Sequence record: PZ386977.1
From: a phage
Length of the DNA: 64,000 nt
Reading direction: 5' to 3' (one strand)
The first letter of the stretch is position 1, and each line of letters begins with the position of its first letter. A program made the translations under genes and the position numbers. A model generated the notes under the pieces. The model did not search any database. It was not told where the DNA came from and saw only the letters and a program-made list of their open reading frames with translations. Below, piece by piece: positions 1-64,000 of this stretch.

Positions 1-237
1 TAATATCCATTGCTTCGCCTGTTGCTACAAGTCCATCACCTGATTTTTCGACTAAACCTTTCTTAATCAATACACCAATGTTAGAGTTAACAACTGATGC
101 ATTGTATTCTGCTTCCAGAGCTTCACGGACATTGGCAGCAGTGGTGAAGTTGTTCTTAATGATATAAACCATTATTGCAGCAGTTTTTTCATTCAGAGCG
201 TTTTCAGAAGCTTTGATGATGTAAGTAACTTTAGACA
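1..237 (-). CDS. motA: MotA-like middle-transcription activator, N-terminal fragment (C-terminus beyond window edge)
   Basis: ATG near 235-237 with GGAG RBS and early promoter; N-terminus MSKVTYIIKASENALNEK...NSNIGVLIKKGLVEKSGDG matches my recollection of T4 MotA; adjacent to gene 52 as in T4. Confidence 0.55.
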
Positions 238-275
238 TTTTATTTCTCCAAATTAGTATTTGTTTTGATAGGTCT

Positions 276-304
276 ATAATATCATGTTTGAAGCAAAAGT
301 AAAC
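276..304 (-). promoter_or_regulatory. early sigma70-type promoter (GTTTAC-17-TATTAT) for motA
   Basis: minus strand reads GTTTAC, 17-nt spacer, TATTAT, then GGAG RBS and ATG. Confidence 0.55.
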
Positions 305-341
305 TTTATTTTGGGCTCTTTTTAAAAAGCCCTGGTAAAAT

Positions 342-557
342 TTACAAACTCATTTCTTTAATAAGGCCAATAAGTTTTGCCTTTTTAGAACGAAGCTTTT
401 CTAAATGACGTCCATTTGAACCGCGAACCACTAAAGAATTGATTTCAACTTCTAAGAAATTTAATTCTTTAACAAGTGCTTTACGAGGAGCATTCATACC
501 AGGTTTAACTTTACCGAAACGAGTAGTTGTGTTTTGGGTTAATTTCATTTTAGACAT
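342..557 (-). CDS. hypothetical small basic protein (71 aa)
   Basis: ATG ORF with GGAG RBS; driven by a near-identical copy of the motA promoter/leader cassette. Confidence 0.5.
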   Translation of the reverse strand: MSKMKLTQNTTTRFGKVKPGMNAPRKALVKELNFLEVEINSLVVRGSNGRHLEKLRSKKAKLIGLIKEMSL

Positions 558-596
558 TTTATTTCTCCAATTTGGTTGTTTTGTTTTGATAGGTCT

Positions 597-625
597 ATAA
601 TATCATGTTTGAAGCACATGTAAAC
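597..625 (-). promoter_or_regulatory. early promoter (GTTTAC-17-TATTAT), duplicate of the motA cassette
   Basis: about 50 nt near-identical to 262-306 including leader and RBS. Confidence 0.55.
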
Positions 626-635
626 TGTTTTGTGA

Positions 636-667
636 GAAAAAATGCACAAAAGGGAGCCGAAGCTCCC
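636..667 (-). terminator. rho-independent terminator downstream of gene 52
   Basis: GGGAGC-CGAA-GCTCCC hairpin followed on minus strand by TTTTGTGCATTTTTT. Confidence 0.55.
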
Positions 668-743
668 TAATCGTGATTGTCCAACCAATACAGCCAAATC
701 ACTAGTGCAGCTATTGCACCGATAAATCCTAAGGCTAGGGCAC

Positions 744-2069
744 TCAAAGTGCCTCCAAGTCTTTAGTGTACTCTGTCACAACATCAGTAGACTTCCAATA
801 CTCATTTTCTTCTTTCTTAGCTTTAGCTTCTTCTGCTAGTTTACGTGCTTCATCGGAAGTGATATGGAAGATGTTAAGACCTACTAGTTTATCGACGTGT
901 TCTTTGTACATTTCGATTTGTGCTAGCTCTTCAGTCAAAGCTTTACGGGTCTTGCCTTGAATCACAATTTCGCCGGCAATAACTTTTTTGATGAAGTGTG
1001 CCTTAGCAAAAGCCAGTTTAAATGCTTTTTCAGATTCAAGAATTTTGTTGTCGATACGTTTCTGAACGTAAGTCTTACGGACTTCAACAAAATCTTTGAT
1101 TAAGTCTACTACATTATCGTAGACAGCTAATTTACCCTTTTCATTAATCACTGTAATGTTTTGTGAACGACGTTCGATGAGACTAAAATCTTTCATGATT
1201 TTTTCATGACGTAGCTCTTCGTCATCTGGAAGCGAGTACTCTTTACGGAACTTCACCTTAAACCCAAAGCCGTGTTCACCACAATCATCTTCCCATGAGA
1301 TTAGACCTTTATCTTCTAATGGGTCAAGAACCTTACTCACATACGTTTCACGGTCGAATTTATATGGTATTTCAGTTATCTGCATTTGAGTGCGAGATGT
1401 GAACTTATATGTTCCGTGAATCTCGTACCGTCCATCAACTTCATGTACTTCACCACTGAATTCCGGGAATTCAACTTTTGGCTTAGTGACATTTTTACCT
1501 TGAAGAGCTTGTAATACAGCCTTTTTTACCGATTTAAAACTATGAGGCAGAATATTTGTTGCGTAACCGGTTGCAATACCAGATACACCATTCAAAAGAA
1601 CTGTCGGAACAATAGGAAGATAGAATTTTGGTGGAACGTGTTCTTTATCTTCATGAGCTGGAGCATATTCAGTATCTTTATAGACATTATAGAAATTTTT
1701 ACTTACACGAGCAAAAATATAACGAGATGCTGCAGCTTTTTGGACTGTTCGAGAACCAAAGTTGCCTTGACCATCTAATAGTGGATAGTTGTTGTTCCAT
1801 GTGTTAGCCATTAATGCACCTGCATCTTGTGCAGAAGATTCACCATGGTGATAACCTAAATCTGCAACACCGCCTGCAATTGACGCAAGTTTATGAAATT
1901 TTTCTTTATTACCACGAGCCAAATCTAACGCACGATGAACCACAAAACGTTGAACCGGCTTAAATCCATCAATCATGTTTGGGATTGCACGGTTTTCAAC
2001 GGTGTACATCGCATATGCTAAGGCTTCGTTATCAATAATACTTTTTAGATTACGAGAATTCAATTGCAT
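744..2069 (-). CDS. 52: DNA topoisomerase II medium subunit (GyrA-like cleavage subunit)
   Basis: 441 aa; N-terminus MQLNSRNLKSIIDNEALAYAMYTVENRAIPNMIDGFKPVQR is the type II topoisomerase A-subunit signature; size matches T4 gp52. Confidence 0.9.
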   Translation of the reverse strand: MQLNSRNLKSIIDNEALAYAMYTVENRAIPNMIDGFKPVQRFVVHRALDLARGNKEKFHKLASIAGGVADLGYHHGESSAQDAGALMANTWNNNYPLLDGQGNFGSRTVQKAAASRYIFARVSKNFYNVYKDTEYAPAHEDKEHVPPKFYLPIVPTVLLNGVSGIATGYATNILPHSFKSVKKAVLQALQGKNVTKPKVEFPEFSGEVHEVDGRYEIHGTYKFTSRTQMQITEIPYKFDRETYVSKVLDPLEDKGLISWEDDCGEHGFGFKVKFRKEYSLPDDEELRHEKIMKDFSLIERRSQNITVINEKGKLAVYDNVVDLIKDFVEVRKTYVQKRIDNKILESEKAFKLAFAKAHFIKKVIAGEIVIQGKTRKALTEELAQIEMYKEHVDKLVGLNIFHITSDEARKLAEEAKAKKEENEYWKSTDVVTEYTKDLEAL

Positions 2070-2073
2070 ATTT

Positions 2074-2214
2074 TCACCATATTAATGAACGAATAACCAT
2101 TATAACATCTGAAATGAAAAGCACTACTTGTATTAGCCCAAACATCACACCGTAGTACAGAACCGTAAGCAACAACAAGAGCCCGAAGGCTCCTGCTAAG
2201 ATTTTCTTAATCAT
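2074..2214 (-). CDS. small hydrophobic membrane peptide (about 46 aa)
   Basis: ATG ORF below the 60-aa cutoff; MIKKILAGAFGLLLLLTVLYYGVMFGLIQVVLF is one predicted TM helix; ends 5 nt before gene 52 ATG; possibly ac-like. Confidence 0.4.
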   Translation of the reverse strand: MIKKILAGAFGLLLLLTVLYYGVMFGLIQVVLFISDVIMVIRSLIW

Positions 2215-2360
2215 TACTCGCCTTTTAACACGTTAAAAAGAGCTAAGACCGCTAAGGTGCCTTGTGATACGGCCTGTTGAAATACCGTTGTTTCGCCTGT
2301 AACTAAAGTGTTAACGAATAAAAACGACCAACACAACAATGCAATAATCCATGATACCAT
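2214..2360 (-). CDS. small hydrophobic membrane peptide (about 48 aa)
   Basis: ATG with GAGGT RBS; MVSWIIALLCWSFLFVNTLVTGE...; stop overlaps next ATG (TAATG coupling). Confidence 0.4.
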   Translation of the reverse strand: MVSWIIALLCWSFLFVNTLVTGETTVFQQAVSQGTLAVLALFNVLKGE

Positions 2361-2412
2361 TTTAATTACCTCACAAATAAATTAAAGGCCTATTAAGTTA
2401 GGCCTGTATAAA

Positions 2413-2859
2413 TTAGTAACTCTGCAGAATAAATTTGAAATTATCGGCCAGAAGACGGTTCATTTCAGTGAGTGTTTGATATTCTGATGTATGGTTGCGA
2501 GTGAACGCTAGAGCCAATTGTCCTTTACCATAACCAGTGGTCAGAGGTTTCATGTTCTTAGCTGAAACAAAGATTACATCGTATTCAATATTGTTAGTGC
2601 CCATGGTACGAGCTAGTTGTGAACGGCCTTGACGAATGTGAGAAAGAATTGCATCTAACCCTTGTTTAGAACGTTGACGTCCTACAAAGAATCGTGCTGC
2701 TACTTGACGCCAGTCAGATGAACCTTTAACGAAGAAGTAAAAACCTTCACGAGAACGAAACTCTTTAGAAACTTCAGAACCATATTCGCCATTACGAACT
2801 ACTGCAACAACTTCACCGCCAACTGCCAGAAGGTCTTTACGAGTTAAATATTTGGACAT
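2413..2859 (-). CDS. hypothetical protein (148 aa), possibly Ndd-like
   Basis: ATG ORF with GAGG RBS and upstream promoter/stem-loop cassette; Ndd assignment is by position and size only. Confidence 0.5.
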
Positions 2860-2896
2860 GCTAATTTCCTCAATTGATTAATGTTTTTGTAATCCA

Positions 2897-2931
2897 TGAG
2901 AGCATTATACTCTGCTCTCAAGAGTTTGTAC
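2897..2931 (-). promoter_or_regulatory. early promoter with embedded inverted repeat (PeSL-like cassette)
   Basis: minus strand TTGTAC-18-TATAAT; TGAGAGC/GCTCTCA inverted repeat spans the -10; near-identical copy at 48484-48518. Confidence 0.5.
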
Positions 2932-2935
2932 AATT

Positions 2936-3136
2936 TTATTCGGTTATATCAGAACGTTCAAAAAGCTCTTCAACAGTTAAACATTCGGTGTCATCCTCAA
3001 TAAAGAATCGGGTCCAACACGTTGGGGCAATGCAGTTATGAGTTTGTCCGGCGATAGAAGCTACACGAATAAGCTGCTGTCCATTATTCAGGACGAATTT
3101 TTCACCAATTTCAACATCTTTAAAAAGCTTAGCCAT
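2936..3136 (-). CDS. hypothetical protein (66 aa)
   Basis: ATG ORF with GAGG RBS and own upstream promoter cassette. Confidence 0.45.
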   Translation of the reverse strand: MAKLFKDVEIGEKFVLNNGQQLIRVASIAGQTHNCIAPTCWTRFFIEDDTECLTVEELFERSDITE

Positions 3137-3164
3137 TTTGTATTCCTCGTGTTTTGATAGGACT

Positions 3165-3194
3165 ACTATACCATAATCCTACCTTGTTGTAAAC
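3165..3194 (-). promoter_or_regulatory. early promoter (GTTTAC-18-TATAGT) with inverted repeat
   Basis: TAGGA/TCCTA arms flank the -10 on the minus strand. Confidence 0.5.
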
Positions 3195-3386
3195 AATTAA
3201 ATTACATTAAAATATGTTAAAGCTAACCATGTTCCAGTGAATGAACATGCAATGTAAAAAACCGTATCACAAATTGTTCTTAGTACAATAAGAAGTGCAT
3301 TTTTCATAAGTACCTCAACACAATTGAAAATATTATACAAATCATTGGGATACTAAGCAACCATATTCCGATCCACATTTTAGAGC

Positions 3387-3650
3387 TCATATCTCAACTT
3401 CCGCGAGTTCCATATATCCTTTGTTGATAACCTCTTTAAGGTCTTTAGAAAGAATAACACCAAAATGGTCGTTCATATGTCCGTTAACTAAACGAGTTAT
3501 TTCGGCTTCAGATGACATATAAGGCACGTCCGAGTCCCAATGAGATAGACTTAAATGAGTATAAATCATCCCTTCGTCATCTGCTGTGTTGTACATTGAA
3601 ACAAACTCACCGGTCACTTTATGTTTTGCGTAGAAAAATTTAAATTTCAT
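3387..3650 (-). CDS. hypothetical protein (87 aa)
   Basis: ATG ORF, RBS AGAGGA, promoter cassette upstream. Confidence 0.45.
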   Translation of the reverse strand: MKFKFFYAKHKVTGEFVSMYNTADDEGMIYTHLSLSHWDSDVPYMSSEAEITRLVNGHMNDHFGVILSKDLKEVINKGYMELAEVEI

Positions 3651-3669
3651 GATGTTATCCTCTTTTAGA

Positions 3670-3706
3670 TAGGACTACTATATCATAGTCCTACTTAGTT
3701 GTAAAC
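3670..3706 (-). promoter_or_regulatory. early promoter (GTTTAC-18-TATAGT) inside perfect 8-bp inverted repeat
   Basis: TAGGACTA ... TAGTCCTA arms at about 3670-3677 and 3686-3693; then RBS and ATG of ORF 3387..3650. Confidence 0.55.
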
Positions 3707-3719
3707 ACTTTTTATGAAA

Positions 3720-4277
3720 TTAAAGATGAAGATACCAACCGTTGTAGTTGCTCTTACGAACGATTTTCTTTAGGTCTTCATGGTCTCCCACGAACTTTAT
3801 AGAATAAGAGAAGACGTCAGGTGAGGTTTCTTTGACATTCAATATAATAATACAGTCTGCAACTCGATGATTAAGGAAGGGCCCTATGTTGATTCCGTTG
3901 CCACCCGGATAATCACCACTGTATCCTGTGGTAACAGAAATCCATTTAGAATCCATCTGATGTGTCTTGACTTCTACACGAATTCCACAATATTTAGGAT
4001 GGGCTAACACGTCCCACGCATACGTGTACGGGTCTTCTACGTCTTCAATACCTTTATTAACATATCCGTCTAGCCAATTTGCTACTACATACTCTGCAAA
4101 GACTGCAACCTTACAACGTCGAACTACGTCTTCTTTTATTTGACCTGGATCTTGTTTCAACGAGTACCGAGCAGTGTCAGCAATCTTCACTTTCATTTCA
4201 CTAGTCAAAAACTCATTCGACAGGATAAATGTCGGAAGATTCTTCAGTCTCAACAGTCCCAAGTTCGTCTTTACCAT
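3720..4277 (-). CDS. hypothetical protein, possibly DenB-like endonuclease IV (start trimmed to internal ATG)
   Basis: ORF 3720..4340 trimmed to ATG at 4277 with AGAGGT RBS gives 185 aa, the size I recall for T4 DenB which follows rIIB; no catalytic motif recognised. Confidence 0.4.
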   Translation of the reverse strand: MVKTNLGLLRLKNLPTFILSNEFLTSEMKVKIADTARYSLKQDPGQIKEDVVRRCKVAVFAEYVVANWLDGYVNKGIEDVEDPYTYAWDVLAHPKYCGIRVEVKTHQMDSKWISVTTGYSGDYPGGNGINIGPFLNHRVADCIIILNVKETSPDVFSYSIKFVGDHEDLKKIVRKSNYNGWYLHL

Positions 4278-4500
4278 AGATACCTCTGATGTGTAGTTCG
4301 CCAAAATAAATGCGGTCTCCTTCTTCAAGATAGTTAGCATCTACAGGTGGAATTTCATTAACAACTTCGTCGCATTCTAACCAGCCGTAGTGTGCATCAC
4401 CAGGATGTTTTACCAATTTAGCACAATAAACTGATTTACACTTATGATGACCACGAAGATTAGCAATTTTGGATTCTGATACGTCAAATGGATGAATCAT
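4213..4500 (-). CDS. hypothetical protein (95 aa)
   Basis: ATG ORF with AGGGG RBS just downstream of the rIIB terminator; 3' end overlaps next ORF out of frame. Confidence 0.4.
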   Translation of the reverse strand: MIHPFDVSESKIANLRGHHKCKSVYCAKLVKHPGDAHYGWLECDEVVNEIPPVDANYLEEGDRIYFGELHIRGIYGKDELGTVETEESSDIYPVE

Positions 4501-4513
4501 AATTACCCCTAAA

Positions 4514-4536
4514 GAAAAAAGGGGACCGAAGTCCCC
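4514..4536 (-). terminator. rho-independent terminator after rIIB
   Basis: GGGGAC-TTCG-GTCCCC hairpin followed by TTTTTTCTTT on minus strand. Confidence 0.65.
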
Positions 4537-4541
4537 AATTA

Positions 4542-5489
4542 TTATTCTGCAAATAATTCAGTAACGTCTGAAATTACTTCATAACGACAAGTACGCATCT
4601 TAGCATCACCATAGTCAACCGGGATGGATACAACATCACGTGGATGAACTTTAACCTTAACAACTTTATCTGAGCTTGAACCAAAGTGGCGAATATAAGA
4701 TTTAGCACAAACGTGGAGACCGCGAGAACAGGTTTGAGTATCATCGTCGTTAACTCGAGTACGAGGCATTGAAACAACTTTACCTGGGGAGTTATCAAAT
4801 GTACCACTATAGCAGTCTAAATAGTCCTTACGAACTACTTTCCACGCATAGAAATACCCATCTTCAGTGATTTCAATATCATTTGCAACCAAGAAGTCGA
4901 ATAAACGTTGTACAGCTTTTTCGCTCGGGTTTTCTAACAGGTTTTCAAGGAACGGCAGATAGAATTTAAAGTCTTCGCCTTTTTCCATGGAATCAATAAT
5001 ACGATTAACCAGTCCTGAACGAATTTCTATACCTTGATAAAATAAACTACCACCTTCAATAGTAACATTACCATCAACAAACTTACTAATAGCTTTCTTG
5101 ATGTTAATAAGTTCGACAGCTTTACTAAGGTTTCCTGCGACCAGATTAGCTTTAATTTCTTCAAAATTTGCATGACTTGATGGGGTCGCATTGTATGCTA
5201 CGCGTCCTTCAATAATTGAAATAAATTTAGATGACGCGTTCCATACGATTTCAGGACGATGTCCGCCGATAATAGGTTCATCATTTTCTGGAACTTCTTC
5301 GATTACATAAGAGGCATCGTTTGCTTCAGGGACAACGCCTTCTGCTTTAAAATTCTTAACAATCTTACGAAGAGTATCTGTTGAAATGTCGAAGTAATCG
5401 GCAATTTCTTTACGAGTCCATTTGCCTGATTCAACCAGGCCGTAAGCTTCTAACTGTTCTTCTTGGGACAAGCATTTGATATTGTACAT
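4542..5489 (-). CDS. rIIB: rIIB protein (membrane-associated lysis-inhibition/rapid-lysis protein)
   Basis: 315 aa; N-terminus MYNIKCLSQEEQ matches my recollection of T4 rIIB; immediately downstream of rIIA. Confidence 0.8.
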   Translation of the reverse strand: MYNIKCLSQEEQLEAYGLVESGKWTRKEIADYFDISTDTLRKIVKNFKAEGVVPEANDASYVIEEVPENDEPIIGGHRPEIVWNASSKFISIIEGRVAYNATPSSHANFEEIKANLVAGNLSKAVELINIKKAISKFVDGNVTIEGGSLFYQGIEIRSGLVNRIIDSMEKGEDFKFYLPFLENLLENPSEKAVQRLFDFLVANDIEITEDGYFYAWKVVRKDYLDCYSGTFDNSPGKVVSMPRTRVNDDDTQTCSRGLHVCAKSYIRHFGSSSDKVVKVKVHPRDVVSIPVDYGDAKMRTCRYEVISDVTELFAE

Positions 5490-5498
5490 AATGTTTCC

Positions 5499-7712
5499 TT
5501 ATTTGGCCGCTTCCACGGCCTTCATGAATTTAACGATTTGAGCGACCTGTTCTTTAGAAAGAGTACCACGTCGTCCCATGTATTCTGACACAATATGATA
5601 ATTGGTTTCGAATTCAATAACCATTTTATCATCATTATCGTAAGCATTATCTTTAAGCTTATCGAAAATTTTAGCACACAATTCTAACTTCCTGTTCAGG
5701 TCTCTGTTTTCAGCACCTGCGAATCGATTCCATCCCCAACGATTATTTACTGTTGAGAGTTTTGCAAAATCTTTACTGATTTCTTTGTTTTTAGAGCTAA
5801 AATACTTACTAAGGAAGTTAAGCTCTTCATTACGAGTAATATGATTCAAATAAGGCTGTGCTCTACGACTTGGTGATACATACTCATCATAATCCACTTT
5901 ATCGATTAGCGTAATATAGTCATTAATTGATTTTTCGAACAAGCATTCTACTTCACCAAGTTTACGAACTTTTTTAGCAATCTGTGGACGAACTACAGTG
6001 AACTCTTTAATACCTGACAAATCAGCAATACGGGTCAAGAAATTGGAGTCATAGTTCAACCAACCTTTATCTGCGTCAAGACATTCAGCATTAGAACGAT
6101 TACGAACTATAGCATAACCTTGGATTTCATCTGCTTCACTTGCCGGAATAAAGAGGTCTTCTGATACCCAAACATCGTTTTCATTCTTAAAGAATCGATG
6201 AGCACTTGGCGATTTAGGACGAGGCTCGTTAGTCCGTTTCCTGACTTCAATCCATGGCTTAACGATTTGTAAAAGCTCTGAAGTCTTGTACATGTTAATG
6301 TTGTCGCCATCAAAGATAACTTTAAGGCGTTCCAGAAGTTTCATTGCATCTTCGTCTGTAGGGTCAACGAATAGTACACTTTTACCAAAACCGCGTGGAA
6401 CTTTACCAGTTAATTTAACCTCGTCTTTAGACATTTCAATTGAATTAAGAGCTCGCATTAATGGAACGCGTCCCTTAACGTCGTCAATAACGATTTCAAC
6501 ATTTTTAATGTTAATGCCAATCAGGCTGTTAATTGAAATGGTCGATGATGAGCTACCACTTTCACGAATACGACGAAGACGAGGGGATTCAACGATATCG
6601 TATACAACGCCAAGATTACACCACTCAGGCCCCATTTTAAAACGTTTGTACAACTCAGAATAAGTTAATTGTTCTTTAGAGTATTTCAGTGATTCAATAT
6701 TAGACCCGGCCTTTTCCATGTATTTACGAGCGGTATAGCCAAGAGAATCAATTTCACGGAACACATGACGTGGGTATTTACAATCAATCCATTTCTTAGA
6801 ATCTTCAGCGAACAATTTAGCATCGATTTCTGCAACTCGTTTATGGATATTTGCTACTGTACGTTTATCAAATGACAATGCTTCACGAGACGGAGCTACG
6901 TCTAGTTCACCCATAGGGAATTTAATATAAGCTGTAGTGCATCGTGTCATCATCCATGTTTGTTCTTTAATAACACTTCCAATTGGATATACAATACCAC
7001 CATAAACAGCCATGATATTACCACGTTCACCCCATGGAGCTTCCTTGGCCAAATATACATCGTCAAATTCAGGGAAGTATTTAATATCTTTAACACCACG
7101 AACTTCTGCAATATCACCTAGAGGACGCATAACATAAGCAATTTCGGATGCAAACTTTTCAAAATCTTCTGGGTTAACCGGTACGACTACTTCTACACCC
7201 GTACGGTCATCAGGACCCATCTTATCTACAAAGGTTGGCTTAATTTGTGGACCTGTGTCATCTTGGTAGATTACGTAACCACGAACTTCGCCGTTGTGAT
7301 AAGACGTAAGGTTAAACGTATCAGTATATGCTAATGGAGCTTTAGAACCGAGTCCAAATCCACCAATGAAATCGTTGCTCGATGTTTTAGTTGAAGCAAA
7401 ATATGAGTTATAGATTCCTGGCTCTTCGTCATTACCTCGAATGGTGAAATCGCTCATACCAGGACCAAAGTCTCGAACTACAAAGCGTGGGTCTAAACGA
7501 CCTGGAGCCTGAACAATAAACTTATCAGTGCAACCATTAAGAATTTGTCCATCGATACAGTTTGTAATTAATTCACGTACACAAGCCAATTCTTTGTTTG
7601 TATAAAGGTCATTAGACAAAATCTTATAAACTTTGCTATTGCCTTGAATAGTGAATGCTGTGCTCTTACCGCCTGAACCAATAATCGTTTCTTTAGCCGT
7701 TTCAATAATCAT
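5499..7712 (-). CDS. rIIA: rIIA protein
   Basis: 737 aa; N-terminus MIIETAKETIIGSGGKST (GHKL-like ATPase start); size and position match T4 rIIA. Confidence 0.8.
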   Translation of the reverse strand: MIIETAKETIIGSGGKSTAFTIQGNSKVYKILSNDLYTNKELACVRELITNCIDGQILNGCTDKFIVQAPGRLDPRFVVRDFGPGMSDFTIRGNDEEPGIYNSYFASTKTSSNDFIGGFGLGSKAPLAYTDTFNLTSYHNGEVRGYVIYQDDTGPQIKPTFVDKMGPDDRTGVEVVVPVNPEDFEKFASEIAYVMRPLGDIAEVRGVKDIKYFPEFDDVYLAKEAPWGERGNIMAVYGGIVYPIGSVIKEQTWMMTRCTTAYIKFPMGELDVAPSREALSFDKRTVANIHKRVAEIDAKLFAEDSKKWIDCKYPRHVFREIDSLGYTARKYMEKAGSNIESLKYSKEQLTYSELYKRFKMGPEWCNLGVVYDIVESPRLRRIRESGSSSSTISINSLIGINIKNVEIVIDDVKGRVPLMRALNSIEMSKDEVKLTGKVPRGFGKSVLFVDPTDEDAMKLLERLKVIFDGDNINMYKTSELLQIVKPWIEVRKRTNEPRPKSPSAHRFFKNENDVWVSEDLFIPASEADEIQGYAIVRNRSNAECLDADKGWLNYDSNFLTRIADLSGIKEFTVVRPQIAKKVRKLGEVECLFEKSINDYITLIDKVDYDEYVSPSRRAQPYLNHITRNEELNFLSKYFSSKNKEISKDFAKLSTVNNRWGWNRFAGAENRDLNRKLELCAKIFDKLKDNAYDNDDKMVIEFETNYHIVSEYMGRRGTLSKEQVAQIVKFMKAVEAAK

Positions 7713-7724
7713 GTTTTTCTCTCA

Positions 7725-7925
7725 TCACAAGTTACGTTTAAAAATTTCTGCTACTTCAAGAAGTTCTTCTTTAGTAGCTGTATCGGTTTGTATTTTATAT
7801 CGAATTTCTTTAAAGCGTTCTTTAAAGGACTCTGCTGACTCGATATCAAAAAATCTTTGGATAAGCCGGAATTCCCGGAGCACTGCTTTATCAAAAAGTT
7901 CCAAGTCCACGTTATATGTTCTCAT
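7725..7925 (-). CDS. hypothetical protein (66 aa), rIIA.1 position
   Basis: ATG ORF immediately upstream of rIIA. Confidence 0.45.
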   Translation of the reverse strand: MRTYNVDLELFDKAVLREFRLIQRFFDIESAESFKERFKEIRYKIQTDTATKEELLEVAEIFKRNL

Positions 7926-7950
7926 AATATTCTCTTCAGTAGATTCCTAG

Positions 7951-8001
7951 GGCACTATTACTAAAGACCATATAATCTATCATCTTATGTGTAATAGTGC
8001 C
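7951..8001. repeat. perfect 11-bp inverted repeat with 29-nt AT-rich loop
   Basis: GGCACTATTAC ... GTAATAGTGCC; loop contains TATAAT; lies between the glycosyltransferase stop and the 66-aa ORF. Confidence 0.6.
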
Positions 8002-8017
8002 TCAGGCGATTCAGGAT

Positions 8018-9118
8018 TTACGCTGTGAAGATTTTATCCCACATCGCAACAACTGCATCTCGGTTATACTTCTTCCATACTGCTTCAGCACGTTTAACTC
8101 TAGCTTCGTATGTGTCAGTGAATTCTAATACAGCTTTTGTGTAAAGCGCAACTACTTCTTTCTTAGGAGTAGAGGAATCAATTTCTACACGCACAGTATC
8201 TGGGTCATATTCGAATGTCGCGTGCGGATAATCCTTAAAAACTAACTGAATCACAGGGACACCTTTAGAGATGGCTTCAATAGAACTATTCTCTACTGTA
8301 CCTGTGTCAGGACACGTATTGATAAGTGCTTTAGCTGTTTTAAGACGTTCCATGATTTCACTGTGTGGAGCATCAATAATAACAGGATATTTAGCTGGCG
8401 GTGCCCATTTACTAGGACAGTATCCTGCACCGTTTTCGCCTAGTGCTTTAATCGCTTCAAGAGCAACATCAGTACGACGCATCTTAGTGTCATAACGTTG
8501 AGCACTAATAATCAGATCAGTCGCTGGAAGAACTTCAGGTTTCTCATTCAAACAAATAACCGGATAATCTTCGGCTTCAAACAACGGATTTGCTCGCCAA
8601 TAATCATAATCAATTTTGTCAGTCAGACCTGAAGTCATATAACAATATTTGCGTTCAAATTCACGGAAGGCTTTAGTAGGAGCATAACTCTTGCCACCAT
8701 TCTTATGAATTTGAATAGTCTGGTCCCAAATTTGAACAATGCCACGAGATACCGGTTCAAATGGTGTTGCCATAAAATTCTTATGAACTTTAGAGAGACC
8801 TGCGTCTTTAATTGCCTGAACGGTTAGTTTGGTCGGTTCCATTGTAACAACGAAATCGTACTCATTGATGCCGGCTAGTTCAACAATCTTACGAGCCATA
8901 GTATAACTCATACCTAGACTGAATTTAGTCAGACGACCAACAGGATGATGATTAACCTTCCAGTCACCAAACGTGTCATTATCAAAGCCGATATAATCAA
9001 TATCAGCACCGATGGACACAAGATATTTCAACACATTTAAATGTACCGCTTCAAGACCACCTTGTACACGTTCTGGGTTAAATGGGACTGCGCGAGATGG
9101 GATAAACATAACTTTCAT
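8018..9118 (-). CDS. GT-B fold glycosyltransferase (GT4-like), candidate DNA hmC glycosyl/arabinosyl-transferase
   Basis: 366 aa; N-terminal MKVMFIPS...ERVQGGLEAVHLNVLKYL and C-terminal TGTVENSSIEAISKGVPVIQ resemble GT4 family motifs; occupies the rIIA-39 interval. Confidence 0.7.
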   Translation of the reverse strand: MKVMFIPSRAVPFNPERVQGGLEAVHLNVLKYLVSIGADIDYIGFDNDTFGDWKVNHHPVGRLTKFSLGMSYTMARKIVELAGINEYDFVVTMEPTKLTVQAIKDAGLSKVHKNFMATPFEPVSRGIVQIWDQTIQIHKNGGKSYAPTKAFREFERKYCYMTSGLTDKIDYDYWRANPLFEAEDYPVICLNEKPEVLPATDLIISAQRYDTKMRRTDVALEAIKALGENGAGYCPSKWAPPAKYPVIIDAPHSEIMERLKTAKALINTCPDTGTVENSSIEAISKGVPVIQLVFKDYPHATFEYDPDTVRVEIDSSTPKKEVVALYTKAVLEFTDTYEARVKRAEAVWKKYNRDAVVAMWDKIFTA

Positions 9119-9129
9119 AATTAAGCCTT

Positions 9130-9162
9130 ATTAAAATTAAAATGAAGCTCCCGAAGGAGCTT
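9130..9162 (-). terminator. rho-independent terminator after gene 39
   Basis: AAGCTCC-TTCG-GGAGCTT hairpin followed by CATTTTAATTTTAAT on minus strand. Confidence 0.55.
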
Positions 9163-10978
9163 AGGACATCCATTCTTTACGAAGTTCTGAATCATCACCC
9201 AACAACATTTCAAAGAGTTCTTTCCAATTTTCAGGAAGTTTAACTACGTCGTACACAGGGTTCTGAATCATTTCACGATACTCTGACTTTTCAAGGGAGC
9301 CTAATCCCTTGATGTATCGAATACTATGCTTAGGCAGCGTATCTTTAGCTTCTTCATACTCAGCTACAGTATAAAACCATTTTTGAGTTTTGCCAATTTG
9401 TGCAATAATTACAGGTGTTTTAACAAAGCGAATACGTCCTTGTTCAAACAATTCAGGCCAATTACTAAAGAAAGCAAGCAAAGCCGGATAGATACTTCCA
9501 AGGCCGTCATGATCGGCATCGGTCATAATTGCAATATTACGATAGTTCGTATTCTCTGCCTTTTCACCAAGAATAAGACCTGTGATAGCACAGATATCGA
9601 ATAACTCTTTGTTCTTCATCATATCAGCATATGACATACCCCAGCTATTCATCACCTTACCACGTAATGGGAATCCACCGTGTAGTTCACGGTCACGAAC
9701 ATCAATGAGATATCCAATCGCCGAATCACCTTCTGTTAAGAACAATGTCGTATCTGCATCTTTACCACATTGGTTAGCTTTAATATGCTTATGAACCTTA
9801 GCTTTAGTTGCCTTTTTAGCTGCTTTAGTTTCTGCAGCCTTTTCTGCTGCCAATTTACGAGCTAATGCTGCTTCAACAATAGGCATAATCAAAGCTTCGT
9901 TTTTAAGAAGTGCCTGAGCAATTTTCTTAGCATCTAATTGGATATGATTACGAATATCACCATACGTTGACGTTAAACGTTCTTTAGTCTGAGAATCAAA
10001 ACGCATGTTGCTCATGTCTCTAATAAACATCAACATTGTGAGGCATTCTTTAACACGAGCTTTAGTGACTTCAATACCCTTATATTTCTTTTTAATACCA
10101 GGCAAAAGATGTTCGCAGATATCGTCCATTACACATTCAACATGATGTCCACCATTTTTAGTATGGATGTTATTCACATAAGTTAAATGACGGAAGCCAT
10201 CTGGTGATGTTGTGAATGCTATAGAGACTTTATCATTTTCTTGAATGATATTATCTTCACCAAATTGTTTAGCAAATCGTTTAAAATTACCATCAACCTT
10301 TTTACCATTAAATGTGAACTTGATATCAGGATAAACGACTGCCAATGTTTGAAGTCGGTCTAAAGTAATATCTAAATAAATTTGAGATAAATTATGCTCT
10401 TCAAATGAAGTGAAATCAGGAGTGAAGATTACTTTAGTGCCTTTACCTTTAGATTTCTTAGAAGACCATGATTTGTTTTCCATTCCGTTTGAACAGTTAA
10501 CAGTGATTTCATTTTCGCCATCTGACGTGATGCCTGTAAACAACGTAGAGAAGATATTAGTTAAACTACTCCCGACGCCGTTCATACCACCAGTCTTGCG
10601 TTCAGAGTCATCACCAAAGTTACCACCGGCTTTTGGAATAGTCCAGGCTGCTACAGGTCCAGGAATTTGTTCACCCGTTTGGTCGGTAACTAAACCTTGA
10701 GGAATACCGCGTCCGTTATCTTCCACCGAAACTTGGTTATTTTTAATTTGCACATCAATTTTATTTGCAAACTTAAATGATGTACGAATAGCTTCATCAA
10801 CCGAGTTGTCAATAATCTCATCGATTAATTTAACCAGACCTGGAACATATTCAACTTGTTGATATTTACCAAACAAAAAACGCTCATGGGCTTCTTTGGC
10901 CGAAGAACCAATATACATGCCACTACGTTTCTTAATATGTTCTACATCTGACAATACCTTAATTTCATTTTTAATCAT
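9161..10978 (-). CDS. 39: DNA topoisomerase II large subunit (GyrB-like ATPase), single uninterrupted ORF covering T4 genes 39 and 60
   Basis: 605 aa; N-terminus MIKNEIKVLSDVEHIKKRSGMYIGSS and GHKL ATPase motifs (VEDNGRGIP); continuous frame with no bypass-like gap. Confidence 0.9.
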   Translation of the reverse strand: MIKNEIKVLSDVEHIKKRSGMYIGSSAKEAHERFLFGKYQQVEYVPGLVKLIDEIIDNSVDEAIRTSFKFANKIDVQIKNNQVSVEDNGRGIPQGLVTDQTGEQIPGPVAAWTIPKAGGNFGDDSERKTGGMNGVGSSLTNIFSTLFTGITSDGENEITVNCSNGMENKSWSSKKSKGKGTKVIFTPDFTSFEEHNLSQIYLDITLDRLQTLAVVYPDIKFTFNGKKVDGNFKRFAKQFGEDNIIQENDKVSIAFTTSPDGFRHLTYVNNIHTKNGGHHVECVMDDICEHLLPGIKKKYKGIEVTKARVKECLTMLMFIRDMSNMRFDSQTKERLTSTYGDIRNHIQLDAKKIAQALLKNEALIMPIVEAALARKLAAEKAAETKAAKKATKAKVHKHIKANQCGKDADTTLFLTEGDSAIGYLIDVRDRELHGGFPLRGKVMNSWGMSYADMMKNKELFDICAITGLILGEKAENTNYRNIAIMTDADHDGLGSIYPALLAFFSNWPELFEQGRIRFVKTPVIIAQIGKTQKWFYTVAEYEEAKDTLPKHSIRYIKGLGSLEKSEYREMIQNPVYDVVKLPENWKELFEMLLGDDSELRKEWMS

Positions 10979-11021
10979 GTTGTCTCCTCGTTATGAAGGT
11001 ATTCTATCATCTGAAATCTAA

Positions 11022-11042
11022 AGCAAAAAGGGCCGAAGCCCT
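11022..11042 (-). terminator. rho-independent terminator
   Basis: AGGGC-TTCG-GCCCT hairpin followed by TTTTTGCTTT on minus strand. Confidence 0.6.
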
Positions 11043-11464
11043 TATTTAAATTTAATTTTCTGAAGTGCATCAATTGCAGCCAAACGCCCTTGTTCACTTT
11101 TAACTTTAATGACCACATCGCCTGATACGATCACCGAACCATCAACAAATTCTATAGAGCCTTTTTTGAAATCGACAGATGTATCTGGTTCCGGAACTTC
11201 TTCAAAGAATTTAAATTCTGCACCATAAATCAGAATATCACCTTGCATACTAATGATTGTACGTCCAGGTCCATCGGTTTCAGCGGCAATCATTGAAACA
11301 CCGTAACCAATCATCTCTTCTACAATAAAATCTCTTGATAATAAAACTGTATGCAGAGTAGTGTTAAGACGTTTACCAGTTGTATTAAGAATTCTCAAGA
11401 AATTATCTTCTTGACCTTTGATAATACGATATTTCTTACCAACTTCAAAACCTTTAAAAGCCAT
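11042..11464 (-). CDS. hypothetical protein (140 aa), goF position
   Basis: ATG ORF downstream of gene 39; size matches T4 GoF (positional inference only). Confidence 0.45.
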   Translation of the reverse strand: MAFKGFEVGKKYRIIKGQEDNFLRILNTTGKRLNTTLHTVLLSRDFIVEEMIGYGVSMIAAETDGPGRTIISMQGDILIYGAEFKFFEEVPEPDTSVDFKKGSIEFVDGSVIVSGDVVIKVKSEQGRLAAIDALQKIKFK

Positions 11465-11466
11465 AA

Positions 11467-11646
11467 TTAACCCTTTTTAAGTAAGTCGTAAAAACCACCG
11501 TTCACATGTTTAGGAGCAGAAACCCGACGAGTAGACAGACGATGACATTCAGGGCAAACATCGTTTTCTCGTTCAGAAATCCTTTTAATTTTTTCATATT
11601 CATGACCACAATCTTCAGATTGGCATTTATAGTCGTATAACGGCAT
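11467..11646 (-). CDS. small zinc-ribbon protein (about 59 aa, CxxC...CxxC)
   Basis: MPLYDYKCQSEDCGHEYEKIKRISERENDVCPECHRL; FmdB-like putative regulatory zinc ribbon; below ORF-track cutoff. Confidence 0.5.
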   Translation of the reverse strand: MPLYDYKCQSEDCGHEYEKIKRISERENDVCPECHRLSTRRVSAPKHVNGGFYDLLKKG

Positions 11647-11648
11647 TA

Positions 11649-12053
11649 TTATTCCTTAAAATGTGCTTTCAACATTTGATACAAAGACCATGCCTGGTCG
11701 TTATTTTCGATAGTAACTTTCATTACTGGGAATTCTGTGAAATCTTCTATCTGTTCTTGCTCTTCAGAAGCTTGGTATGGATTTTCCACTTCATCAAAGA
11801 ACTCGGCTTCATTCGTGGAGAGCCAGATAAAGTTTTCATCAAGGATATCACCGCCTGTTGCGTATCCAACCATGCCAGTAGATGTCACAATTTTAGTAGG
11901 ACGACCAAGATGGTCAACATCTAATACTTTAAATGGTTCCATGCCAAGACGTCGTGCGTAAATCCCATTATCAGTGTGGTTTTTAATAAACTCTTCTTGG
12001 GCACGTTTATCTTTAAATTTGTACCATGAGTTAACGCGGAATTTATTAGCCAT
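11649..12053 (-). CDS. hypothetical protein (start trimmed to MANKFRV)
   Basis: ORF 11649..12071; internal ATG removes overlap with upstream gene. Confidence 0.45.
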
Positions 12054-12280
12054 TAGTAAGTTTCCTTCCAATAAGTTGTACCGTTTTCAGTGATTTCACG
12101 GAAGATACCATAGATAGGCATTTCATCACCGAGTTTTTCGTAAACGTAAACCACTTCGGTGTAGCATAAAAATTCAGTCCAGTTTTTCTGTACAACAACT
12201 AAATCAGGATTAAACAGAACATCTTCAAACTCATCGATGTTTGAATCAGTAGTTACGTTTTTAATGATTTGACGTTTCAT
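12053..12280 (-). CDS. hypothetical protein (about 75 aa, start trimmed)
   Basis: first ATG of ORF 12053..12325 lies inside the promoter; downstream ATG (MKRQII) has AAGAGGAG RBS. Confidence 0.45.
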
Positions 12281-12303
12281 AATATTCTCCTCTTGTTTTG
12301 ATA

Positions 12304-12336
12304 GGTCTATAGTATCATAGACCATAGTTGTTGTAC
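12304..12336 (-). promoter_or_regulatory. early promoter with GGTCTAT/ATAGACC inverted repeat (PeSL-like)
   Basis: minus strand ATGTAC-18-TACTAT; 7-bp arms flank the -10. Confidence 0.5.
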
Positions 12337-12337
12337 A

Positions 12338-12862
12338 TCATTTTAGCAAAATAAAATCAACTTGTTCTGCCAATGAACGTCTAAACATTAATTGACAACT
12401 TCCGAGGATGAAATCAGGTGCTTCATAGACCGCGATGTAGTATCCTTTAGCTTTCAAGAGTTCAACATCCACCTGGTCATCAAACCATGCATAAACCGCG
12501 TCAACACTTTCAAATCCAAAATAGAACCCTTGAGCCCAATCTTCGTTCAATTCAAATGTGTGCTCAATTCTATAGTATCTTAAGATATTTTGTTCAAGGA
12601 GTTTGTCTTCATTTACTGTAGGACGATTAGGGACATTATAGTTGTCGCCGTGATGGTAGAAGTTACCTGAGAGTATTCCATGCTTATCAAGGAACTCCCA
12701 TGTTTCTTCAGAGTTGTCGGTGCCCGACCAACCGTAAGGTGAGCGAGGTTCTTTATTCCAGGAGATTTCCCAAATTCTGACGGCTTTACCATCTTCGATA
12801 GCAACTCCTGGTAAAGATTCACGTTGAGTACAAAAACTACGTTCTACGCGGTAAACTAACAT
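12338..12862 (-). CDS. hypothetical protein (174 aa)
   Basis: ATG ORF; its GAGGAGA RBS lies in one arm of a 12-bp inverted repeat. Confidence 0.5.
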   Translation of the reverse strand: MLVYRVERSFCTQRESLPGVAIEDGKAVRIWEISWNKEPRSPYGWSGTDNSEETWEFLDKHGILSGNFYHHGDNYNVPNRPTVNEDKLLEQNILRYYRIEHTFELNEDWAQGFYFGFESVDAVYAWFDDQVDVELLKAKGYYIAVYEAPDFILGSCQLMFRRSLAEQVDFILLK

Positions 12863-12866
12863 ATTA

Positions 12867-12917
12867 TTCTCCTCTAGTCGATAGATTTATAGTATCAAAA
12901 CTAGAGGAGAAGTAAAC
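12867..12917 (-). promoter_or_regulatory. early promoter (GTTTAC-17-TACTAT) embedded in perfect 12-bp inverted repeat that includes the RBS
   Basis: TTCTCCTCTAGT ... ACTAGAGGAGAA; the promoter-distal arm contains the Shine-Dalgarno of ORF 12338..12862. Confidence 0.6.
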
Positions 12918-12921
12918 AACT

Positions 12922-13341
12922 TTATGCAAAAGATGCTGGACAATATTTTTTGATTTGGAACTCAGGAACTACCATGAACTGCCCGGCAAAAACAATGTTA
13001 TAAAGCTTGACACCATCTTCTACCCATTGGTCACTAATAAATCCGGCGATTTGCTTAGTTTTCCATGGCGTTCCATCAGTTGCAGCAGCAATAGTAAATT
13101 CATGGTCTTTTACAACTAAAACAGACCTGCACAGTTTCCATTTGAACGCTTTTTCTTCTGGTTCAATGAATTGGCTTTTAACGTAACCAATGTTGCCATC
13201 AGCATCACGAACTTTAACTTCATTGCGACCAAAAACCGGATCACTTACATAAAGAACTTCAACCAACTTACCAGCGACTTTAGAGCGAGAAGCATCTGAT
13301 ACGTGTACATAATCACCAATAGAGAGATTTGCAATATTCAT
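12922..13341 (-). CDS. hypothetical protein, tandem paralog 1 (139 aa)
   Basis: shares SxASRSKxAGxLVEV N-terminal and DQWVEDGxKLYNIVFxGxFxVV C-terminal motifs with the next ORF. Confidence 0.55.
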   Translation of the reverse strand: MNIANLSIGDYVHVSDASRSKVAGKLVEVLYVSDPVFGRNEVKVRDADGNIGYVKSQFIEPEEKAFKWKLCRSVLVVKDHEFTIAAATDGTPWKTKQIAGFISDQWVEDGVKLYNIVFAGQFMVVPEFQIKKYCPASFA

Positions 13342-13350
13342 AATAATTCC

Positions 13351-13806
13351 TTAAGCTTTACGAGGAGACACATAGCGAGTGATTTCAGATTCTTTAACAA
13401 CTCGGAAGTCACCTAAGAATACGATATTGTATAACTTTTCACCATCTTCAACCCATTGGTCACTAATGAAGCCGCACATAATATCAGTTTTGTTTGGATA
13501 ACCGTATTCATCGATGAAGTCAAATTCTTTATCAGTCTGGAATTCAACACCTTTGCAAAGGGCCCATTTGAACTGTACATTGGGTTCAGTAGAAGCAAAA
13601 TGAGCGCTCACATGAGTTTCCAAGAATTTAGGACTTACGTAAGCGTACTGAGTTTCAGTTTTTCCAGAACTAGGAATGATTCGAACTTTAACTTCTTTAA
13701 CACGACCAGTACCATTAGTACGAAGTCCGACAACTTCAACCAGACGACCTGCAGCTTTAGAACGAGATGCAGACGATACACGCTTAATTTCACCAATAGT
13801 AATCAT
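13351..13806 (-). CDS. hypothetical protein, tandem paralog 2 (about 151 aa, start trimmed)
   Basis: full-length similarity to paralog 1; first in-frame ATG lies in the promoter; MITIGEIKRV start has GAGAGAGA RBS. Confidence 0.55.
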   Translation of the reverse strand: MITIGEIKRVSSASRSKAAGRLVEVVGLRTNGTGRVKEVKVRIIPSSGKTETQYAYVSPKFLETHVSAHFASTEPNVQFKWALCKGVEFQTDKEFDFIDEYGYPNKTDIMCGFISDQWVEDGEKLYNIVFLGDFRVVKESEITRYVSPRKA

Positions 13807-13836
13807 AATTTCTCTCTCTTTGTTTAAGTTGAATTC

Positions 13837-13864
13837 ATTATACTCCATCCGTCCTTGGATGTAC
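13837..13864 (-). promoter_or_regulatory. early promoter (GTACAT-16-TATAAT) with spacer hairpin
   Basis: variant of the TATACTCCAACCATCCTTGGTTGTAAAC cassette. Confidence 0.5.
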
Positions 13865-13868
13865 AACA

Positions 13869-14363
13869 TTAATTAAGGATATTAACCACAGCACTACGTG
13901 GAACTACACTAAAATCACCTGCATGAACAACGTTCAGAAGTTCAACACCGTCTTCAATCCATTGGTCAGTTACCCATCCATTTACTGGACCGGCGAATGG
14001 GCGTCGAATTGAAACATATTTACACAACAAATCAGTAGGCTCAATAGGCTTAATCAGAGTACCGTACATACAAGCGATGTCCATATCAAAGTGGAGACCA
14101 TCTTTAACAGGTGCTTCTTCAATCAACAGTTCAAAGTCGGTGCTTGGAAGGGCGGTAGTAGAAATTGTACCGTATGAATTTTTAATTTCTAAGAATAACC
14201 AAGGGCCTTCAACTTGTTTGATGAAGTTAACAATAGTGAAACTATTACCTTGAGTGGCACCTAAAATTTCACAAAACTTTTCATAAGCTCGCACTGAAGC
14301 ACCATACCAGTTGATTTGTTTTTCATCTTTCAGGATGTAAGTAGCCGTAGTATTGATATTCAT
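13869..14363 (-). CDS. hypothetical protein, paralog 3 (about 164 aa, start trimmed)
   Basis: C-terminal WVTDQWIEDGVELLNVVHAGDFSVV module shared with paralogs 1 and 2. Confidence 0.5.
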   Translation of the reverse strand: MNINTTATYILKDEKQINWYGASVRAYEKFCEILGATQGNSFTIVNFIKQVEGPWLFLEIKNSYGTISTTALPSTDFELLIEEAPVKDGLHFDMDIACMYGTLIKPIEPTDLLCKYVSIRRPFAGPVNGWVTDQWIEDGVELLNVVHAGDFSVVPRSAVVNILN

Positions 14364-14393
14364 AATGTTTTCCTGTTTGGTTAAAATAGAAAG

Positions 14394-14423
14394 ATTATAC
14401 TCCAACCATCCTTGGTTGTAAAC
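14394..14423 (-). promoter_or_regulatory. early promoter GTTTAC-18-TATAAT with CAACCA/TGGTTG spacer hairpin
   Basis: minus strand GTTTACAACCAAGGATGGTTGGAGTATAAT; same cassette at 57117-57146 and 58137-58166. Confidence 0.6.
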
Positions 14424-14427
14424 TGGT

Positions 14428-15105
14428 TTATCGCTGTTTTACACTTAACGGGTCAGGATTCTCAGGGACATCTTCAAGGCCAAGCGCATAACGCTGAGCA
14501 TATTTTAACATCAAAATATCTTTAGCACAATCGTGAATACTATCATGGGCAACGAATCCTTTTAGCGTACCCATCGGTAATGGACACATACTTAATCCTC
14601 GTGTCAACGAGTAAGCTTCGATTGCCGTACGAATATCACGTTGAGCCCAGAATTTAACAGGTTCTAATTTATCGGTATCAATATCTGGTTCAAGAACACC
14701 TTCATCACGATAGAGGTCACGAATCAAATCGACCAAGATCGGGAAGTCAAAGCTCATACCACGGCACCACATCTGTGATTTCCATTGGTCAACTTTATTA
14801 GCTCGACAATAATCTAAAAAGATTTTAATGCCTTCAAGCGTAGTGACATCGTCTTCAGACGGGGCCAGGTTTTTACGTGCTTCTGCTGATTGTTCTTTCC
14901 ACCATTTCATAGTGGATTTAGCGAAAACTCGCTTCCCTTTTTGAGAAGCTAAATTAAATTTAATTCGCTTACCTCGTTGAACAAGTTCTTCAAATGTTTC
15001 AACAACTTCAGGGTCCGAATTATATGCAATAACCGCAAGGTCAATAACAGCAGCTTTTGACGTATTGCCGAATGTTTCAAAATCTATAATAACATCAGTG
15101 CTCAT
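14428..15105 (-). CDS. dexA: exonuclease A (3'-5' DEDD-type oligonucleotide exonuclease)
   Basis: 225 aa; N-terminal DFETFG motif; size and position next to dda match T4 DexA. Confidence 0.75.
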   Translation of the reverse strand: MSTDVIIDFETFGNTSKAAVIDLAVIAYNSDPEVVETFEELVQRGKRIKFNLASQKGKRVFAKSTMKWWKEQSAEARKNLAPSEDDVTTLEGIKIFLDYCRANKVDQWKSQMWCRGMSFDFPILVDLIRDLYRDEGVLEPDIDTDKLEPVKFWAQRDIRTAIEAYSLTRGLSMCPLPMGTLKGFVAHDSIHDCAKDILMLKYAQRYALGLEDVPENPDPLSVKQR

Positions 15106-15114
15106 AATTTTCTC

Positions 15115-16428
15115 TCAAATAAAATGGACGTCAAAACGACCACGAGTTGTGCCGACATACAATAACTGTTTAGCTAATTCTGAATCGGCATAATGGATAC
15201 ACGGTGTATAAACAAAGGCCGTGTCAACAGACATACCCTGGGCCTTATGGAAGGTTGATACTGGTAGTGCCTTCACCTTAGTGAACATACGTTTAGCATC
15301 CCAGAATTCACTCCATGGAGCTTTACCACCTTTATTCCAGAATTTGTATGTTTCTGCGGTCTTAGCCAAAAACAAATTGAATTTATAAAGCTCTTCTTCA
15401 GAAGAAATAACCTTTATATCTTCGCGGACGTATTCTTCATCATCGCCATATGTTTCTACTGTAAGATTCCAGTATCGTATCATATATTCGCCTGAAACAC
15501 CACGTGCTTTAACGAATGTAGACGTTTCTACAGCGTCTCGAATACGAACGAACTGCCCGTTATTGAAAAGCATTTCGGTCATATTTTTGCCATCTAGCTT
15601 ATACGTCTTGGTAAACGGCTCTTGTAGAACAATGACTTCATCTTTAATAAATGGCTTTTCTGTTTCGAGAAGTTTTCGGCGAATAATTGAATTCAACTTA
15701 TCTACTGACTTATTTGTGAATGCCATCATTCGATTTTCGAAAAGGTCTTCAGGAGTTTTAACGACATTAAAATAGTTCATCATATACGATTTAAGGTCTG
15801 TATATCCATGAACACCGTGCCCATCAACTACTTTATCATAAATCCATTTGCCATTACGAATATCAGTCGCAACATCAATAATTGGCGCATTGCTACGTTT
15901 AACTTCTGTAAGGTTGCATTGCACGAAGTCTTTGTGAGTGAAGAAAGGACTTAGATACGCAGTGGATTCGCCTGGGTCTACAGGTCTAATCTGACATCGG
16001 TCGCCAATTCCAATTACTGTGCACCATTTAGGGATACTAGCTAACATTATTTTAAACAGAGAACGGTCGCACATTGACGCTTCATCAAATAACAGTACAC
16101 GGCACAAGGCTAAGTCGGGAACCTTTTTCTGTTCAAATAATACGTTTTCTTCGTATGTAGTTGGGTTGATTTTAAGAATGCTATGAATAGTCGATGCTTC
16201 TTGACCTGCAAGTTTGCTTAGAACCTTTTTAGCAGCATGTGTAGGGGCTGCTAAAATAATACCTGATTCTCCAGAAGAAATAAGGGCTTCAACGATGAAT
16301 CTAGTAAGGGTCGTTTTACCTGTACCAGCAGGTCCATTAATAGTTACGTGATGTTTCTTTTCTTTAATAGCTTTCATAACAACGTTGAAGGCGTTTTTCT
16401 GGCCTTCAGTCAAATCATCAAATGTCAT
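15115..16428 (-). CDS. dda: Dda DNA helicase (SF1B)
   Basis: 437 aa; Walker A GPAGTGKTT near N-terminus; size and synteny with T4 Dda. Confidence 0.85.
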   Translation of the reverse strand: MTFDDLTEGQKNAFNVVMKAIKEKKHHVTINGPAGTGKTTLTRFIVEALISSGESGIILAAPTHAAKKVLSKLAGQEASTIHSILKINPTTYEENVLFEQKKVPDLALCRVLLFDEASMCDRSLFKIMLASIPKWCTVIGIGDRCQIRPVDPGESTAYLSPFFTHKDFVQCNLTEVKRSNAPIIDVATDIRNGKWIYDKVVDGHGVHGYTDLKSYMMNYFNVVKTPEDLFENRMMAFTNKSVDKLNSIIRRKLLETEKPFIKDEVIVLQEPFTKTYKLDGKNMTEMLFNNGQFVRIRDAVETSTFVKARGVSGEYMIRYWNLTVETYGDDEEYVREDIKVISSEEELYKFNLFLAKTAETYKFWNKGGKAPWSEFWDAKRMFTKVKALPVSTFHKAQGMSVDTAFVYTPCIHYADSELAKQLLYVGTTRGRFDVHFI

Positions 16429-16736
16429 CGTAAAGTCCCTGCAATTGGAATACTAACAATACGGCCAGTATCTAGAATTCGTTGATATAATCTTTGCGTC
16501 TCCGCATCTAGTTTAACGTGTTTCATTTCAAGCTTATTAAACCAGAACTTACGCGGAGTTTCGACCATTCTTAGAACTCCCATTTTTAAATCTGTTTTAT
16601 ACTGTGTTTTCAAAGTATCGAAAACTTTATCTGCAATATCCTTTCTAAAAAATACTGCAGGACGATGCTCATCAAGTGGAACCGGGACAGTAAATCCTTC
16701 CATATCTCGATAAACTATTGCATATACATAAACCAT
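16425..16736 (-). CDS. hypothetical protein (103 aa), dda.1 position
   Basis: ORF between dda and srd; stop overlaps dda start. Confidence 0.5.
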   Translation of the reverse strand: MVYVYAIVYRDMEGFTVPVPLDEHRPAVFFRKDIADKVFDTLKTQYKTDLKMGVLRMVETPRKFWFNKLEMKHVKLDAETQRLYQRILDTGRIVSIPIAGTLR

Positions 16737-16738
16737 AA

Positions 16739-17485
16739 TTAACCTTTAATCAGTTGGAATAATGATGCGCTAAGTGGTAGGCCACGTTTCAATTTTAATT
16801 TACCAATGAAACCAATCTTTTCAAAACGTTGCAGACCTTGGATAACTTTATCATATGTATCGAAAAGCGATTCAGCGTCAGTTAATTTAGTTTTAGTTTT
16901 CCAGTCAGAGCCTTTAAGAAGAACGTTGAGTTTAGTAAGTTCATGGCCTTCTGCTTGATGTGAGCCATTAATGCGGGCTTTCAAAGCAACAATTCTAAGT
17001 TTAGATTCGTTAGATAAAGGTTGATTTTTCATCATGTTCGCCATATGCTTAACACGATTTTCACGTTTTGCTCGGATTTTTAAAATAGTATCATAAACCT
17101 TTTTGATTTGAGCCCATTTCTTCTCGTCGAGATTAAGTTTCTCTACTTTACGGGCAGAAGGATTAGCGATACGCCTTGCAATGGCATCACGTTTCTCAAT
17201 AAGTTCTTCTAATGTTAAATCAGAACGAGCCGTGTTATATTTTTTCTTAACTGGGATAACATTACCTTTAATGTAGCCGATATCGTTATTAAAACGTTCT
17301 AAGGATAATTTCTCACCTTCAACAGAGTTATTGAAAGATTCACCTGAGTAAGCGCAGACCTTTTGATCAAGAACGTTTTTAAGGTAATTAAAGTCTAAGT
17401 TAAAATCCTTAGAGCGTCTCTTCGCAGAAGCTCTGGTGTGGTCAAGACGACGATTGATTTTGTTAATTTTATTATTTGATAACAT
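16739..17485 (-). CDS. srd: Srd-like protein (putative sigma-factor mimic)
   Basis: 248 aa basic protein at the T4 srd position; size matches my recollection of T4 Srd. Confidence 0.5.
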   Translation of the reverse strand: MLSNNKINKINRRLDHTRASAKRRSKDFNLDFNYLKNVLDQKVCAYSGESFNNSVEGEKLSLERFNNDIGYIKGNVIPVKKKYNTARSDLTLEELIEKRDAIARRIANPSARKVEKLNLDEKKWAQIKKVYDTILKIRAKRENRVKHMANMMKNQPLSNESKLRIVALKARINGSHQAEGHELTKLNVLLKGSDWKTKTKLTDAESLFDTYDKVIQGLQRFEKIGFIGKLKLKRGLPLSASLFQLIKG

Positions 17486-17535
17486 AATATTTTCCTCTGT
17501 CTTACGGACGTTAAGGTCATTTAGCTGATAAGCTT

Positions 17536-17564
17536 ATAATATCATGCCCTCAGGTAGTGTACAC
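17536..17564 (-). promoter_or_regulatory. early promoter (GTGTAC-17-TATTAT) upstream of srd
   Basis: minus-strand hexamers with 17-nt spacer followed by RBS. Confidence 0.45.
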
Positions 17565-17638
17565 TCTTTTTTCATAAAATGCTTTAATTTTTTATGTGTT
17601 ATAATGGTTCTGAGTTCCATCCGGTTATTCCAATCCAG

Positions 17639-18247
17639 TCAGTAACCGACAATAGACAGATTCCAGATTGTATAACGTCCATCTTGAATAATAGAATCTA
17701 CACGCAGTGTAGTCCCTATAGGGAGCATAAATTCACATTCGTCAGATATAAGTCTAGCATTAGACCGTCTTGTCGCTTCAGGGAAAGCTCCATTGAACTC
17801 ACAAGATGGCGCAGCCAGAATCATGTTAAGCATATGTTCACGGAAGTTGAAAGCAAATGGTGCATCTTTGATGCAGAACATATTAAATGTTCCATAAAAA
17901 TTATATGAAGCGAAGTTACGTGCTACACCAAACACCGGACTAAAGCTCATTACTCTGTCAAATTTAATAATACTACCAACACCTTTATCATCGAGTGTGG
18001 CCATAGTTTTCTTAGAGATTCCACGATACATTGTCTCAGGAACTGAAGACGTCCAATTTCTACGAACGATTGAACTTAACTCCTGTTGAATACAGTCTGG
18101 CTTGTTTTCCATACACTGCCAAAGGATGCTTTGTTCATTATCGTTGAATTGACTATCAATTTCGTACTGCAATTCATCTTGATATTCAGGGCATTGAGCA
18201 CGACGAACCATTTCTTCAATTTCACATTCATTATACGGCATAAACAT
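17639..18247 (-). CDS. modA: ADP-ribosyltransferase ModA-like
   Basis: 202 aa; position after srd; paralogous to next ORF (shared ...YRG...T...F.F...AP..F motifs). Confidence 0.6.
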   Translation of the reverse strand: MFMPYNECEIEEMVRRAQCPEYQDELQYEIDSQFNDNEQSILWQCMENKPDCIQQELSSIVRRNWTSSVPETMYRGISKKTMATLDDKGVGSIIKFDRVMSFSPVFGVARNFASYNFYGTFNMFCIKDAPFAFNFREHMLNMILAAPSCEFNGAFPEATRRSNARLISDECEFMLPIGTTLRVDSIIQDGRYTIWNLSIVGY

Positions 18248-18275
18248 TTAGGTTTCTCCTGTGGTTGATAAAGGT

Positions 18276-18305
18276 ATAGTATCATCGTCGGTAGAGTTTG
18301 TACAC
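18276..18305 (-). promoter_or_regulatory. early promoter (GTGTAC-18-TACTAT)
   Basis: upstream of modA RBS AGGAGA. Confidence 0.45.
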
Positions 18306-18886
18306 TAAAAATTCAACATTTTTAAATGAATGATTTTGTATAGTCGAGATAAAGGGTCATATTCTAAGTCTTCAATTTCTACAATCTCAAATCTAGAGAT
18401 ACCTGAGACCATGTATTCTTGTTCAGATTCAATCATATCTAGGACGTCAACACGTTTTTCTTCCATAACATGCTTAGGGTTCTTTCCGGCGAGTACAATG
18501 TTAACCATGTTTTGGTAGTAATCGAAAATGAACGGAGCATTCCTGAGACTAAGAATAGTGTACGTTTGATATTCCCAACTCCCAGAGAACTGTCTGGCCG
18601 TACCAAAGTCTGTTGTAAACGATGTTACTCGCCCGGGAGACCAATGACATCCAACAGAAAGAAGGGAAAGACGTTCTACTTCTTCTGGAGTTACACCACG
18701 GTAGAGTTCTACTGGTACTGTAGAAGTCATATGCTTACGAACAAGATGGTCTAATTCATAGTGGAAATCTGGGTCTTCCTTAGAATCAGTGCAAGCCCAG
18801 AGAATGTTTTGTTCTTGTTTAGTGAATTTATCATCAATTAGTGCTGCGAGATATTCGCGTTCTTGAAGTTCAGATTGACATGTCAT
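18305..18886 (-). CDS. modB: ADP-ribosyltransferase ModB-like
   Basis: 193 aa; paralog of the preceding ORF; T4 modA-modB tandem arrangement. Confidence 0.6.
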   Translation of the reverse strand: MTCQSELQEREYLAALIDDKFTKQEQNILWACTDSKEDPDFHYELDHLVRKHMTSTVPVELYRGVTPEEVERLSLLSVGCHWSPGRVTSFTTDFGTARQFSGSWEYQTYTILSLRNAPFIFDYYQNMVNIVLAGKNPKHVMEEKRVDVLDMIESEQEYMVSGISRFEIVEIEDLEYDPLSRLYKIIHLKMLNF

Positions 18887-18913
18887 GATAGACCTCCATT
18901 TAAAGATAAGCCT

Positions 18914-18942
18914 ATCATAACACGAGAGGAGGGAATGTAAAC
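18914..18942 (-). promoter_or_regulatory. early promoter (GTTTAC-17-TATGAT)
   Basis: upstream of modB. Confidence 0.5.
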
Positions 18943-19102
18943 TACTTTTTAAGCTTTCCTACTAAAGGTCCATCAGGGCCGGGTTGTTCTAACATGAATA
19001 ACGATGCTTTAAAAAGCAATGTCAACCCTTTCACCATTCGATACCATGTCTCAAAGTCTTTTTCCTTGATTTCTAGTAAGAATTTCTCTTTAAATTTCTC
19101 TT

Positions 19103-19291
19103 TCATTTCCAAGGACTCCATGGTGGAGGGTCGTCATAATAAGAAGCCAGGTCTTTCAGGGCTTCGACAGGTAAACTAAAGCCGTGTCGTTGTATAATAC
19201 TATCTAGTTCATCAACAAGTTCACTACGATGCACTTTAGGAGCCTTGACTTCAGGCTCATCAAACATACTCATCAAGTCCATATTATTCAC
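19103..19291 (-). CDS. hypothetical protein (62 aa)
   Basis: ORF in the modB-soc interval, co-directional. Confidence 0.35.
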   Translation of the reverse strand: MNNMDLMSMFDEPEVKAPKVHRSELVDELDSIIQRHGFSLPVEALKDLASYYDDPPPWSPWK

Positions 19292-19748
19292 CGAGATAAA
19301 AACTAGCAGGTTCAGAGAATGTTTCTAGCGCTACACCTTTTGTCTTAAAAAATTTCCAAATAGCTCGTTGCAAATGGATTAAATCTGCTAATGATGTAAT
19401 AAAGTATTTTTTGGCAAAATACTTATGGTCTCGCTTTTCAAACAGGTCTAAACGCTTTTCAGGATTCGCATAAACAGCATTTTCTGTAGATTCGTACCCT
19501 AAATCCTTTATGCCTTCTTCAAGACTAAACGGAGAATTTTTAGAATGAGTAATAGCTCCAACTCGCTCTACACGAATTTTGTAACCTTTAGGAATCTGCA
19601 ATTTGCAGAATTCTTCTACGATATATTGCGGATTATTTAGACTTTTGTTAATGAGAATAGCTATTTCTAGTGGAGTCTTATCTTCTACTGGTATATGTTT
19701 AAATGACTTGGCTTCAAGCAAATACATTTTAAATAACATAGCATCCAT
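19284..19748 (-). CDS. hypothetical protein (154 aa)
   Basis: ATG ORF, co-directional. Confidence 0.5.
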   Translation of the reverse strand: MDAMLFKMYLLEAKSFKHIPVEDKTPLEIAILINKSLNNPQYIVEEFCKLQIPKGYKIRVERVGAITHSKNSPFSLEEGIKDLGYESTENAVYANPEKRLDLFEKRDHKYFAKKYFITSLADLIHLQRAIWKFFKTKGVALETFSEPASFYLGE

Positions 19749-19954
19749 TATAATTTCCTCAATGGTTCACCCATATAAAGTTTTACAATACGTTCGCCTT
19801 CATCTTCGACGAGCTTTTCTTCATGTTTCTGGAATTCTTTAGCCATATTCTCTTCAAGAACATCCAGCCAATCTTCTGGACCGACACCATCGTCCCAGCT
19901 TTTAAACCATTTAACTATCTTGTTCATTCGCAGCTCCCTGAGCTTGAACCACAA
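19748..19954 (-). CDS. hypothetical protein (68 aa)
   Basis: ORF in operon context. Confidence 0.4.
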   Translation of the reverse strand: MWFKLRELRMNKIVKWFKSWDDGVGPEDWLDVLEENMAKEFQKHEEKLVEDEGERIVKLYMGEPLRKL

Positions 19955-20160
19955 TCAGAATAACTTGACCCAGAATCACCAGGCCAAGACGATACGTATG
20001 AATGATTATAACTTGAAGAGTTTGAAGCAGACTTAGGACGAACAACTTCTTCCATCATGCCGTCGCCAATGTATTCCCAACTTTTTTCGTGTGTATCAGG
20101 AATAGGCATCATACCTTCGCCTGGTTTAACAGCAAATAACTTCTTCAGTATCGTAAGCAT
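19924..20160 (-). CDS. hypothetical Ser-rich protein (start trimmed, about 78 aa)
   Basis: internal ATG with AGGA RBS; Ser/Gly/Cys-rich C-terminal tail. Confidence 0.35.
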   Translation of the reverse strand: MLTILKKLFAVKPGEGMMPIPDTHEKSWEYIGDGMMEEVVRPKSASNSSSYNHSYVSSWPGDSGSSYSDCGSSSGSCE

Positions 20161-20353
20161 TAATTGTTCCTCGAACAAAACGAACACCGCCATCATCCCA
20201 ACGGATTTCAGCATTAAATTTGACGTCTTCACCATCCATCATGAATGAGTGTACGACTACATCATCATAATATCCAAGACCGTATTTCAACGAAACTTCT
20301 TGAGCAATCAAAGCACCTAATGTGTTATTAGGTTTAATCCAACGATTTAACAT
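20126..20353 (-). CDS. hypothetical protein (75 aa)
   Basis: ATG with AAGAGGAGA RBS downstream of an early promoter. Confidence 0.45.
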   Translation of the reverse strand: MLNRWIKPNNTLGALIAQEVSLKYGLGYYDDVVVHSFMMDGEDVKFNAEIRWDDGGVRFVRGTINAYDTEEVICC

Positions 20354-20381
20354 ATTGTTCTCCTCTTGAGTAAGTAAGAAT

Positions 20382-20411
20382 ATCTTAACACAGTTTTTAG
20401 TGGATGTAAAC
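20382..20411 (-). promoter_or_regulatory. early promoter (GTTTAC-18-TAAGAT)
   Basis: minus-strand hexamers upstream of ORF 20126..20353. Confidence 0.45.
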
Positions 20412-20421
20412 TCTAGAAACG

Positions 20422-20447
20422 AAAAAAGGAATCCCGAAGGATTCCTT
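20422..20447 (-). terminator. rho-independent terminator after soc
   Basis: AGGAATCC-TTCG-GGATTCCT hairpin followed by TTTTTTCGTTT on minus strand. Confidence 0.7.
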
Positions 20448-20454
20448 AAATTAT

Positions 20455-20691
20455 TTAACCACTTACTGGTGTAGGGGTAAACATTGCAGCGTTCTTAGTA
20501 CGCCAATCTGCTGCATCAGAAACGACATCAGAATAAGCTGCATTTTCTGATGGAAAGATTTGGTAATGAGAATCTGCAATCCGATGTTCGTTTGAATAAA
20601 TCTCAAACGGAACAGAAACTTCCATACCTTTTACTTCTTCGCCTTCACCAGCAGGATGCGTAAAGGTTTTGATGTTTACATAACCACCCAT
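20455..20691 (-). CDS. soc: small outer capsid protein
   Basis: 78 aa; GYVNIKTF...AHYQ.FPSE.AAYS resembles T4 Soc; late promoter upstream and strong terminator downstream. Confidence 0.8.
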   Translation of the reverse strand: MGGYVNIKTFTHPAGEGEEVKGMEVSVPFEIYSNEHRIADSHYQIFPSENAAYSDVVSDAADWRTKNAAMFTPTPVSG

Positions 20692-20722
20692 AATTAACTC
20701 CTTTGTTGTTTAATTACAGGTG

Positions 20723-20730
20723 TATTTATA
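20723..20730 (-). promoter_or_regulatory. late promoter TATAAATA upstream of soc
   Basis: exact T4 late-promoter octamer about 30 nt upstream of soc ATG. Confidence 0.6.
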
Positions 20731-20736
20731 ACTTAA

Positions 20737-21258
20737 TTAGTAACCATTATCCTGACGTTCAAAGTTGTGTTGGTTTTTCAAGTAGTAAAGTTTAAAGATT
20801 TCTTCAGCAGAAAGACCAAGACCTTGGAACATATTTAGAACGAAATGCAGAATATCAATCATTTCAAATTTAATTTCAAGCTGGTCTTCAGGAGACAGTT
20901 CATCGATACGACGATTTCGATATTCAGCATGTTGTGCTTTCCATGGCTTCCATACACTGCTGGCGGCTTTTTCACCATTGCTCATACCACCAAGTGAAGT
21001 CAGCAGTTCACGGAATTCATCATCAATATAATCTTTCTGATTACGCAGCCAATCAACAACATCACCAGCAGTAGCCAATTCATCAGGATGTTTGTTATGT
21101 TCAGGCTTGTCATTTGCCAGACGAACCTGTAAAGATTTCTGCATATCAAGCATTACCTGAAGTGGGTCTTTATCTTCGTGAATCAGAGCATTAAAATAAG
21201 CTTCTTCTGCTTTATCAACACCAGAAATAAGTTGTGAACATTCGTTAAAGTGTGCCAT
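20737..21258 (-). CDS. 56: dCTP pyrophosphatase (dCTPase/dUTPase, MazG-like)
   Basis: start trimmed to MAHFNEC; about 173 aa; matches T4 gp56 by size, position and recalled motifs. Confidence 0.75.
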   Translation of the reverse strand: MAHFNECSQLISGVDKAEEAYFNALIHEDKDPLQVMLDMQKSLQVRLANDKPEHNKHPDELATAGDVVDWLRNQKDYIDDEFRELLTSLGGMSNGEKAASSVWKPWKAQHAEYRNRRIDELSPEDQLEIKFEMIDILHFVLNMFQGLGLSAEEIFKLYYLKNQHNFERQDNGY

Positions 21259-21346
21259 TATTTTTCCTTTCAATTCAGTATAAGAGAGTTAATTCTAACA
21301 TTAATTTTATAAAGCGTAATAAATAATAGGTAACTAAGGAGATATT

Positions 21347-21544
21347 ATGTTTAAACTTACATCGTTAATCAACGCTATTAAAGGCAATAAAAAGAAAACT
21401 GCTATCGCCGCAATAGTTGTAGGTGGCATTATTTCATGGAACTTCGGGATTGCACCATTGTTAGTTGCCCATGGTATTATAGTTCCTTCTGTTCCATTGG
21501 ATACCGTAGTTGATTTGGCCTTTGCTATTATAGGACTTGTTTAA
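21347..21544 (+). CDS. small membrane protein (65 aa), plus strand
   Basis: ATG with strong AAGGAGA RBS; two predicted TM segments; one of only two plus-strand genes. Confidence 0.5.
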   Translation: MFKLTSLINAIKGNKKKTAIAAIVVGGIISWNFGIAPLLVAHGIIVPSVPLDTVVDLAFAIIGLV

Positions 21545-22563
21545 ATCTTCGAATAACGAGATAATCTCATTTTAGCATGCAACCCACTTGAAATATTCTG
21601 TTTCATATATTCTAAAATTTCTTGTGGTGTTGCATTTTCTTTCATTACCATATCATTCACATCCTTTGAACTCCATGGAGCTCGGTCCCAGAACATAACA
21701 CGTTCACCTGCATCAACTAATCGCTTCATACGAGCTATAGTATCCGGATGCCTAGGTTCATTATCCATTACCCATACCCGACGTTCTTTAAATGGTACCA
21801 CATCTAAATCTATCGAGCCGCCTGTAATAGCGATTGCATTGGGTATGAATAAACTATCAATAGGACCTTCCATTACCCAGACGTCTCCTTCCTTAACACG
21901 TTCAACACCATAAATTTTTGTTGCAGACTCAAACGCTTTAATAGTGATATATTTCTGAGGAGCATCTTTACGAAGTGCACGTCCTTGGAATGACTCGGCC
22001 TTCCCGTCTTTATTAAAAATAGGAATCACTAAACGTGGCTCGGGAATCTCTTTCTTATACGTGCCTGGTTGAATCTTGTTGACCAATTTAGGCCATTCTA
22101 ATGTGAACCATAATCTGTTCCACGATTCTTTAGGAATACACCGAGACTTAACATATTTCACAATAGGATGCTCTTCAGGCAACTTGTCCAGGCGAGAACA
22201 AGACGGCAAAGAATTTATAGTCTTTTTCTCCGGTTCTGGTTTATGTTCAGGAACCTTTTCAATCTTTGGTTCCATTCTAGCTTTTTCTTTACGAACTTCC
22301 ATTAGATATTCGCGATAAAGCTCTTCATCATACTCTTTTAAGTATCCGGAAATCGTATTATGATATTGGCAGTTATAGCAATGCACATTACCCGGAGTAC
22401 CGCCATAATACCATCCGCGAGCTTTCATTGCATCTGTCTGAGAGTCGCCACAAACTGGACATCGAAATGTTAATTTAAATGTGCTTGAATTATTGATTTG
22501 TCTAAAACGAGGTAGGTGAGAAAACGCACGATAAGCAAATTCGTTATCTATCCATTCAGCCAT
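21541..22563 (-). CDS. 61: DNA primase
   Basis: 340 aa; N-terminal zinc-binding CPVCGDS...CYNC and TOPRIM-like core; size and synteny with T4 gp61. Confidence 0.85.
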   Translation of the reverse strand: MAEWIDNEFAYRAFSHLPRFRQINNSSTFKLTFRCPVCGDSQTDAMKARGWYYGGTPGNVHCYNCQYHNTISGYLKEYDEELYREYLMEVRKEKARMEPKIEKVPEHKPEPEKKTINSLPSCSRLDKLPEEHPIVKYVKSRCIPKESWNRLWFTLEWPKLVNKIQPGTYKKEIPEPRLVIPIFNKDGKAESFQGRALRKDAPQKYITIKAFESATKIYGVERVKEGDVWVMEGPIDSLFIPNAIAITGGSIDLDVVPFKERRVWVMDNEPRHPDTIARMKRLVDAGERVMFWDRAPWSSKDVNDMVMKENATPQEILEYMKQNISSGLHAKMRLSRYSKI

Positions 22564-22602
22564 AGTATTCTCCAGAGGCCTTAAATTAATAAGGCCATCA
22601 TA

Positions 22603-23097
22603 TCACAACTTATTAATATTTACTTTAATTCGCTTTCTTTTCTTGGAAGGAATTTGTTCTGGACCTTTATTTACGACTGCACCTGTAGTTGTTCCTGATG
22701 CAATAGCTTGAGGGCTGCCACCTGAATCACCAGCCACCATATCCTCAAATAAAGGGAGTTCTTTAAATATTTCTTTCTGCTGTTCTTCCGTAATGTTATA
22801 GCGTGAAGCTACAGCACTCCAGGCAGACATCATTGAGGCCATTCCATTAAGACCTGGAACAGTGCTCATCATTCGCTTCATTGAACGAACTGAAGCATGA
22901 AAAGGTGTATAAGCCGCTTTCTCTTCGGGAGTAGAAGGACGTTTAAGAACACTTCCACGTTCGTCGATTATTTTGGCTTCATACGCTTTCCATTCTGTAA
23001 AAGGTTTTTGCATTAGTCGAATAAACTTATATGCATAAACTGAATCTATTGCAGTGTTAATAATACCCATAGGTACCTCCTGAGTATATTTAATCAA
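22603..23097 (-). CDS. hypothetical protein (164 aa)
   Basis: ATG ORF upstream of primase. Confidence 0.5.
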   Translation of the reverse strand: MIKYTQEVPMGIINTAIDSVYAYKFIRLMQKPFTEWKAYEAKIIDERGSVLKRPSTPEEKAAYTPFHASVRSMKRMMSTVPGLNGMASMMSAWSAVASRYNITEEQQKEIFKELPLFEDMVAGDSGGSPQAIASGTTTGAVVNKGPEQIPSKKRKRIKVNINKL

Positions 23098-23287
23098 TCA
23101 CAAAGATCGCTTTATCACCGTTCGCATCTGTGACTTCATATGTAGTGTCTTCATAGTGTGGAATATTCCAAATTACACCATCATTAGCTTTTACGCTAAT
23201 ATGGCATTGGTGTTTTGAAACAACTTCATAATCTTCAAAACTTGTAAAAACACTAATTTTAGAACCAGTGCAAATTGCAGTAGTCAT
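23090..23287 (-). CDS. hypothetical protein (65 aa)
   Basis: ORF in operon context. Confidence 0.4.
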   Translation of the reverse strand: MTTAICTGSKISVFTSFEDYEVVSKHQCHISVKANDGVIWNIPHYEDTTYEVTDANGDKAIFVID

Positions 23288-23288
23288 T

Positions 23289-23948
23289 TTAACCTCGATT
23301 CATAAATGCATTAAATATTTGGTCATCAACAGAAATTTCTAATTCGACTTCAATTGCTTCAGCCTTTTCTTCAGGTGGTAATTCGTATCCACATACTACA
23401 ATTTTTTCATCGATATCAAAATATACAGAAGCAATATGATTAATGTTATTTTCAGTTAAGTCTAAATCAACATCAACATCTTTTTGACCTACACTTAAAG
23501 GATAACTAATACGGGTTATTTTATTATCTTTAACAAAGAGTCCACCAACATACTCTGTACTACGTTTGAAGTTTACACGTTTCCGAATTGAAAGATATGA
23601 TACATCTTTACCGTGAGCTCGGCTCATAGGACATAATGAATAACTAGAATAAGAGATGTCAAATCCTACGCCTTCAACATGTGCTAGAGTATCATGAGTA
23701 AACCAATTATAGTCGTATGCCAAATCCATTAAATTATAATATGTGAAAGGCACAGGATTAACGTCATACGTTGTACCTTTAAAATCTGCCCAGGCAACGA
23801 TTTCGTTATCTTTAACAATTACAAAAATTACACCAATATGGTATCCGTTATTATTTTCATTCGGCGTTATATTATAACATTGTGCATTAGGAAATTTACC
23901 ATATTTAAATGGCGCGTTTTTGTGCATGTAATAAATCATATTATTCAC
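23289..23948 (-). CDS. hypothetical protein (219 aa)
   Basis: ATG ORF. Confidence 0.5.
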   Translation of the reverse strand: MNNMIYYMHKNAPFKYGKFPNAQCYNITPNENNNGYHIGVIFVIVKDNEIVAWADFKGTTYDVNPVPFTYYNLMDLAYDYNWFTHDTLAHVEGVGFDISYSSYSLCPMSRAHGKDVSYLSIRKRVNFKRSTEYVGGLFVKDNKITRISYPLSVGQKDVDVDLDLTENNINHIASVYFDIDEKIVVCGYELPPEEKAEAIEVELEISVDDQIFNAFMNRG

Positions 23949-24234
23949 CTGTGATTTCGGTTACGATATCTTTGTTATCGAAATTAGGGTCACAATACAA
24001 AACATAGTTGTACTGCATGATACCGCCAGACTTAAGTTGTTCAACAACTTTATTAACCATATTAGGACGGTCTCGTTTAGTGATGTTCATGATATCAGAG
24101 AAGATTTGTTGTTCAACATCTTCTTGATTTGCAGTCATTGACCACTCACAGAGGTCTTTATCATAACCTGCTGTAACTGGAGCTGGTGCACATGATACTG
24201 CAAGTAAGATTGCTGCCAATGATAACTTTTTCAT
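23941..24234 (-). CDS. sp: periplasmic protein with signal peptide, Spackle-like
   Basis: 97 aa; N-terminal signal peptide MKKLSLAAILLAVSCAPAPVTAG; size equals T4 Sp; conserved Cys pair. Confidence 0.5.
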   Translation of the reverse strand: MKKLSLAAILLAVSCAPAPVTAGYDKDLCEWSMTANQEDVEQQIFSDIMNITKRDRPNMVNKVVEQLKSGGIMQYNYVLYCDPNFDNKDIVTEITGE

Positions 24235-24263
24235 TTTAACTCCTTAGTTGATTTGATAGGACT

Positions 24264-24293
24264 ACTATACCATAGTCCATCTATAATGTAAAC
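24264..24293 (-). promoter_or_regulatory. early promoter (GTTTAC-18-TATAGT) with TAGGACTA-type inverted repeat
   Basis: PeSL-like cassette upstream of sp. Confidence 0.5.
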
Positions 24294-24297
24294 AAGT

Positions 24298-24546
24298 TTA
24301 TTCTTTTTCGCGAATAATAATTACTTGTTGAGGCTGCTGAGCGGATTTCTTTTCGGCAACGATAGACCAAATTAAAGTTCCAATCCAACCAATCATCGTC
24401 CAGTTAAAGAGTAAAGATACAAAGAAGATTGCTGTTGTGCTTTTTGTGCCACGAATAAGTGCGATTACCCAAGGCAACATGTAAATGATGATTGAACCAA
24501 TACCTGCGATTAAAACTGCTACTGAACTAGCTACAAATAATTCCAT
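24298..24546 (-). CDS. small inner-membrane protein (82 aa)
   Basis: two predicted TM helices. Confidence 0.5.
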   Translation of the reverse strand: MELFVASSVAVLIAGIGSIIIYMLPWVIALIRGTKSTTAIFFVSLLFNWTMIGWIGTLIWSIVAEKKSAQQPQQVIIIREKE

Positions 24547-24574
24547 GTTAATTTCCTCTTGATTTGTTATGTTT

Positions 24575-24604
24575 ATAATATCTTGTTTTAACTTTGGTGT
24601 AAAC
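24575..24604 (-). promoter_or_regulatory. early promoter (GTTTAC-18-TATTAT)
   Basis: hexamers upstream of RBS AAGAGGA. Confidence 0.5.
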
Positions 24605-24607
24605 CAA

Positions 24608-24976
24608 TTAATTAAATTTGTTTAAACGTTCAATACACTGGACGTAGTTATTAGCGATTTGTTTCTGGGAAGGCTCTTTACCAGTTGTTTCAACATAGCG
24701 AATGAATGCGATTTCAGTAGCCTGTAAGCAATGTTCTTTAACGCGTTGTTCTTTTGTCAATGCTACAGTATCAGAATCACGATAACGTTGAGCATGGGCA
24801 TCAGCTTGAATCATTCGATTACCTACAGTAACTGGGTCTTCCACTTCAACTTTAGGTTGGTTGTACTGTTTAACATTCGGGTTATAAATCAATTGGCCAA
24901 CATTATTAGGGATAAAGCCATGGGCACCACATCCGGTTAATCCAAATACCATTGCTAAAGCGATTAATTTTTTCAT
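24608..24976 (-). CDS. putative lipoprotein (122 aa)
   Basis: signal peptide with lipobox LTGC (MKKLIALAMVFGLTGC). Confidence 0.55.
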   Translation of the reverse strand: MKKLIALAMVFGLTGCGAHGFIPNNVGQLIYNPNVKQYNQPKVEVEDPVTVGNRMIQADAHAQRYRDSDTVALTKEQRVKEHCLQATEIAFIRYVETTGKEPSQKQIANNYVQCIERLNKFN

Positions 24977-25004
24977 TTCAATTTCCTCTGTAGTTGATAG
25001 AAAG

Positions 25005-25034
25005 ATAGTAACACATTATGTAGTGCTTGTAAAC
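25005..25034 (-). promoter_or_regulatory. early promoter (GTTTAC-18-TACTAT)
   Basis: upstream of the lipoprotein gene. Confidence 0.5.
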
Positions 25035-25036
25035 AG

Positions 25037-25249
25037 CTATTTTAAACTTTTGCGAAATTTGCGTTTTTCTTGACGAATCTGTCGTTTAGTCGGACGTACA
25101 GCAAATTTAACGAAGTCCACTTTGCCGTGTGGAAACTTTTCAGATGCTTCACAGTCCATCATTAGTTCCCATCCTTCCAGAATAAGAGCTTTCCATTGCG
25201 TAGTTGATGCAAATTCGTATGTCGATGGTTTAAACACAGTTGAATACAT
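25037..25249 (-). CDS. hypothetical small protein with C-terminal VRPTKRQ motif (70 aa)
   Basis: paralog of ORF 54197..54394. Confidence 0.45.
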   Translation of the reverse strand: MYSTVFKPSTYEFASTTQWKALILEGWELMMDCEASEKFPHGKVDFVKFAVRPTKRQIRQEKRKFRKSLK

Positions 25250-25250
25250 A

Positions 25251-25442
25251 TTATCCTCTTAAATCGGCTTCAAAAACTTTCTCGTCATTAACAAATGCTT
25301 TAACTAATGCTTTGTTCACTTCAGCAAGTTGTACCGCAACCCACTCGATTTCTTCGCGATCACCTGATAACATGATATCTTTAGTGAACATCTCGCCGCT
25401 TTTAAACCAACCGATAAAAGTAACTTTAGTTAATTTGCTCAT
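25251..25442 (-). CDS. hypothetical protein (about 63 aa, start trimmed)
   Basis: ORF 25251..25463; internal ATG minimises overlap. Confidence 0.4.
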   Translation of the reverse strand: MSKLTKVTFIGWFKSGEMFTKDIMLSGDREEIEWVAVQLAEVNKALVKAFVNDEKVFEADLRG

Positions 25443-25756
25443 ATTTCCTCGCAAAATGCCCATTCAGCGTGATAAACTGTAGCACCTTTAGTATCATTCA
25501 TTTGAACTACGTCTACCGGAGAAATTACTCGATAGAGACGTGGTTCACCTCCATAAGAGCGTGCTGCTCGTCCTGCATAAATCTTTGCTAAACCGATATC
25601 TTCAGTAAAGAATACACGATTCAAGTTTTTCTTACGCCCAGTTTCAGACAGAACTCCTGTTTCCTCAGGAGGACAAAGCATGTTTTCGATGTTAGCTGAA
25701 CTACTTGAACCGTGATAAAAAATCTTAAATTCTGCTTTACAATCGATGGTTTTCAT
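25439..25756 (-). CDS. hypothetical protein (105 aa)
   Basis: ATG with GGAGAA RBS that lies in one arm of a 14-bp inverted repeat. Confidence 0.5.
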   Translation of the reverse strand: MKTIDCKAEFKIFYHGSSSSANIENMLCPPEETGVLSETGRKKNLNRVFFTEDIGLAKIYAGRAARSYGGEPRLYRVISPVDVVQMNDTKGATVYHAEWAFCEEI

Positions 25757-25760
25757 TTTG

Positions 25761-25811
25761 TTCTCCAGTAGTTGATAGGTCTATAATAACACAACTACTG
25801 GAGAAGTAAAC
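25761..25811 (-). promoter_or_regulatory. early promoter (GTTTAC-17-TATTAT) inside perfect 14-bp inverted repeat that includes the RBS
   Basis: TTCTCCAGTAGTTG ... CAACTACTGGAGAA; classic arrangement for RBS sequestration in read-through transcripts. Confidence 0.6.
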
Positions 25812-26186
25812 TTAAAAACGTAATTTAGATATATCTGCGTTGATTTCGTTTTGGTTTGCGTCGTATGCAATTAAACGAACCGCTTTAGATGGGTCATTCA
25901 ATGCATAGAAATGATGGAACATTGCTCGAACGATATCGCCATTTACGAGTTCTACCTGGATAGGAGAACCTTTTTCGAGTTGGAAATGTTCATAAGCTTT
26001 GATGGTTCGTAGATAATCAAGTTTTTGATTTCCAGCTCCAACTATTTGTACGATACGTTTGCCCATGTTTTCCATACGAGATACAATAGTTTTAGGAGCA
26101 AGAATAACGTAGGTTGCCAGCGGAGAAACTACTTCAACAGTTGTGTTTTCGGTGATTGCAGTAAAAATTGCTTGAGACATATTCAT
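25812..26186 (-). CDS. hypothetical protein (124 aa)
   Basis: ATG ORF with AGAGGAAA RBS. Confidence 0.5.
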   Translation of the reverse strand: MNMSQAIFTAITENTTVEVVSPLATYVILAPKTIVSRMENMGKRIVQIVGAGNQKLDYLRTIKAYEHFQLEKGSPIQVELVNGDIVRAMFHHFYALNDPSKAVRLIAYDANQNEINADISKLRF

Positions 26187-26215
26187 AATGTTTTCCTCTT
26201 GGTTGGTGTAAGTTC

Positions 26216-26245
26216 ATCATATCATGCTTAGAGGAAGATGTAAAC
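26216..26245 (-). promoter_or_regulatory. early promoter (GTTTAC-18-TATGAT)
   Basis: upstream of ORF 25812..26186. Confidence 0.5.
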
Positions 26246-26252
26246 CCCGAAA

Positions 26253-26275
26253 GGAGACCGAAGTCTCCTTTTTAT
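26253..26275. terminator. terminator-like hairpin, stronger in plus orientation
   Basis: GGAGAC-CGAA-GTCTCC; T-run TTTTTATT follows on plus strand, only TTTC on minus; just downstream of gene 41 stop. Confidence 0.4.
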
Positions 26276-27717
26276 TAAAATTTTAACTCATTGGCTAAGC
26301 TATCTAGGTCAGCACGTGTTGCTTTGGCTTTACCTACGCGTTCCGTGCGATTCACCTCTGCCTGACGCATCTGAGCACCTGCGTTTTCATTTACTGTGTT
26401 AGGTGTGTTCATGCCTTCTTGCTCAATCTCAACCCATTTCTGATTGCCTTTACGTACACCCATCAAGAACTTGTTCCACTTATTCTTATCACCATATCGT
26501 GATTTGATTTGTTTGATAAGTTGTTGTTCAGCTTGTGCAAGTTCTTCGGTTTCAATTACGGCCAACATGAAATCTGCCGTTGCTGGTAAACCTGCTGATT
26601 CTGCAATATCACTCATGTTCATGTCTGAAGCATCCCATGCTGCACGTCCTACTTGGGCTGCAGTCCATAGAACTGTTTCAGATTCTACTGCTAATGCACG
26701 AAGTTCTTCTGCGATAGCTTTAACTAATGTGTAACTATTTTCAGTGTAAACTCTGATACGACAAGACCCACAAATACCTAAGTAATCAACCATGATTACA
26801 GATGGCACAAAGTTCTTCTTAAGTTTTAACTCATTAAGCAATGCACGGAATGTATTAGCATTAGCTCCACCAGTAGGATACTGTTTAACTACTAAACGTC
26901 CTAATGTTGTTTTTGAACGCCATTTTTCCATCTTGGCTTTATATTCAGCATAAGATACGTTACCATCATCGATATCATCGAGTGATACGTCAAGCATGTT
27001 TGCGTCTATACGCTTAGCACAAACTTCTTCAGCCATTTCCATGGAAATATAAAGAACATTATGTCCTGTTTGAAGATAATCTGCAGCAAGTGAACAAAGG
27101 CCTAAAGATTTACCAACGTTAACACCGGCCATTAAAACATTCAGTGTACCTGTTTCTGCACCACCTTTGGTGATTTTATTAAGAATGTTTAATTTGAACG
27201 GGACCTTACGTGCTTTATTTAGATAAGAAAGCCAGCGTGCTTCGTAGTCTTCCATCCAGTCATGACCAACATAACTATCAAACGAAATTGAAAGTGCTTG
27301 ACGCATAATATCAGGAATAGCTCCTACGTCAGGCATTTTCTTGTTACGTTGTTCTGGAGGTAGTTCAGCATTAGACTGAATCTCAATGATTTTGGATGTA
27401 GCATTATACATCGCTTTTTGCTGAACATATTTCTCAGTTTCTTTAACCAACCATTCGTGGTCTTCAGGAGTATCAGCCAATTTTTCAATTAGGTCCGAAG
27501 TTCCTTTATATTCGGCTTCAGTTAAAGAACTGTTATCTAAAGCCACCTTTAATGCATTGATAGATGGCATTGCATTATATTCGTTAACGTGGCTCTTTAT
27601 AATTTTAAAGACATTTTTTGCCGGTCCACGCTCAAAGTAATCAGAATCCATATAAGGCCAGACCTTAGAAAAATAAGCCTGGTCGTATACTAGATGAGAC
27701 AAAATAATTTCTACCAC
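26275..27717 (-). CDS. 41: replicative DNA helicase (DnaB-like, primase-helicase partner)
   Basis: 480 aa; GTG start with AAGGAG RBS; N-terminus VEIILSHLVYDQAYFSKVWPYMD; RecA-like core; T4 gp41 synteny. Confidence 0.85.
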   Translation of the reverse strand: MVEIILSHLVYDQAYFSKVWPYMDSDYFERGPAKNVFKIIKSHVNEYNAMPSINALKVALDNSSLTEAEYKGTSDLIEKLADTPEDHEWLVKETEKYVQQKAMYNATSKIIEIQSNAELPPEQRNKKMPDVGAIPDIMRQALSISFDSYVGHDWMEDYEARWLSYLNKARKVPFKLNILNKITKGGAETGTLNVLMAGVNVGKSLGLCSLAADYLQTGHNVLYISMEMAEEVCAKRIDANMLDVSLDDIDDGNVSYAEYKAKMEKWRSKTTLGRLVVKQYPTGGANANTFRALLNELKLKKNFVPSVIMVDYLGICGSCRIRVYTENSYTLVKAIAEELRALAVESETVLWTAAQVGRAAWDASDMNMSDIAESAGLPATADFMLAVIETEELAQAEQQLIKQIKSRYGDKNKWNKFLMGVRKGNQKWVEIEQEGMNTPNTVNENAGAQMRQAEVNRTERVGKAKATRADLDSLANELKF

Positions 27718-27726
27718 GATAACTCC

Positions 27727-28089
27727 TTAAAAGAATTTAAATTTTTTCTTGGTCCGTTCATTAAAAGCTTGTTGTACTTGCATTGTAACACATTTTTCAA
27801 CATGTGGTGCAAGTTCTGCTTTTCTGTCTTGGTCAAGAACTGCAAAGTCCATTACGATTTTACCATCAACCCAGTCTAGTTTTGTAATATAGACTATATG
27901 ATGGGAACCGTCTTCAAGTGTAATCAGAATCTCTTGAATGACATTTTCCATTGCTGAACGGACAATTTTAAGAGATTCATTAAACACTCGTTCTTTGCGA
28001 ATGTCCTCCCCTTCCAAAGAAGGGGATTCATCAACGATTTCTAGATTTAAATCATCGAGATTATTCATCGAAATCTTCCATTTCGTCAA
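27727..28089 (-). CDS. 40: small protein at gene-40 position (T4 gp40 is a head-assembly factor)
   Basis: 120 aa ORF between uvsX and gene 41; positional assignment only. Confidence 0.45.
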   Translation of the reverse strand: MTKWKISMNNLDDLNLEIVDESPSLEGEDIRKERVFNESLKIVRSAMENVIQEILITLEDGSHHIVYITKLDWVDGKIVMDFAVLDQDRKAELAPHVEKCVTMQVQQAFNERTKKKFKFF

Positions 28090-29233
28090 GGTCGTTTTCT
28101 ATATCTGCTGCAGACGGAGCATCAGAAGCTTTAACCGGAACTTTAGTTGTTGCTTTGCAATTAATAAGGTCGTTAACAGCGTCATCAACTTCTTTAATAG
28201 AAGAGATAGCACCTAGTTTATATTTAGTTTCAATTGCATCTCGGAAAGGTTTGTGTTTAAACAACGGTCCCCAGAATTCTACACAATCAGTAGCTTTAGC
28301 ACGCCACGATTTCTCTTCACGAATCATTTCACCTGTTTCTTCGTCAAGGAATTCACGAGCATACCAACCAGCTTTAGGCTTAACAACAAATCCAATTTCA
28401 GTTGCCATTTCTAACAAGCCACTGAATGGGTCGATACCGCCATCAAAATTAACCGTGATCGGGAAAGTAGATTTCTCTTTAACTGTACGAGATTTTTCTG
28501 CTTTCAACGTGAAGTCATAACCGGTCAATTCTGTACCTTCTTTAACCTGACGTTTAGAGATAAAGAATACAGTGTTAGCAGAGTAAAGAATACCTGTACC
28601 ACCACCCATAATCTCTTTAGGATATAGTCCGCCTATTTCCATTGCTGTATGGTTGATTGCAACACACGGAATATCTTTAATAGTCAGATAAGGAGTCACA
28701 ATACGGAACAGAGATTTAAGTGCCTTAGCACGAGACATATCACCTACGACTTTCTCGTTCAATGCATCTTCGGTTTCTTTCTTAGATGCAGTATTACCGA
28801 TTGAATCGATAAAGATAATAACTTTATCACCGCGTTCAATAGCGTCAAGCTGATTAGTCATATCAACTTTAAGTTGTTCGACAGATTGAATCGGAGTATG
28901 AACTACACGGTCTAAATCGACACCCATTGAACGAAAATAAGATTCTGAAGCACCGAATTCCGAGTCATAAAACAAACAGATTGCATCTTTATATTTCTTC
29001 ATATACGCTGCAACCATAGTCAGTCCAAACAATGTTTTAAAATGTTTAGAAGGTGCAGCAAAAATAGTCAAGCCTGATTGCAATCCTGCATTCAGAGCAC
29101 CACCTAGTGCGATATTCAACATCGGAATACGAGTAGGGACTTCATCACGATTATTAAACAGCTTAGACTTAGTCAAGTCTGCAGTCATTTTAGAAGTAGA
29201 AGCTTTAATCAGACGAGATTTTAAATCAGACAT
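28061..29233 (-). CDS. uvsX: UvsX recombinase (RecA/Rad51 family)
   Basis: 390 aa; Walker A-like TIFAAPSKHFKT and RecA core; size and synteny with T4 UvsX. Confidence 0.85.
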   Translation of the reverse strand: MSDLKSRLIKASTSKMTADLTKSKLFNNRDEVPTRIPMLNIALGGALNAGLQSGLTIFAAPSKHFKTLFGLTMVAAYMKKYKDAICLFYDSEFGASESYFRSMGVDLDRVVHTPIQSVEQLKVDMTNQLDAIERGDKVIIFIDSIGNTASKKETEDALNEKVVGDMSRAKALKSLFRIVTPYLTIKDIPCVAINHTAMEIGGLYPKEIMGGGTGILYSANTVFFISKRQVKEGTELTGYDFTLKAEKSRTVKEKSTFPITVNFDGGIDPFSGLLEMATEIGFVVKPKAGWYAREFLDEETGEMIREEKSWRAKATDCVEFWGPLFKHKPFRDAIETKYKLGAISSIKEVDDAVNDLINCKATTKVPVKASDAPSAADIENDLDEMEDFDE

Positions 29234-29286
29234 TGTATTTTTCCATAGGCATCATTATATTTTACTCATGTTTAAAAGATAAGACG

Positions 29287-29311
29287 ATTATATACTAAGG
29301 GTTATACAGCA
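29287..29311 (-). promoter_or_regulatory. candidate MotA-dependent middle promoter for uvsX
   Basis: minus strand TGCTGTA (one mismatch to MotA box TGCTTTA), 12 nt, TATAAT. Confidence 0.3.
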
Positions 29312-29331
29312 TTTAAAACTTTAAATGGCTC

Positions 29332-29880
29332 TTAACGAGCCCATTTGATGATTTCTGTAATCAAACCATTACGTTCGCTTGCATTAAATCCTATAACTTT
29401 GTTAGCACCATCATGATTAAGTAATTGATACGTTTGGATTTTGTTATGAATTGCAAACTCTTCAAAATGTGAAATGACTGTATTAAAACCGAATGAAGAC
29501 AAAGTAATAAGGTCGTCTTCAAAACTTTCAGTCATTTCGTTACGTGTTAAAATAATTGTGAACACATCATGGTTTTGGCAAAGACGAACATAATCCTGCT
29601 CATAAACATCAAGAACAGAGTCCGCATCTTGTCGAATACGTCCATAAACCCAGTTACTAATATATCCACGGTCTAACAGATAAATCTTAGTAGGGTCTAA
29701 ATAATTCAACATCGTTTCGAAACAGCCAACTTCATTTCTAGACTTAACATCGAAACGTCCATCAACTGTTCGTTTAGGGAAATCAATCTTTACATATCTT
29801 TCACTAATTTCCATTATGTCATTAATGAAAGTTGTTTTACCAGCATTATCCGGGCCATCTACTAAAATAATTTTAGCCAT
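29332..29880 (-). CDS. P-loop kinase-like protein (nucleoside/nucleotide kinase fold)
   Basis: 182 aa; Walker A GPDNAGKTT and LDRGYIS (DRY-like motif of dNK/TMPK kinases); located in the T4 beta-gt interval. Confidence 0.55.
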   Translation of the reverse strand: MAKIILVDGPDNAGKTTFINDIMEISERYVKIDFPKRTVDGRFDVKSRNEVGCFETMLNYLDPTKIYLLDRGYISNWVYGRIRQDADSVLDVYEQDYVRLCQNHDVFTIILTRNEMTESFEDDLITLSSFGFNTVISHFEEFAIHNKIQTYQLLNHDGANKVIGFNASERNGLITEIIKWAR

Positions 29881-29881
29881 T

Positions 29882-30781
29882 TTATTCCTCGATTACGACA
29901 TCTTCGTATTTAGGTATATTATACGGTGAAGAAATTAAAGCATTAAAGTAGATGAACTCACCAAGACCTGGATGGAATACTTCTTCAGGATTTTCGAAAT
30001 ATTGAATCTTCGGACGTCCTTTAAGAATTTGATAGTACTCAGTTTTAGTTGGATTAAAAATTCGAATCAGCGCTTCTTCAGGATACTTATTTCTGTCGAA
30101 ACTATTATTTGGATCAGTTATATAAAGCGGTTGACCTAATTGAATTGCGCATTCAACCACTTGTTCAAAACGATAGCATGGGTCACTAATTCGAAATGGA
30201 TGAAAAATACCATCTAGATGAATAGGAGCCAAATCACCTACAAGACGCTGCATGACGGAAGGACATATAACTTTCTGCGTTACGATAATCTTATTACCAT
30301 CTGCACCTGCGTTAACCAGCACTTCTTTTTGACGTTCATTCAACACAGTAGTTTGAAGTGAACGATTAACAGACAACATGTCGGTTTTTAAGAATTCATC
30401 AATATAAAAACGTGGTTTATTAGGGTCTGCAGTGATATTGAAATTGAATTCTACGTCAAAAGCGCCATCATATCCAGTGATATCTGTGATTAGAAAATCA
30501 CAATCATAATAAGCAATTAATGAATCAACCACAAATTCATTTTCAGACCAGAAATATTTACGAGTGTTATACGCGTTATCTTTATACCATAATGGAACAA
30601 ACTTAAATTCTGGGAAAAGACGTTCACATTCTTTAATATCAGATGCATTACGTGGATATGTAATCACATCACCTGGATTAGCACGGTGCAAATGAAGTTG
30701 GAAGTTGCCATCCTTAAGGATGGCATACTGTCCAGTTTCATAAGACCGCATACTCAAGATTGGTACGCGGAAAATAGCCAT
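29882..30781 (-). CDS. hypothetical protein (299 aa) in the beta-gt slot; candidate DNA sugar-transferase
   Basis: ATG ORF translationally coupled (TAATG) to gene 42; no recognisable motif; positional inference only. Confidence 0.5.
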   Translation of the reverse strand: MAIFRVPILSMRSYETGQYAILKDGNFQLHLHRANPGDVITYPRNASDIKECERLFPEFKFVPLWYKDNAYNTRKYFWSENEFVVDSLIAYYDCDFLITDITGYDGAFDVEFNFNITADPNKPRFYIDEFLKTDMLSVNRSLQTTVLNERQKEVLVNAGADGNKIIVTQKVICPSVMQRLVGDLAPIHLDGIFHPFRISDPCYRFEQVVECAIQLGQPLYITDPNNSFDRNKYPEEALIRIFNPTKTEYYQILKGRPKIQYFENPEEVFHPGLGEFIYFNALISSPYNIPKYEDVVIEE

Positions 30782-31497
30782 TAGTCAAGGAATCCTTTAA
30801 CATAATCAAAATCACGTTCAAACACATGGGCACTTACCATGGTATGAGTATAATCACCAACTTCTACACCGCATTCGTTAGCGATATAATGAAGTAATTT
30901 TCCTTGGAGATAAAAATCCAACTGCATAACAACAGCACAGTTCTGAGAACGCATATGACAGTGGGTATAAAGCTTACCATCACGAATATAATAAGTTACT
31001 GAGTCAGTACATGGATATTCAAGTGTTTCGTCCGAATCAAGCAAAGCCTGATCAGAACTTTCTAGAATTTGGAACACAACTCTTCGAGAGTTAGGTTTTT
31101 CTTTAAGTTCTTTTAGAAGAGTTGGTAATTGGGCCGCAATGCGAGGACCATAGAAAGTGTTGAAGTTCGCCGGCAAAACATCTGATTTTGGTTTAGAAAT
31201 AAATTTAGCGACATTAGGATATGCCTTAAACGCTTCTTCTGCGTTGGTACCACCAGAAATCATAAACTTCCAGAAGTCTTCGGCATATTCATAAGAGATG
31301 CGGTTAATACGTGGGTCGGTCATTTTGAATGATGACGGATTGTCAACAACTACTGTCATGGACCCAATTTCATTACAACGTCCAATACGAGAATCAGTTA
31401 CGAATTCCGGGTTTTCTAAAATTTCACGATTGACTGCTTTAAATGCGGTTTGAAAATCTGCGGCTTTGATATATTTCATTGTGTTATGTTTTCCCAT
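30781..31497 (-). CDS. 42: dCMP hydroxymethylase (thymidylate-synthase family)
   Basis: 238 aa; PCTDSVTYYIRD and MRSQN motifs typical of TS/dCMP-HMase fold; position matches T4 gene 42. Confidence 0.7.
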   Translation of the reverse strand: MGKHNTMKYIKAADFQTAFKAVNREILENPEFVTDSRIGRCNEIGSMTVVVDNPSSFKMTDPRINRISYEYAEDFWKFMISGGTNAEEAFKAYPNVAKFISKPKSDVLPANFNTFYGPRIAAQLPTLLKELKEKPNSRRVVFQILESSDQALLDSDETLEYPCTDSVTYYIRDGKLYTHCHMRSQNCAVVMQLDFYLQGKLLHYIANECGVEVGDYTHTMVSAHVFERDFDYVKGFLD

Positions 31498-31516
31498 GTT
31501 TACCTCAATACAATTT

Positions 31517-31542
31517 ATTATATACTCGATTCGTAAAGCTTA
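31517..31542 (-). promoter_or_regulatory. candidate MotA-dependent middle promoter for gene 42
   Basis: minus strand AAGCTTTA (MotA-box-like), 11 nt, TATAAT, about 20 nt before ATG. Confidence 0.4.
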
Positions 31543-31779
31543 TTTGAATTTCTTGGCAGTGTTGATATACCGTAAAGCTTCAGCATCGATACTTCCAAGA
31601 ACACTATGAAGAAATGCATCAGCGTAGTATTCCAATTGAACAGGTTCTTTAATCACTTTAGCCGCTTTGGTTTCAAACAGGCCCATAAGGGCCTTTTTAA
31701 GAATTTGTTCGTTAGTGTTCAGTTTAATAGTCAAAATCTCTTCATTAAGTTGATGATTAAAAGTTTTTCTAGAAATCAT
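31540..31779 (-). CDS. hypothetical protein (79 aa)
   Basis: ORF coupled (ATGA overlap) to the upstream 386-aa gene; not membrane-like, so not Imm. Confidence 0.45.
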   Translation of the reverse strand: MISRKTFNHQLNEEILTIKLNTNEQILKKALMGLFETKAAKVIKEPVQLEYYADAFLHSVLGSIDAEALRYINTAKKFK

Positions 31780-32936
31780 TCCGGGTACCTCAGAGCGTCA
31801 TCAGAGTTAGTTATATCAATAATAGATATAGAGTTTTCTGCTAACCCGTTTTTAGATAATTGACGTTTATAATATCTTTCACAATATGTACACGTTGATC
31901 CGCAGATTTCATTAGCACAATCAAAATCTGGATGTCTGAACCACCTTTTTTCTAAAAAGCCATCTAACAAAGAGGTTTCAATATTTACTGTATGTGAAAA
32001 CTCGGTCTCGTTTTCAAGAGTGAAAATGGTCTCTAAAGGCTTCCACAGTTCTAACAAATTACCTTCAAACTTTTCAGAAGCATAAGCTTCAAGAACTTTC
32101 AAAATGTAGTCGGTGCTACCTGTACGTCCTGAAACTTTGAATTGAGTGATACCAATATCATTATAAAGTTTCAAATCTTGAGGACGAACAAAACGAGTTC
32201 TCAACCAGTTAAATGGGTCTGTATCACGAGCTTTAATACAGTGCTGCATTGGATATCCGTTTAAGGATTTAGCATCATCAGCTGTAACATCAGTACTATG
32301 GAAAATATAGCAAGAGTCACGATAGCTACAATGTGTTGTATACCCTTTACCAGCATTAGAACAGAACTCATTTACAAGAACTTCAAATATTATATTGTTC
32401 TTATTGCAAAACTCTGCTGCACGCTTCAGGAAAGAAACTGAACGGTTCTTATGAATTCCGCAACAGACTTTTTTGATGTTATATTGGTCGTGCAAGTATT
32501 TGATTTGAGTTACAGCATCGACATGTAGAATTGTTGAAACTTCAATCTCAATGTCTTTATTGACTTCACGAACAATTTCCATAACAACAGGGTTAGCGAT
32601 AGTAATACGCCATACGCCTATTGACCAAAGATACTGAACATAATCCTGAATAGCTTTCTTCTTCCACTCGACTAGTTCTCTTTTTGAACCAGGATTTATC
32701 GTGTTGAGTGTATAGTTAAAGCAAATACCTAATTCGTTACAACGTTTAACGTAATCTTCTAACATCTTTTTGTCAACGTCAGGAAGCCTAAAATCAGGTC
32801 TGGCTGCTACAAAAGCCATTTCTCTTGTAGAGCCATATACTTCGTTTATCAAGCTATTAGGATAGGTTTTATTGAGCTCTACGATTTTATCAAGAAGAGC
32901 TAAATCAAAATTCGTTCCGATTTTAAAAGTATTCAT
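31776..32936 (-). CDS. Cys-rich hypothetical enzyme (386 aa), part of the modification cassette
   Basis: C-terminal cluster CANEICGSTCTYC plus further conserved Cys; no confident family assignment. Confidence 0.55.
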   Translation of the reverse strand: MNTFKIGTNFDLALLDKIVELNKTYPNSLINEVYGSTREMAFVAARPDFRLPDVDKKMLEDYVKRCNELGICFNYTLNTINPGSKRELVEWKKKAIQDYVQYLWSIGVWRITIANPVVMEIVREVNKDIEIEVSTILHVDAVTQIKYLHDQYNIKKVCCGIHKNRSVSFLKRAAEFCNKNNIIFEVLVNEFCSNAGKGYTTHCSYRDSCYIFHSTDVTADDAKSLNGYPMQHCIKARDTDPFNWLRTRFVRPQDLKLYNDIGITQFKVSGRTGSTDYILKVLEAYASEKFEGNLLELWKPLETIFTLENETEFSHTVNIETSLLDGFLEKRWFRHPDFDCANEICGSTCTYCERYYKRQLSKNGLAENSISIIDITNSDDALRYPE

Positions 32937-32993
32937 TTTTTTGCATCTCGCGTTAATTGATGCGATGGTTTTTTGCAGGTCTTACTTAAATTA

Positions 32994-33380
32994 TTATAGA
33001 TTCGGTTTATATGATTTAAATGTTTCGAATTCGCCTTTATTCATAAGAGCTTTGAATTCGTCAGGACGCATAGCTTTGTCGTCGATAATCCAATCATATA
33101 CTGGTTTATGTGTTAGCAAATTATGGTACTTCAAGCCAATGTTTGCCAAGTTCTGAATCAGACTTGGGAGAATGTCAATTGCTATACGTCCAGGACCTAC
33201 TGACTTCATACCACGAGCAGTGTAAAGCGTTATGGTGTGCCCTGCATCATACAGGGCATTAATGGCGGACACCATTTCGACGTCTGGTTTGAAGTTCACA
33301 TAATCACGATTGTTATTCCATTCCGTGATGCAATCATCGACATCAAAACAAAGATTAAGCATGTTTTCTACACGGTGCAT
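32994..33380 (-). CDS. small HAD-superfamily phosphatase (capless, KdsC-like)
   Basis: motif I FDVDDCITEW, motif II ITLYTARG, motif III/IV K...WIIDDKA; start trimmed to ATG overlapping upstream stop. Confidence 0.55.
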   Translation of the reverse strand: MHRVENMLNLCFDVDDCITEWNNNRDYVNFKPDVEMVSAINALYDAGHTITLYTARGMKSVGPGRIAIDILPSLIQNLANIGLKYHNLLTHKPVYDWIIDDKAMRPDEFKALMNKGEFETFKSYKPNL

Positions 33381-35065
33381 TAGATTCGTTCCCATTGATG
33401 AGTGATATCGCCACCGATTGGACGATAGGAAACACCAGTTTCTTTATCAGTTAGTACCCATTTACCAGGATTTTTTGTAATCAGAGTAGCCGTTACAGGT
33501 TCTGCTACGTCATAACTAATAGAGCCATCTTGAAGTACACGGCCCATGTTACGTAATTGCTTAGTCAGAAGTTCCATACCTTTATAATATGCGGCTACCG
33601 CTTTAAGTGGATTATTCTTGAAATAACCACCTAATGCAATCCAGATAATTGCTACTGCCAAATGATGATACTCGTTAAACGAACTCATCTTTCCATATTT
33701 GTAAACTAATGGATTGATGTTAATAGTCACATTACAAGTTGTTTCATCAATAATAAACTGACCCCAGGTCGGATTAGCATTGAATTCATCATAACCTGAA
33801 ACAGCATAAAGCACTTTAGCTTCATCATACAATTTTGGCCCGTAAATCTTGGTTTCACCAAAATATCCACGAGGGTCGATAAACTTGACTTCGCCGTTAT
33901 CAGTAATCATAGTATTACTGAAGTTCGGGTCACCATGAATAACAGAGTACTGTCCCTGAGAACGGTTATGATAACGAATAAGATGTTCTAAAGCTTGTTT
34001 CAACATTGGCTTCAGACGTCCAATCTTAGTGTAGTTCACGTGTGTGATTTTACCAAATGAATCAATCAATGGCTGAATGCTTTCACAACGATCAATAACT
34101 TTCGTATAGAACTCTTTAGTGAAATCACGGCGAACAGTTTCAGGACTTACAAAATAAGTGTCTGTGCTGAATTTCAGTGCATCTAAAATTGCATCAACAA
34201 TTTGTGGACGAGCAAGACTTGATTTGGATTTAATATATTCAAATGCCGGCTTACCTTTAATACGTTCCATTTCAAAGTTATTTTCATTAACAGAAACTAA
34301 CTGAGGGACTGAATCTGATTTCACTTTCAAATACCATGAAATCTCATCTTTCTGAAGAGCTCGACCCTGTTCGGTTAATGCGAATTTAGTTACAGTTTCT
34401 TCACCAATTTCAACTGCATTAAAACTACGATTAAGTTCACGAACTTCATGAGCTTTTTCAAGTTTAGGCATATCACCTAAATCAATTATATTCATAAGCT
34501 CTGATTTATTGAATGCGCCGCTGTAAAGGAATTCTACGAAATCACGTCCTTTGCAGTATTCATGAATTTCCTCATCAGTAGAACCCATATAGAATTCCCA
34601 GTCTTTGAACTGATAAATTCCTACAACATTACCACCTGTTGAACCTACGTTAGTGATATTTTCACCATCGAAATTATATCGACATTCATCACCCTTAACA
34701 TAGATTGCGTTAACATTCCAAGACCATGAACCAAAGTCAGGAATAATATCACACCAGTTAACAATTACGTTATGGCCATCTAAATCTTTGTATAATTTAG
34801 CAAGAGCATAAGCAGAACCATACGCTTCATCAACTGTACGAATAGTCACATTGAACCCTTCTTGCTCGCAATAAGCTCGAACAGTTTCAGCAAATTTTGA
34901 ATGAACTACTACAATAATTTCATCTGCGCCAAGGTCAGAATAAATTGTATACAAATTGCTCAGAATAGTGTCTTGTTTATAGTTAACAAGCACCTTAGGA
35001 ATATGGTGCGTTATTGGATACAAACGAGTTGCCAGTCCAGCACCAAGAATAACAGCTTTTTTCAT
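33380..35065 (-). CDS. bifunctional sugar-1-phosphate nucleotidyltransferase (N-terminal) / sugar kinase (C-terminal, APH/choline-kinase fold)
   Basis: 561 aa; N-terminal AVILGAGLATRL and GSAYAL motifs; C-terminal HGDPNFSNTMI and FIDPRG kinase motifs. Confidence 0.65.
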   Translation of the reverse strand: MKKAVILGAGLATRLYPITHHIPKVLVNYKQDTILSNLYTIYSDLGADEIIVVVHSKFAETVRAYCEQEGFNVTIRTVDEAYGSAYALAKLYKDLDGHNVIVNWCDIIPDFGSWSWNVNAIYVKGDECRYNFDGENITNVGSTGGNVVGIYQFKDWEFYMGSTDEEIHEYCKGRDFVEFLYSGAFNKSELMNIIDLGDMPKLEKAHEVRELNRSFNAVEIGEETVTKFALTEQGRALQKDEISWYLKVKSDSVPQLVSVNENNFEMERIKGKPAFEYIKSKSSLARPQIVDAILDALKFSTDTYFVSPETVRRDFTKEFYTKVIDRCESIQPLIDSFGKITHVNYTKIGRLKPMLKQALEHLIRYHNRSQGQYSVIHGDPNFSNTMITDNGEVKFIDPRGYFGETKIYGPKLYDEAKVLYAVSGYDEFNANPTWGQFIIDETTCNVTININPLVYKYGKMSSFNEYHHLAVAIIWIALGGYFKNNPLKAVAAYYKGMELLTKQLRNMGRVLQDGSISYDVAEPVTATLITKNPGKWVLTDKETGVSYRPIGGDITHQWERI

Positions 35066-35106
35066 GTTGTGGTCCTCATTGGTAAGTAGGTGTATTGTAC
35101 ACTATT

Positions 35107-35250
35107 CTAGTTAAAGCATTCATACTTTGCTTGTAGCCCAATCATAATCCATCCGATTATAAGAGTCGGAATCATTACTGGAGCCGTTAAGCTCCAGTAG
35201 ATAGTCATGACAAGCATCAATAGTAAAAGTCCTATTGTTATTGCTTTCAT
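35107..35250 (-). CDS. small hydrophobic peptide (about 47 aa)
   Basis: MKAITIGLLLLMLVMTIYWSLTAPVMIPTLIIGWIMIGL; ATG overlaps isomerase stop (ATGA); below ORF-track cutoff. Confidence 0.35.
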   Translation of the reverse strand: MKAITIGLLLLMLVMTIYWSLTAPVMIPTLIIGWIMIGLQAKYECFN

Positions 35251-35882
35251 TGTTCGCCTCGTAACATGGCACCTAGTGAACCGCCTGGATGGAACTTAAG
35301 GAAGTCATTAGAGGTAAATCCACGTTCAGACGAAAGGTTGATAGCGAACGTATCGATAAGCGCTAACAACAATGTAGTGGACATGGTCGGAGCCAGAGAA
35401 TTCTCATCAACCTCTACCGCGATGCCTGTACAGAACGTATAATCAAAAAGAGCTTCGTATTCTTGCGGAATGTCAGGGTTACAATGTAACAGAATCTGTT
35501 TAACCTGAGGACGAATCATACGAAGATGTTTAGCAACACCTATCATTTCTTCAGTCTTACCAGAACGACTGATGTGAACTAATACATCATTAGGTGCAAT
35601 AAATCCTGCGTCGCCATGAGAATAATGCCCGGTGTTCAAATACATGCTAGGAATACCTAGTGAAGCAAAAGTCTCGGAAGCTTTAGTTGCGATATTAGCG
35701 TTCTTACCAACACCTGTAATAATTACTCGGCTTTCATAATTACTCAGTCCAGGGCGACGAAGAGTTTCAAGAATAGCATTATATCGGGCAGAGTTTTGAC
35801 TAATTACTTTAGCCATAGTGGCAAGAGATGAAGCTTGTTTTACGATTGCGTCAATAGCGATAGTGATTGGTGTAGTTTTCAT
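35247..35882 (-). CDS. D-arabinose-5-phosphate isomerase (SIS domain, KdsD/GutQ type)
   Basis: 211 aa; ITGVGKNANIATKASETFASLGIPS...SHGDAG and HISRSGKTEE match the KdsD SIS-domain core. Confidence 0.7.
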   Translation of the reverse strand: MKTTPITIAIDAIVKQASSLATMAKVISQNSARYNAILETLRRPGLSNYESRVIITGVGKNANIATKASETFASLGIPSMYLNTGHYSHGDAGFIAPNDVLVHISRSGKTEEMIGVAKHLRMIRPQVKQILLHCNPDIPQEYEALFDYTFCTGIAVEVDENSLAPTMSTTLLLALIDTFAINLSSERGFTSNDFLKFHPGGSLGAMLRGEQ

Positions 35883-35922
35883 ATTTCTCTCATTTAATTA
35901 GTTTACCGTCCATGGCATTATA

Positions 35923-38634
35923 TCAAAAATCGAACATATCGAACAGAGATGCTTTCTTCTCGTAATCGAGTTTCGCTGCTGATGTGAATCCTTCAAGTGG
36001 TTTAATAAATGTCTTCTCAAGGAGAACAGTGTAGTCCATCCAATGAAGTACGTCGTCTTTAATTAAATCTGTGATTTCAGTACCAGAAGGCCATGCGATA
36101 CATTTATCACCGAATGGGTTTCCTTCACGTAAAGGCAGAACATATACCTTTTCGCCTTCTACAACTTGTGGAGCATCAATATTACCTTTGATAGCCCGGT
36201 TATACGTCAGAATTCCACGAATATGGAACGGACATTTTGGACCAGGGAATCCACCTACATCATATTTAGCAATGTTATTCGCAGAAGATACCGACGCGAT
36301 GCTAATATAATTCAATTGACGGAATTCTTTTTCAAACTCTTTAAAATATTCTTGTAATGATTCTTCACCTTCTTGAAGCATACGACGAATACATTCTTTA
36401 AGAGCTTTCTGTACCGCTTTAGGAGTTGAAGATTTCTGTGTTTCGAGACCCATGATTTTGAGTTTAGGCTCAGCGTAACGAGTACCTTCCATATCCCACA
36501 CGTTTAATGCGTAACGTTTCTTACCAGTCCAGAATCCACCAATACCTTTAGAGCCAAGTGGAGGACCAGCGATAGCTTCTCGGTCCATGAACATTAAGTG
36601 TTGTTTATTGTTCATGTATTCACACATTTCACGGAAACCTCTATCAATAGCAGGTTCCATACGTTCACGAGCGAACTTATCTAAGAAGTCCACCCAATGG
36701 TTGGTATCACGGAATTTAGATTCACCAACCTTATCAATAATTTTATCAGCAGATACGTAAATAGAGTCTGTATCACCATATAGAACGAAAGCTTCACCTT
36801 CTGTACCACAAACTTCATTCAGATATTCATTAACTTTACGTTCAATCCACTGTAAAGCCATTTGCCCGAATGTTGTGATTGCAGTAGCATTACGCAAATC
36901 ATAATAACGGAACCAAACGTTGCCAAGTGCACCATAAAGTGAGTTGATAAGCAATTTACGGTTAATTTGTGCAGTCATACCTGCAACTTCAGTACGTTGA
37001 GCTCTAAACAACATTTCATTAAGAGATTTAGCAGACAACTTTTTAATCTTTTCTTTAATCTCATCGCTGAAGTCGAAACGATAATCAACATCTAACGGTT
37101 CGTCAACAGAAAGATTAGGATTATGCAATGCCTCTTTAATTATTTCACCATTACGTTGAGCTGCAAGCATGTAACCTTTATGTTCTTTACGTTGATTAAA
37201 GACCTTAGTGATTTCAGTTGGAACTACACCATCACGGTCTTTATAATACATCATGCCATTAGGAGAGCAGCTGTACACATCTGAAGGACGTTCAGCGATT
37301 GCGTTAATATAATCATGCAATGGAGCTACTTTAAACGTTCCTGCTATTGTTTCTGGGCTAATATTCACTTGGCGAATAATACTTGGATACAGAGATGTAA
37401 GGTCGAAACTCATTACATATTTGTATCGATTTGGAATAGGTTCCTTAACAAAAGCGCCAGGATAAGGTTGAACCGGGTGAGAACGACCTTGTGGAATCAC
37501 CTTGTTCTGCTCTTTAAGGCTATTAAAAATAATAGCATCCCATGTTTTAATTGGGCTGAACACAGATTGAATCTGTATCTTAGCATAATAACCCATGTCC
37601 AAACTCAAGTTGATGAACTGGCGCTTAGCATCAATTTGCAATACACGATACACGTCGATGATGTTATAAGAAATATATCGTTGGTGATTGCTTTCACGAA
37701 GCTTAGAAATAGGGCCGTCATATTTCAGTTTACCAACGTTCAATTCAAATTCTGAAATGTAATCCAGAGAATACGACGGTTGATTAGTAAAAGAGAATTT
37801 TTTGTAAAGGTCAATGTAATCAAGAACAGAGATACCGAACAATGTAATGATTTCACGAGAACCATACATGTTTTCGATAACTTTAACACGAGTTTTACGA
37901 TGTGGTGATAAACGTTTCGCAGTAGATTCACCAAAAATATTCTTGATTCTGTTATACACATATGGAATATCAAATGACTCAACGTTCCATCCAGTCAAAA
38001 TGACAGGAGTTTTCTGTTGCCAGAAGTTGAGATATTCCATCAACAATTCTTTTTCGTTATCGAACGGCATATAAATGATTTTATCGATAATTTCAGATGG
38101 AACTTCATCACCACCTTGTTCTTGAAGCTTAGCAGCGATTTCAATAGACCATTCTTCCACATTGCCGTATGGAGAATTCAATAGATCAAATACATAGAAC
38201 CTGTCGTCAATTGAGTCATAATGGGTGATAGCATCAATCGGATGTTTTGCTTGTGACGGCTCAGGGAACCCATCCGGAGATGTTACTTCGATGTCGAAGT
38301 TAGCCACACGAATTTTTGTATGGTCGTATTTGATTTCATAGTTATAAGTGTCAGACAAATACGCCAATTTGAAATCGTCCATGCCAAGTGCTTCAAGTCC
38401 GATATCTTCCATGCGTTTAATCCATTGGGAGGCATCACGCATATTAGCGAACAACTTACGAGTACACGGCTTACCGTAGATATCGAAATATTTCGTGGCC
38501 TGACTTTCTGGACAATGAGCAAACAATGATGGTTTATATTCTACTTCACGAGTACGTTCACGGCCATTAGAATCGATGTAACGTTCAAAAATTGAATCAC
38601 CAATCTGTTCAACCGTTAAGTAAAATTCTTTCAT
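35923..38634 (-). CDS. 43: DNA polymerase (family B)
   Basis: 903 aa; exo motifs FDIE and YNIIDV, pol motifs DLTSLYPS and YGDTDS; sequence is RB69-like from memory. Confidence 0.95.
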   Translation of the reverse strand: MKEFYLTVEQIGDSIFERYIDSNGRERTREVEYKPSLFAHCPESQATKYFDIYGKPCTRKLFANMRDASQWIKRMEDIGLEALGMDDFKLAYLSDTYNYEIKYDHTKIRVANFDIEVTSPDGFPEPSQAKHPIDAITHYDSIDDRFYVFDLLNSPYGNVEEWSIEIAAKLQEQGGDEVPSEIIDKIIYMPFDNEKELLMEYLNFWQQKTPVILTGWNVESFDIPYVYNRIKNIFGESTAKRLSPHRKTRVKVIENMYGSREIITLFGISVLDYIDLYKKFSFTNQPSYSLDYISEFELNVGKLKYDGPISKLRESNHQRYISYNIIDVYRVLQIDAKRQFINLSLDMGYYAKIQIQSVFSPIKTWDAIIFNSLKEQNKVIPQGRSHPVQPYPGAFVKEPIPNRYKYVMSFDLTSLYPSIIRQVNISPETIAGTFKVAPLHDYINAIAERPSDVYSCSPNGMMYYKDRDGVVPTEITKVFNQRKEHKGYMLAAQRNGEIIKEALHNPNLSVDEPLDVDYRFDFSDEIKEKIKKLSAKSLNEMLFRAQRTEVAGMTAQINRKLLINSLYGALGNVWFRYYDLRNATAITTFGQMALQWIERKVNEYLNEVCGTEGEAFVLYGDTDSIYVSADKIIDKVGESKFRDTNHWVDFLDKFARERMEPAIDRGFREMCEYMNNKQHLMFMDREAIAGPPLGSKGIGGFWTGKKRYALNVWDMEGTRYAEPKLKIMGLETQKSSTPKAVQKALKECIRRMLQEGEESLQEYFKEFEKEFRQLNYISIASVSSANNIAKYDVGGFPGPKCPFHIRGILTYNRAIKGNIDAPQVVEGEKVYVLPLREGNPFGDKCIAWPSGTEITDLIKDDVLHWMDYTVLLEKTFIKPLEGFTSAAKLDYEKKASLFDMFDF

Positions 38635-38646
38635 TTAATTTCCTTT

Positions 38647-38662
38647 AGACGAGTTATTGTCT
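38647..38662 (-). promoter_or_regulatory. putative gene 43 translational operator hairpin
   Basis: mRNA AGAC-AAUAACUC-GUCU followed by AAAGGA SD and AUG; loop resembles the T4 gp43 operator loop as I recall it. Confidence 0.4.
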
Positions 38663-38715
38663 TTTGTTTGTTGATGAACTTATTATACTCCAAATGGGAC
38701 CGGAGTCCCATTGCT

Positions 38716-39084
38716 TTAATTACCAATTGTATATTTTGCTTTCAAAGTCCAGTCATCTTTCTGTTTAAAAGAGATAACACGGAAGTTATTAGTCAGGCCA
38801 AACAGATCTTCACGAGCAGAGTCTTCAATAACAATTAATCCCCAGTCTTCAAGCAACTGAGCAATCGAATCACGTCGCTGATAGTCTTCACCATCAATAT
38901 CAACCTGACGTCCGTCCATACGCAGCATTTCTTTAAAGTGGACGATGTAATATTTACCTTGCTTTTGGAGGATATGACAAGACTGGTAAAGGACTTTATC
39001 TTTGTTATTAGCGATGCCCATACGTGTTAGAGTCTCTTTGACTTTCAGAAAATCTTCAGGGTTCTTCAATTTAATTTCAATCAT
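38716..39084 (-). CDS. regA: RegA translational repressor
   Basis: start trimmed to MIEIKLKNPEDFLKVKETLTRMGIANNKDKVLYQSCHILQK; 122 aa as in T4 RegA. Confidence 0.85.
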   Translation of the reverse strand: MIEIKLKNPEDFLKVKETLTRMGIANNKDKVLYQSCHILQKQGKYYIVHFKEMLRMDGRQVDIDGEDYQRRDSIAQLLEDWGLIVIEDSAREDLFGLTNNFRVISFKQKDDWTLKAKYTIGN

Positions 39085-39086
39085 TT

Positions 39087-39650
39087 TTACCATTCCAATG
39101 CTAATTTTTTAAATTGTTTTTGTTCTTTTACGTTTTTAGTAACTTCTTTGAGAAATTCATCAGTGACCATGGCCTTCAGTTCTTTAAGGACTATTGGCAA
39201 CTTGTTATTTTTTTCAAGGAGCCGCTTATACTCGGTAGCATCATTCATGTTGATTGTGTAATGTTTCATCAACAGTTTGATAACTAGTAACTCTGAAGTG
39301 TCTTCGACTAGTTTAGCCCATTTAGAGAATCGACGACCACGAGGAATTGCCGCCATCATATAGTTGAAGTGCGCTTCATCACTTAATTCAGAACCGACTA
39401 AGTTCATCATGTAAACGGCTGGCATACATTCTGGGAACTGGGATAATGAGTTCTCAACCATAAATTTTGAGTAGTCGACCTGAGCAATTGACATAGATTT
39501 CTTTTCATTAATAGCATTAATGATTTTAAAGAATTCATTCTCAGGTTTTTCTTTAAACATATCAGCACATTTTTGAATCGCATCAGCGTCATTAGACTTC
39601 CATGCAATTTGGTGCTCGTTAAGCTGGACGTCATCATCGAATAAGTTCAT
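39087..39650 (-). CDS. 62: clamp-loader small subunit
   Basis: 187 aa; size and position between regA and gene 44. Confidence 0.75.
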
Positions 39651-39651
39651 A

Positions 39652-40614
39652 TTATTTCCAAGTCAGTTCACAGGTCAGTTGAAGAAGCATATACATAACA
39701 TGTAATTCAATATTACTTGCTAGTCCATGAAACTTATTATTTTCGCCTGCAATTTCGTAAAGCGAAATAATACTTTTACCAGGTGCAACTTGGTCATAAC
39801 ATTCTGAAACTAATTTATCGATGAACCACGAATAATCTGCAGCATATTTTGGAGCTAATGCACGAAGCTGTTTGATATCTTTGTTCTTCATTGCTTCGAT
39901 AACATCAGAGACTGTGCCACGGTCATTAGTTACGATAGACAGAATACCTGCATCAAGAACACCTTTAGACGAGTACTGGTCTAATTGACCAATTGTGCGA
40001 CGAAAGTCTGGGAAGTTCTTTTTAACCAGAGCTGCAACAACTTTCATATCAGCGATTTCGATATTTTCGTTCTTACAGATTTCAACCATACGATGAATCA
40101 TTTTCTTCATCATCGAGATTTTATCTTCTTCAGTCGGTCGACCGAATTCGATAACTCGACAACGGCTACGTAATGGTTCAATAATTCCATCAATATTGTT
40201 AGCAGTGATAATAATAGAGCAGTTACTAGAGAATTCTTCCATAAACGTACGAAGGTGACGTTGTGATTCGGCGAGGCCACTACGGTCAAATTCATCAATA
40301 ACAATAACTTTAGGCTTGCCTTCCATTGAGACTGAACGAGCGAATGCAGTTAACGGACCACGCACAAAATCAATCTTACAATCAGAACCGTTGACGAACA
40401 TCATTTCGGCATTGATATCATTACATAATGCTTTTGCTACGGTTGTTTTACCGGTACCAGGAGAAGGAGAGTGCAAAATAATATGAGGAAGTTTTCCTTT
40501 AGATACTAAAGACTTGAATGTTTCATGGTCATACGCAGGCAGAATACATTCGTCAATGGAAGAAGGACGATATTTCTGTTCTAGAATGTGTTCTTTGGAA
40601 TTGATAGTAATCAT
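39652..40614 (-). CDS. 44: clamp-loader large subunit (AAA+ ATPase)
   Basis: 320 aa; Walker [11 protein letters not shown], Walker [12 protein letters not shown]-like motif. Confidence 0.85.
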
Positions 40615-40689
40615 GTAATTTTCCTCATTATCATTAATCTGGAGGATTTCTCCTCCATAATCGTACTACATTAAACGTAAAGCTTTGAC

Positions 40690-41376
40690 TTAGAAGTCGT
40701 GAGTAGAATCGGCTTCCATTGCAATAACATAACTTACTTGAGAGCTTTCAAACTTGGCTGCAACTTTATCACCAGCTCCCCACAACATTACTTTATAGTT
40801 ACCTGGCTGGATTTTCATATTAGCCATATTGATTACGAAGTTAAAGTTATTAGAACCATCATAATCGGTAAGAGTCAAAGAATACTTAGGACGAGTCAAG
40901 CCAGAATCTTCAACTTTATTGTAACCATTGATAACAATTTTACCATCTTTATTTGTAATAGCAATTGTATCAATCTGGAGACCACGTGAAACTCGAAGCA
41001 ATTGTTGAAGGTCTTCAGCTTTAATTTCAGTAATCACAGAAGCCACTGGGAATTGAATTGGCTTATTAGGAAAAACAATGGTGCTCTTGTCGGCAGCAGG
41101 CCAATAAACTGTGGAACGTGTATCTGCAATTTTAATATTGCCGTCAGTGTGCATTGAAATTTCAGCATCATCAGACACTAGACTCAAAATGCTTAAGAAG
41201 CTATTCAAATCATAAAGTGCTACGTCAAAATCAATTTCATCAGAGATATTTGCTTCCGCATAAGTGGTGCCATTAACTGCACGAGTCATAATAAATTTAC
41301 CTTGACTCAACAGAATGCCGGAGTTAATAGAGGCAAAGTTTTTCAGAATAGCGATAGTATCTTTAGACAGTTTCAT
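40690..41376 (-). CDS. 45: sliding clamp
   Basis: start trimmed to MKLSKDTIAILKNF; 228 aa as in T4 gp45. Confidence 0.85.
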   Translation of the reverse strand: MKLSKDTIAILKNFASINSGILLSQGKFIMTRAVNGTTYAEANISDEIDFDVALYDLNSFLSILSLVSDDAEISMHTDGNIKIADTRSTVYWPAADKSTIVFPNKPIQFPVASVITEIKAEDLQQLLRVSRGLQIDTIAITNKDGKIVINGYNKVEDSGLTRPKYSLTLTDYDGSNNFNFVINMANMKIQPGNYKVMLWGAGDKVAAKFESSQVSYVIAMEADSTHDF

Positions 41377-41417
41377 TTTATTTCCTTTCAAGACAATTCA
41401 AAGTTTAAAAAAATTTA

Positions 41418-41834
41418 TTATGCAGCAACCATCTGCTTTTTAATAGCTTCAGGCAGTGATTCAATATATTCTGGAATTTTAGAAGCAACAATTTCGCCAG
41501 CTGCAATTAGTTGTTCGTCGGCATCAACACAATAGAAATCTTCCAGGCGCTCAGAACCATCTTTATCAAGAACGATTTTTCCACCAGCTTCAATAGAATC
41601 TTTATAGTGCTTACGCATCAGATGAATCCACATATCAGATACATCGTTATCAATAAAACCATAAATCATAAAACGAGTTTCTTGTGGCAAAGATTGAAGC
41701 TTTTTAGCACTTGCGTCATCACAATGCAGGACCCATGCTTTACGAACACGATTATGGTTATGCGGGTTAGCGTCAGTACGGATAGAAGTAACTTTCAGAT
41801 CAGCAGCAGTGAAACCTTTAGCAGTAGTAAACAT
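41418..41834 (-). CDS. rpbA: RNA polymerase-binding protein RpbA-like
   Basis: 138 aa ORF downstream of gene 45; positional and size inference. Confidence 0.5.
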   Translation of the reverse strand: MFTTAKGFTAADLKVTSIRTDANPHNHNRVRKAWVLHCDDASAKKLQSLPQETRFMIYGFIDNDVSDMWIHLMRKHYKDSIEAGGKIVLDKDGSERLEDFYCVDADEQLIAAGEIVASKIPEYIESLPEAIKKQMVAA

Positions 41835-41846
41835 ATTATTTCTCTC

Positions 41847-42038
41847 TTATTCGTAGAAGTCAGTAACTGTCCATGCGGAATTGCGATTAGACATTATTTT
41901 ATTATACTCATCTTTAAAAGCAGATTTGAGCATTTGTTCAGTAACAATATGTTCTTCACCTGAAAACGTATTGGTCAAAACATATTTTTTAATTTCAGGA
42001 ACAACGAGAAGATGTTGTCCGGTTGAATACTCCGCCAT
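41847..42038 (-). CDS. hypothetical protein (63 aa)
   Basis: ATG ORF with GGAG RBS. Confidence 0.45.
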   Translation of the reverse strand: MAEYSTGQHLLVVPEIKKYVLTNTFSGEEHIVTEQMLKSAFKDEYNKIMSNRNSAWTVTDFYE

Positions 42039-42062
42039 TATAAATCTCCGTGTTTAAAGCAA

Positions 42063-42070
42063 TATAAATA
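42063..42070 (+). promoter_or_regulatory. late-promoter-like TATAAATA on plus strand upstream of the HNH endonuclease gene
   Basis: exact octamer about 45 nt upstream of plus-strand ATG at 42116. Confidence 0.4.
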
Positions 42071-42115
42071 GGTTTATCAATTTATCTGTTGCTGTATCAA
42101 ATAAGGATTTAGTAA

Positions 42116-42832
42116 ATGAATTATAACTCAATATACGAAAAGCTTATCACCAATGCTAAATCAAGAAGTTTAGATGGTTATACAGAACGTCATCACATTA
42201 TACCACAATGTTTAGGTGGAAGTGATGATGCTTTAAACTTAGTAGACTTAACACCAGAAGAACATTATTTGGCACATCAACTGTTGGTAAAAATCCATCC
42301 AGATAATGCCTCTTTAATATATGCTGCTCGTATGATGACCATATCATCTCCTAAAGCAGATAGAAGCAAAAACAAATTATTTGGATGGCTTCGACGTAAG
42401 AATCAGGAAGTTCAAAAGAATAAAGAATTCACTGCTGAAACCCGTAAGAAAATGTCCGAGTCTGCAAAAAATAAACCAAAGATTACCTGTCCACATTGTG
42501 GTTTAACTGGAACTGAAGGAAACATGCGACGTTGGCATTTTGATAATTGTAAACAAGGTCCAACGCCTAAAATAGTAAAATTATCTGATGATGAAAAACA
42601 GAGGATAAGTTCTAAACTTAAAACAATAGAGTGGAAACTCCACACATGTGTACACTGTGGTCTAGAAGGAAAAGCTTGCAATATAGTTCCTCATGAGAAA
42701 AACTGTAAACTTAATCCTAATAGAATAAAACCTAATGTAACAATAGTGGAATGTCCATACTGCTCTAAAAGTGGTTCTATATCAAATATGAAAAGATGGC
42801 ATTTCGATAATTGTAAATATAAGCCTCATTAA
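42116..42832 (+). mobile_element. free-standing HNH homing endonuclease gene with three C-terminal zinc-finger repeats
   Basis: 238 aa; HNH core YTERHHIIPQCLGG...EHYLAH; three repeats of CPxCG...NMxRWHFDNCK; opposite strand to all neighbours; overlaps gene 46 stop by 4 nt. Confidence 0.8.
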
Positions 42833-44517
42833 GAGGCTTTCATTACAGTAAATCGTCCAACTTTACTCATCTGAAGATGTTGTCCATACGCTTGTGGGTC
42901 ATGGTCTCTGTGACTAATTATAAACACGTTTGCATCGGTTAGAGAGTTAAGAATTGTTGAAATAGCTTTAATACCTTCAGAATCAGTCGCGGAATCCATG
43001 ACTTCGTCCATAATTAATGTATTGATTCTAACACCAGAGACCTTTTCAGCAATATCTCGCCATGTAAACAACAATGCGATATCGATACGTGCCTTTTCAC
43101 CTTGACTAAATGAAGCATAACTAAAATCTTCACGACCACGTGATTTTATAGATTCATTGAATTCTTCGTCAATAGAAAACACATAATCAGCTTCCATGAT
43201 TTTAAGGTAATGGTTAATCTGCTTGTTGAACAGAGGCACATATTTTTTAATGATAGCACCTTTAATACCAGAATCTTTTAACATATCTGTGATAATACCA
43301 CGATGGTATTTTTCAAGAACGATATCTGATTTTGTTTTAATGATTTTATCAAGTTCTTTTTGAAGCAAAGCTATCTCATCGGCATGGTCGATAAATTCAG
43401 CTGAGGCTTGTTCTATTGCAGCTTTAACTTTCTTAGCTTTATCAATAGTGGCAATCATTGCTTGTTTCTTGGTACGAATATCAGATGCAAGGTCCTGTTT
43501 AGTCTTAACATTAGCTCTATATTCGTCCACTAGGACACTCAGATTATCTCTGTGAGAGGTAAGTTGCTCGAATGAGTGATTACATTCATGAAGCTTATCG
43601 GTAATCTTAGAGACAATAGGATCACCCTGGTGCAACTGTGATGCACAAGTAGGACATGTGCCACCGTCATGATACATCTTAATAACTTTGTTATATGAGT
43701 CGATTTTAGATTTAATCAAGAATGCTTCTTGTCCGATCTTGTTGAATGCCTCAGTAGGGTCTTCGTCAAGAACGATATTAAGTAGACGCTCGTTAGCTTC
43801 TTCAATTTCTGCTTTTAATGACCGAGCTTCTTTGGCTAGGTCGTCATACATATTCTGTAGACGCGCTACATTATCACCAGATAATTTCTTTTGACGTTCG
43901 ATATTCTCATTATAAATCTTAATTTGTTGGATAACACCATCTTTCTTGGCATCGAGAACTTGTCCCTGGGAATTAAGTTCTCGAACTTGAGACTTATTGA
44001 TTTTATCCATTTCGGCAAGTGTTCCAACTTCTAATAAGTCTTCAACAAGCTTTCTGCGAGCAGGGGTGCTAAGAGCCATGAAAGGGGTATACCCTGCCGT
44101 CCCAAGCACAACGATCTGTTTAAAAGACGCGTATGACATTCCGATGCTACGTTCAAATTCTTCTTGGAAGTCGCGACTGCTGGCAGATTCATCAAGACGA
44201 ACACCGTCAACGGAGATTTCGAAAATATTGGGCTTTTGGCCACGTTTAATGAAGTATTTTTTATCATCGAATTCCATCCAAAGCTCAACTAAGAGCTCTT
44301 TCTTGTTCGTGCTATTAATGATTTGTCCTTTCTTAACATCACGAAATGGTTTACCGAAAAGTCCGAAAGTAATGGCTTCTAACATCGTAGATTTACCACC
44401 GCCATTTTTACCAGTGATTAATGTCTTTTGGACTTTATCTAATTGGATATCAATAGGATTCCCACCTACCGACATGATGTTTTGATAACGAACACGATTT
44501 AATTTAAATGATTTCAT
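42829..44517 (-). CDS. 46: recombination endonuclease subunit (Rad50/SbcC-like ATPase)
   Basis: 562 aa; Walker A GKNGGGKST, coiled-coil middle with CPTC zinc hook, C-terminal signature. Confidence 0.85.
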   Translation of the reverse strand: MKSFKLNRVRYQNIMSVGGNPIDIQLDKVQKTLITGKNGGGKSTMLEAITFGLFGKPFRDVKKGQIINSTNKKELLVELWMEFDDKKYFIKRGQKPNIFEISVDGVRLDESASSRDFQEEFERSIGMSYASFKQIVVLGTAGYTPFMALSTPARRKLVEDLLEVGTLAEMDKINKSQVRELNSQGQVLDAKKDGVIQQIKIYNENIERQKKLSGDNVARLQNMYDDLAKEARSLKAEIEEANERLLNIVLDEDPTEAFNKIGQEAFLIKSKIDSYNKVIKMYHDGGTCPTCASQLHQGDPIVSKITDKLHECNHSFEQLTSHRDNLSVLVDEYRANVKTKQDLASDIRTKKQAMIATIDKAKKVKAAIEQASAEFIDHADEIALLQKELDKIIKTKSDIVLEKYHRGIITDMLKDSGIKGAIIKKYVPLFNKQINHYLKIMEADYVFSIDEEFNESIKSRGREDFSYASFSQGEKARIDIALLFTWRDIAEKVSGVRINTLIMDEVMDSATDSEGIKAISTILNSLTDANVFIISHRDHDPQAYGQHLQMSKVGRFTVMKAS

Positions 44518-44768
44518 ATGTATTCTCTTCGAATGAAGTCCTCTACATATTTTAACATGTCATCTCTATCAGCAAAATATTCATCTAGTTCTGCATACAT
44601 AACAACACCTGGTGCGTACTCACAGGTAACATACATTGTTCCAAAGAAACGAGGAGTTGATTCCTCGTAATTCTCAGTCCATTCAACGATACCAATATAA
44701 CCGTCACCAATACTAAATTCATGACGATGGATTTCATAATCAGTCTTCGTCATTATACGCATCCTCAA
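44514..44768 (-). CDS. hypothetical protein (84 aa)
   Basis: ORF between genes 47 and 46. Confidence 0.45.
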   Translation of the reverse strand: MRMRIMTKTDYEIHRHEFSIGDGYIGIVEWTENYEESTPRFFGTMYVTCEYAPGVVMYAELDEYFADRDDMLKYVEDFIRREYI

Positions 44769-44997
44769 TACACGCTTCGGCCATTTTAAGAATAGAGCCA
44801 GGAGTATCGTTGTCCATTATATTAAAGCTAAATTCAATAGCCCAGTCGGTACAGACATGAACGGCTTTAACTTCATTGCCTTCAACGCGTAATGGCTCAA
44901 TCCAATACTTGATAGTGTTCTCGAATCCATCATCATCTTTAACGTCCATTTCAACTTCAAGCCTGAGTCCAGCATTGTTAAATTCATCTAAAGTCAT
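44740..44997 (-). CDS. hypothetical protein (85 aa)
   Basis: ORF between genes 47 and 46. Confidence 0.45.
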   Translation of the reverse strand: MTLDEFNNAGLRLEVEMDVKDDDGFENTIKYWIEPLRVEGNEVKAVHVCTDWAIEFSFNIMDNDTPGSILKMAEACIEDAYNDED

Positions 44998-46013
44998 TGT
45001 GTTGCCTCAATATAAAGTTCGTTGGAATATTTGACCAGCGCTTCTCTGTCTTCGTCTGAGATATCTGGAATCGCGTCAATATATTCTTTAATGATATCTT
45101 GAAGTGATTTAATCTCGATTTCCTGGTCGTCATCAGATTCAACACTGTTATCAACTTTAGAAACCATACGAAGAGAGTGAACTACTTTTTCAAGTTCAGA
45201 TTCAAACTTAGTCAACTCTGAATCAATTTCTGATACTATAACACGTACGGCTAGATTAGTATAATCAGAATAATTGATTTTGCCTTTAAACGGATAAGTG
45301 ATTCGTCGATGCCATGTTGTTTCATTAGGAATAAATTCCATACGTTCAACATCGGTGTCAAATACCCAGAATCCTCGAGGGTCGTTTTCATCACCTGCAG
45401 TAAGGGTCCATGGTGTCCCAATATATTTGACATTAGCAGCTTCAGAGATTGTGTGGAAGTGGCCAGACCAGACTTGTTTATAGGTCTTTAAAAAATCAGG
45501 TTCAAGCCCATGAGACTTCATTCCTTTATAGAAATAAAAACCATTCAGTTCCCAGTGCCCAACACAAAAAGAAGCAGATGAAGTTTTGATATGTTCAAGA
45601 ATTTCACCAGTATTTTCTTCGCACATCCAAGGAATTAAATCAATCAAACATCCGTCAAAATCTACTGTAGTAGGCTTATCATATACTTTAACATTAGGAT
45701 ATTTAGCTAAAAGCTCAGTAGAAGCGTTTGGAGTTAAAGTATTTTTAAAGTGCATATCATGGTTTCCTACAACAGTATGTAGGGTAATACCAGCATCATC
45801 AAGCATTTGAACTATTTCACGTGCGAACTCCATAGTTTTATGCGTGATTGCTTTTCGCACATCAAAAATATCGCCGTATTGAATCCATGTAGTAATTCCA
45901 TTTTTCTTAGAATATTCTATCGCCTGCTTAATTCCATCCAACTGAATGGATTGAACCCACTCATCATCGGCTTTAACACCTAAATGCCAATCACCTAAAT
46001 TTAAAATTTTCAT
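44994..46013 (-). CDS. 47: recombination nuclease subunit (Mre11/SbcD-like phosphoesterase)
   Basis: 339 aa; N-terminal MKILNLGDWHLG and GNHD calcineurin-like motifs. Confidence 0.85.
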   Translation of the reverse strand: MKILNLGDWHLGVKADDEWVQSIQLDGIKQAIEYSKKNGITTWIQYGDIFDVRKAITHKTMEFAREIVQMLDDAGITLHTVVGNHDMHFKNTLTPNASTELLAKYPNVKVYDKPTTVDFDGCLIDLIPWMCEENTGEILEHIKTSSASFCVGHWELNGFYFYKGMKSHGLEPDFLKTYKQVWSGHFHTISEAANVKYIGTPWTLTAGDENDPRGFWVFDTDVERMEFIPNETTWHRRITYPFKGKINYSDYTNLAVRVIVSEIDSELTKFESELEKVVHSLRMVSKVDNSVESDDDQEIEIKSLQDIIKEYIDAIPDISDEDREALVKYSNELYIEATQ

Positions 46014-46057
46014 ATTATTTCCTCATTAGTTAATTCATTCTATCATCCGTTTATAAA

Positions 46058-46084
46058 GCAAAAAAGGAACTCCGAAGAGTTCCT
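46058..46084 (-). terminator. rho-independent terminator upstream of gene 47
   Basis: AGGAACTC-TTCG-GAGTTCCT hairpin followed by TTTTTTGC on minus strand. Confidence 0.65.
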
Positions 46085-46295
46085 ATCCACATAGTACACC
46101 GTACAGAGGCTCATTTGAACTTTTAAATCGAATGGGCTTGTATGTAATAGTTCCTTCGGCTTTAGCTTTATCATAAGACTCTTTAAAACGTCTCATTCTT
46201 TCTGCTTTGCCTTTACGGATTTTATCGAAATTTTCAGAAGTCGGGATGTTCGTCATGCATAAGCACCTCTCAGAAAATGCCTAAATCGATTTCTC

Positions 46296-46517
46296 TCATC
46301 GTTTCCACCATTTCTTAACTTGAAATGAATCAACCCACACGAGTTGTTTTGGGTCTGCCTTTACAATAGGCGGACAAATTTCTGTAATAGAACCGTCGTG
46401 ATATTCCTTTTCAGAGATTTTAACGCAAAGAGGACCTCCCAATTTAAGGGTGAACCCTGCGTTCAGCTTCAGACGTTTAAACTTTGTTTGAACTAGCGCC
46501 ATTAATGATGTCCTCAA
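46296..46517 (-). CDS. hypothetical protein (73 aa)
   Basis: ORF in the 47-55 interval where T4 carries alpha-gt. Confidence 0.4.
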   Translation of the reverse strand: MRTSLMALVQTKFKRLKLNAGFTLKLGGPLCVKISEKEYHDGSITEICPPIVKADPKQLVWVDSFQVKKWWKR

Positions 46518-46800
46518 TAGCCTGACGAGTAGTAACCCATTGGATTTTAATTAACTTGTCGTTATATGGTTGTCGTAGAATATCCCGAGATTTCTTAATA
46601 GCATATTCGTAAGCTTCGAAGTTGTTTTGAATTGCTGCTTCTTGAGCATGAGCATAAAGACGGTTTAGTTCAAAACGATTCTTTTTAAGAATCTTTTCGG
46701 ATTTTTTACGTGCTTCAGCTTCATTTTTCTTTTGGATTTCTTGTAGCATTTTAGCTACTGCATCTTCTGCTTCTTTATTTTCAATAATCTCGGTAGTCAT
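46477..46800 (-). CDS. hypothetical coiled-coil protein (107 aa)
   Basis: ATG ORF. Confidence 0.45.
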   Translation of the reverse strand: MTTEIIENKEAEDAVAKMLQEIQKKNEAEARKKSEKILKKNRFELNRLYAHAQEAAIQNNFEAYEYAIKKSRDILRQPYNDKLIKIQWVTTRQAIEDIINGASSNKV

Positions 46801-46801
46801 A

Positions 46802-47017
46802 TTATCTCATTAAATTAAAATAAAAACGTCCATCCTCTTCAATACAGAACTCATACTCAACCGGAGTCCCATTTATCGAAAATGACACGTCATGTGGGTT
46901 CAAAGGGTCGATGTCAAAATTAATTTTAAATTCACGACCCAACAGTTTTACCAAATAAGGGATTGCTTCGTCAAAAGGTTCTTCTAAGTAGTTAGAGATG
47001 TCAATTGTCATCCTCAT
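46802..47017 (-). CDS. hypothetical protein (start trimmed)
   Basis: ORF 46802..47095 trimmed to internal ATG to reduce overlap with gene 55. Confidence 0.35.
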
Positions 47018-47558
47018 ATAAAAAATCCAAACTAGGCGAATCGCTAACAACTTCCTTCTTTTCAGCCCCAGGAGCTTTATAAGCGGATTCTTCATAATGC
47101 GTCATTTTATCGTAGATGTCTTGAATAAACGTTTCATCTACCAACGCTACCATATCATCGTCATGACTGTCGTAGACGTTATGAACGAAGTAACTATATT
47201 TCTTTGCAACTTCCTTACGTTCTTTTTTGATACGTTGGACAAAAGCATTAAAACAAGCTCGAGTTATGTATGCATGTGGGTTATTGTACTTAGTTTCGTC
47301 GAAATTATGAAGTCCCTTAATAGAGGCTTCAATCCCATCTGCAATCATCTCCTGCTTCCAAGACTGGGTATATCCTGAAAAGTTGAAACGTTTGGACAGG
47401 CCTTCGGCGATAAGCATAATTGCTAAACCGATGGTATCATTCTGACGAATAATTTTGTTTGGGTCTTTATTATTTAAGAGCTCCTTTTTCCACTCGATTA
47501 TAGCGGCGAGAAGCTCTTTATTATTCACATAGTTATTTTTAGGTTTTTGTTCAGTCAT
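47001..47558 (-). CDS. 55: late-transcription sigma factor
   Basis: 185 aa; N-terminus [24 protein letters not shown]; size equals T4 gp55. Confidence 0.85.
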
Positions 47559-47579
47559 AAGTACCTCTTAGCTCAATTC

Positions 47580-47614
47580 ATAGGTCTATTATATCATAAT
47601 ATTTAGAGACCTAT
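47580..47614 (-). promoter_or_regulatory. inverted-repeat element with TATAAT upstream of gene 55
   Basis: ATAGGTCT ... AGACCTAT 8-bp arms around an AT-rich loop; no clear -35. Confidence 0.4.
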
Positions 47615-47630
47615 CTTAAAGCACGAGATA

Positions 47631-47900
47631 CTATCGGAGCAAACAATAAGCCTGAAACACTTTTTCCATTAAACGTTTGAACTCATGGATATCGATATAA
47701 AGCTCAGTAAGACCGGCATTATAAAGAAAATCTAAAAAGTTCTCATGTGTTTCGTTATAGTCGCCTTCGTTTAATTGAGATACATGAGTTTCCCAAAAAC
47801 CAACACCTTTAACGAATGGAAAATACGTGACTTTCATGTATTCGTCAACATAAAATTCGCCCAGCTTTTCTTCAGTTATACTGATTCGAGTTAATTTCAT
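47631..47900 (-). CDS. hypothetical protein (89 aa)
   Basis: ATG ORF. Confidence 0.45.
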   Translation of the reverse strand: MKLTRISITEEKLGEFYVDEYMKVTYFPFVKGVGFWETHVSQLNEGDYNETHENFLDFLYNAGLTELYIDIHEFKRLMEKVFQAYCLLR

Positions 47901-48124
47901 TCTAGTTCCTTTGCTGCTTCAAGAGCATCATCCAACGAATCAAATTGGTCAACGAAATCGATATTCAACGCATCGTCAGCCGTAGCATATAGCCACCATT
48001 GTTTGAATTCATATTCTAGGATAAATCCAAGCCCTTCAATCTGAGAAAGACCTAGGCTATTTGTACCAACTTCGTAACCAGCTAGACGCAGGTCATTAAT
48101 CAAAGATTCTGTTAATACACTCAT
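47897..48124 (-). CDS. hypothetical acidic protein (75 aa)
   Basis: ATG ORF. Confidence 0.45.
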   Translation of the reverse strand: MSVLTESLINDLRLAGYEVGTNSLGLSQIEGLGFILEYEFKQWWLYATADDALNIDFVDQFDSLDDALEAAKELE

Positions 48125-48453
48125 TTTACCGCCTTAACAATTTTCAGGTCAACGAATTTTTTCTTACGTTGATTTTTCATACGACGGATAGTCTTTTCAG
48201 AGATTTCATGTTTCTGATAAGCTTTAGATTCAACACCAAATGCAGCAACGTCAAATTCAGAAAGAATATATTGTACTAGAATTTCACGAATAGAATTACG
48301 TCCAATTTTCTGGTCGTGTTTTTGCATGATTTCATAAAGACGGAATTCCCACGCGTCAAGGACTTGAGGAGTAACAATATTGCCGGATTCCAGAAGAGCA
48401 ACAACTTTATCGAAAGCGAAAGAATTAACTACATTTTTGATTTTAGTAGACAT
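48121..48453 (-). CDS. hypothetical protein (about 110 aa, start trimmed)
   Basis: internal ATG (MSTKIKNV) with GAGG RBS downstream of promoter cassette. Confidence 0.45.
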   Translation of the reverse strand: MSTKIKNVVNSFAFDKVVALLESGNIVTPQVLDAWEFRLYEIMQKHDQKIGRNSIREILVQYILSEFDVAAFGVESKAYQKHEISEKTIRRMKNQRKKKFVDLKIVKAVK

Positions 48454-48483
48454 ATTATTTTCCTCTGTTATTTTATTATCCAA

Positions 48484-48518
48484 TGAGAGCATTATACTCT
48501 GCTCTCAAGAGTTTGTGC
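48484..48518 (-). promoter_or_regulatory. promoter/stem-loop cassette, near-identical copy of 2897-2931
   Basis: shared sequence TGAGAGCATTATACTCTGCTCTCAAGAGTTTGT(A/G)C. Confidence 0.5.
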
Positions 48519-48519
48519 A

Positions 48520-48759
48520 TTATTCCGTGATAAGATAATGTAAATAGTTTGCTTGACGAACACTGATATCAACACCCATATCAAAGATACCTTTATAGAA
48601 CGGGTATTTGTTTTCAGTAGAATCTAGACTAAAAGCCTTTCCACCACAACTAACGGTAATAGCATCAGTTAAAGTGTCATATACAAACTTAATAGTTGAG
48701 CCATTCACTACGACTTCAAGACGTTTTTTCGATGTAATAACGTCTAATTCTTGTTCCAT
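48520..48759 (-). CDS. hypothetical protein (79 aa)
   Basis: ATG ORF. Confidence 0.45.
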   Translation of the reverse strand: MEQELDVITSKKRLEVVVNGSTIKFVYDTLTDAITVSCGGKAFSLDSTENKYPFYKGIFDMGVDISVRQANYLHYLITE

Positions 48760-48822
48760 GATATTTTCCTCATTTTAAGACGATAGGAAGATAATAACAC
48801 GTCTTCCTATCGTTGTACATTA

Positions 48823-49035
48823 TTAACCGAACTTTTTAGCGCCTTTCCAGCCTTCATACATAGCTGCACAAGTCAGTAGTACAGCGTGCTGGCATTCTTT
48901 GTATTTGTAAATCCAGAACCAACGTAAAAAGTCTTCGTCCTCAACGCCGTTGAGTTTCATATTGGCAAAGAATTCGGCACGTTCTTCACGAAGTTGCCAT
49001 GACACAATATTTTCAGGATTCATTTTGTGTTCCAC
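48823..49035 (-). CDS. hypothetical protein (70 aa)
   Basis: ATG ORF. Confidence 0.4.
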   Translation of the reverse strand: MEHKMNPENIVSWQLREERAEFFANMKLNGVEDEDFLRWFWIYKYKECQHAVLLTCAAMYEGWKGAKKFG

Positions 49036-49154
49036 GTCCCATTTTCATCGATGAACTTAATCCAGTCATTTACAGACCATTTAGTTGTATCACCCTTTGG
49101 ATTAACATTTAAAGTATATAATCCCTGCTTAAAAAGCATTCGTTTGATATTCAT
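49020..49154 (-). CDS. hypothetical small protein (start uncertain)
   Basis: ORF 49020..49247 trimmed to internal ATG with GAGGAAA RBS. Confidence 0.3.
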   Translation of the reverse strand: MNIKRMLFKQGLYTLNVNPKGDTTKWSVNDWIKFIDENGTWNTK

Positions 49155-49161
49155 AATTTCC

Positions 49162-49455
49162 TCAACTGTAACGATAACATTCATTAGCTTTACGTTTGGC
49201 TTCAGTATGAGAAGTATTATAATCATAATCTTCTTTACTGTAAACATCTTTTTTCAACTTACGAACTTCTTTGCGGAGTTGTCGATTCATTTCGTTCTTG
49301 ACTTCAGAATCAACGCCTTTCATACGTTTCCATTTATCTGAGCGGAAAATGTTTTCAACCATGTCTTTGTGGCTAACACCGTCAGGAGCTTTACGTTTAC
49401 CAAAATAGTCGTAATCACGAACTTTCAAATCTTTACGACGATACGTTTTACCCAT
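49162..49455 (-). CDS. hypothetical basic protein (start trimmed)
   Basis: internal ATG with GAGG RBS; Lys/Arg-rich. Confidence 0.4.
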   Translation of the reverse strand: MGKTYRRKDLKVRDYDYFGKRKAPDGVSHKDMVENIFRSDKWKRMKGVDSEVKNEMNRQLRKEVRKLKKDVYSKEDYDYNTSHTEAKRKANECYRYS

Positions 49456-49462
49456 AAGTACC

Positions 49463-49711
49463 TCAGAGGTTGATTGATACAATGCGTTTGATAAAATTCA
49501 CTTCACTTACTGAAAGGTCTTTAAGACCAATTGATTCTAAACGCTGAGTAAGCGTCAACATTGGGATATAGTCCCAATGTGTTTTAGACGTTTGATAAGT
49601 ATGGACGCCATTAGCAATTTCAACGTTCAAATCAGAAATGGTAACGAATACTGGACGCTCATCATTAACTTTAAGGGTTAGAACAACTTTCTTTGAATCT
49701 AAACTAATCAT
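49463..49711 (-). CDS. hypothetical protein (82 aa)
   Basis: ATG ORF. Confidence 0.45.
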   Translation of the reverse strand: MISLDSKKVVLTLKVNDERPVFVTISDLNVEIANGVHTYQTSKTHWDYIPMLTLTQRLESIGLKDLSVSEVNFIKRIVSINL

Positions 49712-49983
49712 GGCTTAATTTCCTTCGCAATTGAACAGAAGATACCACGGTCACAAATCATTTCACCAATTTCTGGATATTTGATCGAACGGTACCAAAC
49801 ATCCAGGCTTGAAACTCTGGTTATCTGTACTGCATTACCATTGACAGAATAGTACTGGTCAACCTTAATTTCTTTATCTTCAATTGTCATTTTATTTTCC
49901 TCTATAGCAGTTTGTTTAATCTTAACACATCTATCGAGGATGTAAACTGTTTTATGAAAATATTTTTGATTTGAGAGGGGCAC
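49708..49983 (-). CDS. hypothetical protein (91 aa)
   Basis: ATG ORF. Confidence 0.45.
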   Translation of the reverse strand: MPLSNQKYFHKTVYILDRCVKIKQTAIEENKMTIEDKEIKVDQYYSVNGNAVQITRVSSLDVWYRSIKYPEIGEMICDRGIFCSIAKEIKP

Positions 49984-50055
49984 AAGGAGATAGTGAAGTG
50001 AAGATTCTAATGGATTATATTAGAAATAGGATAAAGAAGACCAGGCGGCACCTGG

Positions 50056-50379
50056 TCAATCTTCTATGATATCAGAGTCGTATCCTAATGAAATCAAGGA
50101 CTTTTTAAACTCTGCAATATTCTTTTGTTTCTTATCATTTAAAAATATGACAGGATAACGAATATTAAGTGAAGTGAATCCTGCACGTTTAGCAAGAGAT
50201 ACGATTAAAGGACGATCATATTCAATCTTACCATTATTAGTGAGGACTTTATAAAATGTATAAGGAGCATTGAGCTCCTTTAAAAGTTTTGTAACAGTAT
50301 AACATCCTGGACAACGTCCAACTTCTTCAGGGATGCCATAAATTTCAATCTTGTTCTTTAAGTTCGAGTTTTGTTCCAC
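50056..50379 (-). CDS. glutaredoxin-like protein (NrdH-like), start uncertain
   Basis: redox motif CPGC (IEIYGIPEEVGRCPGCY); upstream part of ORF 50056..50508 overlaps the neighbouring gene, so a GTG start near 50379 is proposed. Confidence 0.45.
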   Translation of the reverse strand: MEQNSNLKNKIEIYGIPEEVGRCPGCYTVTKLLKELNAPYTFYKVLTNNGKIEYDRPLIVSLAKRAGFTSLNIRYPVIFLNDKKQKNIAEFKKSLISLGYDSDIIED

Positions 50380-50662
50380 GAGAAATAATTCCTTGGTAAG
50401 CCCAATAAGGAGGATTAACAGAATCCTCACCAGAGTTTTCTTCAGGAAAATAAACCTGGATAACAAATCCAGATGCATCAAATGTAAAATAAACTGTAGG
50501 CAGTTCACCTAACAATTCGGCACGAGCATTAATTTCTTCGAGATCTCGTTCACGTCCAGCCCAAAAACTAGGATTTAGACTACATTCATAGAAATAATAG
50601 TCATTACCGAACATATCAAACCCCTTCCAACTCTCTACCACGTACTGCTCAAAACTAATCAT
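50345..50662 (-). CDS. hypothetical protein (105 aa)
   Basis: ATG ORF with AAAGG RBS. Confidence 0.45.
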   Translation of the reverse strand: MISFEQYVVESWKGFDMFGNDYYFYECSLNPSFWAGRERDLEEINARAELLGELPTVYFTFDASGFVIQVYFPEENSGEDSVNPPYWAYQGIISRGTKLELKEQD

Positions 50663-50664
50663 AA

Positions 50665-50880
50665 TTAAGCCTTTTTATCAAGAACAGAATTCAGTTTGTT
50701 AGTAATTTTATCCAGACGCTCATTGAACTCACTAGAAGATAAGCCCTTTTCTGGAGAAATTAAACTAATCACGAAAAATACACCAGTAAAAGGAATAAGA
50801 AAAATAGCTCCAACTGCCATAAACAAAAAGAACGTTACAGTTGTAAGAAAATCAGCTAAACCTTTACGAAATTTATACAT
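50665..50880 (-). CDS. small membrane protein (71 aa)
   Basis: predicted TM segment LTTVTFFLFMAVGAIFLIPFTGVFFVISLI. Confidence 0.45.
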   Translation of the reverse strand: MYKFRKGLADFLTTVTFFLFMAVGAIFLIPFTGVFFVISLISPEKGLSSSEFNERLDKITNKLNSVLDKKA

Positions 50881-50991
50881 ATTTACCCTTAATTAATTAA
50901 CCAAGCGTTGATAAGCAAACAATATTGCGAATAAAATTCTGGACCAAAATGAAAAATCATATCATTTATAGTATCCATAATGTAGTTCAAT

Positions 50992-51462
50992 TTAATCATG
51001 TTTCCACACCCCATCGGTATTTGACCAAAGTCGCTGATTATCTGATCCTCGCCACAGCTTTTTGGTCGGAAGACTTTTCTCATACTTCCCATCAATAATA
51101 ACATCAACATATTTAAGCATTTCTAGTTGTTTAATATCTTCAAACTTATATCCTGTCCACAACCAAATGCTTTTATTGGGATAAAGATTTTTTACTGTTT
51201 GAACAATGCAATGAACAACATCTCGGTTATCAGGATAGAGAGGGTCTCCTCCGGTTATAGTAAATCCTTCTATATAATCATTATTCAAACATTCAATTAA
51301 TTGTTCTAGTGTCTCTCCAGTGAATGGAGCACCATTTCTAGCGTTCCATGTTGATTTATTATAACACCCTTCACATTTATGCAAACAACCTGTAACGAAA
51401 AGAACGACCCTACAACCAGGGCCATTCACAAAATCGCAAGGATAAAATCTATCATAATTCAT
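50992..51462 (-). CDS. nrdG: anaerobic ribonucleotide reductase activating protein (radical SAM)
   Basis: 156 aa; radical-SAM Cys motif (CLHKCEGC); adjacent to nrdD. Confidence 0.8.
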   Translation of the reverse strand: MNYDRFYPCDFVNGPGCRVVLFVTGCLHKCEGCYNKSTWNARNGAPFTGETLEQLIECLNNDYIEGFTITGGDPLYPDNRDVVHCIVQTVKNLYPNKSIWLWTGYKFEDIKQLEMLKYVDVIIDGKYEKSLPTKKLWRGSDNQRLWSNTDGVWKHD

Positions 51463-53276
51463 TGGTGTTTAACCCTATGCATGATTTCTTTATTTTTACC
51501 GAGATTAAATCCGCGCTCGTTCGGATTTCCAAGATAACCGCATGTTCTTCTTATGGTGTTCATCTTTTTAGGATCAGTTTCTCCGCAAACTGAACAAACA
51601 AATCCATTTTCGGTAGGAGTCATTTCATGGGTACTTCCACATGTAAAACATTTATCTACTGGCATATTAACACCAAAATAATCTAAATGTTGTGCAGCAT
51701 AATCCCAGACAGCCTCAAGACCTTTTAGGTTATTTTTCATATCAGGAAGTTCAACATAAGAAATGTGACCACCTGTCGCAATGAAATGATATGGCGCTTC
51801 ACGAGAAATCTTTTCAAACGGAGTAATATTTTCTTCTACTGAAACGTGGAAACTGTTAGTGTACCAGCCTTTATCGGTAACATCCTTTACACTTCCATAT
51901 TTTTCTGTATCGAGTTTACAGAAGCGATAACAAAGGTTTTCAGCAGGAGTCGAATATAAACTAAAAGCAAATCCAGTTCTTTCGGTCCACTGTTTAAGAT
52001 GAGCATTCATTTTAGTTAAAATTTCCTGTCCAATATCACGACCGACAAGAATATTCAATTCATGAATACCAATGTATCCTAAAGACACTGAACTTCTACC
52101 GTTTTTAAATAACTCAATTATATCATCATCAGGTTTAAGACGAACCCCGAATGCACCTTCTTGGTAAAGAATAGGAGCAACAGTCGCTTTAACACCCTTT
52201 AAAGAACTAATTCTACACATCAAGGCTTCAAAACACAGATCCATTCGTTCATTAAACAACTCGATAAATTTCTGTTCATTGAACTGTGTTCCAATATAAG
52301 AATCTAATGCGATGCGAGGAAGATTCAGCGTTACAACACCGAGATTATTACGTCCATCAAGAATTTCATTACCAGTCGAATCTTTCCATACGCTCAAGAA
52401 ACTACGGCAACCCATTGGAGAAACTGGAACTGAAGAACCGGTAATAGCTTTATTATTCTTAACCGAAATAATGTCAGGATACATTCTTTTGCTTGCGCAT
52501 TCTAACGCAAGTTGTTTAATATCATAGTTCGGATCATCTTTATAAAGATTAACACCTTCTTCAACAAACATAACAAGTTTAGGAAAAATAGGAGTTATTC
52601 CATCACGACCAAGACCTTTAATGCGGTTTTTAAGAATTGCCTTCTGAATAATTCGTTCAGTCCAGTCAATTCCCGTACCAAATGTAATTGTTACAAAAGG
52701 CGTTTGTCCGTTTGAACTAAAGAGAGTATTTACTTCGTATTCATAAGCTTGGAATGCGTCATAGACATCTTTTTCTGTTTTAGATTGAGCATAATTCAAC
52801 GCATCAGCGATTTGCCATTTTTCTGCATCTTCAACATGTTTAGCGTATGTGCGTTTAACATAAGGAGAAAGTACTTTATCTACATTAGCAAAAGTCGTTC
52901 CGCCATACTGGTGTGAAGCAACTTGTGCGGTAATTTGTGCCATAATTGCAGTAGCAACTCCAATTGATTTAGGAGTTTCAATTTGAGCATTACCTAGCTT
53001 AAATCCGTTCTCAAGCATTCCTTTTAAATCTACTAAACAACAATTAGTAAATGGAAGAGCAGGAGAATAATCAATATCATGAAAATGAATAATTCCGCTT
53101 TCATGCGCTTTCATAATAAAAGACGGGACCATATTTTTGGCAATGTGTTTAGACACAATACCAGCCATAAGGTCCCGTTGAGTTGGAAAAACACGAGAAT
53201 CTTTATTAGCATTCTCGTTTAAAAGGTCTTTATTAGTTTTATGAATCAATCCTTCAATTTCTTTTTCAATTGTCAT
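51459..53276 (-). CDS. nrdD: anaerobic ribonucleoside-triphosphate reductase, uninterrupted
   Basis: 605 aa; C-terminal zinc-ribbon Cys and glycyl-radical region (TCGY); continuous ORF. Confidence 0.85.
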   Translation of the reverse strand: MTIEKEIEGLIHKTNKDLLNENANKDSRVFPTQRDLMAGIVSKHIAKNMVPSFIMKAHESGIIHFHDIDYSPALPFTNCCLVDLKGMLENGFKLGNAQIETPKSIGVATAIMAQITAQVASHQYGGTTFANVDKVLSPYVKRTYAKHVEDAEKWQIADALNYAQSKTEKDVYDAFQAYEYEVNTLFSSNGQTPFVTITFGTGIDWTERIIQKAILKNRIKGLGRDGITPIFPKLVMFVEEGVNLYKDDPNYDIKQLALECASKRMYPDIISVKNNKAITGSSVPVSPMGCRSFLSVWKDSTGNEILDGRNNLGVVTLNLPRIALDSYIGTQFNEQKFIELFNERMDLCFEALMCRISSLKGVKATVAPILYQEGAFGVRLKPDDDIIELFKNGRSSVSLGYIGIHELNILVGRDIGQEILTKMNAHLKQWTERTGFAFSLYSTPAENLCYRFCKLDTEKYGSVKDVTDKGWYTNSFHVSVEENITPFEKISREAPYHFIATGGHISYVELPDMKNNLKGLEAVWDYAAQHLDYFGVNMPVDKCFTCGSTHEMTPTENGFVCSVCGETDPKKMNTIRRTCGYLGNPNERGFNLGKNKEIMHRVKHQ

Positions 53277-53746
53277 TTTAAACTCTTTCTAAGCTGCTTT
53301 TTGAATGAAGCTATTAATTGCGTTTTAGTATCAGATTCATTATATTCAAATCCTCTTTGAAGCATCTCAGCCATCATTTCCTCTTTACCTAGTCTTGAGA
53401 ACTCTTTAGTTTTGTCTGGAACAAAATTAGGATGGATATTATTATCAGAATAATCTTGTTTCAAATAAGCAAGAAGAGATTCAAGCCATTCGAGGTAATC
53501 AACGTTTTGACCTTTAAGACCAGAACGGTTGAACTTATGCTTCATTTGACCTTCTGCTGCGTTGCACAGATTACAGAGTAACCCACGAACTCTACCTGCT
53601 TTTGGCCCGTTTAATTCGTGGTCGTGGTCAAGATGGTTACCTTGAACATCAGGGTCTAATTCACGGTGGCAAATAGGACACTTACCGTTCTGTGCATCAT
53701 AAAATTTTTGTTTTTCTTCTTTATATTTTGCGCCTGACAATAACAT
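53273..53746 (-). CDS. 49: endonuclease VII (Holliday junction resolvase)
   Basis: 157 aa; zinc-binding CPIC...HLDHDHEL...CNLCN motif as recalled for T4 gp49. Confidence 0.85.
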   Translation of the reverse strand: MLLSGAKYKEEKQKFYDAQNGKCPICHRELDPDVQGNHLDHDHELNGPKAGRVRGLLCNLCNAAEGQMKHKFNRSGLKGQNVDYLEWLESLLAYLKQDYSDNNIHPNFVPDKTKEFSRLGKEEMMAEMLQRGFEYNESDTKTQLIASFKKQLRKSLK

Positions 53747-53781
53747 GATAAACCCTTACCTTAAATAGATAAGGGTATTTA

Positions 53782-54195
53782 TTAACTTAAACGTCTTTCT
53801 AAATATTCAATGTATTCTGCGGCTGCTTGCATCAGGTTACCTTCATAGCCGTCGTTATTTTCTTGTCCGGCTAATTTAGCTAAAGCATAAGAAATACGTT
53901 CACCTTCGAATTCGCCAAGTTCACCATCACAAACTACTTGGTCAATTTCTTCGAGTTCATCTATTGAATGGGATTCCCAGAAGCACCAAAGAGAAGTATC
54001 ACGGTCATAGATGCAAAGTTTCTCACCTGTGTTCAACATCACTTCGTTAATGCCATGGTCGCCATAACCATCTTCGGTAGTAGTACCAATTACCTTGATG
54101 ATTGTGCCTTTCTTTAATTCAGGAAACTTGACTTGTAGTTCTTCATCTTCTTTAACAATCTTGAACCATTTACCGCGAGTTTCAGAAATATTCAT
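53782..54195 (-). CDS. hypothetical acidic protein (137 aa)
   Basis: ATG ORF. Confidence 0.45.
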   Translation of the reverse strand: MNISETRGKWFKIVKEDEELQVKFPELKKGTIIKVIGTTTEDGYGDHGINEVMLNTGEKLCIYDRDTSLWCFWESHSIDELEEIDQVVCDGELGEFEGERISYALAKLAGQENNDGYEGNLMQAAAEYIEYLERRLS

Positions 54196-54196
54196 A

Positions 54197-54394
54197 TCAA
54201 TATTCTCTATAAAAGTTACGATGAGAACGTTTAGCTTTGCGAAGCTGACGTTTAGTAGGACGAACCGTAAAAGGTTTACCGGAGAAAAAATTCGGTTCAG
54301 TTTTAATTAACAAATACCATCCTTTTTTGCCACTTTTGAATGAACGATACCTCAATTCAACTTGCATAATAATCTCTTCCCATTTCCATATCAA
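54197..54394 (-). CDS. hypothetical small protein with C-terminal VRPTKRQ motif
   Basis: paralog of ORF 25037..25249 (shared F.VRPTKRQ.R..KR). Confidence 0.4.
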   Translation of the reverse strand: MIWKWEEIIMQVELRYRSFKSGKKGWYLLIKTEPNFFSGKPFTVRPTKRQLRKAKRSHRNFYREY

Positions 54395-54495
54395 TTAATT
54401 CATTTATTGAAGGTTCATCATAACACGTTTCTTCGTCGTTGTAAACTGTTTCGACGTCTGGCTCGACAGTTTCCCATCGAGCCGAATACCATGGC

Positions 54496-54852
54496 TTAAC
54501 CCCGGAGTTTATTGAGCTCTTCATAATCAATCCAGGATTCTAGCCCTGACGGCAGATCACATTCAATGTTCCACAGAAGCTCTTCAATGGCTTGCAGGCG
54601 ATTATATTCTTCAACAGTAATGGTAACCATTGGTGCAACCGGTTCTGCCTTTTTAATCATCATGTCATTCATCAGGACGTAAAGGTCATCACGAACGTCA
54701 GTGTCGTTCCAACCCCATGATTTGGCTTCATAAGCTAATGATGAAGGGAGCACATTTAAAACTTCAATAATAGTTGGAGCATCAGGACCAAGTTCATTGG
54801 CACAAACTTCGTATGCATCTTGGAAATCTTTAAGATTTAATGAATATGTCAT
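54496..54852 (-). CDS. hypothetical protein (118 aa)
   Basis: ATG ORF. Confidence 0.45.
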   Translation of the reverse strand: MTYSLNLKDFQDAYEVCANELGPDAPTIIEVLNVLPSSLAYEAKSWGWNDTDVRDDLYVLMNDMMIKKAEPVAPMVTITVEEYNRLQAIEELLWNIECDLPSGLESWIDYEELNKLRG

Positions 54853-54870
54853 TTAAAATTTTCTCGCAGG

Positions 54871-55167
54871 TTATTGTTCTACCCATGAACAAGAGACTTC
54901 AAAATCAGGACCACCGTATTCCCAGTGATATTCACCAACAGGAATCCAGTCACCGTGCTCGTTTTCTTCATAGTCCTCAGGCTCAAGGCCAACGAATCGC
55001 CATTGGACACCGATGATTCGATTACCCATTAATATACGAAATTCACCCCATGGATTATCGATAGCATACTGAATATCGTTCTTGGCACGAGAGCACATTT
55101 CTTGATATAATAAAGCTTCTAATTCACCCTGGTCATAAGGGCCAGGGAAAGTTAAATCAATACTCAT
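54871..55167 (-). CDS. hypothetical protein (98 aa)
   Basis: ATG ORF. Confidence 0.45.
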   Translation of the reverse strand: MSIDLTFPGPYDQGELEALLYQEMCSRAKNDIQYAIDNPWGEFRILMGNRIIGVQWRFVGLEPEDYEENEHGDWIPVGEYHWEYGGPDFEVSCSWVEQ

Positions 55168-55427
55168 TTAAAATATTCTCGCAGTTGGTCAAATCCACCA
55201 ATATGACTTCCATCAGGAGCAAATACCTGAGGCATAGTCAATCCAACTTGTGATTCACGTCCTAGTTTATTCAGAAGCTCGTCAATTTTTTCTTCATCAA
55301 ATACACCTTTCTCTGGCATCACGTTAATGAATTCGAACGGCTGTTTCTTAACAGTCAGCAATCGTTTCGCATTATCACAATAAATGCATTTATGAATAGT
55401 AGAGTCATACCCGTACACTTTAAACAT
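55164..55427 (-). CDS. nrdC: glutaredoxin/thioredoxin NrdC
   Basis: start trimmed to MFKVYGYDSTIHKCIYCDNAKRLL; CxxC motif; 87 aa as in T4 NrdC. Confidence 0.8.
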   Translation of the reverse strand: MFKVYGYDSTIHKCIYCDNAKRLLTVKKQPFEFINVMPEKGVFDEEKIDELLNKLGRESQVGLTMPQVFAPDGSHIGGFDQLREYFK

Positions 55428-55833
55428 TATTTTTCCTTTCATCAATTAAATATGCAATGCCAAATACAATACATGTAATAAAACCTGTGATACAGATAGA
55501 AACCAACAACACTGTACCAAAGAACCAAATCAAGTTATCTTTAGTAGTTTGTTTGATATCCATCTCACGAATTTCTATAGCTATCGTATCACCTTTATTC
55601 AGAAGCGTATAAAACGATGGCGATACACGCCTGTCAAAAACTCGTCCTTGCTCATCTTTATAGACTGCAATAAATTCTAAATTAGAATATTTTCCTGTAG
55701 ATTGGCCTGAGATTAATTCCACTACCTCCACAGGAATTACTTTAGTTTCCATGTAAGTATTCTGGCTGTTCCAAATGAATGGAATAACGGCAAAAACTAA
55801 AGCTGCGATAAAACAACGAAGGCTATATCTCAT
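55420..55833 (-). CDS. membrane protein (137 aa)
   Basis: N- and C-terminal predicted TM helices flanking a soluble domain. Confidence 0.5.
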   Translation of the reverse strand: MRYSLRCFIAALVFAVIPFIWNSQNTYMETKVIPVEVVELISGQSTGKYSNLEFIAVYKDEQGRVFDRRVSPSFYTLLNKGDTIAIEIREMDIKQTTKDNLIWFFGTVLLVSICITGFITCIVFGIAYLIDERKNNV

Positions 55834-56138
55834 TATAATGTTCTCTCAAATTTGTGGAAGCATTTACGACATTTCAATTTCAAGTTATCAGTGGTCCAGT
55901 TAACCAGTTGGACTTGGATAGTTCCACATTCCGGGCATGGATGTTTTGCTGCCGATTTGGCAGCATTTTCACGTCGTTCAACCATTTTCATTATTTCGTT
56001 CCATGCCGGAGGAACGAACTCTTCTTCACCGTGGATTTTATCTCGCTGAACAAATTCAATCTTTGAACTATCGTCAATAAACTTAACCAAGCCATGATTA
56101 GTGCTCATATCAATATCCTCTAAAAGACGTAGTTTCAT
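55833..56138 (-). CDS. zinc-ribbon protein (101 aa)
   Basis: C-terminal CPECG...CRKC. Confidence 0.5.
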   Translation of the reverse strand: MKLRLLEDIDMSTNHGLVKFIDDSSKIEFVQRDKIHGEEEFVPPAWNEIMKMVERRENAAKSAAKHPCPECGTIQVQLVNWTTDNLKLKCRKCFHKFERTL

Positions 56139-57088
56139 TATAACACCTCAATGGCATTTCGTAAACCGTCCGCTTTCGCATTCAGAGCTTTTAACGATTT
56201 AGTTTGTTCTTTAATCTGGGCTTCGACTTCTTTCAGACGAGATTTGAGGTACTCACGTTCTTCGCTCAAGTTGTCAACTTTTTCTACTTTAGGTTCTTTA
56301 ATAGTCTTAAGTTTATACTCGTTAGGGTTCTTCAACTTAATTCGGGTACGAGAACTATATAACATTGAACCGTTATCTTCGGATTCGTCGAACGTTTCAA
56401 CAACATCCATAGTCTCTAACAATGTAATAAGTTTATAAGACAACGAACGAATAGTTTTGTTGTGCTTATTAATTTCTTCGGCTTTCATGGTACCGAGATT
56501 ACGTGAGTAGTAATAAGGAACCTGGATATCAATTGATAATGATGCGTTACCATTACCAGTTGGTTTGAATACTGCAGTAACCCAATCTTTAACATGAACT
56601 TTATTTGTACGGCCATCACCGCCAGTGAATAATTTACGAGAATGTTTAAAAAGCATATTCACTTGTTTATTGAATTCACAAGCAAATTTATCAGCAAATT
56701 TAGTTTCAGGAATGGTAGATAACCAATCAGCCAAATGAGTCTTTTTAACATCATTAACAATAGTGAATTCAACCAAATCGGTTTTAGATGTCACAGATTT
56801 AATAAAGCTCGGCTTCATAAAGTTTTTAATGTTATCGCGAGCTACAGTAGAAGATAATAAACGAGAACGTTTGAACCATTGAAGCAGGGTCCCTAATGAA
56901 TGAGAATACGCATTCTGAGTATCTTTACAGATATGATTTTCTTGGCCTGTGTATGTACCAAAATCGCGAAGAATACCACTTACTACATCTCGGTGCGGAA
57001 CATCAAATCCTAGTGCACCAGAAGCGCGCTGAGCATGAACGTTAGCGATAAGACCGGCAAAGTATTCAATGTAATGTGAACGTGTCAT
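56138..57088 (-). CDS. hypothetical protein with C-terminal coiled coil (316 aa), tandem gene A
   Basis: ATG ORF with own early promoter; C-terminal heptad-like segment. Confidence 0.55.
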   Translation of the reverse strand: MTRSHYIEYFAGLIANVHAQRASGALGFDVPHRDVVSGILRDFGTYTGQENHICKDTQNAYSHSLGTLLQWFKRSRLLSSTVARDNIKNFMKPSFIKSVTSKTDLVEFTIVNDVKKTHLADWLSTIPETKFADKFACEFNKQVNMLFKHSRKLFTGGDGRTNKVHVKDWVTAVFKPTGNGNASLSIDIQVPYYYSRNLGTMKAEEINKHNKTIRSLSYKLITLLETMDVVETFDESEDNGSMLYSSRTRIKLKNPNEYKLKTIKEPKVEKVDNLSEEREYLKSRLKEVEAQIKEQTKSLKALNAKADGLRNAIEVL

Positions 57089-57116
57089 AATATTTTCCTC
57101 TCGTTAAGATAGATTC

Positions 57117-57146
57117 ATTATACTCCGACCATCCTTGGTTGTAAAC
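57117..57146 (-). promoter_or_regulatory. early promoter GTTTAC-18-TATAAT (CCAACCATCCTTGGTTG cassette)
   Basis: same cassette as 14394-14423. Confidence 0.6.
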
Positions 57147-57150
57147 TATT

Positions 57151-58110
57151 TTATGATTTTAATGCATTCATTGCGTTAAAAAGTTTAGAATACTGCAACT
57201 GGAGATTCGTTACAACACTTTGAGCATCACGAAGCTTAGCTTGTGCTTTGTCAAGTTCAACAGACAGTTGGTCCATAGTGACCTTGATTTGATTGTAATG
57301 GTAATCTTCGACCGGAAGAAGGTCATTAGAAACATTTAGTTTTACTGCAGACAGTTTGCACACATTTGGCGAACCTTTAAACATTGATTTACCCGAAGTA
57401 GAATAAGCACTTAGGACTTCGGCCTGTTCAATTGGGGTCCCAGTAAGCGATGCTTCAAACAATGCATTTTCCTTTTTAAGATTTTGATAGTATTCAGAGT
57501 CTTTGTGCCACCATGGCGCAGGAACCTTTTTACCAATAGATACACGAGCCTGGATAGCGATATGGCCCTTATTCTTGATAGGGTCGACAATATTAAGCTC
57601 ACGAGAATAAATTGCTTTAATCTGGTGGATATTATCACCTAAAACTTCCAACGCTTGGTGGAATACACGAGCAACGTTATCATTCTTAGGTTTATACGTA
57701 AGAGTGAACTCATTCTCACTGATAACCATGATTTCCAACTTATCGTAAGTATATTTCAAATGTTTCATGTTAATTGCTTGAGGACGAATACGAGAAGCAA
57801 TGGCCATCAGATTGTTAAGGTTATTCCGGAACTGCTTAGCGAAATATTGTCCTTCACCGCCAATACAAAAATTACGAAGTTTCTGTTTGGCTAGTAAACG
57901 GCTGAACTCACCATTTTTAATGAACTCTTTAACGGGTGTGTTAGTAACGCATTCAAATTGAGTAAACGTACGAGAATTAATCCCATAATACGAACAGATT
58001 TCCTCAATCTCTTCAGGAGTCTTTACAGGCATACGGATAGGATTAGGTTCTGGGGTATATGCGTTCGAGGTAAATTCTTTGATAAGTTCTCTACGTGTAA
58101 TAAAAGCCAT
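57151..58110 (-). CDS. hypothetical protein with C-terminal coiled coil (319 aa), tandem gene B
   Basis: ATG ORF with own early promoter. Confidence 0.55.
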   Translation of the reverse strand: MAFITRRELIKEFTSNAYTPEPNPIRMPVKTPEEIEEICSYYGINSRTFTQFECVTNTPVKEFIKNGEFSRLLAKQKLRNFCIGGEGQYFAKQFRNNLNNLMAIASRIRPQAINMKHLKYTYDKLEIMVISENEFTLTYKPKNDNVARVFHQALEVLGDNIHQIKAIYSRELNIVDPIKNKGHIAIQARVSIGKKVPAPWWHKDSEYYQNLKKENALFEASLTGTPIEQAEVLSAYSTSGKSMFKGSPNVCKLSAVKLNVSNDLLPVEDYHYNQIKVTMDQLSVELDKAQAKLRDAQSVVTNLQLQYSKLFNAMNALKS

Positions 58111-58136
58111 TTTATATTCCTCATGTTGAAAAATTT

Positions 58137-58166
58137 ATTATACTCCAACCATCCTTGGTTGTACAT
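58137..58166 (-). promoter_or_regulatory. early promoter (ATGTAC-18-TATAAT), same cassette family
   Basis: TTATACTCCAACCATCCTTGGTTGTACAT. Confidence 0.55.
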
Positions 58167-59161
58167 CATTCCTTAAGAAGTTTTACTACCTGAATAAGAT
58201 TAGCTCGTTCTGTTTTATTTTTACCGTTTAAGCCTGCTAATCGTGAGATTTCATCGTCAGTTTGTTGAATAGTTACATTAAGTTCATTAATCAAAGCTTC
58301 AAAGTATTTGATTTGCTCAGCATGTTTTGATTCAAATTTCTGAACCGGAATAACGTCTTGGTTTAGTTCGTCAATAAGGTCTTTAAGAGCATCTTCTTGG
58401 TTGATATCATATTCAACTTCTTTTATTTCTTCAACGAGCTCGTCTTTATATCTAACGTCTTTTAGTCCTGGTGCTGGTCCTGAAATCTCTTCTTTAAGAG
58501 TACAAACATACCCAATACGGTATCCAGTGCCGTCTCGCTTGATATCAACTTCGTCGATAAATCCACAATGTTTAAGTCCAGAGCCGATTATGTCAAAATA
58601 TCCTTGACGTCGTCCTTCAAACGTTACACGAACTACTAAGATAGTTTTGCCACCAACCTTTTGAAGCTCACATTTATAAAAGTTTGTTGAACCTGAATAA
58701 CGTGGATGAGTTTTAAAGTTCATCTGACGATCTAGGCCCATTTGTAAACGCGCTGTTACAGCCATAAAACGTGTTTGGTTCTCGTTAAGATGAGCAACGA
58801 TCCATTTCAAAGGCATTTTACACTGTTCACGACCGAACAAATCAGTACGTCCTAGATTACGCAGGATGTTGTTAGAGTTAATCATCGACAGAACGTTAAG
58901 TTTATTCAGCGCGCTGAAGATTCCATCAGCCATTGATTTTCCATAACCTTTACACGCTTTAATAAGTGCTCGTGGCAGATTAGTATAGATTTCAGACGGC
59001 ATATGAAAATCAAATTTACTAGTCAGTAATTGATGAACTTGGATAGCAATTTGCTCATAATTAAGTGCTCTGCGATCGTTATGGTCTTTAAACCACACTT
59101 TAATCTGTGAAGCACATAAACCGTTAATTTCATGTTTTACCGCATCAGATGTAATGCTCAT
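58166..59161 (-). CDS. hypothetical protein with C-terminal coiled coil (331 aa), tandem gene C
   Basis: ATG ORF; degenerate copy of the promoter cassette upstream (about 59195-59225). Confidence 0.55.
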   Translation of the reverse strand: MSITSDAVKHEINGLCASQIKVWFKDHNDRRALNYEQIAIQVHQLLTSKFDFHMPSEIYTNLPRALIKACKGYGKSMADGIFSALNKLNVLSMINSNNILRNLGRTDLFGREQCKMPLKWIVAHLNENQTRFMAVTARLQMGLDRQMNFKTHPRYSGSTNFYKCELQKVGGKTILVVRVTFEGRRQGYFDIIGSGLKHCGFIDEVDIKRDGTGYRIGYVCTLKEEISGPAPGLKDVRYKDELVEEIKEVEYDINQEDALKDLIDELNQDVIPVQKFESKHAEQIKYFEALINELNVTIQQTDDEISRLAGLNGKNKTERANLIQVVKLLKE

Positions 59162-59223
59162 AACTATTTCCTCAGATTGAATTGGAACTCAAAACCATTA
59201 TAACCCGTCCTTGGGTAAAGCGT

Positions 59224-59751
59224 TTATGCGTGAACCGTCTTTAAACGTTCTTCAAATTTCCGAAGAGTACTAATACGTTCTGCTTTCTGTTTTGTATAGT
59301 TTGCAATACGTTCTGAAGTGAGAGCGTATCGTTCGTTTACTGTTTCTTTCATGAAGTCAGGGATTTCACGAGAAGCTTTAATTTCATCAAACTTATCGAG
59401 TACTGCCTGGTCTTCAGCGATTAAATTTTCGTACATCTCGATATCTTTCTTGATAAACTCGATATCTTCCTGGGTTACTTTGGATAAACGAGATGCTTTA
59501 TCCTTTTTGTACTGCTCGTTAGTTTCACGAGACCAGAATAATGTACGTTTTTTGTTAGTGTTTTTGTAGACTTCCACAATTCCAACTGAATCGATGATAA
59601 CAATCCAATTCCAGTGAGATTTGAAAATCTGACCTCCGTCCACGGTAATCTCGTTACCATAAGCAACATCGTTAAAGAACTTGCTTTGTGCTTCAGATTT
59701 AAATTTACCGTCGTTATAATTTACCAGGTTGAAAATATCTTTAGCGTTCAT
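59224..59751 (-). CDS. hypothetical protein (175 aa)
   Basis: ATG ORF with GGAGG RBS inside promoter/stem-loop cassette. Confidence 0.5.
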   Translation of the reverse strand: MNAKDIFNLVNYNDGKFKSEAQSKFFNDVAYGNEITVDGGQIFKSHWNWIVIIDSVGIVEVYKNTNKKRTLFWSRETNEQYKKDKASRLSKVTQEDIEFIKKDIEMYENLIAEDQAVLDKFDEIKASREIPDFMKETVNERYALTSERIANYTKQKAERISTLRKFEERLKTVHA

Positions 59752-59778
59752 GTTTTACCTCCAGTAGTTGATAGGTCT

Positions 59779-59807
59779 ATAATAACATAACCATAGACCT
59801 TGTAAAC
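59779..59807 (-). promoter_or_regulatory. early promoter (GTTTAC-17-TATTAT) with AGGTCTAT/ATAGACCT inverted repeat
   Basis: PeSL-like cassette. Confidence 0.55.
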
Positions 59808-59809
59808 AA

Positions 59810-60097
59810 CTAAAAGAAACTTTTTTCGGTATTTTTTCCACTGAACCAAACAGACTTCGGGGTTTTTTGTAATTTTTCAGATTTAAGTTTCTCTTCCTGT
59901 TCTTTCTTATATACACTCTTGTCGTACTGGAGCATCTCTATGGCATTCTTTTGCAAATGATCTAAGGTAATTAAGGCTTTAGTTTTTCCTTTCAAGGAAG
60001 AGTCCTGGCGAACTTCCTCGCTATATTGCATCGTAGAACTAACCATACGATGTGCATACAGTTCGAATGCGGCTTTGATTTTTTGCATAAAATCCAT
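59810..60097 (-). CDS. hypothetical protein (95 aa)
   Basis: ATG ORF. Confidence 0.4.
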   Translation of the reverse strand: MDFMQKIKAAFELYAHRMVSSTMQYSEEVRQDSSLKGKTKALITLDHLQKNAIEMLQYDKSVYKKEQEEKLKSEKLQKTPKSVWFSGKNTEKSFF

Positions 60098-60235
60098 AAC
60101 ATATCCTCTTTGATTTGTACATCATTATTTTTAAATATTTCTATGCCCTCAGTAGGTTCCTGGTGTCCTTCTTTGAGGTAAGCCATATGATTATTCATCT
60201 TTATGGCTTTTGTTACCTCAGGACTTCCTGTAAGC

Positions 60236-61216
60236 TTATTTCAGTAAAGTTACTTCAGAGATTTCCTCCCAACCATCTTTATCAGTTGAAATAAAATCTG
60301 CTACATAAAGAGCCGTACGTAATGATACATTGCGAAGACGAGATACGTTAGCCTTCATCCAGGACAATGCTTTGTACGTTTCAGCATCAGTCAAGCCACG
60401 TTTCTGCATCATGTCAGTAGATAATATTACATCTTCAACTCGAACCATAATCTCTTCATTAGAGTGTACTCCAAGATCGAGATATACTGAACGAGATACT
60501 AAAGCTTGAAGGTGAGGAGCAAGTTTCGAACCACGTTCTAACTCTTTATCGATATCAACGTTTGTAATGAAAACGATAGTACCTTCAAACTCAAATTCTT
60601 TATCGATACCCTTATCATCAAGATAAGATGATGCAGTGCTCCAGCAAACTTTGCGTTTATCACCGGTATCTAATGCGGCTTTAAGAAGGTTCAGGATGTC
60701 CATATCCGAGAATACGTCAACGTCGTCGATTAAGAGAACGCTGTCTGCATCACGGTTGAGCCAAAGTTGTTCGTAAAGGCCAATACCAGAGATTTTACCA
60801 TTAATGCTTTTGTATTTGATGAAACCATTATCATTAGCACTATTAAGTGCTTTATCCAGAGAATACGTCTTACCAATACCGGCTGCACCTGAAATAATGA
60901 GTGAACGAATTTTGCCATCGATAATGCCATTCGTCATCATGTTCATTACTTTAAAGCGTTTGTTGATACGAGTTTTCATATCTTCAGTGCTTTCAACAAC
61001 TGCAACTGGTGTTGTCTCAACTCCTTCCATTACGATGTCTGATTTGAAGACCCATACTCCACGTTCAGAACCATCAATCATAACGAAAATTTTACCATCA
61101 CCTAAGTGGGAACATTCAGGATTAAGCTTTGCTGGGAACCAGGTCTTTGTGGCAACATAAGATCCAGAGATTTCGTTATTACGATAGATACCTTTTTTGA
61201 TTTGAACGTTGAACAT
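60236..61216 (-). CDS. P-loop ATPase (AAA-like) with N-terminal extra domain
   Basis: Walker A GAAGIGKT and Walker B VLLIDDVD; start trimmed to ATG after the promoter (MFNVQ) with GGAGAA RBS. Confidence 0.6.
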   Translation of the reverse strand: MFNVQIKKGIYRNNEISGSYVATKTWFPAKLNPECSHLGDGKIFVMIDGSERGVWVFKSDIVMEGVETTPVAVVESTEDMKTRINKRFKVMNMMTNGIIDGKIRSLIISGAAGIGKTYSLDKALNSANDNGFIKYKSINGKISGIGLYEQLWLNRDADSVLLIDDVDVFSDMDILNLLKAALDTGDKRKVCWSTASSYLDDKGIDKEFEFEGTIVFITNVDIDKELERGSKLAPHLQALVSRSVYLDLGVHSNEEIMVRVEDVILSTDMMQKRGLTDAETYKALSWMKANVSRLRNVSLRTALYVADFISTDKDGWEEISEVTLLK

Positions 61217-61254
61217 TTTATTCTCCAATTTACTCATTTCGTTTCGATAGGTCT

Positions 61255-61283
61255 ATAATAACATATCCTAAAAGCATGTACAC
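61255..61283 (-). promoter_or_regulatory. early promoter (GTGTAC-17-TATTAT)
   Basis: upstream of the ATPase gene. Confidence 0.45.
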
Positions 61284-61314
61284 TACTTTTTTTAAAATAT
61301 TTTAACCCCCTAAA

Positions 61315-61330
61315 GGGACCCGAAGGTCCC
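61315..61330 (-). terminator. hairpin, weak terminator candidate
   Basis: GGGACC-CGAA-GGTCCC perfect hairpin; only short T-run on minus strand. Confidence 0.35.
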
Positions 61331-61335
61331 CACAT

Positions 61336-61602
61336 TTACTTATCGCACTTAGCAACATAATTAGGCATATCACAGAATACAGAGTGAGTAACTACTCTGC
61401 CCTTTGACCATGCTTCAGTTGCTTGTCCAGCCGTGCTATTAATATAGCTTGATTTGATATTCTCAATACCCTGAGAATGTGAAGCATTTACCGAACCATT
61501 GGAAGGCCCAGAAGACTGGTTACCACCAGCTCCTGCACCCGTGGTAGCACCAACAGAGAACGCCATCATTACTGCGAATAAACCAATTACTAATTTTTTC
61601 AT
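61336..61602 (-). CDS. small secreted protein (88 aa) expressed from a late promoter
   Basis: signal peptide MKKLVIGLFAVMMAFSVGA; Gly/Ser-rich linker; conserved Cys pair; TATAAATA about 33 nt upstream. Confidence 0.5.
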   Translation of the reverse strand: MKKLVIGLFAVMMAFSVGATTGAGAGGNQSSGPSNGSVNASHSQGIENIKSSYINSTAGQATEAWSKGRVVTHSVFCDMPNYVAKCDK

Positions 61603-61633
61603 ATTTACCTCAAGTGAATGGTTATTTATCTAT

Positions 61634-62623
61634 TTATTTATAGTAAGAATTATGATTTTCGAGATAGACTTGCTCAAGGAAATCATCCCAGAAACTCATA
61701 TCTACTTTTTGTTGCATACCGTTCTTAGCGGCTTGTTCTGATGCTTGTTCAACTTGGTCAACGATATCTTCTAGGAATTCTTGTACAGTTTTAAACGTAT
61801 GTTTACCAAGCTTAACATCGAGAATAAATGGAGCATCCTGAAGCGGGTAAACCAGGTCGCCGGTTTTGTAAATTTCCAATAATTGAAGTCCACCACGACA
61901 TGCATGACTCAATGCTTTCCAGTCAATACCTTCGTTAGCTTCCGCCTTACGAGCACGTTCACCATAGTTCTCTTCCAGTTTAACCAGGATGGCATTGAAC
62001 TCTTTATTGGTTAACGTGTCTTGGAATTTACGGTCTAACAGATTATAGAATGTTTGCTTACCTGTTTTCTCGTTTTCGGTTTCAACCCATGAAGCAAATT
62101 CACCTACAGGCAGAACATTCTTCATATGTGATAAACGAATTACTGCACCATTATCAAAGTATTGTCCCCATTCATTAGAACGTTTAAGGGCTTGACGAAG
62201 AACAGCCAGTCGAGAACCCTTGACACCGTATTTAGAAGCTTGCTTACGGACATACCCTAAATAAGATTTCATGTTAGTGGTATAGAAACGAGACCTGTTA
62301 TCTTGAATATACTTCCATACATCAGGCAAATCAGATTTAACTACTAGACTTGGTGGAGTGTGAAGCATATCTAATGCAACAGTTTCACCATCCGCAGCTA
62401 GTTTAAAGAAATATTTGAGACTATACAACTCATGGTCCACGTCGTCTTTTGTGTTCTTAGAAGATGTGTTATTCGTGTTCTTGCTCATATGTTCTTTAAC
62501 GTTACCTGTCAAGATATCACGAGCATGAGGGACATAAATTTCTTTAAAATCAACGTCAGATTCAGGAGTAGATGTTCCATAAAGGTGGCTACCAAAGTAG
62601 CTTTTCATAATTGTTTTCATCAT
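61634..62623 (-). CDS. Pol-beta superfamily nucleotidyltransferase (329 aa)
   Basis: GS-x10-DxD motif (YFGSHLYGTSTPESDVDF) plus downstream acidic DVDHE; C-terminal helical region. Confidence 0.6.
   Translation of the reverse strand: MMKTIMKSYFGSHLYGTSTPESDVDFKEIYVPHARDILTGNVKEHMSKNTNNTSSKNTKDDVDHELYSLKYFFKLAADGETVALDMLHTPPSLVVKSDLPDVWKYIQDNRSRFYTTNMKSYLGYVRKQASKYGVKGSRLAVLRQALKRSNEWGQYFDNGAVIRLSHMKNVLPVGEFASWVETENEKTGKQTFYNLLDRKFQDTLTNKEFNAILVKLEENYGERARKAEANEGIDWKALSHACRGGLQLLEIYKTGDLVYPLQDAPFILDVKLGKHTFKTVQEFLEDIVDQVEQASEQAAKNGMQQKVDMSFWDDFLEQVYLENHNSYYK
61635..61642 (-). promoter_or_regulatory. late promoter TATAAATA
   Basis: exact octamer on minus strand upstream of ORF 61336..61602. 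Confidence 0.45.
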
Positions 62624-63093
62624 TTAGCCTTATATTCAAGAGTAGGACAGACTTTTTCTTTACGAGCTTTAAGGTATTCACTTATTAATGATTTCTTACG
62701 TTCAATAGGCTCAAGTCCATTTTTAATTCGTTCTTGGTTTTGCGCAATGAGCTCAATTTCTTTATAATATTTTCTGTCGTTATATTTGTCTAACAACCAA
62801 GACGGACCAATTACCAACCCGGTAGCAATAAAAGCCATGACTGCTACAATTAAAATGCCTACACCAATTGAGGCTGGAACTAATGTCCATAGACTGCTAA
62901 AAACAAAGAATTTAGTTAAAATTTCGTGGCCAAAGATTGTGACTGCTGCTAAAATCGCAAATCCAATAATTGAAACAGCCAATACCGGGATTAACGTTTT
63001 CCAAAAATAAGCACACAACGTTTTCGGACGATTCCATGTACTATTGAACGCGGCATAAATTTTAAAGTGCCAAGAGTTTTCATTGATAATCAT
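62620..63093 (-). CDS. membrane protein (157 aa)
   Basis: three predicted TM helices; translationally coupled to the nucleotidyltransferase gene. Confidence 0.5.
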   Translation of the reverse strand: MIINENSWHFKIYAAFNSTWNRPKTLCAYFWKTLIPVLAVSIIGFAILAAVTIFGHEILTKFFVFSSLWTLVPASIGVGILIVAVMAFIATGLVIGPSWLLDKYNDRKYYKEIELIAQNQERIKNGLEPIERKKSLISEYLKARKEKVCPTLEYKAK

Positions 63094-63102
63094 AATAATT
63101 CC

Positions 63103-63633
63103 TTATTTCAAAGTTGGGATAATAGAATCGAGATAAGCTTTAAGAGCAACTGCTTCATCTTTGTCTAATGTAACGATATGTTGACGAAGGTCATCAATTT
63201 GACGAATAACTACAACATCGCCATCTTCATAAGAAGGATTAACGCCTAGGACTGTTGTATAGTCAGGGCGGTCCTGATTTGTAATAAAAGCATTACGGCA
63301 TTTAGCCCATTGAAGTTTGGCCTTTTTGGCTATTTCAGATTCCATTAATTCTTTCACCTTAGTGACGAATGTTTTCCAATTATTGATAGAAAGGCATTCA
63401 TCTTCTGTTTCGATATTAACCCCACTATAAAGACCGTGATAAAAACGAACTTGAAGGTCTTCATCGATGTTAATTACAGATGCATGGCCTGGCGGATTGA
63501 GTTTCAAAATCTTGTCCAGTTCCATAGGAAGAATAGTAACAGAATCATCTTCTTGTGTCAGAACATACACATAACCACGTTTTTCGATACATAAATCACC
63601 AAACAACTCGGTTGTTTCAATTACAATTTTCAT
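63103..63633 (-). CDS. hypothetical protein (about 176 aa, start trimmed to ATG)
   Basis: ORF-track start is TTG; ATG (MKIVIETT) 4 codons downstream. Confidence 0.45.
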   Translation of the reverse strand: MKIVIETTELFGDLCIEKRGYVYVLTQEDDSVTILPMELDKILKLNPPGHASVINIDEDLQVRFYHGLYSGVNIETEDECLSINNWKTFVTKVKELMESEIAKKAKLQWAKCRNAFITNQDRPDYTTVLGVNPSYEDGDVVVIRQIDDLRQHIVTLDKDEAVALKAYLDSIIPTLK

Positions 63634-63634
63634 A

Positions 63635-63814
63635 TTATTCACCAATTAAAGTTTCAACAAAATTCACCAAATCATTCAGACAAGCATCAACCTGTTTTTC
63701 ATAAAAGTCTTCGTTATCATTTACTGCATGATAAGCTACATCATTCAAATCTGAATCGGCTTCACGTAAGTTACGGATAAGTTCCATCAATTTATTAGCT
63801 TGTTCACGGGTCAT
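63635..63814 (-). CDS. hypothetical small acidic protein (about 59 aa)
   Basis: ATG ORF MTREQANKLMELIRNLREADSDL...; below ORF-track cutoff. Confidence 0.35.
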   Translation of the reverse strand: MTREQANKLMELIRNLREADSDLNDVAYHAVNDNEDFYEKQVDACLNDLVNFVETLIGE

Positions 63815-63949
63815 TTTACCATACTCGTTTCAATAAGATTCACTATGCCGTTTACCATGTTATAAGTAAACATCGGATAATTGTATTGTACTACAACATA
63901 AGCGATAAGCAAAAGTTTCATTTTGTTCTCCATTCGTTTTGGTAGGACT

Positions 63950-63979
63950 ACTATAACATAATCCTACCAAGATGTAAAC
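63950..63979 (-). promoter_or_regulatory. early promoter (GTTTAC-18-TATAGT) with GGTAGGA/TCCTACC inverted repeat
   Basis: PeSL-like cassette at window end. Confidence 0.5.
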
Positions 63980-64000
63980 TACCGATTGTGTTTTAAATGT

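Follow-up and report, generated by a model that had tools for sequence, protein, structure and literature searches.

In phage T4, the gene of the alpha-glucosyltransferase (a-gt) lies between genes 47 and 55. The stretch of phage DNA analyzed here (sequence record PZ386977.1; 64 kb, hereafter called the window) carries only small open reading frames (ORFs) in this interval, raising the question of whether these ORFs have taken over the role of a-gt and of what has become of the glycosylation of the phage DNA. A megablast search with positions 44900-47700 matched 738 phage records, the best ones being Escherichia or Shigella phages of the genus Mosigvirus or records clustering with Mosigvirus; the top identity was 99.8%, to Mosigvirus-type phages. 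The same contiguous 47-55 arrangement was found in 147 records, with at least 80% of the query covered. Furthermore, the first 45 kb of RB69 (94-97% identity) and the complete 168.7-kb genome of vB_EcoM_JQD51 (about 96-97% identity) are collinear with the window. The source phage is an RB69-like T-even phage of the genus Mosigvirus, and the window covers 64 kb of its genome, whose size is about 169 kb, two-thirds of this genome lying outside it.

All genes around the interval are located on the minus strand. The interval is bounded by gene 47 (44994..46013; 339 aa), encoding an SbcD-like recombination nuclease subunit with 86% full-length identity to T4 gp47 and 88% identity to RB69 gp47, and by gene 55 (47001..47558), encoding the late sigma factor (91% identity to T4 gp55 and 99.5% to RB69 gp55). 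The sequence-only reading had placed three ORFs between them, at 46296-47017. These ORFs are real, with lengths of 73 aa (68 aa when counted from the ATG), 107 aa and 71 aa, but the 987 bp separating the two genes contain four small ORFs, a 57-aa gene located at 46083..46256 having been overlooked. This gene encodes a DUF5486 protein (Pfam PF17588, 97.3 bits for a cut-off of 27) and is orthologous to a-gt.2 from T4 (76% identity, tblastn E value of 3e-24) and from RB69 (95%). The a-gt.3 orthologue (46296..46502) encodes 68 aa from an ATG at 46502 that is preceded, 9 nt ahead, by GAGGA, the 73 aa corresponding to the mechanical ORF that extends to 46517 from an upstream TTG; its product matches phrog_1648 (2e-34) and shares 71% identity with T4 a-gt.3 (tblastn E value of 4e-29) and 100% with RB69 a-gt.3. 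Its start overlaps by 26 nt the a-gt.4 orthologue (46477..46800; 107 aa), which encodes a DUF2654 protein (PF10849, 96.6 bits for a cut-off of 25) sharing 58% identity with T4 a-gt.4 (tblastn E value of 2.5e-32) and 100% with its RB69 counterpart. Contigs of about 167-169 kb associated with Acinetobacter also carry homologues of a-gt.4 (49-51% identity). The a-gt.5 orthologue (46802..47017) encodes a 71-aa DUF5491 protein (PF17595, 48.2 bits for a cut-off of 27), or 69 aa if the RB69-style start at 47011 is used, and its 5' end overlaps the 3' end of gene 55; it shares 47% identity with T4 a-gt.5 (tblastn E value of 1e-14) and 100% with its RB69 counterpart over 69 aa.

In total, three of the four small ORFs reach Pfam gathering scores, the fourth (a-gt.3) being the one that matches phrog_1648. 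In all four, the differences with T4 are most numerous at third codon positions (12/14/34 at the three positions for a-gt.3). Since they combine family matches with this excess of third-position differences, the four ORFs are real genes under selection. The order and orientation of a-gt.2 to a-gt.5, directly downstream of gene 55, are the same in the window, T4 and RB69, and the four small genes bear the same annotation in a record of a marine Mosigvirus. No significant match was obtained with NCBIfam for any of the four, nor in a PDB sequence search for a-gt.3 and a-gt.4. Homologue searches retrieved only five proteins for a-gt.4 and only four for a-gt.3, too few for a useful profile, and the AlphaFold2 model of a-gt.3, based on an alignment of five sequences, was unusable (pLDDT of 45). 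The only mention of a-gt.2 to a-gt.5 found in the literature search was a table entry about the insertion site of mobB.

Comparison with annotated genomes showed where the interval differs from that of T4. The T4 record displays the order 47 / 47.1 / a-gt / mobB / a-gt.2 / a-gt.3 / a-gt.4 / a-gt.5 / 55, whereas RB69 (NC_004928), annotated in 2003, displays the order 47 / a-gt.2 / a-gt.3 / a-gt.4 / a-gt.5 / 55, with gene order and spacing identical to those of the window. The differences with RB69 are gp47, which is only 88% identical, and an 807-bp HNH homing-endonuclease insertion that the window carries upstream of gene 46 and that RB69 lacks. According to blastn, the match between the window and T4 runs through position 46015, where T4 reaches the start of gene 47, and picks up again at position 46050, which corresponds to T4 sequence just downstream of a-gt.2. 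Thirty-four bp (46016-46049) therefore stand in place of positions 36450-38701 of the T4 genome, which carry 47.1, a-gt and mobB, the latter encoding a free-standing HNH homing endonuclease. Genes 47 and 55 on either side, the four small genes, a terminator hairpin and the TTGCTTTA motif that follows a-gt.2 are conserved between the window and T4, and T4 has 2.25 kb of additional sequence, with 47.1, a-gt and mobB, between this motif and gene 47.

The site of the T4 cassette corresponds in the window to the 69-bp intergenic region that separates gene 47 from a-gt.2 (46014..46082, minus strand). A terminator scan detected a terminator-like hairpin at 46065-46084, with an 8-bp GC-rich stem, a UUCG-type loop and a run of six T (fold of -14.5 kcal/mol, z of -2.2). 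It is accompanied by a MotA-box-like sequence, TTTGCTTTA (46054-46062), by TAGAAT (46037-46042) and by a GAGGA located ahead of the ATG of gene 47 (46020-46024). T4 shares the hairpin and the TTGCTTTATAAA motif, which lie there between a-gt.2 and mobB, and both phages display a TAnnnT hexamer 11-12 nt downstream of the TTGCTTTA motif. The combination of TTGCTTTA and TAnnnT resembles a T4 MotA-dependent middle promoter and, judging from these motifs, may function as one. In T4, mobB was reported to be transcribed from a promoter located in the upstream non-coding region (PMC2988022). This terminator/promoter-like unit lies ahead of mobB in T4 and immediately ahead of gene 47 in the window. No RNA family reached the Rfam gathering score anywhere in the window.

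These comparisons bear on the proposal that the small ORFs are present instead of a-gt and constitute a functional replacement, i.e., a new small-protein modification module housed in the a-gt slot. They are indeed located where a-gt would be expected and none of them has a known function. However, T4 carries a-gt itself and, in unchanged order, an orthologue of each of these ORFs (47-76% identity). Furthermore, the small ORFs match neither a nucleotide-sugar-binding domain nor an enzyme family in Pfam or NCBIfam, and the window encodes two genuine glycosyltransferases at other positions. A replacement by these ORFs is extremely improbable: since T4 has them too, it is in effect already refuted. 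Their names, a-gt.2 to a-gt.5, are only positional: they are conserved neighbors common to glucosylating and arabinosylating phages, and this shared presence argues against a role in DNA modification. The comparison of synteny with T4 thus bears out the absence of a-gt from the 987 bp, together with that of 47.1 and mobB, and not the idea that the small genes distinguish the window from T4.

Glucosyltransferase genes were then searched for in the whole window and in the complete JQD51 genome, and no a-gt or b-gt homologue was found in either. With T4 a-gt and b-gt as tblastn queries against these two sequences, the best E value was 1.4; for a-gt alone, the best values were 1.4-2.4 with tblastn and 1.1 with phmmer --max. 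A phmmer --max search of the same sequences with T6 ba-gt (from MH550421), T4 a-gt and T4 b-gt, performed against 971 stop-to-stop segments of at least 60 aa, gave a best E value of 0.16, obtained with ba-gt. Of the 29 window ORFs compared with Pfam, none matched AGT (PF11440) or T4-Gluco-transf (PF09198), while the T4 positive controls scored 862 bits for AGT and 325 bits for T4-Gluco-transf on b-gt. Both genes are probably also absent from the rest of the genome, as suggested by JQD51 and by the published statements on RB69. A tblastn search of all phage records with T4 a-gt retrieved 657 records distributed in three bands of identity (at least 90%, about 66% and below 60%) that fit Tequatrovirus, Klebsiella phages and a few others.

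The b-gt slot of T4 has been replaced too, as the sequence-only reading had proposed. The stretch between uvsX (28061-29233) and gene 43 (35923-38634) spans 6.8 kb in the window, compared to 3.8 kb in T4, where it carries segA, b-gt, 42, imm and imm.1. The following genes of this cluster are on the minus strand unless only a position is given. The first gene after uvsX, in the former b-gt slot, encodes a nucleotide (thymidylate-type) kinase (29332..29880; phrog_761 thymidylate kinase, 5.7e-45; 99% identity to RB69p045). It is followed by the candidate gene of arabinosyltransferase 1 (29882..30781; 299 aa), located at the b-gt position, beside the gene-42 homologue. Its product has the two-Rossmann-domain GT-B fold and no Pfam or PDB sequence match. 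Comparisons of its family by hhalign with a-gt and b-gt from T4 and with arabinosyltransferase 2 gave probabilities below 1% in each case (0.09% for b-gt), and its kinship with these transferases is visible at the fold level only. The positional homologue of gene 42 (30781..31497) encodes a protein of the ThyA superfamily, a 5-hydroxy-dCMP synthase with 98% identity to RB69 gp48. After a 79-aa ORF (31540-31779) come the genes of a 386-aa Peptidase_U32-family protein (31776..32936; PF01136, 42.2 bits for a cut-off of 22.4; 99% identity to RB69p050), of an AfhF-like HAD-type sugar phosphatase (32994..33380; TIGR01689 capsule biosynthesis phosphatase, 3.8e-13; 99% identity to RB69p051) and of an AfhE-like bifunctional sugar-1-phosphate nucleotidyltransferase/kinase (33380..35065; 99% identity to RB69p052:53). 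This last protein has an N-terminal Pfam NTP_transferase domain, weak matches to kinase families at 308-409 and matches to NCBIfam uridylyltransferase families. A 36-aa ORF homologous to RB69p054 separates its gene from that of an arabinose-5-phosphate isomerase with a SIS domain (35247..35882; Pfam SIS, 38.8 bits; phrog_5670, 2.7e-116; 96% identity to RB69p055).

Outside this cluster, between rIIA.1 and gene 39, the window carries the gene of arabinosyltransferase 2 (8018..9118, minus strand; 366 aa), a GT4-like GT-B protein with 99% identity to RB69 ORF003c and a match to PDB 9iqz/9ir0 ("phage HY126 glycosyltransferase") with an E value of 3e-247. Each gene of the cluster is 94-99% identical to its counterpart among RB69p045-p055, and the hydroxylase and arabinosyltransferase 2 of the window hardly differ from the HY126 proteins of known structure. 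Every described component of the ara-5hoC pathway of Mosigvirus and other Straboviridae (RB69, HY126, NP, Bas46/47; DLP3, LC53, Thanatos) is present in the window, and no difference was found among the parts tested. This gene content and orthology, the signature residues of the ThyA-like protein and the fold of arabinosyltransferase 1 are direct observations. Compared to T4 a-gt and b-gt, which also have a GT-B fold, the transferases of the window display no detectable sequence or profile similarity and differ by the sugar donor, the acceptor base and the genomic positions.

Which base receives the sugar depends on the gene-42 homologue. The ThyA-like protein has only 25% identity to T4 gp42. 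An alignment of E. coli ThyA, T4 gp42 and RB69 gp48 showed that it possesses the catalytic Cys and the substitutions D169N, N177D and L143E (E. coli ThyA numbering), N177D being linked to cytosine specificity, whereas T4 gp42 has kept an Asp at position 169. It is nearly identical to PDB 9iqc/9ir2/9iqu (E value of 1.5e-159 for 9iqc). D169N has been described as the predictor of 5-hydroxy-dCMP synthases, and the RB69 enzyme, 98% identical to that of the window, catalyzes a flavin- and O2-dependent hydroxylation of dCMP (PMC13326640). Since the gene-42 homologue is so distant from gp42 and carries D169N, arabinose is expected on 5-hydroxycytosine and not on hmC.

The main alternative is that ara-hmC is made, as first proposed for RB69 by Thomas et al. 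2018 (PMC6024577), only the sugar and the transferases differing from T4. In favor of it, ara-hmC was reported in RB69 in that study, and the gene-42 homologue and dCMP hydroxymethylase are both members of the ThyA superfamily. However, in addition to the low identity to gp42 and the substitution at position 169, NMR, LC-MS and 18O2 labeling of RB69 placed the arabinose on C5 through an ether oxygen, with incorporation of 18O2 (PMC13326640), and the study of the Mosigvirus phage NP independently reached the same result, in agreement with 5-hydroxycytosine, and called the earlier ara-hmC assignment erroneous (PMC13390438). We consider ara-hmC very unlikely in this phage. A simple loss of a-gt and b-gt, leaving the modified cytosine unglycosylated, would be consistent with the failure to detect a-gt, b-gt or ba-gt by sequence in the window and in JQD51, but the window encodes a complete UDP-arabinose pathway and two intact GT-B transferases with 94-99% identity to those of phages shown experimentally to arabinosylate their DNA, and such a loss is scarcely conceivable. 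By far the best supported reading, to which we give a probability of about 0.93, is that of an RB69-like phage whose interval contains the conserved a-gt.2 to a-gt.5 genes, in which the T4 cassette is absent and which does not need any hmC glucosyltransferase because it makes no hmC. The sequence-only reading had suggested that the phage has swapped its whole hmC glycosylation chemistry. The glycosylation chemistry is indeed different, but the base is not hmC; the idea of a swap is therefore right in a stronger form than stated, and it was already known.

By analogy with RB69, HY126 and NP, for which the chemistry and the enzyme activities have been described, the modification would proceed as follows in this phage. 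The ThyA-like flavin- and O2-dependent enzyme would convert dCMP to 5-hydroxy-dCMP, and the modified nucleotide would be incorporated during replication. UDP-arabinofuranose would be produced by the arabinose-5-phosphate isomerase, the bifunctional kinase/uridylyltransferase and the HAD phosphatase. The two GT-B transferases, encoded in the former b-gt slot and beside rIIA, would then add the first and the second arabinose to 5-hydroxycytosine in DNA. The transfer of arabinofuranose to 5hoC has been proposed for RB69 gp46:47 and gp3 and has been reconstituted in vitro for DLP3 (PMC13326640). Both RB69 and NP contain 5-hydroxycytosine bearing one or two arabinofuranoses (PMC13326640, PMC13390438).

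One gene of the cluster, that of the U32 protein, is given in the published pathway only as a "sugar or heterocycle reductase", with no discussion (PMC13326640). For the U32 proteins RlhA, TrhP and UbiU/V, a role has been indicated in hydroxylations that depend on prephenate and not on O2; C5 of cytidine (rRNA) and C5 of uridine (tRNA) are among their targets (PMC6599085, PMC10990095). A profile built from 47 homologues of the phage protein (down to 25% identity) matched TrhP and UbiU by hhalign with probabilities of 95.5% and 92.7%, respectively. Residues E185 and C192 align with the essential E162 and C170 of TrhP, with a motif spacing that is not canonical, and C203, C209 and C233 align with the cluster ligands C169, C176 and C232 of UbiU, in a register that differs from that of the TrhP alignment. 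C192 and C233 are the same in all 47 homologues, and the consensus also has a Cys at positions 203 and 209; a second Cys cluster, CX4CX3CX2C, located near the C terminus, is nearly invariant. A MAFFT alignment with the four E. coli paralogues misaligned the motif and was discarded in favor of the profile alignments. The U32 protein was found by tblastn in 222 phage records, with at least 82% identity and across phage genera, and Acinetobacter is absent from the host names listed. Arabinosyltransferase 1 was found by tblastn in 349 phage records, including 57 Acinetobacter phages, and the U32 gene is absent from the equivalent clusters of the two genomes examined, Acinetobacter phage Berthold and Dhakavirus MX01. 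The relationship between the presence of U32 and host oxygen is imperfect: the Acinetobacter phages are devoid of U32, but so is MX01, a Dhakavirus of E. coli (one genome).

In four phages (Entb_45, LC53, Thanatos-1 and Rgz1), a small gene adjoins the U32 gene or lies just downstream of it, with an overlap in three of them. The Entb_45 gene codes for a genuine chorismate mutase of type II (CM_2 in Pfam, 40.9 bits), and six of the eight active-site residues of EcCM are kept in all four phages. The gene of this chorismate mutase, whose catalytic residues indicate an intact enzyme, was detected by tblastn in 51 phage records, in the same cluster and beside the ThyA-like gene among the records listed. 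In the window, its position is occupied by the unrelated 79-aa ORF; the hypothesis of a diverged chorismate mutase was rejected for this ORF (hhalign probability of 0.07%, no Pfam or NCBIfam match and no BLASTP similarity). Outside the region corresponding to the window, JQD51 carries the gene of an AroF/G/H-type DAHP synthase (TIGR00034, 428 bits). This DAHP synthase occurs in 213 phage records, compared to 222 for U32, and the two distributions are almost alike; its hosts are Escherichia (125), Klebsiella (25), Shigella (12), Proteus (7), Serratia (6), Enterobacter (4) and Edwardsiella (3). Chorismate mutase makes prephenate, and DAHP synthase and chorismate mutase together lead to this compound. 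Because of this link to prephenate and because the ThyA-like hydroxylase needs O2, we tentatively propose, from the gene association and the conserved residues, that the U32 protein could be an O2-independent, prephenate-dependent C5 hydroxylase providing gut-dwelling phages with a second, anaerobic route to 5-hydroxycytosine. We regard this role as possible rather than probable. The ThyA-like/U32 pair would parallel the TrhO/TrhP and UbiH,F,I/UbiU,V pairs of E. coli. No paper covered by our search connects these subjects; He et al. 2026 and Mahler et al. 2025 lay outside this search, and the proposal may already be published.

Overall, the 47-55 interval illustrates a known difference between T4 and RB69-type phages and involves no new biology. 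The gene layout has been available in GenBank since the annotation of RB69, and the missing glucosyltransferases and the arabinose pathway of RB69 and Mosigvirus were published in 2018 and 2025-2026 (PMC6024577, PMC13326640, PMC13390438). The use of the finding is to classify the window as a Mosigvirus with arabinosyl-5-hydroxycytosine DNA. From this classification one can predict to which restriction enzymes, type IV systems, DNA glycosylases and CRISPR nucleases the phage would be resistant or sensitive. It should also be emphasized that, despite their names, a-gt.2 to a-gt.5 are independent of glucosylation. The association of U32, chorismate mutase and DAHP synthase may be new. If it is true and unpublished, it would offer a testable answer to the question of how a base modification that requires O2 can take place in the anoxic gut, and it would provide the first DNA-precursor substrate for the poorly understood family of U32 hydroxylases.

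The terminator-like hairpin (UUCG loop, T6) found after a-gt.2 in the window, together with a MotA-box-like TTTGCTTTA with TAGAAT (46037-46084, minus strand), is conserved in T4, but the next genes after this unit are mobB and a-gt in T4 and gene 47 in the window. In T4, the a-gt cassette sits downstream of this shared regulatory unit. The N-terminal half of T4 MobB is 44% identical to a 238-aa HNH homing endonuclease of the window (ORF 42116-42832, plus strand), which is encoded within an insertion of 807 bp that separates genes 45.2 and 46 (42034-42839). Both RB69 and the complete related genome JQD51 are devoid of this insertion, and only 14 of 165 related records carry it, so the 238-aa protein is a polymorphic free-standing homing endonuclease.

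Comparison with RB69 also revealed that gp47 (44994-46013, minus strand) shares only 88% identity with its RB69 counterpart, against 99-100% for its neighbours (a-gt.3, a-gt.4, a-gt.5 and gp55). The gp47 region forms a local mosaic patch, perhaps originating from recombination. In both the window (24301-24970, minus strand) and RB69, the imm and imm.1 homologues are located upstream of gene 41, whereas in T4 they are found between genes 42 and 43, a place filled in the window by the arabinose cluster.

A megablast against JQD51 left short stretches of the window unmatched (305-549, 25766-26189, 54866-55149, 57330-57449 and 61982-62205), which are indels or divergent segments, and identity falls to 89% over the final 1.8 kb. 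In the JQD51 record (PV204681.1), product names appear shifted by one gene across long stretches; for example, a-gt.5 is labelled 'RNA polymerase', gene 55 'hypothetical protein' and the dCMP deaminase gene 'deoxyheptonate aldolase'. The annotation of this record should not be trusted.

Several large ORFs of the nrdC-tk region (56138-61237, minus strand) have weak or no Pfam matches: DUF7235 for the 319-aa ORF, weak matches to AAA and HTH for the 333-aa ORF and none for the 316-aa and 331-aa ORFs. None of them belongs to a glycosyltransferase family.

Within the arabinosylation cluster, the U32-family protein (31776-32936, minus strand; related loci L012, L013, L014 and L015, and L006:4165-5157 in JQD51) appears to have retained the Glu/Cys motif seen in RlhA, TrhP and UbiU, which are prephenate-dependent hydroxylases. 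Phages of other genera encode a catalytically intact chorismate mutase of 79 aa next to the U32 gene or just downstream of it. Exactly this position is taken in the window by another 79-aa ORF (31540-31779, minus strand), homologous to RB69p049, in which the catalytic arginines of the mutase are missing and which shows no similarity to that enzyme by sequence or profile. Non-orthologous displacement of the mutase is one possible explanation, the presence of an unrelated gene another. Among phage records, the U32 protein (n = 222) and AroF/G/H-type DAHP synthase (n = 213) have nearly the same distribution, and the U32 protein is missing from the arabinosylation clusters examined in an Acinetobacter and a Dhakavirus phage. 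Taken together, the motif, the adjacency to chorismate mutase, the co-distribution with DAHP synthase and the absence from these clusters suggest that the U32-family protein would provide an O2-independent route to 5-hydroxycytosine.

Follow-up and report, generated by a model that had tools for sequence, protein, structure and literature searches.

The locus considered here raises the question of whether three consecutive genes of similar length, lying behind similar promoter cassettes, are diversified copies of one family and, if so, what that family does. The window, which is the whole stretch of 64,000 nt that was analysed, belongs to a Mosigvirus, an RB69/ATK47-like T-even phage, as judged by its sequence, and the region concerned is 98% identical to Mosigvirus genomes. 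Gene A (56138..57088, minus strand; 316 aa) and gene B (57151..58110, minus strand; 319 aa), both taken from the list of open reading frames, are an orthologue of T4 NrdC.3 and a member of the Pfam family DUF7235 respectively, and gene C (58166..59161, minus strand; 331 aa) is an orthologue of NrdC.6. The original prediction of three consecutive genes of about 320 aa was therefore correct. Each gene has a Shine-Dalgarno GAGG 6–9 nt 5' of its ATG. An orthologue of NrdC.8 (59224..59751, minus strand) that is 83% identical to bas37_0203 is located directly upstream of C. The gene order is that of T4 from nrdC to nrdC.11, and A and C keep both the genomic order of T4 NrdC.3 and NrdC.6 and the cassettes at their junctions. 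In contrast to T4, this phage has no NrdC.4 orthologue, and an NrdC.7-like membrane protein has moved to a position beside nrdC. Also, the T4 reference NrdC.6 has lost its C-terminal tail by frameshift, whereas gene C retains it.

The three proteins differ in how closely they follow their T4 counterparts. A aligns with T4 NrdC.3 over its full length (56% identity, E 7e-118) and matches phrog_1435 in a PHROG search; all 33 relatives of A, at 56–94% identity, carry the precomputed Pfam assignment PF26897. Membership in DUF7235 (PF23882) is defined by a score over the curated gathering cut-off of 30 bits with the full-length model, and B belongs to the family by this measure, with 408.7 bits and residues 15–318 aligned to model positions 1–307. 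The same model gave 420.6 bits with T4 NrdC.5 and 397 bits with IME08 orf82, and no match with A or C at E up to 0.1. B is 25% identical to T4 NrdC.5 over 308 aa (E 6e-11) and was found in only 136 phage records, which are Mosigvirus-like nearly throughout. C is 30% identical to T4 NrdC.6 over 271 aa (E 4e-18) and belongs to phrog_2257; its four relatives, at 68–99% identity, all carry PF26899 (precomputed). When 1.84 billion representative proteins were searched exhaustively with the C family, only six clusters were returned, none of them with bridging sequences. Several GenBank records label these genes "thioredoxin", a word taken over from the name of nrdC; the annotation was rejected, as A, B and C gave no Pfam match to thioredoxin or glutaredoxin. 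All three proteins are basic (pI 8.1–9.4, net charge +2 to +11), and a reading of them as DNA mimics was rejected for this reason.

Pairwise BLASTP among A, B and C gave no match, Pfam and PHROGs place them in three separate families, and shallow family-against-family comparison with hhalign joined only NrdC.3 and NrdC.4. In hhalign the NrdC.3 and NrdC.4 families align at a probability of 97% (E 7e-11). A pooled A-type profile was built from NrdC.3/4 and the nrdC-adjacent proteins of about 330 aa from other T4-like phages, namely Jiaodavirus, Karamvirus, Gelderlandvirus and one Acinetobacter phage. With the NrdC.5 family this profile aligned over as many as 242 columns, at a probability of 95–97% and E 2e-8 to 6e-10; with the NrdC.6 family, to which C belongs, the probability was 72–75% (E 3e-5 to 3.6e-5, 152 non-coiled columns). 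In the A-type/C-type comparison, none of 60 block-shuffled controls did better than E 0.013, and reversing the profile gave E 0.35. Shuffled and reversed controls scored at most 25 bits, against 43–75 bits for the real alignments. Under a different column setting, the A-type/C-type link weakened to E 6e-4 to 9e-4. The C-family HMM matched a Karamvirus protein of 332 aa (E 5e-6), and the HMM of the NrdC.3/4 group matched Dhakavirus NrdC.6 (E 3e-5), the next match being noise at 0.07. Direct hhalign comparison of the B and C families was not significant (E 0.04 to 0.1). These sequence comparisons give moderate confidence in joining C to the family. A joint MAFFT alignment of A, B and C was left out of the large search, as its N-termini were misaligned and sensitivity was lost. 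A match of the A-family HMM to T4 NrdC.5 (52 bits) was an artefact of one sequence in the alignment, P0033, a natural NrdC.5::NrdC.3 fusion protein, which was removed. NrdC.8 was considered as a truncated family member and rejected, with an hhalign probability below 1% against each family.

The significant alignments are co-linear over 110–240 columns outside the coiled coil, and co-linear motifs are seen in an alignment of seven sequences. The first shared motif was located in A by hhalign, hmmsearch and the seven-sequence alignment (56819..56875, minus strand; FKRSRLLSSTVARDNIKNF), and the equivalent segments of B and C lie at 57868–57924 (FIKNGEFSRLLAKQKLRNF) and 58853–58912 (ALNKLNVLSMINSNNILRNL). 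The second motif lies at 56609..56686 on the minus strand in A (FACEFNKQVNMLFKHSRKLFTGGDGR), at 57763–57843 in B (…ASRI…) and at 58712–58801 in C (…TARLQ…). The most variable segment falls at about residues 220–260 in all three families. Statistically supported co-linear similarity outside the coiled coil extends across a proposed NrdC.3/4/5/6 superfamily. The suggestion of a diversified family is supported, through profile–profile and HMM links that run via N-terminal and central motifs; the N-terminal domains are divergent, as had been noted, at less than 20% identity, yet they are homologous. In at least seven genera, relatives are found at this same position beside nrdC, and T4-like genera have between one and four copies. 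In phages of Aeromonas, Cronobacter and Vibrio, approached with NrdC.10 as the synteny anchor, the neighbourhood differed and no family members were found. The evidence supports the view that A, B and C are very distant copies within one phage-only family.

AlphaFold models of A and C are of low confidence (pLDDT 56 and 50 respectively; pTM 0.36–0.37) and agree in the order of their elements. Both begin with five helices and a linker, continue with two helices, a beta hairpin and another helix, and finish with two strands and then the C-terminal helices. The Foldseek neighbours of A and C in BFVD are T4-like phage proteins of about 300–370 aa (TM 0.2–0.36). Foldseek against BFVD and the PDB gave no usable fold assignment and profile searches of PDB sequences found no solved structure, so these comparisons lend no structural support to a binding-inhibitor mechanism. 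A C-terminal coiled coil, defined as hydrophobic heptad periodicity over at least five heptads without proline, had been proposed for all three proteins and stands for A and B. The test was a crude, uncalibrated home-made heptad score over the last 35 or so residues, compared with 100 sequence shuffles. The tail of A (56141..56263, minus strand; residues 276–316) scored 0.85 over residues 279–313 and is modelled as one long helix (275–315, pLDDT 70–80), and the tail of B (57154..57282, minus strand; residues 277–319) scored 0.81 over residues 285–319; neither score was reached by any of the 100 shuffles. C, in contrast, has only a helical tail (58169..58324, minus strand; residues 280–331), with weak heptads broken by GLNGKN, a score of 0.66 (p about 0.29) and four broken helices in the model (273–330). 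The predicted shared architecture would begin with a helical domain of some 90 aa, followed by an alpha/beta domain in the centre, a hypervariable linker (about residues 220–260) and a helical or coiled-coil C-terminal tail, which probably forms a dimer or higher oligomer.

Each gene had also been credited with its own copy of one early promoter cassette, and this is the case for A and B. The cassette upstream of A (57108..57150, minus strand) consists of GTTTACA, 17 nt holding CCAAGGATGG, and TATAAT; that upstream of B (58128..58170, minus strand) consists of TGTACA, 17 nt with a spacer hairpin (CAACCA-AGGA-TGGTTG), and TATAAT. The two form a 43-nt direct repeat (D1) that is 84% identical and has a 1020-nt period. 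A 29-nt core, TTTACAACCAAGGATGGTCGGAGTATAAT, is present without mismatch at A and with two mismatches at B; it has three matches in the window, against 0.00 expected from 100 shuffles. Both cassettes have the features of T4-type early promoters, which are a (G)TTTAC-type −35, a spacer of 16–18 nt and TATAAT, and a scan for the −35/−10 sigma-70 pattern scored them 11/12 (A) and 10/12 (B). The copy upstream of C (59197..59219, minus strand) has TTTACC, 11 nt (CAAGGACGGGT) and TATAAT; it has only TTTAC-CCAAGGACGG-TATAAT in common with the others, falls outside the early-promoter pattern because of its 11-nt spacer and received no call in the promoter scan. It is a truncated derivative and doubtful as a promoter. 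T4 and Dhakavirus also have this short form, conserved downstream of nrdC.8. Fold z-scores were −2.2 for the B cassette, which has the 6-bp spacer hairpin, +0.5 for A and +1.3 for C; no stable hairpin was found in the A and C cassettes, and the minus strand had no predicted terminator-like site from 56 to 59 kb.

The cassettes resemble the promoter-early stem-loop (PeSL) of PST/T4-type phages, whose consensus is TTTACW-N17-TAYWAT (Arbiol et al., 2010, PMC2839356; Comeau et al., 2014, PMC4122927). The A cassette fits this consensus exactly and the B cassette has one mismatch, in the −35 hexamer. Like PeSLs, they are repeated intergenic −35/−10 early-promoter modules in a hyperplastic region that flank variable, non-essential ORFs. 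Unlike PeSLs, they have only a 5–6 bp hairpin, which is weak or absent in A, and no recombination was observed at the cassettes here. The third full match to the 29-nt core (14394–14422) is 42 kb away, upstream of an unrelated gene family, and a CCAAGGAYGG core occurs five times in the window (0.15 expected), each time in an intergenic promoter position. T4, Dhakavirus and other Mosigviruses keep the cassette at the corresponding junctions. Its presence before unrelated genes (13.8–14.4 kb) and its retention at the T4 and Dhakavirus junctions point to a general, selectively maintained early-promoter module. Host sigma-70 RNA polymerase would transcribe A, B and C from early promoters of the T4 type as soon as the cell is infected; nrdC.5 has been termed an early gene (PMC9391042). 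A and B would each have their own promoter. C would more likely be reached by readthrough from the hairpin-bearing promoter upstream of nrdC.8 (59779–59806), which may thus drive C as well.

The function of these proteins had been called unknown, which no longer applies to the B branch. T4 NrdC.5, of the same Pfam family as B, counteracts Dsr1, a SIR2 defence protein of E. coli ECOR17 (Srikant et al., 2022, PMC9391042), and lets T4 infect cells with this SIR2-type NADase (PMC9391042). In a complementation experiment, a T4 deletion mutant regained plating on dsr1 cells when nrdC.5 was expressed (PMC9391042). The T4 block of genes that includes nrdC.5 can be deleted without harm to growth on laboratory E. 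coli, and nrdC.5 matters on a dsr1 host (PMC9391042). Neighbouring genes are reported inhibitors: gp49.2 inhibits OLD (PMC13096335), nrdC.1 inhibits Septu and bas37_0203, the NrdC.8 orthologue, inhibits Druantia III (bioRxiv 10.1101/2025.11.20.689424). We infer that anti-defence is the best reading for A, B and C. It is reasonably probable that they are ancient, fast-diverging paralogues specific to T4-like phages (NrdC.3/4/5/6), expressed early and each neutralising a different host immunity protein. In such a mechanism each paralogue would bind, and thereby neutralise, its own anti-phage target. Since B shares a Pfam family with T4 NrdC.5, it is a candidate Dsr1-type inhibitor, and A and C would act against other systems; however, B is only 25% identical to T4 NrdC.5 and its target may differ. 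Like T4 NrdC.5, B is a full-length DUF7235 protein of the same length class, lies in the equivalent slot of the nrdC cluster with an early promoter ahead, and has a C-terminal coiled coil whose last residues are L.NA.NAL. A and C, by contrast, lie outside DUF7235 and are joined to NrdC.5 by profile–profile comparison only. An arms race would explain why identity to the T4 counterparts is 56% for A, 25% for B and 30% for C but about 80% for neighbouring genes (83% for NrdC.8 and 78% for NrdC.10), and it would also explain the variation in copy number from one to four. A tentative extension, rather less probable, treats NrdC.3/4/5/6 and their single-copy nrdC-adjacent relatives as a modular anti-immunity platform. 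It would have a conserved scaffold, a hypervariable segment and an oligomerising tail, with each paralogue or allele tuned to a different defence protein (Dsr1 for NrdC.5), A and C inhibiting other systems and the cassettes serving as recombination points for swapping alleles.

A, B and C could instead be unrelated proteins that are alike only in length, in having an early promoter and in their generic coiled-coil tails, the profile matches being due to composition or chance. The BLASTP result, the three separate Pfam and PHROG families, the B-family/C-family comparison and structure models too poor for a comparison of folds would all fit this explanation. It is nevertheless improbable, since composition or chance accounts poorly for alignments that are co-linear over 110–240 columns outside the coiled coil, for the distance between real and control bit scores, for reciprocal HMM matches and for agreement in the order of motifs, the order of secondary structure and the position of the hypervariable segment, and the nrdC-adjacent slot is filled by relatives in at least seven genera. 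A different account of the array, already implied by the suggestion that the family was duplicated through the repeated cassette, is a recent recombination between promoter cassettes. In its favour, near-identical cassettes flank A and B with a period of 1020 nt, and PeSL cassettes are documented to mediate shuffling in T4-type phages (PMC2839356, PMC4122927). However, the array is already present in T4 and Dhakavirus, where its members are orthologous and cassettes occupy the same junctions, and the cassette also precedes the unrelated genes at 13.8–14.4 kb. The paralogues have no BLAST match to each other, whereas the cassettes are 84% identical; proteins below 20% identity and such cassettes must differ in age, unless the cassette's own function has kept it conserved or homogenised. 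The only recombinant found, P0033, joins two paralogues within the coding sequence, at an FNKVN microhomology, and not at a cassette. A recent cassette-mediated event is therefore already contradicted and very unlikely; the cassette could promote recombination but is probably not a relic of the duplication. A cassette-mediated origin is conceivable for an ancient event only.

If the three proteins are indeed related, they may still act as host-takeover or nucleic-acid-binding factors that modulate, for example, host or phage transcription, replication or the nucleoid, the effect of NrdC.5 on Dsr1 being indirect. Their basic character, oligomerising tails like those of many DNA- or RNA-binding proteins and early expression beside many host-takeover genes are in keeping with such a role, as is the fact that the result for NrdC.5 comes from complementation. 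Yet Pfam, PHROG and PDB searches returned no nucleic-acid-binding domain, and nrdC.5 is dispensable on laboratory E. coli but makes a difference when the host carries dsr1 (PMC9391042). Genes engaged in an arms race typically diverge to an extreme degree and vary in copy number from genus to genus, and surrounding genes are reported inhibitors. This role is unlikely, though less so than the two explanations above, and neutralisation of host immunity proteins is preferred.

The genes, the type of cassette and the action of the B branch against Dsr1 have been described before, and what is gained is a link that organises them. A, B and C are probably anti-immunity genes that have diversified, and as such are not new in kind. 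If they form one inhibitor family, a single scaffold would stand behind several "dark matter" early genes of T-even phages, A/NrdC.3 and C/NrdC.6 would be two ready candidates to set against cloned defence systems, and the diverged alleles would be a natural series for mapping the determinants of target specificity. The three genes may also affect the host range of Mosigvirus phages in phage therapy. The known inhibitors gp49.2, NrdC.1 and NrdC.8/bas37_0203 resemble A, B and C in neighbourhood and in being early, non-essential, restricted to T-even phages and devoid of known domains, but they have no detectable sequence relationship to them and are far smaller (80–175 aa). A second class of cassette, with a strong 11-bp hairpin, lies upstream of nrdC.8 and nrdC.10.

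Genes A, B and C, three consecutive minus-strand early genes, occupy positions 56138-57088, 57151-58110 and 58166-59161 of the window and encode proteins of 316, 319 and 331 aa respectively. The borders of these open reading frames are exactly those of the original prediction, and each has a GAGG ribosome-binding site. A is the counterpart of T4 NrdC.3 (56% identity), B of NrdC.5 (25% identity over 308 residues, E 6e-11) and C of NrdC.6 (30% identity over 271 residues, E 4e-18). Full-length members of the Pfam family DUF7235 (PF23882) are B, T4 NrdC.5 and Dhakavirus orf82. Relatives of A carry PF26897 and relatives of C carry PF26899, and PHROGs assign each of the three proteins to a different family, all of unknown function. 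Each family is narrow: a search of 5.8 billion proteins returned 34 clusters for A, 19 for B and 4 for C, and only 6 clusters were found for C among 1.84 billion representatives.

Over these 4 kb, the sequence shares 97-98% identity with Mosigvirus genomes, including mar005P1, OLB35 and ATK47; whole or partial matches occur in 640 T-even phage records. The GC content stays near 37%, and the minus strand carries nearly all genes. According to the annotated ATK47 and T4 records, A, B and C fall within a block of early, non-essential genes that runs from nrdC to nrdC.11; the window contains no NrdC.4 orthologue. A gene for an NrdC.7-like membrane protein (55420-55833, minus strand; 42% identical to T4 NrdC.7) adjoins nrdC, whereas that of T4 lies between nrdC.6 and nrdC.8, which indicates a local gene rearrangement relative to T4. 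NrdC.10 and NrdC.11 are encoded as a pair on the minus strand, at 60236-61237 and 61634-62623 respectively. NrdC.10, a P-loop/AAA-type ATPase whose STAND-NTPase-like matches are weak, is widespread (1312 phage records, jumbo phages included); NrdC.11 is an RlaP-type nucleotidyltransferase, of an RNA-repair pathway family. In many GenBank genomes (ATK47, F31, SHSML-52-1 and others), all nrdC.x genes, including A, B, C and that of the AAA ATPase NrdC.10, are labelled 'thioredoxin'. This identity was rejected because none contains a thioredoxin domain; the label has spread from the gene name nrdC.

The three genes had been predicted to form a diversified family. Direct BLASTP detected no relationship among A, B and C, and initial profile comparisons, which were shallow, joined NrdC.3 to NrdC.4 and nothing else. 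An apparent strong family match was an artefact of P0033, a database protein recovered among the relatives of A that is itself an NrdC.5/NrdC.3 fusion, and P0033 was removed. The comparison was then widened with 11 IMG/VR loci and with the regions around nrdC in Dhakavirus, Gelderlandvirus, Jiaodavirus, Karamvirus and one Acinetobacter phage. In most of the added genera, one protein of about 330 aa with the shared motifs and a coiled-coil tail is encoded beside nrdC. After these additions, NrdC.3 matched NrdC.4 with a probability of 97% (E 7e-11), and the pooled NrdC.3/4-type profile matched the NrdC.5 family with a probability of 95-97% (E 2e-8 to 6e-10) over up to 242 columns. At the sequence level, homology of A and B is thus well supported.

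The same pooled profile matched the NrdC.6 family, to which C belongs, with a probability of 72-75% (E 3e-5) over 152 columns, the coiled coil excluded. In controls, the best of 60 block-shuffled profiles reached E 0.013 and the reversed profile 0.35. A different choice of alignment columns weakened the link (E 6e-4 to 9e-4), whether AlphaFold secondary structure was included or not. Searches of the local ORFs with plain HMMs agreed in both directions: the C-family HMM found a Karamvirus 332-aa protein (E 5e-6), co-linear from the ARL motif to the tail, and the NrdC.3/4-group HMM picked up Dhakavirus NrdC.6 by its LS…L.NF motif (E 3e-5), the following match (0.07) being noise. Overall, it is very probable that C is a member of the superfamily that includes A and B. 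The shared motifs begin with TR..I..F at the N-terminus, which is absent from C, followed in order by F.K…LS……L.NF, F..F………A(S/A)RL, L..M(D/N).VE and P-V-(E/Q), with L..A…L(K) at the tail end. The least conserved stretch, at about residues 220-260, lies in the same place within each family.

Earlier records already cover the three genes and their families in Pfam and PHROGs, the promoter cassettes, and the activity of NrdC.5 against Dsr1. In the literature searched, nothing was found that links NrdC.3, NrdC.4, NrdC.5 and NrdC.6 with one another or with the single-copy relatives of other genera, and both PHROGs and Pfam hold the NrdC.3/4/5/6 families apart. The link is a modest organising insight, and the kind of system is not new.

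Fusion and frameshift events were observed among the relatives. P0033, found on 3 contigs, the longest of 167 kb, arose by natural fusion: residues 146-272 of NrdC.5 (94% identical to T4) run into an NrdC.3-type protein from its residue 136 onwards, with an FNKVN microhomology at the junction. The fusion indicates that, in some T-even phage, a deletion removed nrdC.4 entirely, together with the end of nrdC.5 and the beginning of nrdC.3. In the T4 reference, nrdC.6 (NC_000866 7990-8230, minus strand) is frameshifted after …KQIEEL, and the ancestral tail ISIQQYDDEIFRLSGLSSKAKSEREKLIKIVDLLKS survives in another frame within 'intergenic' DNA before nrdC.5. NrdC.6 of KarlGJung (Bas37) is intact at 295 aa.

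A C-terminal coiled coil, predicted for all three proteins, was recovered in A and B but not clearly in C. A crude heptad score was reached by 0 of 100 shuffles for A and B, against p about 0.29 for C. AlphaFold gave one long terminal helix in A and four broken helices in C. The models, built from the available shallow alignments, are poor (A, pLDDT 56 and pTM 0.36; C, pLDDT 50 and pTM 0.37). The order of elements is the same in these low-confidence models: five N-terminal helices, a linker, two helices (~118-147), a beta hairpin (162-189), a helix, two strands and the C-terminal helices. Unrelated folds, the outcome that would speak against one family, were not seen in these two models. Foldseek searches of BFVD with A and C ranked their own family first. 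The next matches (E 4e-5 to 7e-3, with TM only 0.2-0.36) were uncharacterised 300-370-aa proteins of the T4-like phages Serratia PS2, Pectobacterium PM2, Enterobacter IME523 and Acinetobacter 133 and Acj61. Neither profile nor fold searches matched anything in the PDB.

Within the group, only T4 nrdC.5 has been characterised (PMC9391042). A T4 clone without nrdC.5 did not plate on E. coli ECOR17 or on MG1655 carrying ECOR17 dsr1, which encodes a SIR2-type defence protein, and expression of nrdC.5 restored plating (PMC9391042). Neighbouring genes are likewise reported to inhibit defence systems: T6 gp49.2 for OLD (PMC13096335) and, in a 2025 preprint, T4 nrdC.1 for Septu and bas37_0203 of phage KarlGJung for Druantia type III (bioRxiv 10.1101/2025.11.20.689424). 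The preprint does not use the name nrdC.8 for bas37_0203, which was identified here through the GenBank record as the NrdC.8 orthologue of KarlGJung. The 175-aa NrdC.8 orthologue of the window (59224-59751, minus strand) lies immediately upstream of C and is 83% identical to bas37_0203. With such reported inhibitors as neighbours, A, B and C sit in an anti-defence island. Judged by identity to the T4 counterparts, they diverge far faster than neighbouring genes (25-56% versus 78-83% for NrdC.8 and NrdC.10). The single-copy relative in Karamvirus falls to 60% identity within the genus, and copy number among genera ranges from one to four. From homology and context, the best explanation is an anti-immunity role, in which A, B and C would form one family of proteins, expressed early, that inhibit the host's immunity proteins, with B a candidate Dsr1-type antagonist. 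All three proteins are basic, which leaves room for a nucleic-acid-related role.

The original prediction also gave each gene its own copy of one early promoter cassette, which applies to A and B but not to C. A direct repeat of 43 nt, its copies 84% identical, lies upstream of A and B. The A cassette has a -35-like TTTACA, a 17-nt spacer and TATAAT, and fits the PST/T4-type early-promoter consensus TTTACW-N17-TAYWAT (Comeau et al., PMC4122927); the B cassette (TGTACA, 17-nt spacer, TATAAT) is off by one base in the -35 hexamer. Before C, only TTTACC, CCAAGGACGG and TATAAT are kept, with an 11-nt spacer, and the promoter scan made no call on this short copy. T4 and Dhakavirus conserve the same short form immediately downstream of nrdC.8; it represents an ancient, truncated version of the cassette and is doubtful as a promoter in this phage. 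Since no terminator-like sites were found between the genes on the minus strand, C may instead be transcribed from a hairpin-bearing promoter (59779-59806) upstream of nrdC.8. That promoter belongs to a second cassette class, found upstream of nrdC.8 and nrdC.10 (59770-59811 and 61246-61287; 81% identical over 42 nt), whose -10 element overlaps a strong hairpin of 11 bp (RNA fold -21 kcal/mol, z -3.9). All these cassettes are the same kind of repeated promoter module as the promoter-early stem-loops (PeSLs) of T4-type phages (PMC2839356, PMC4122927). In the A/B class, however, the hairpin is weak, and the nrdC.8/nrdC.10 class matches a classical PeSL better.

Genes elsewhere in the window are also preceded by the A/B cassette. 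The window contains 3 copies of its 29-nt core, TTTACAACCAAGGATGGTCGGAGTATAAT, at up to 2 mismatches, where 0 are expected by chance; the third full copy is at 14394-14422, and a variant lies at about 13835-13866. Both distant copies precede members of another tandem paralogue trio, downstream of dexA. This second family (12922-14423, minus strand) comprises genes at 12922-13341, 13351-13806/13869 and 13869-14363/14405, two of the three with an A/B-type cassette before them, and all three share the C-terminal motif GFISDQWVEDG.KLYNIVF.G.F.VV.
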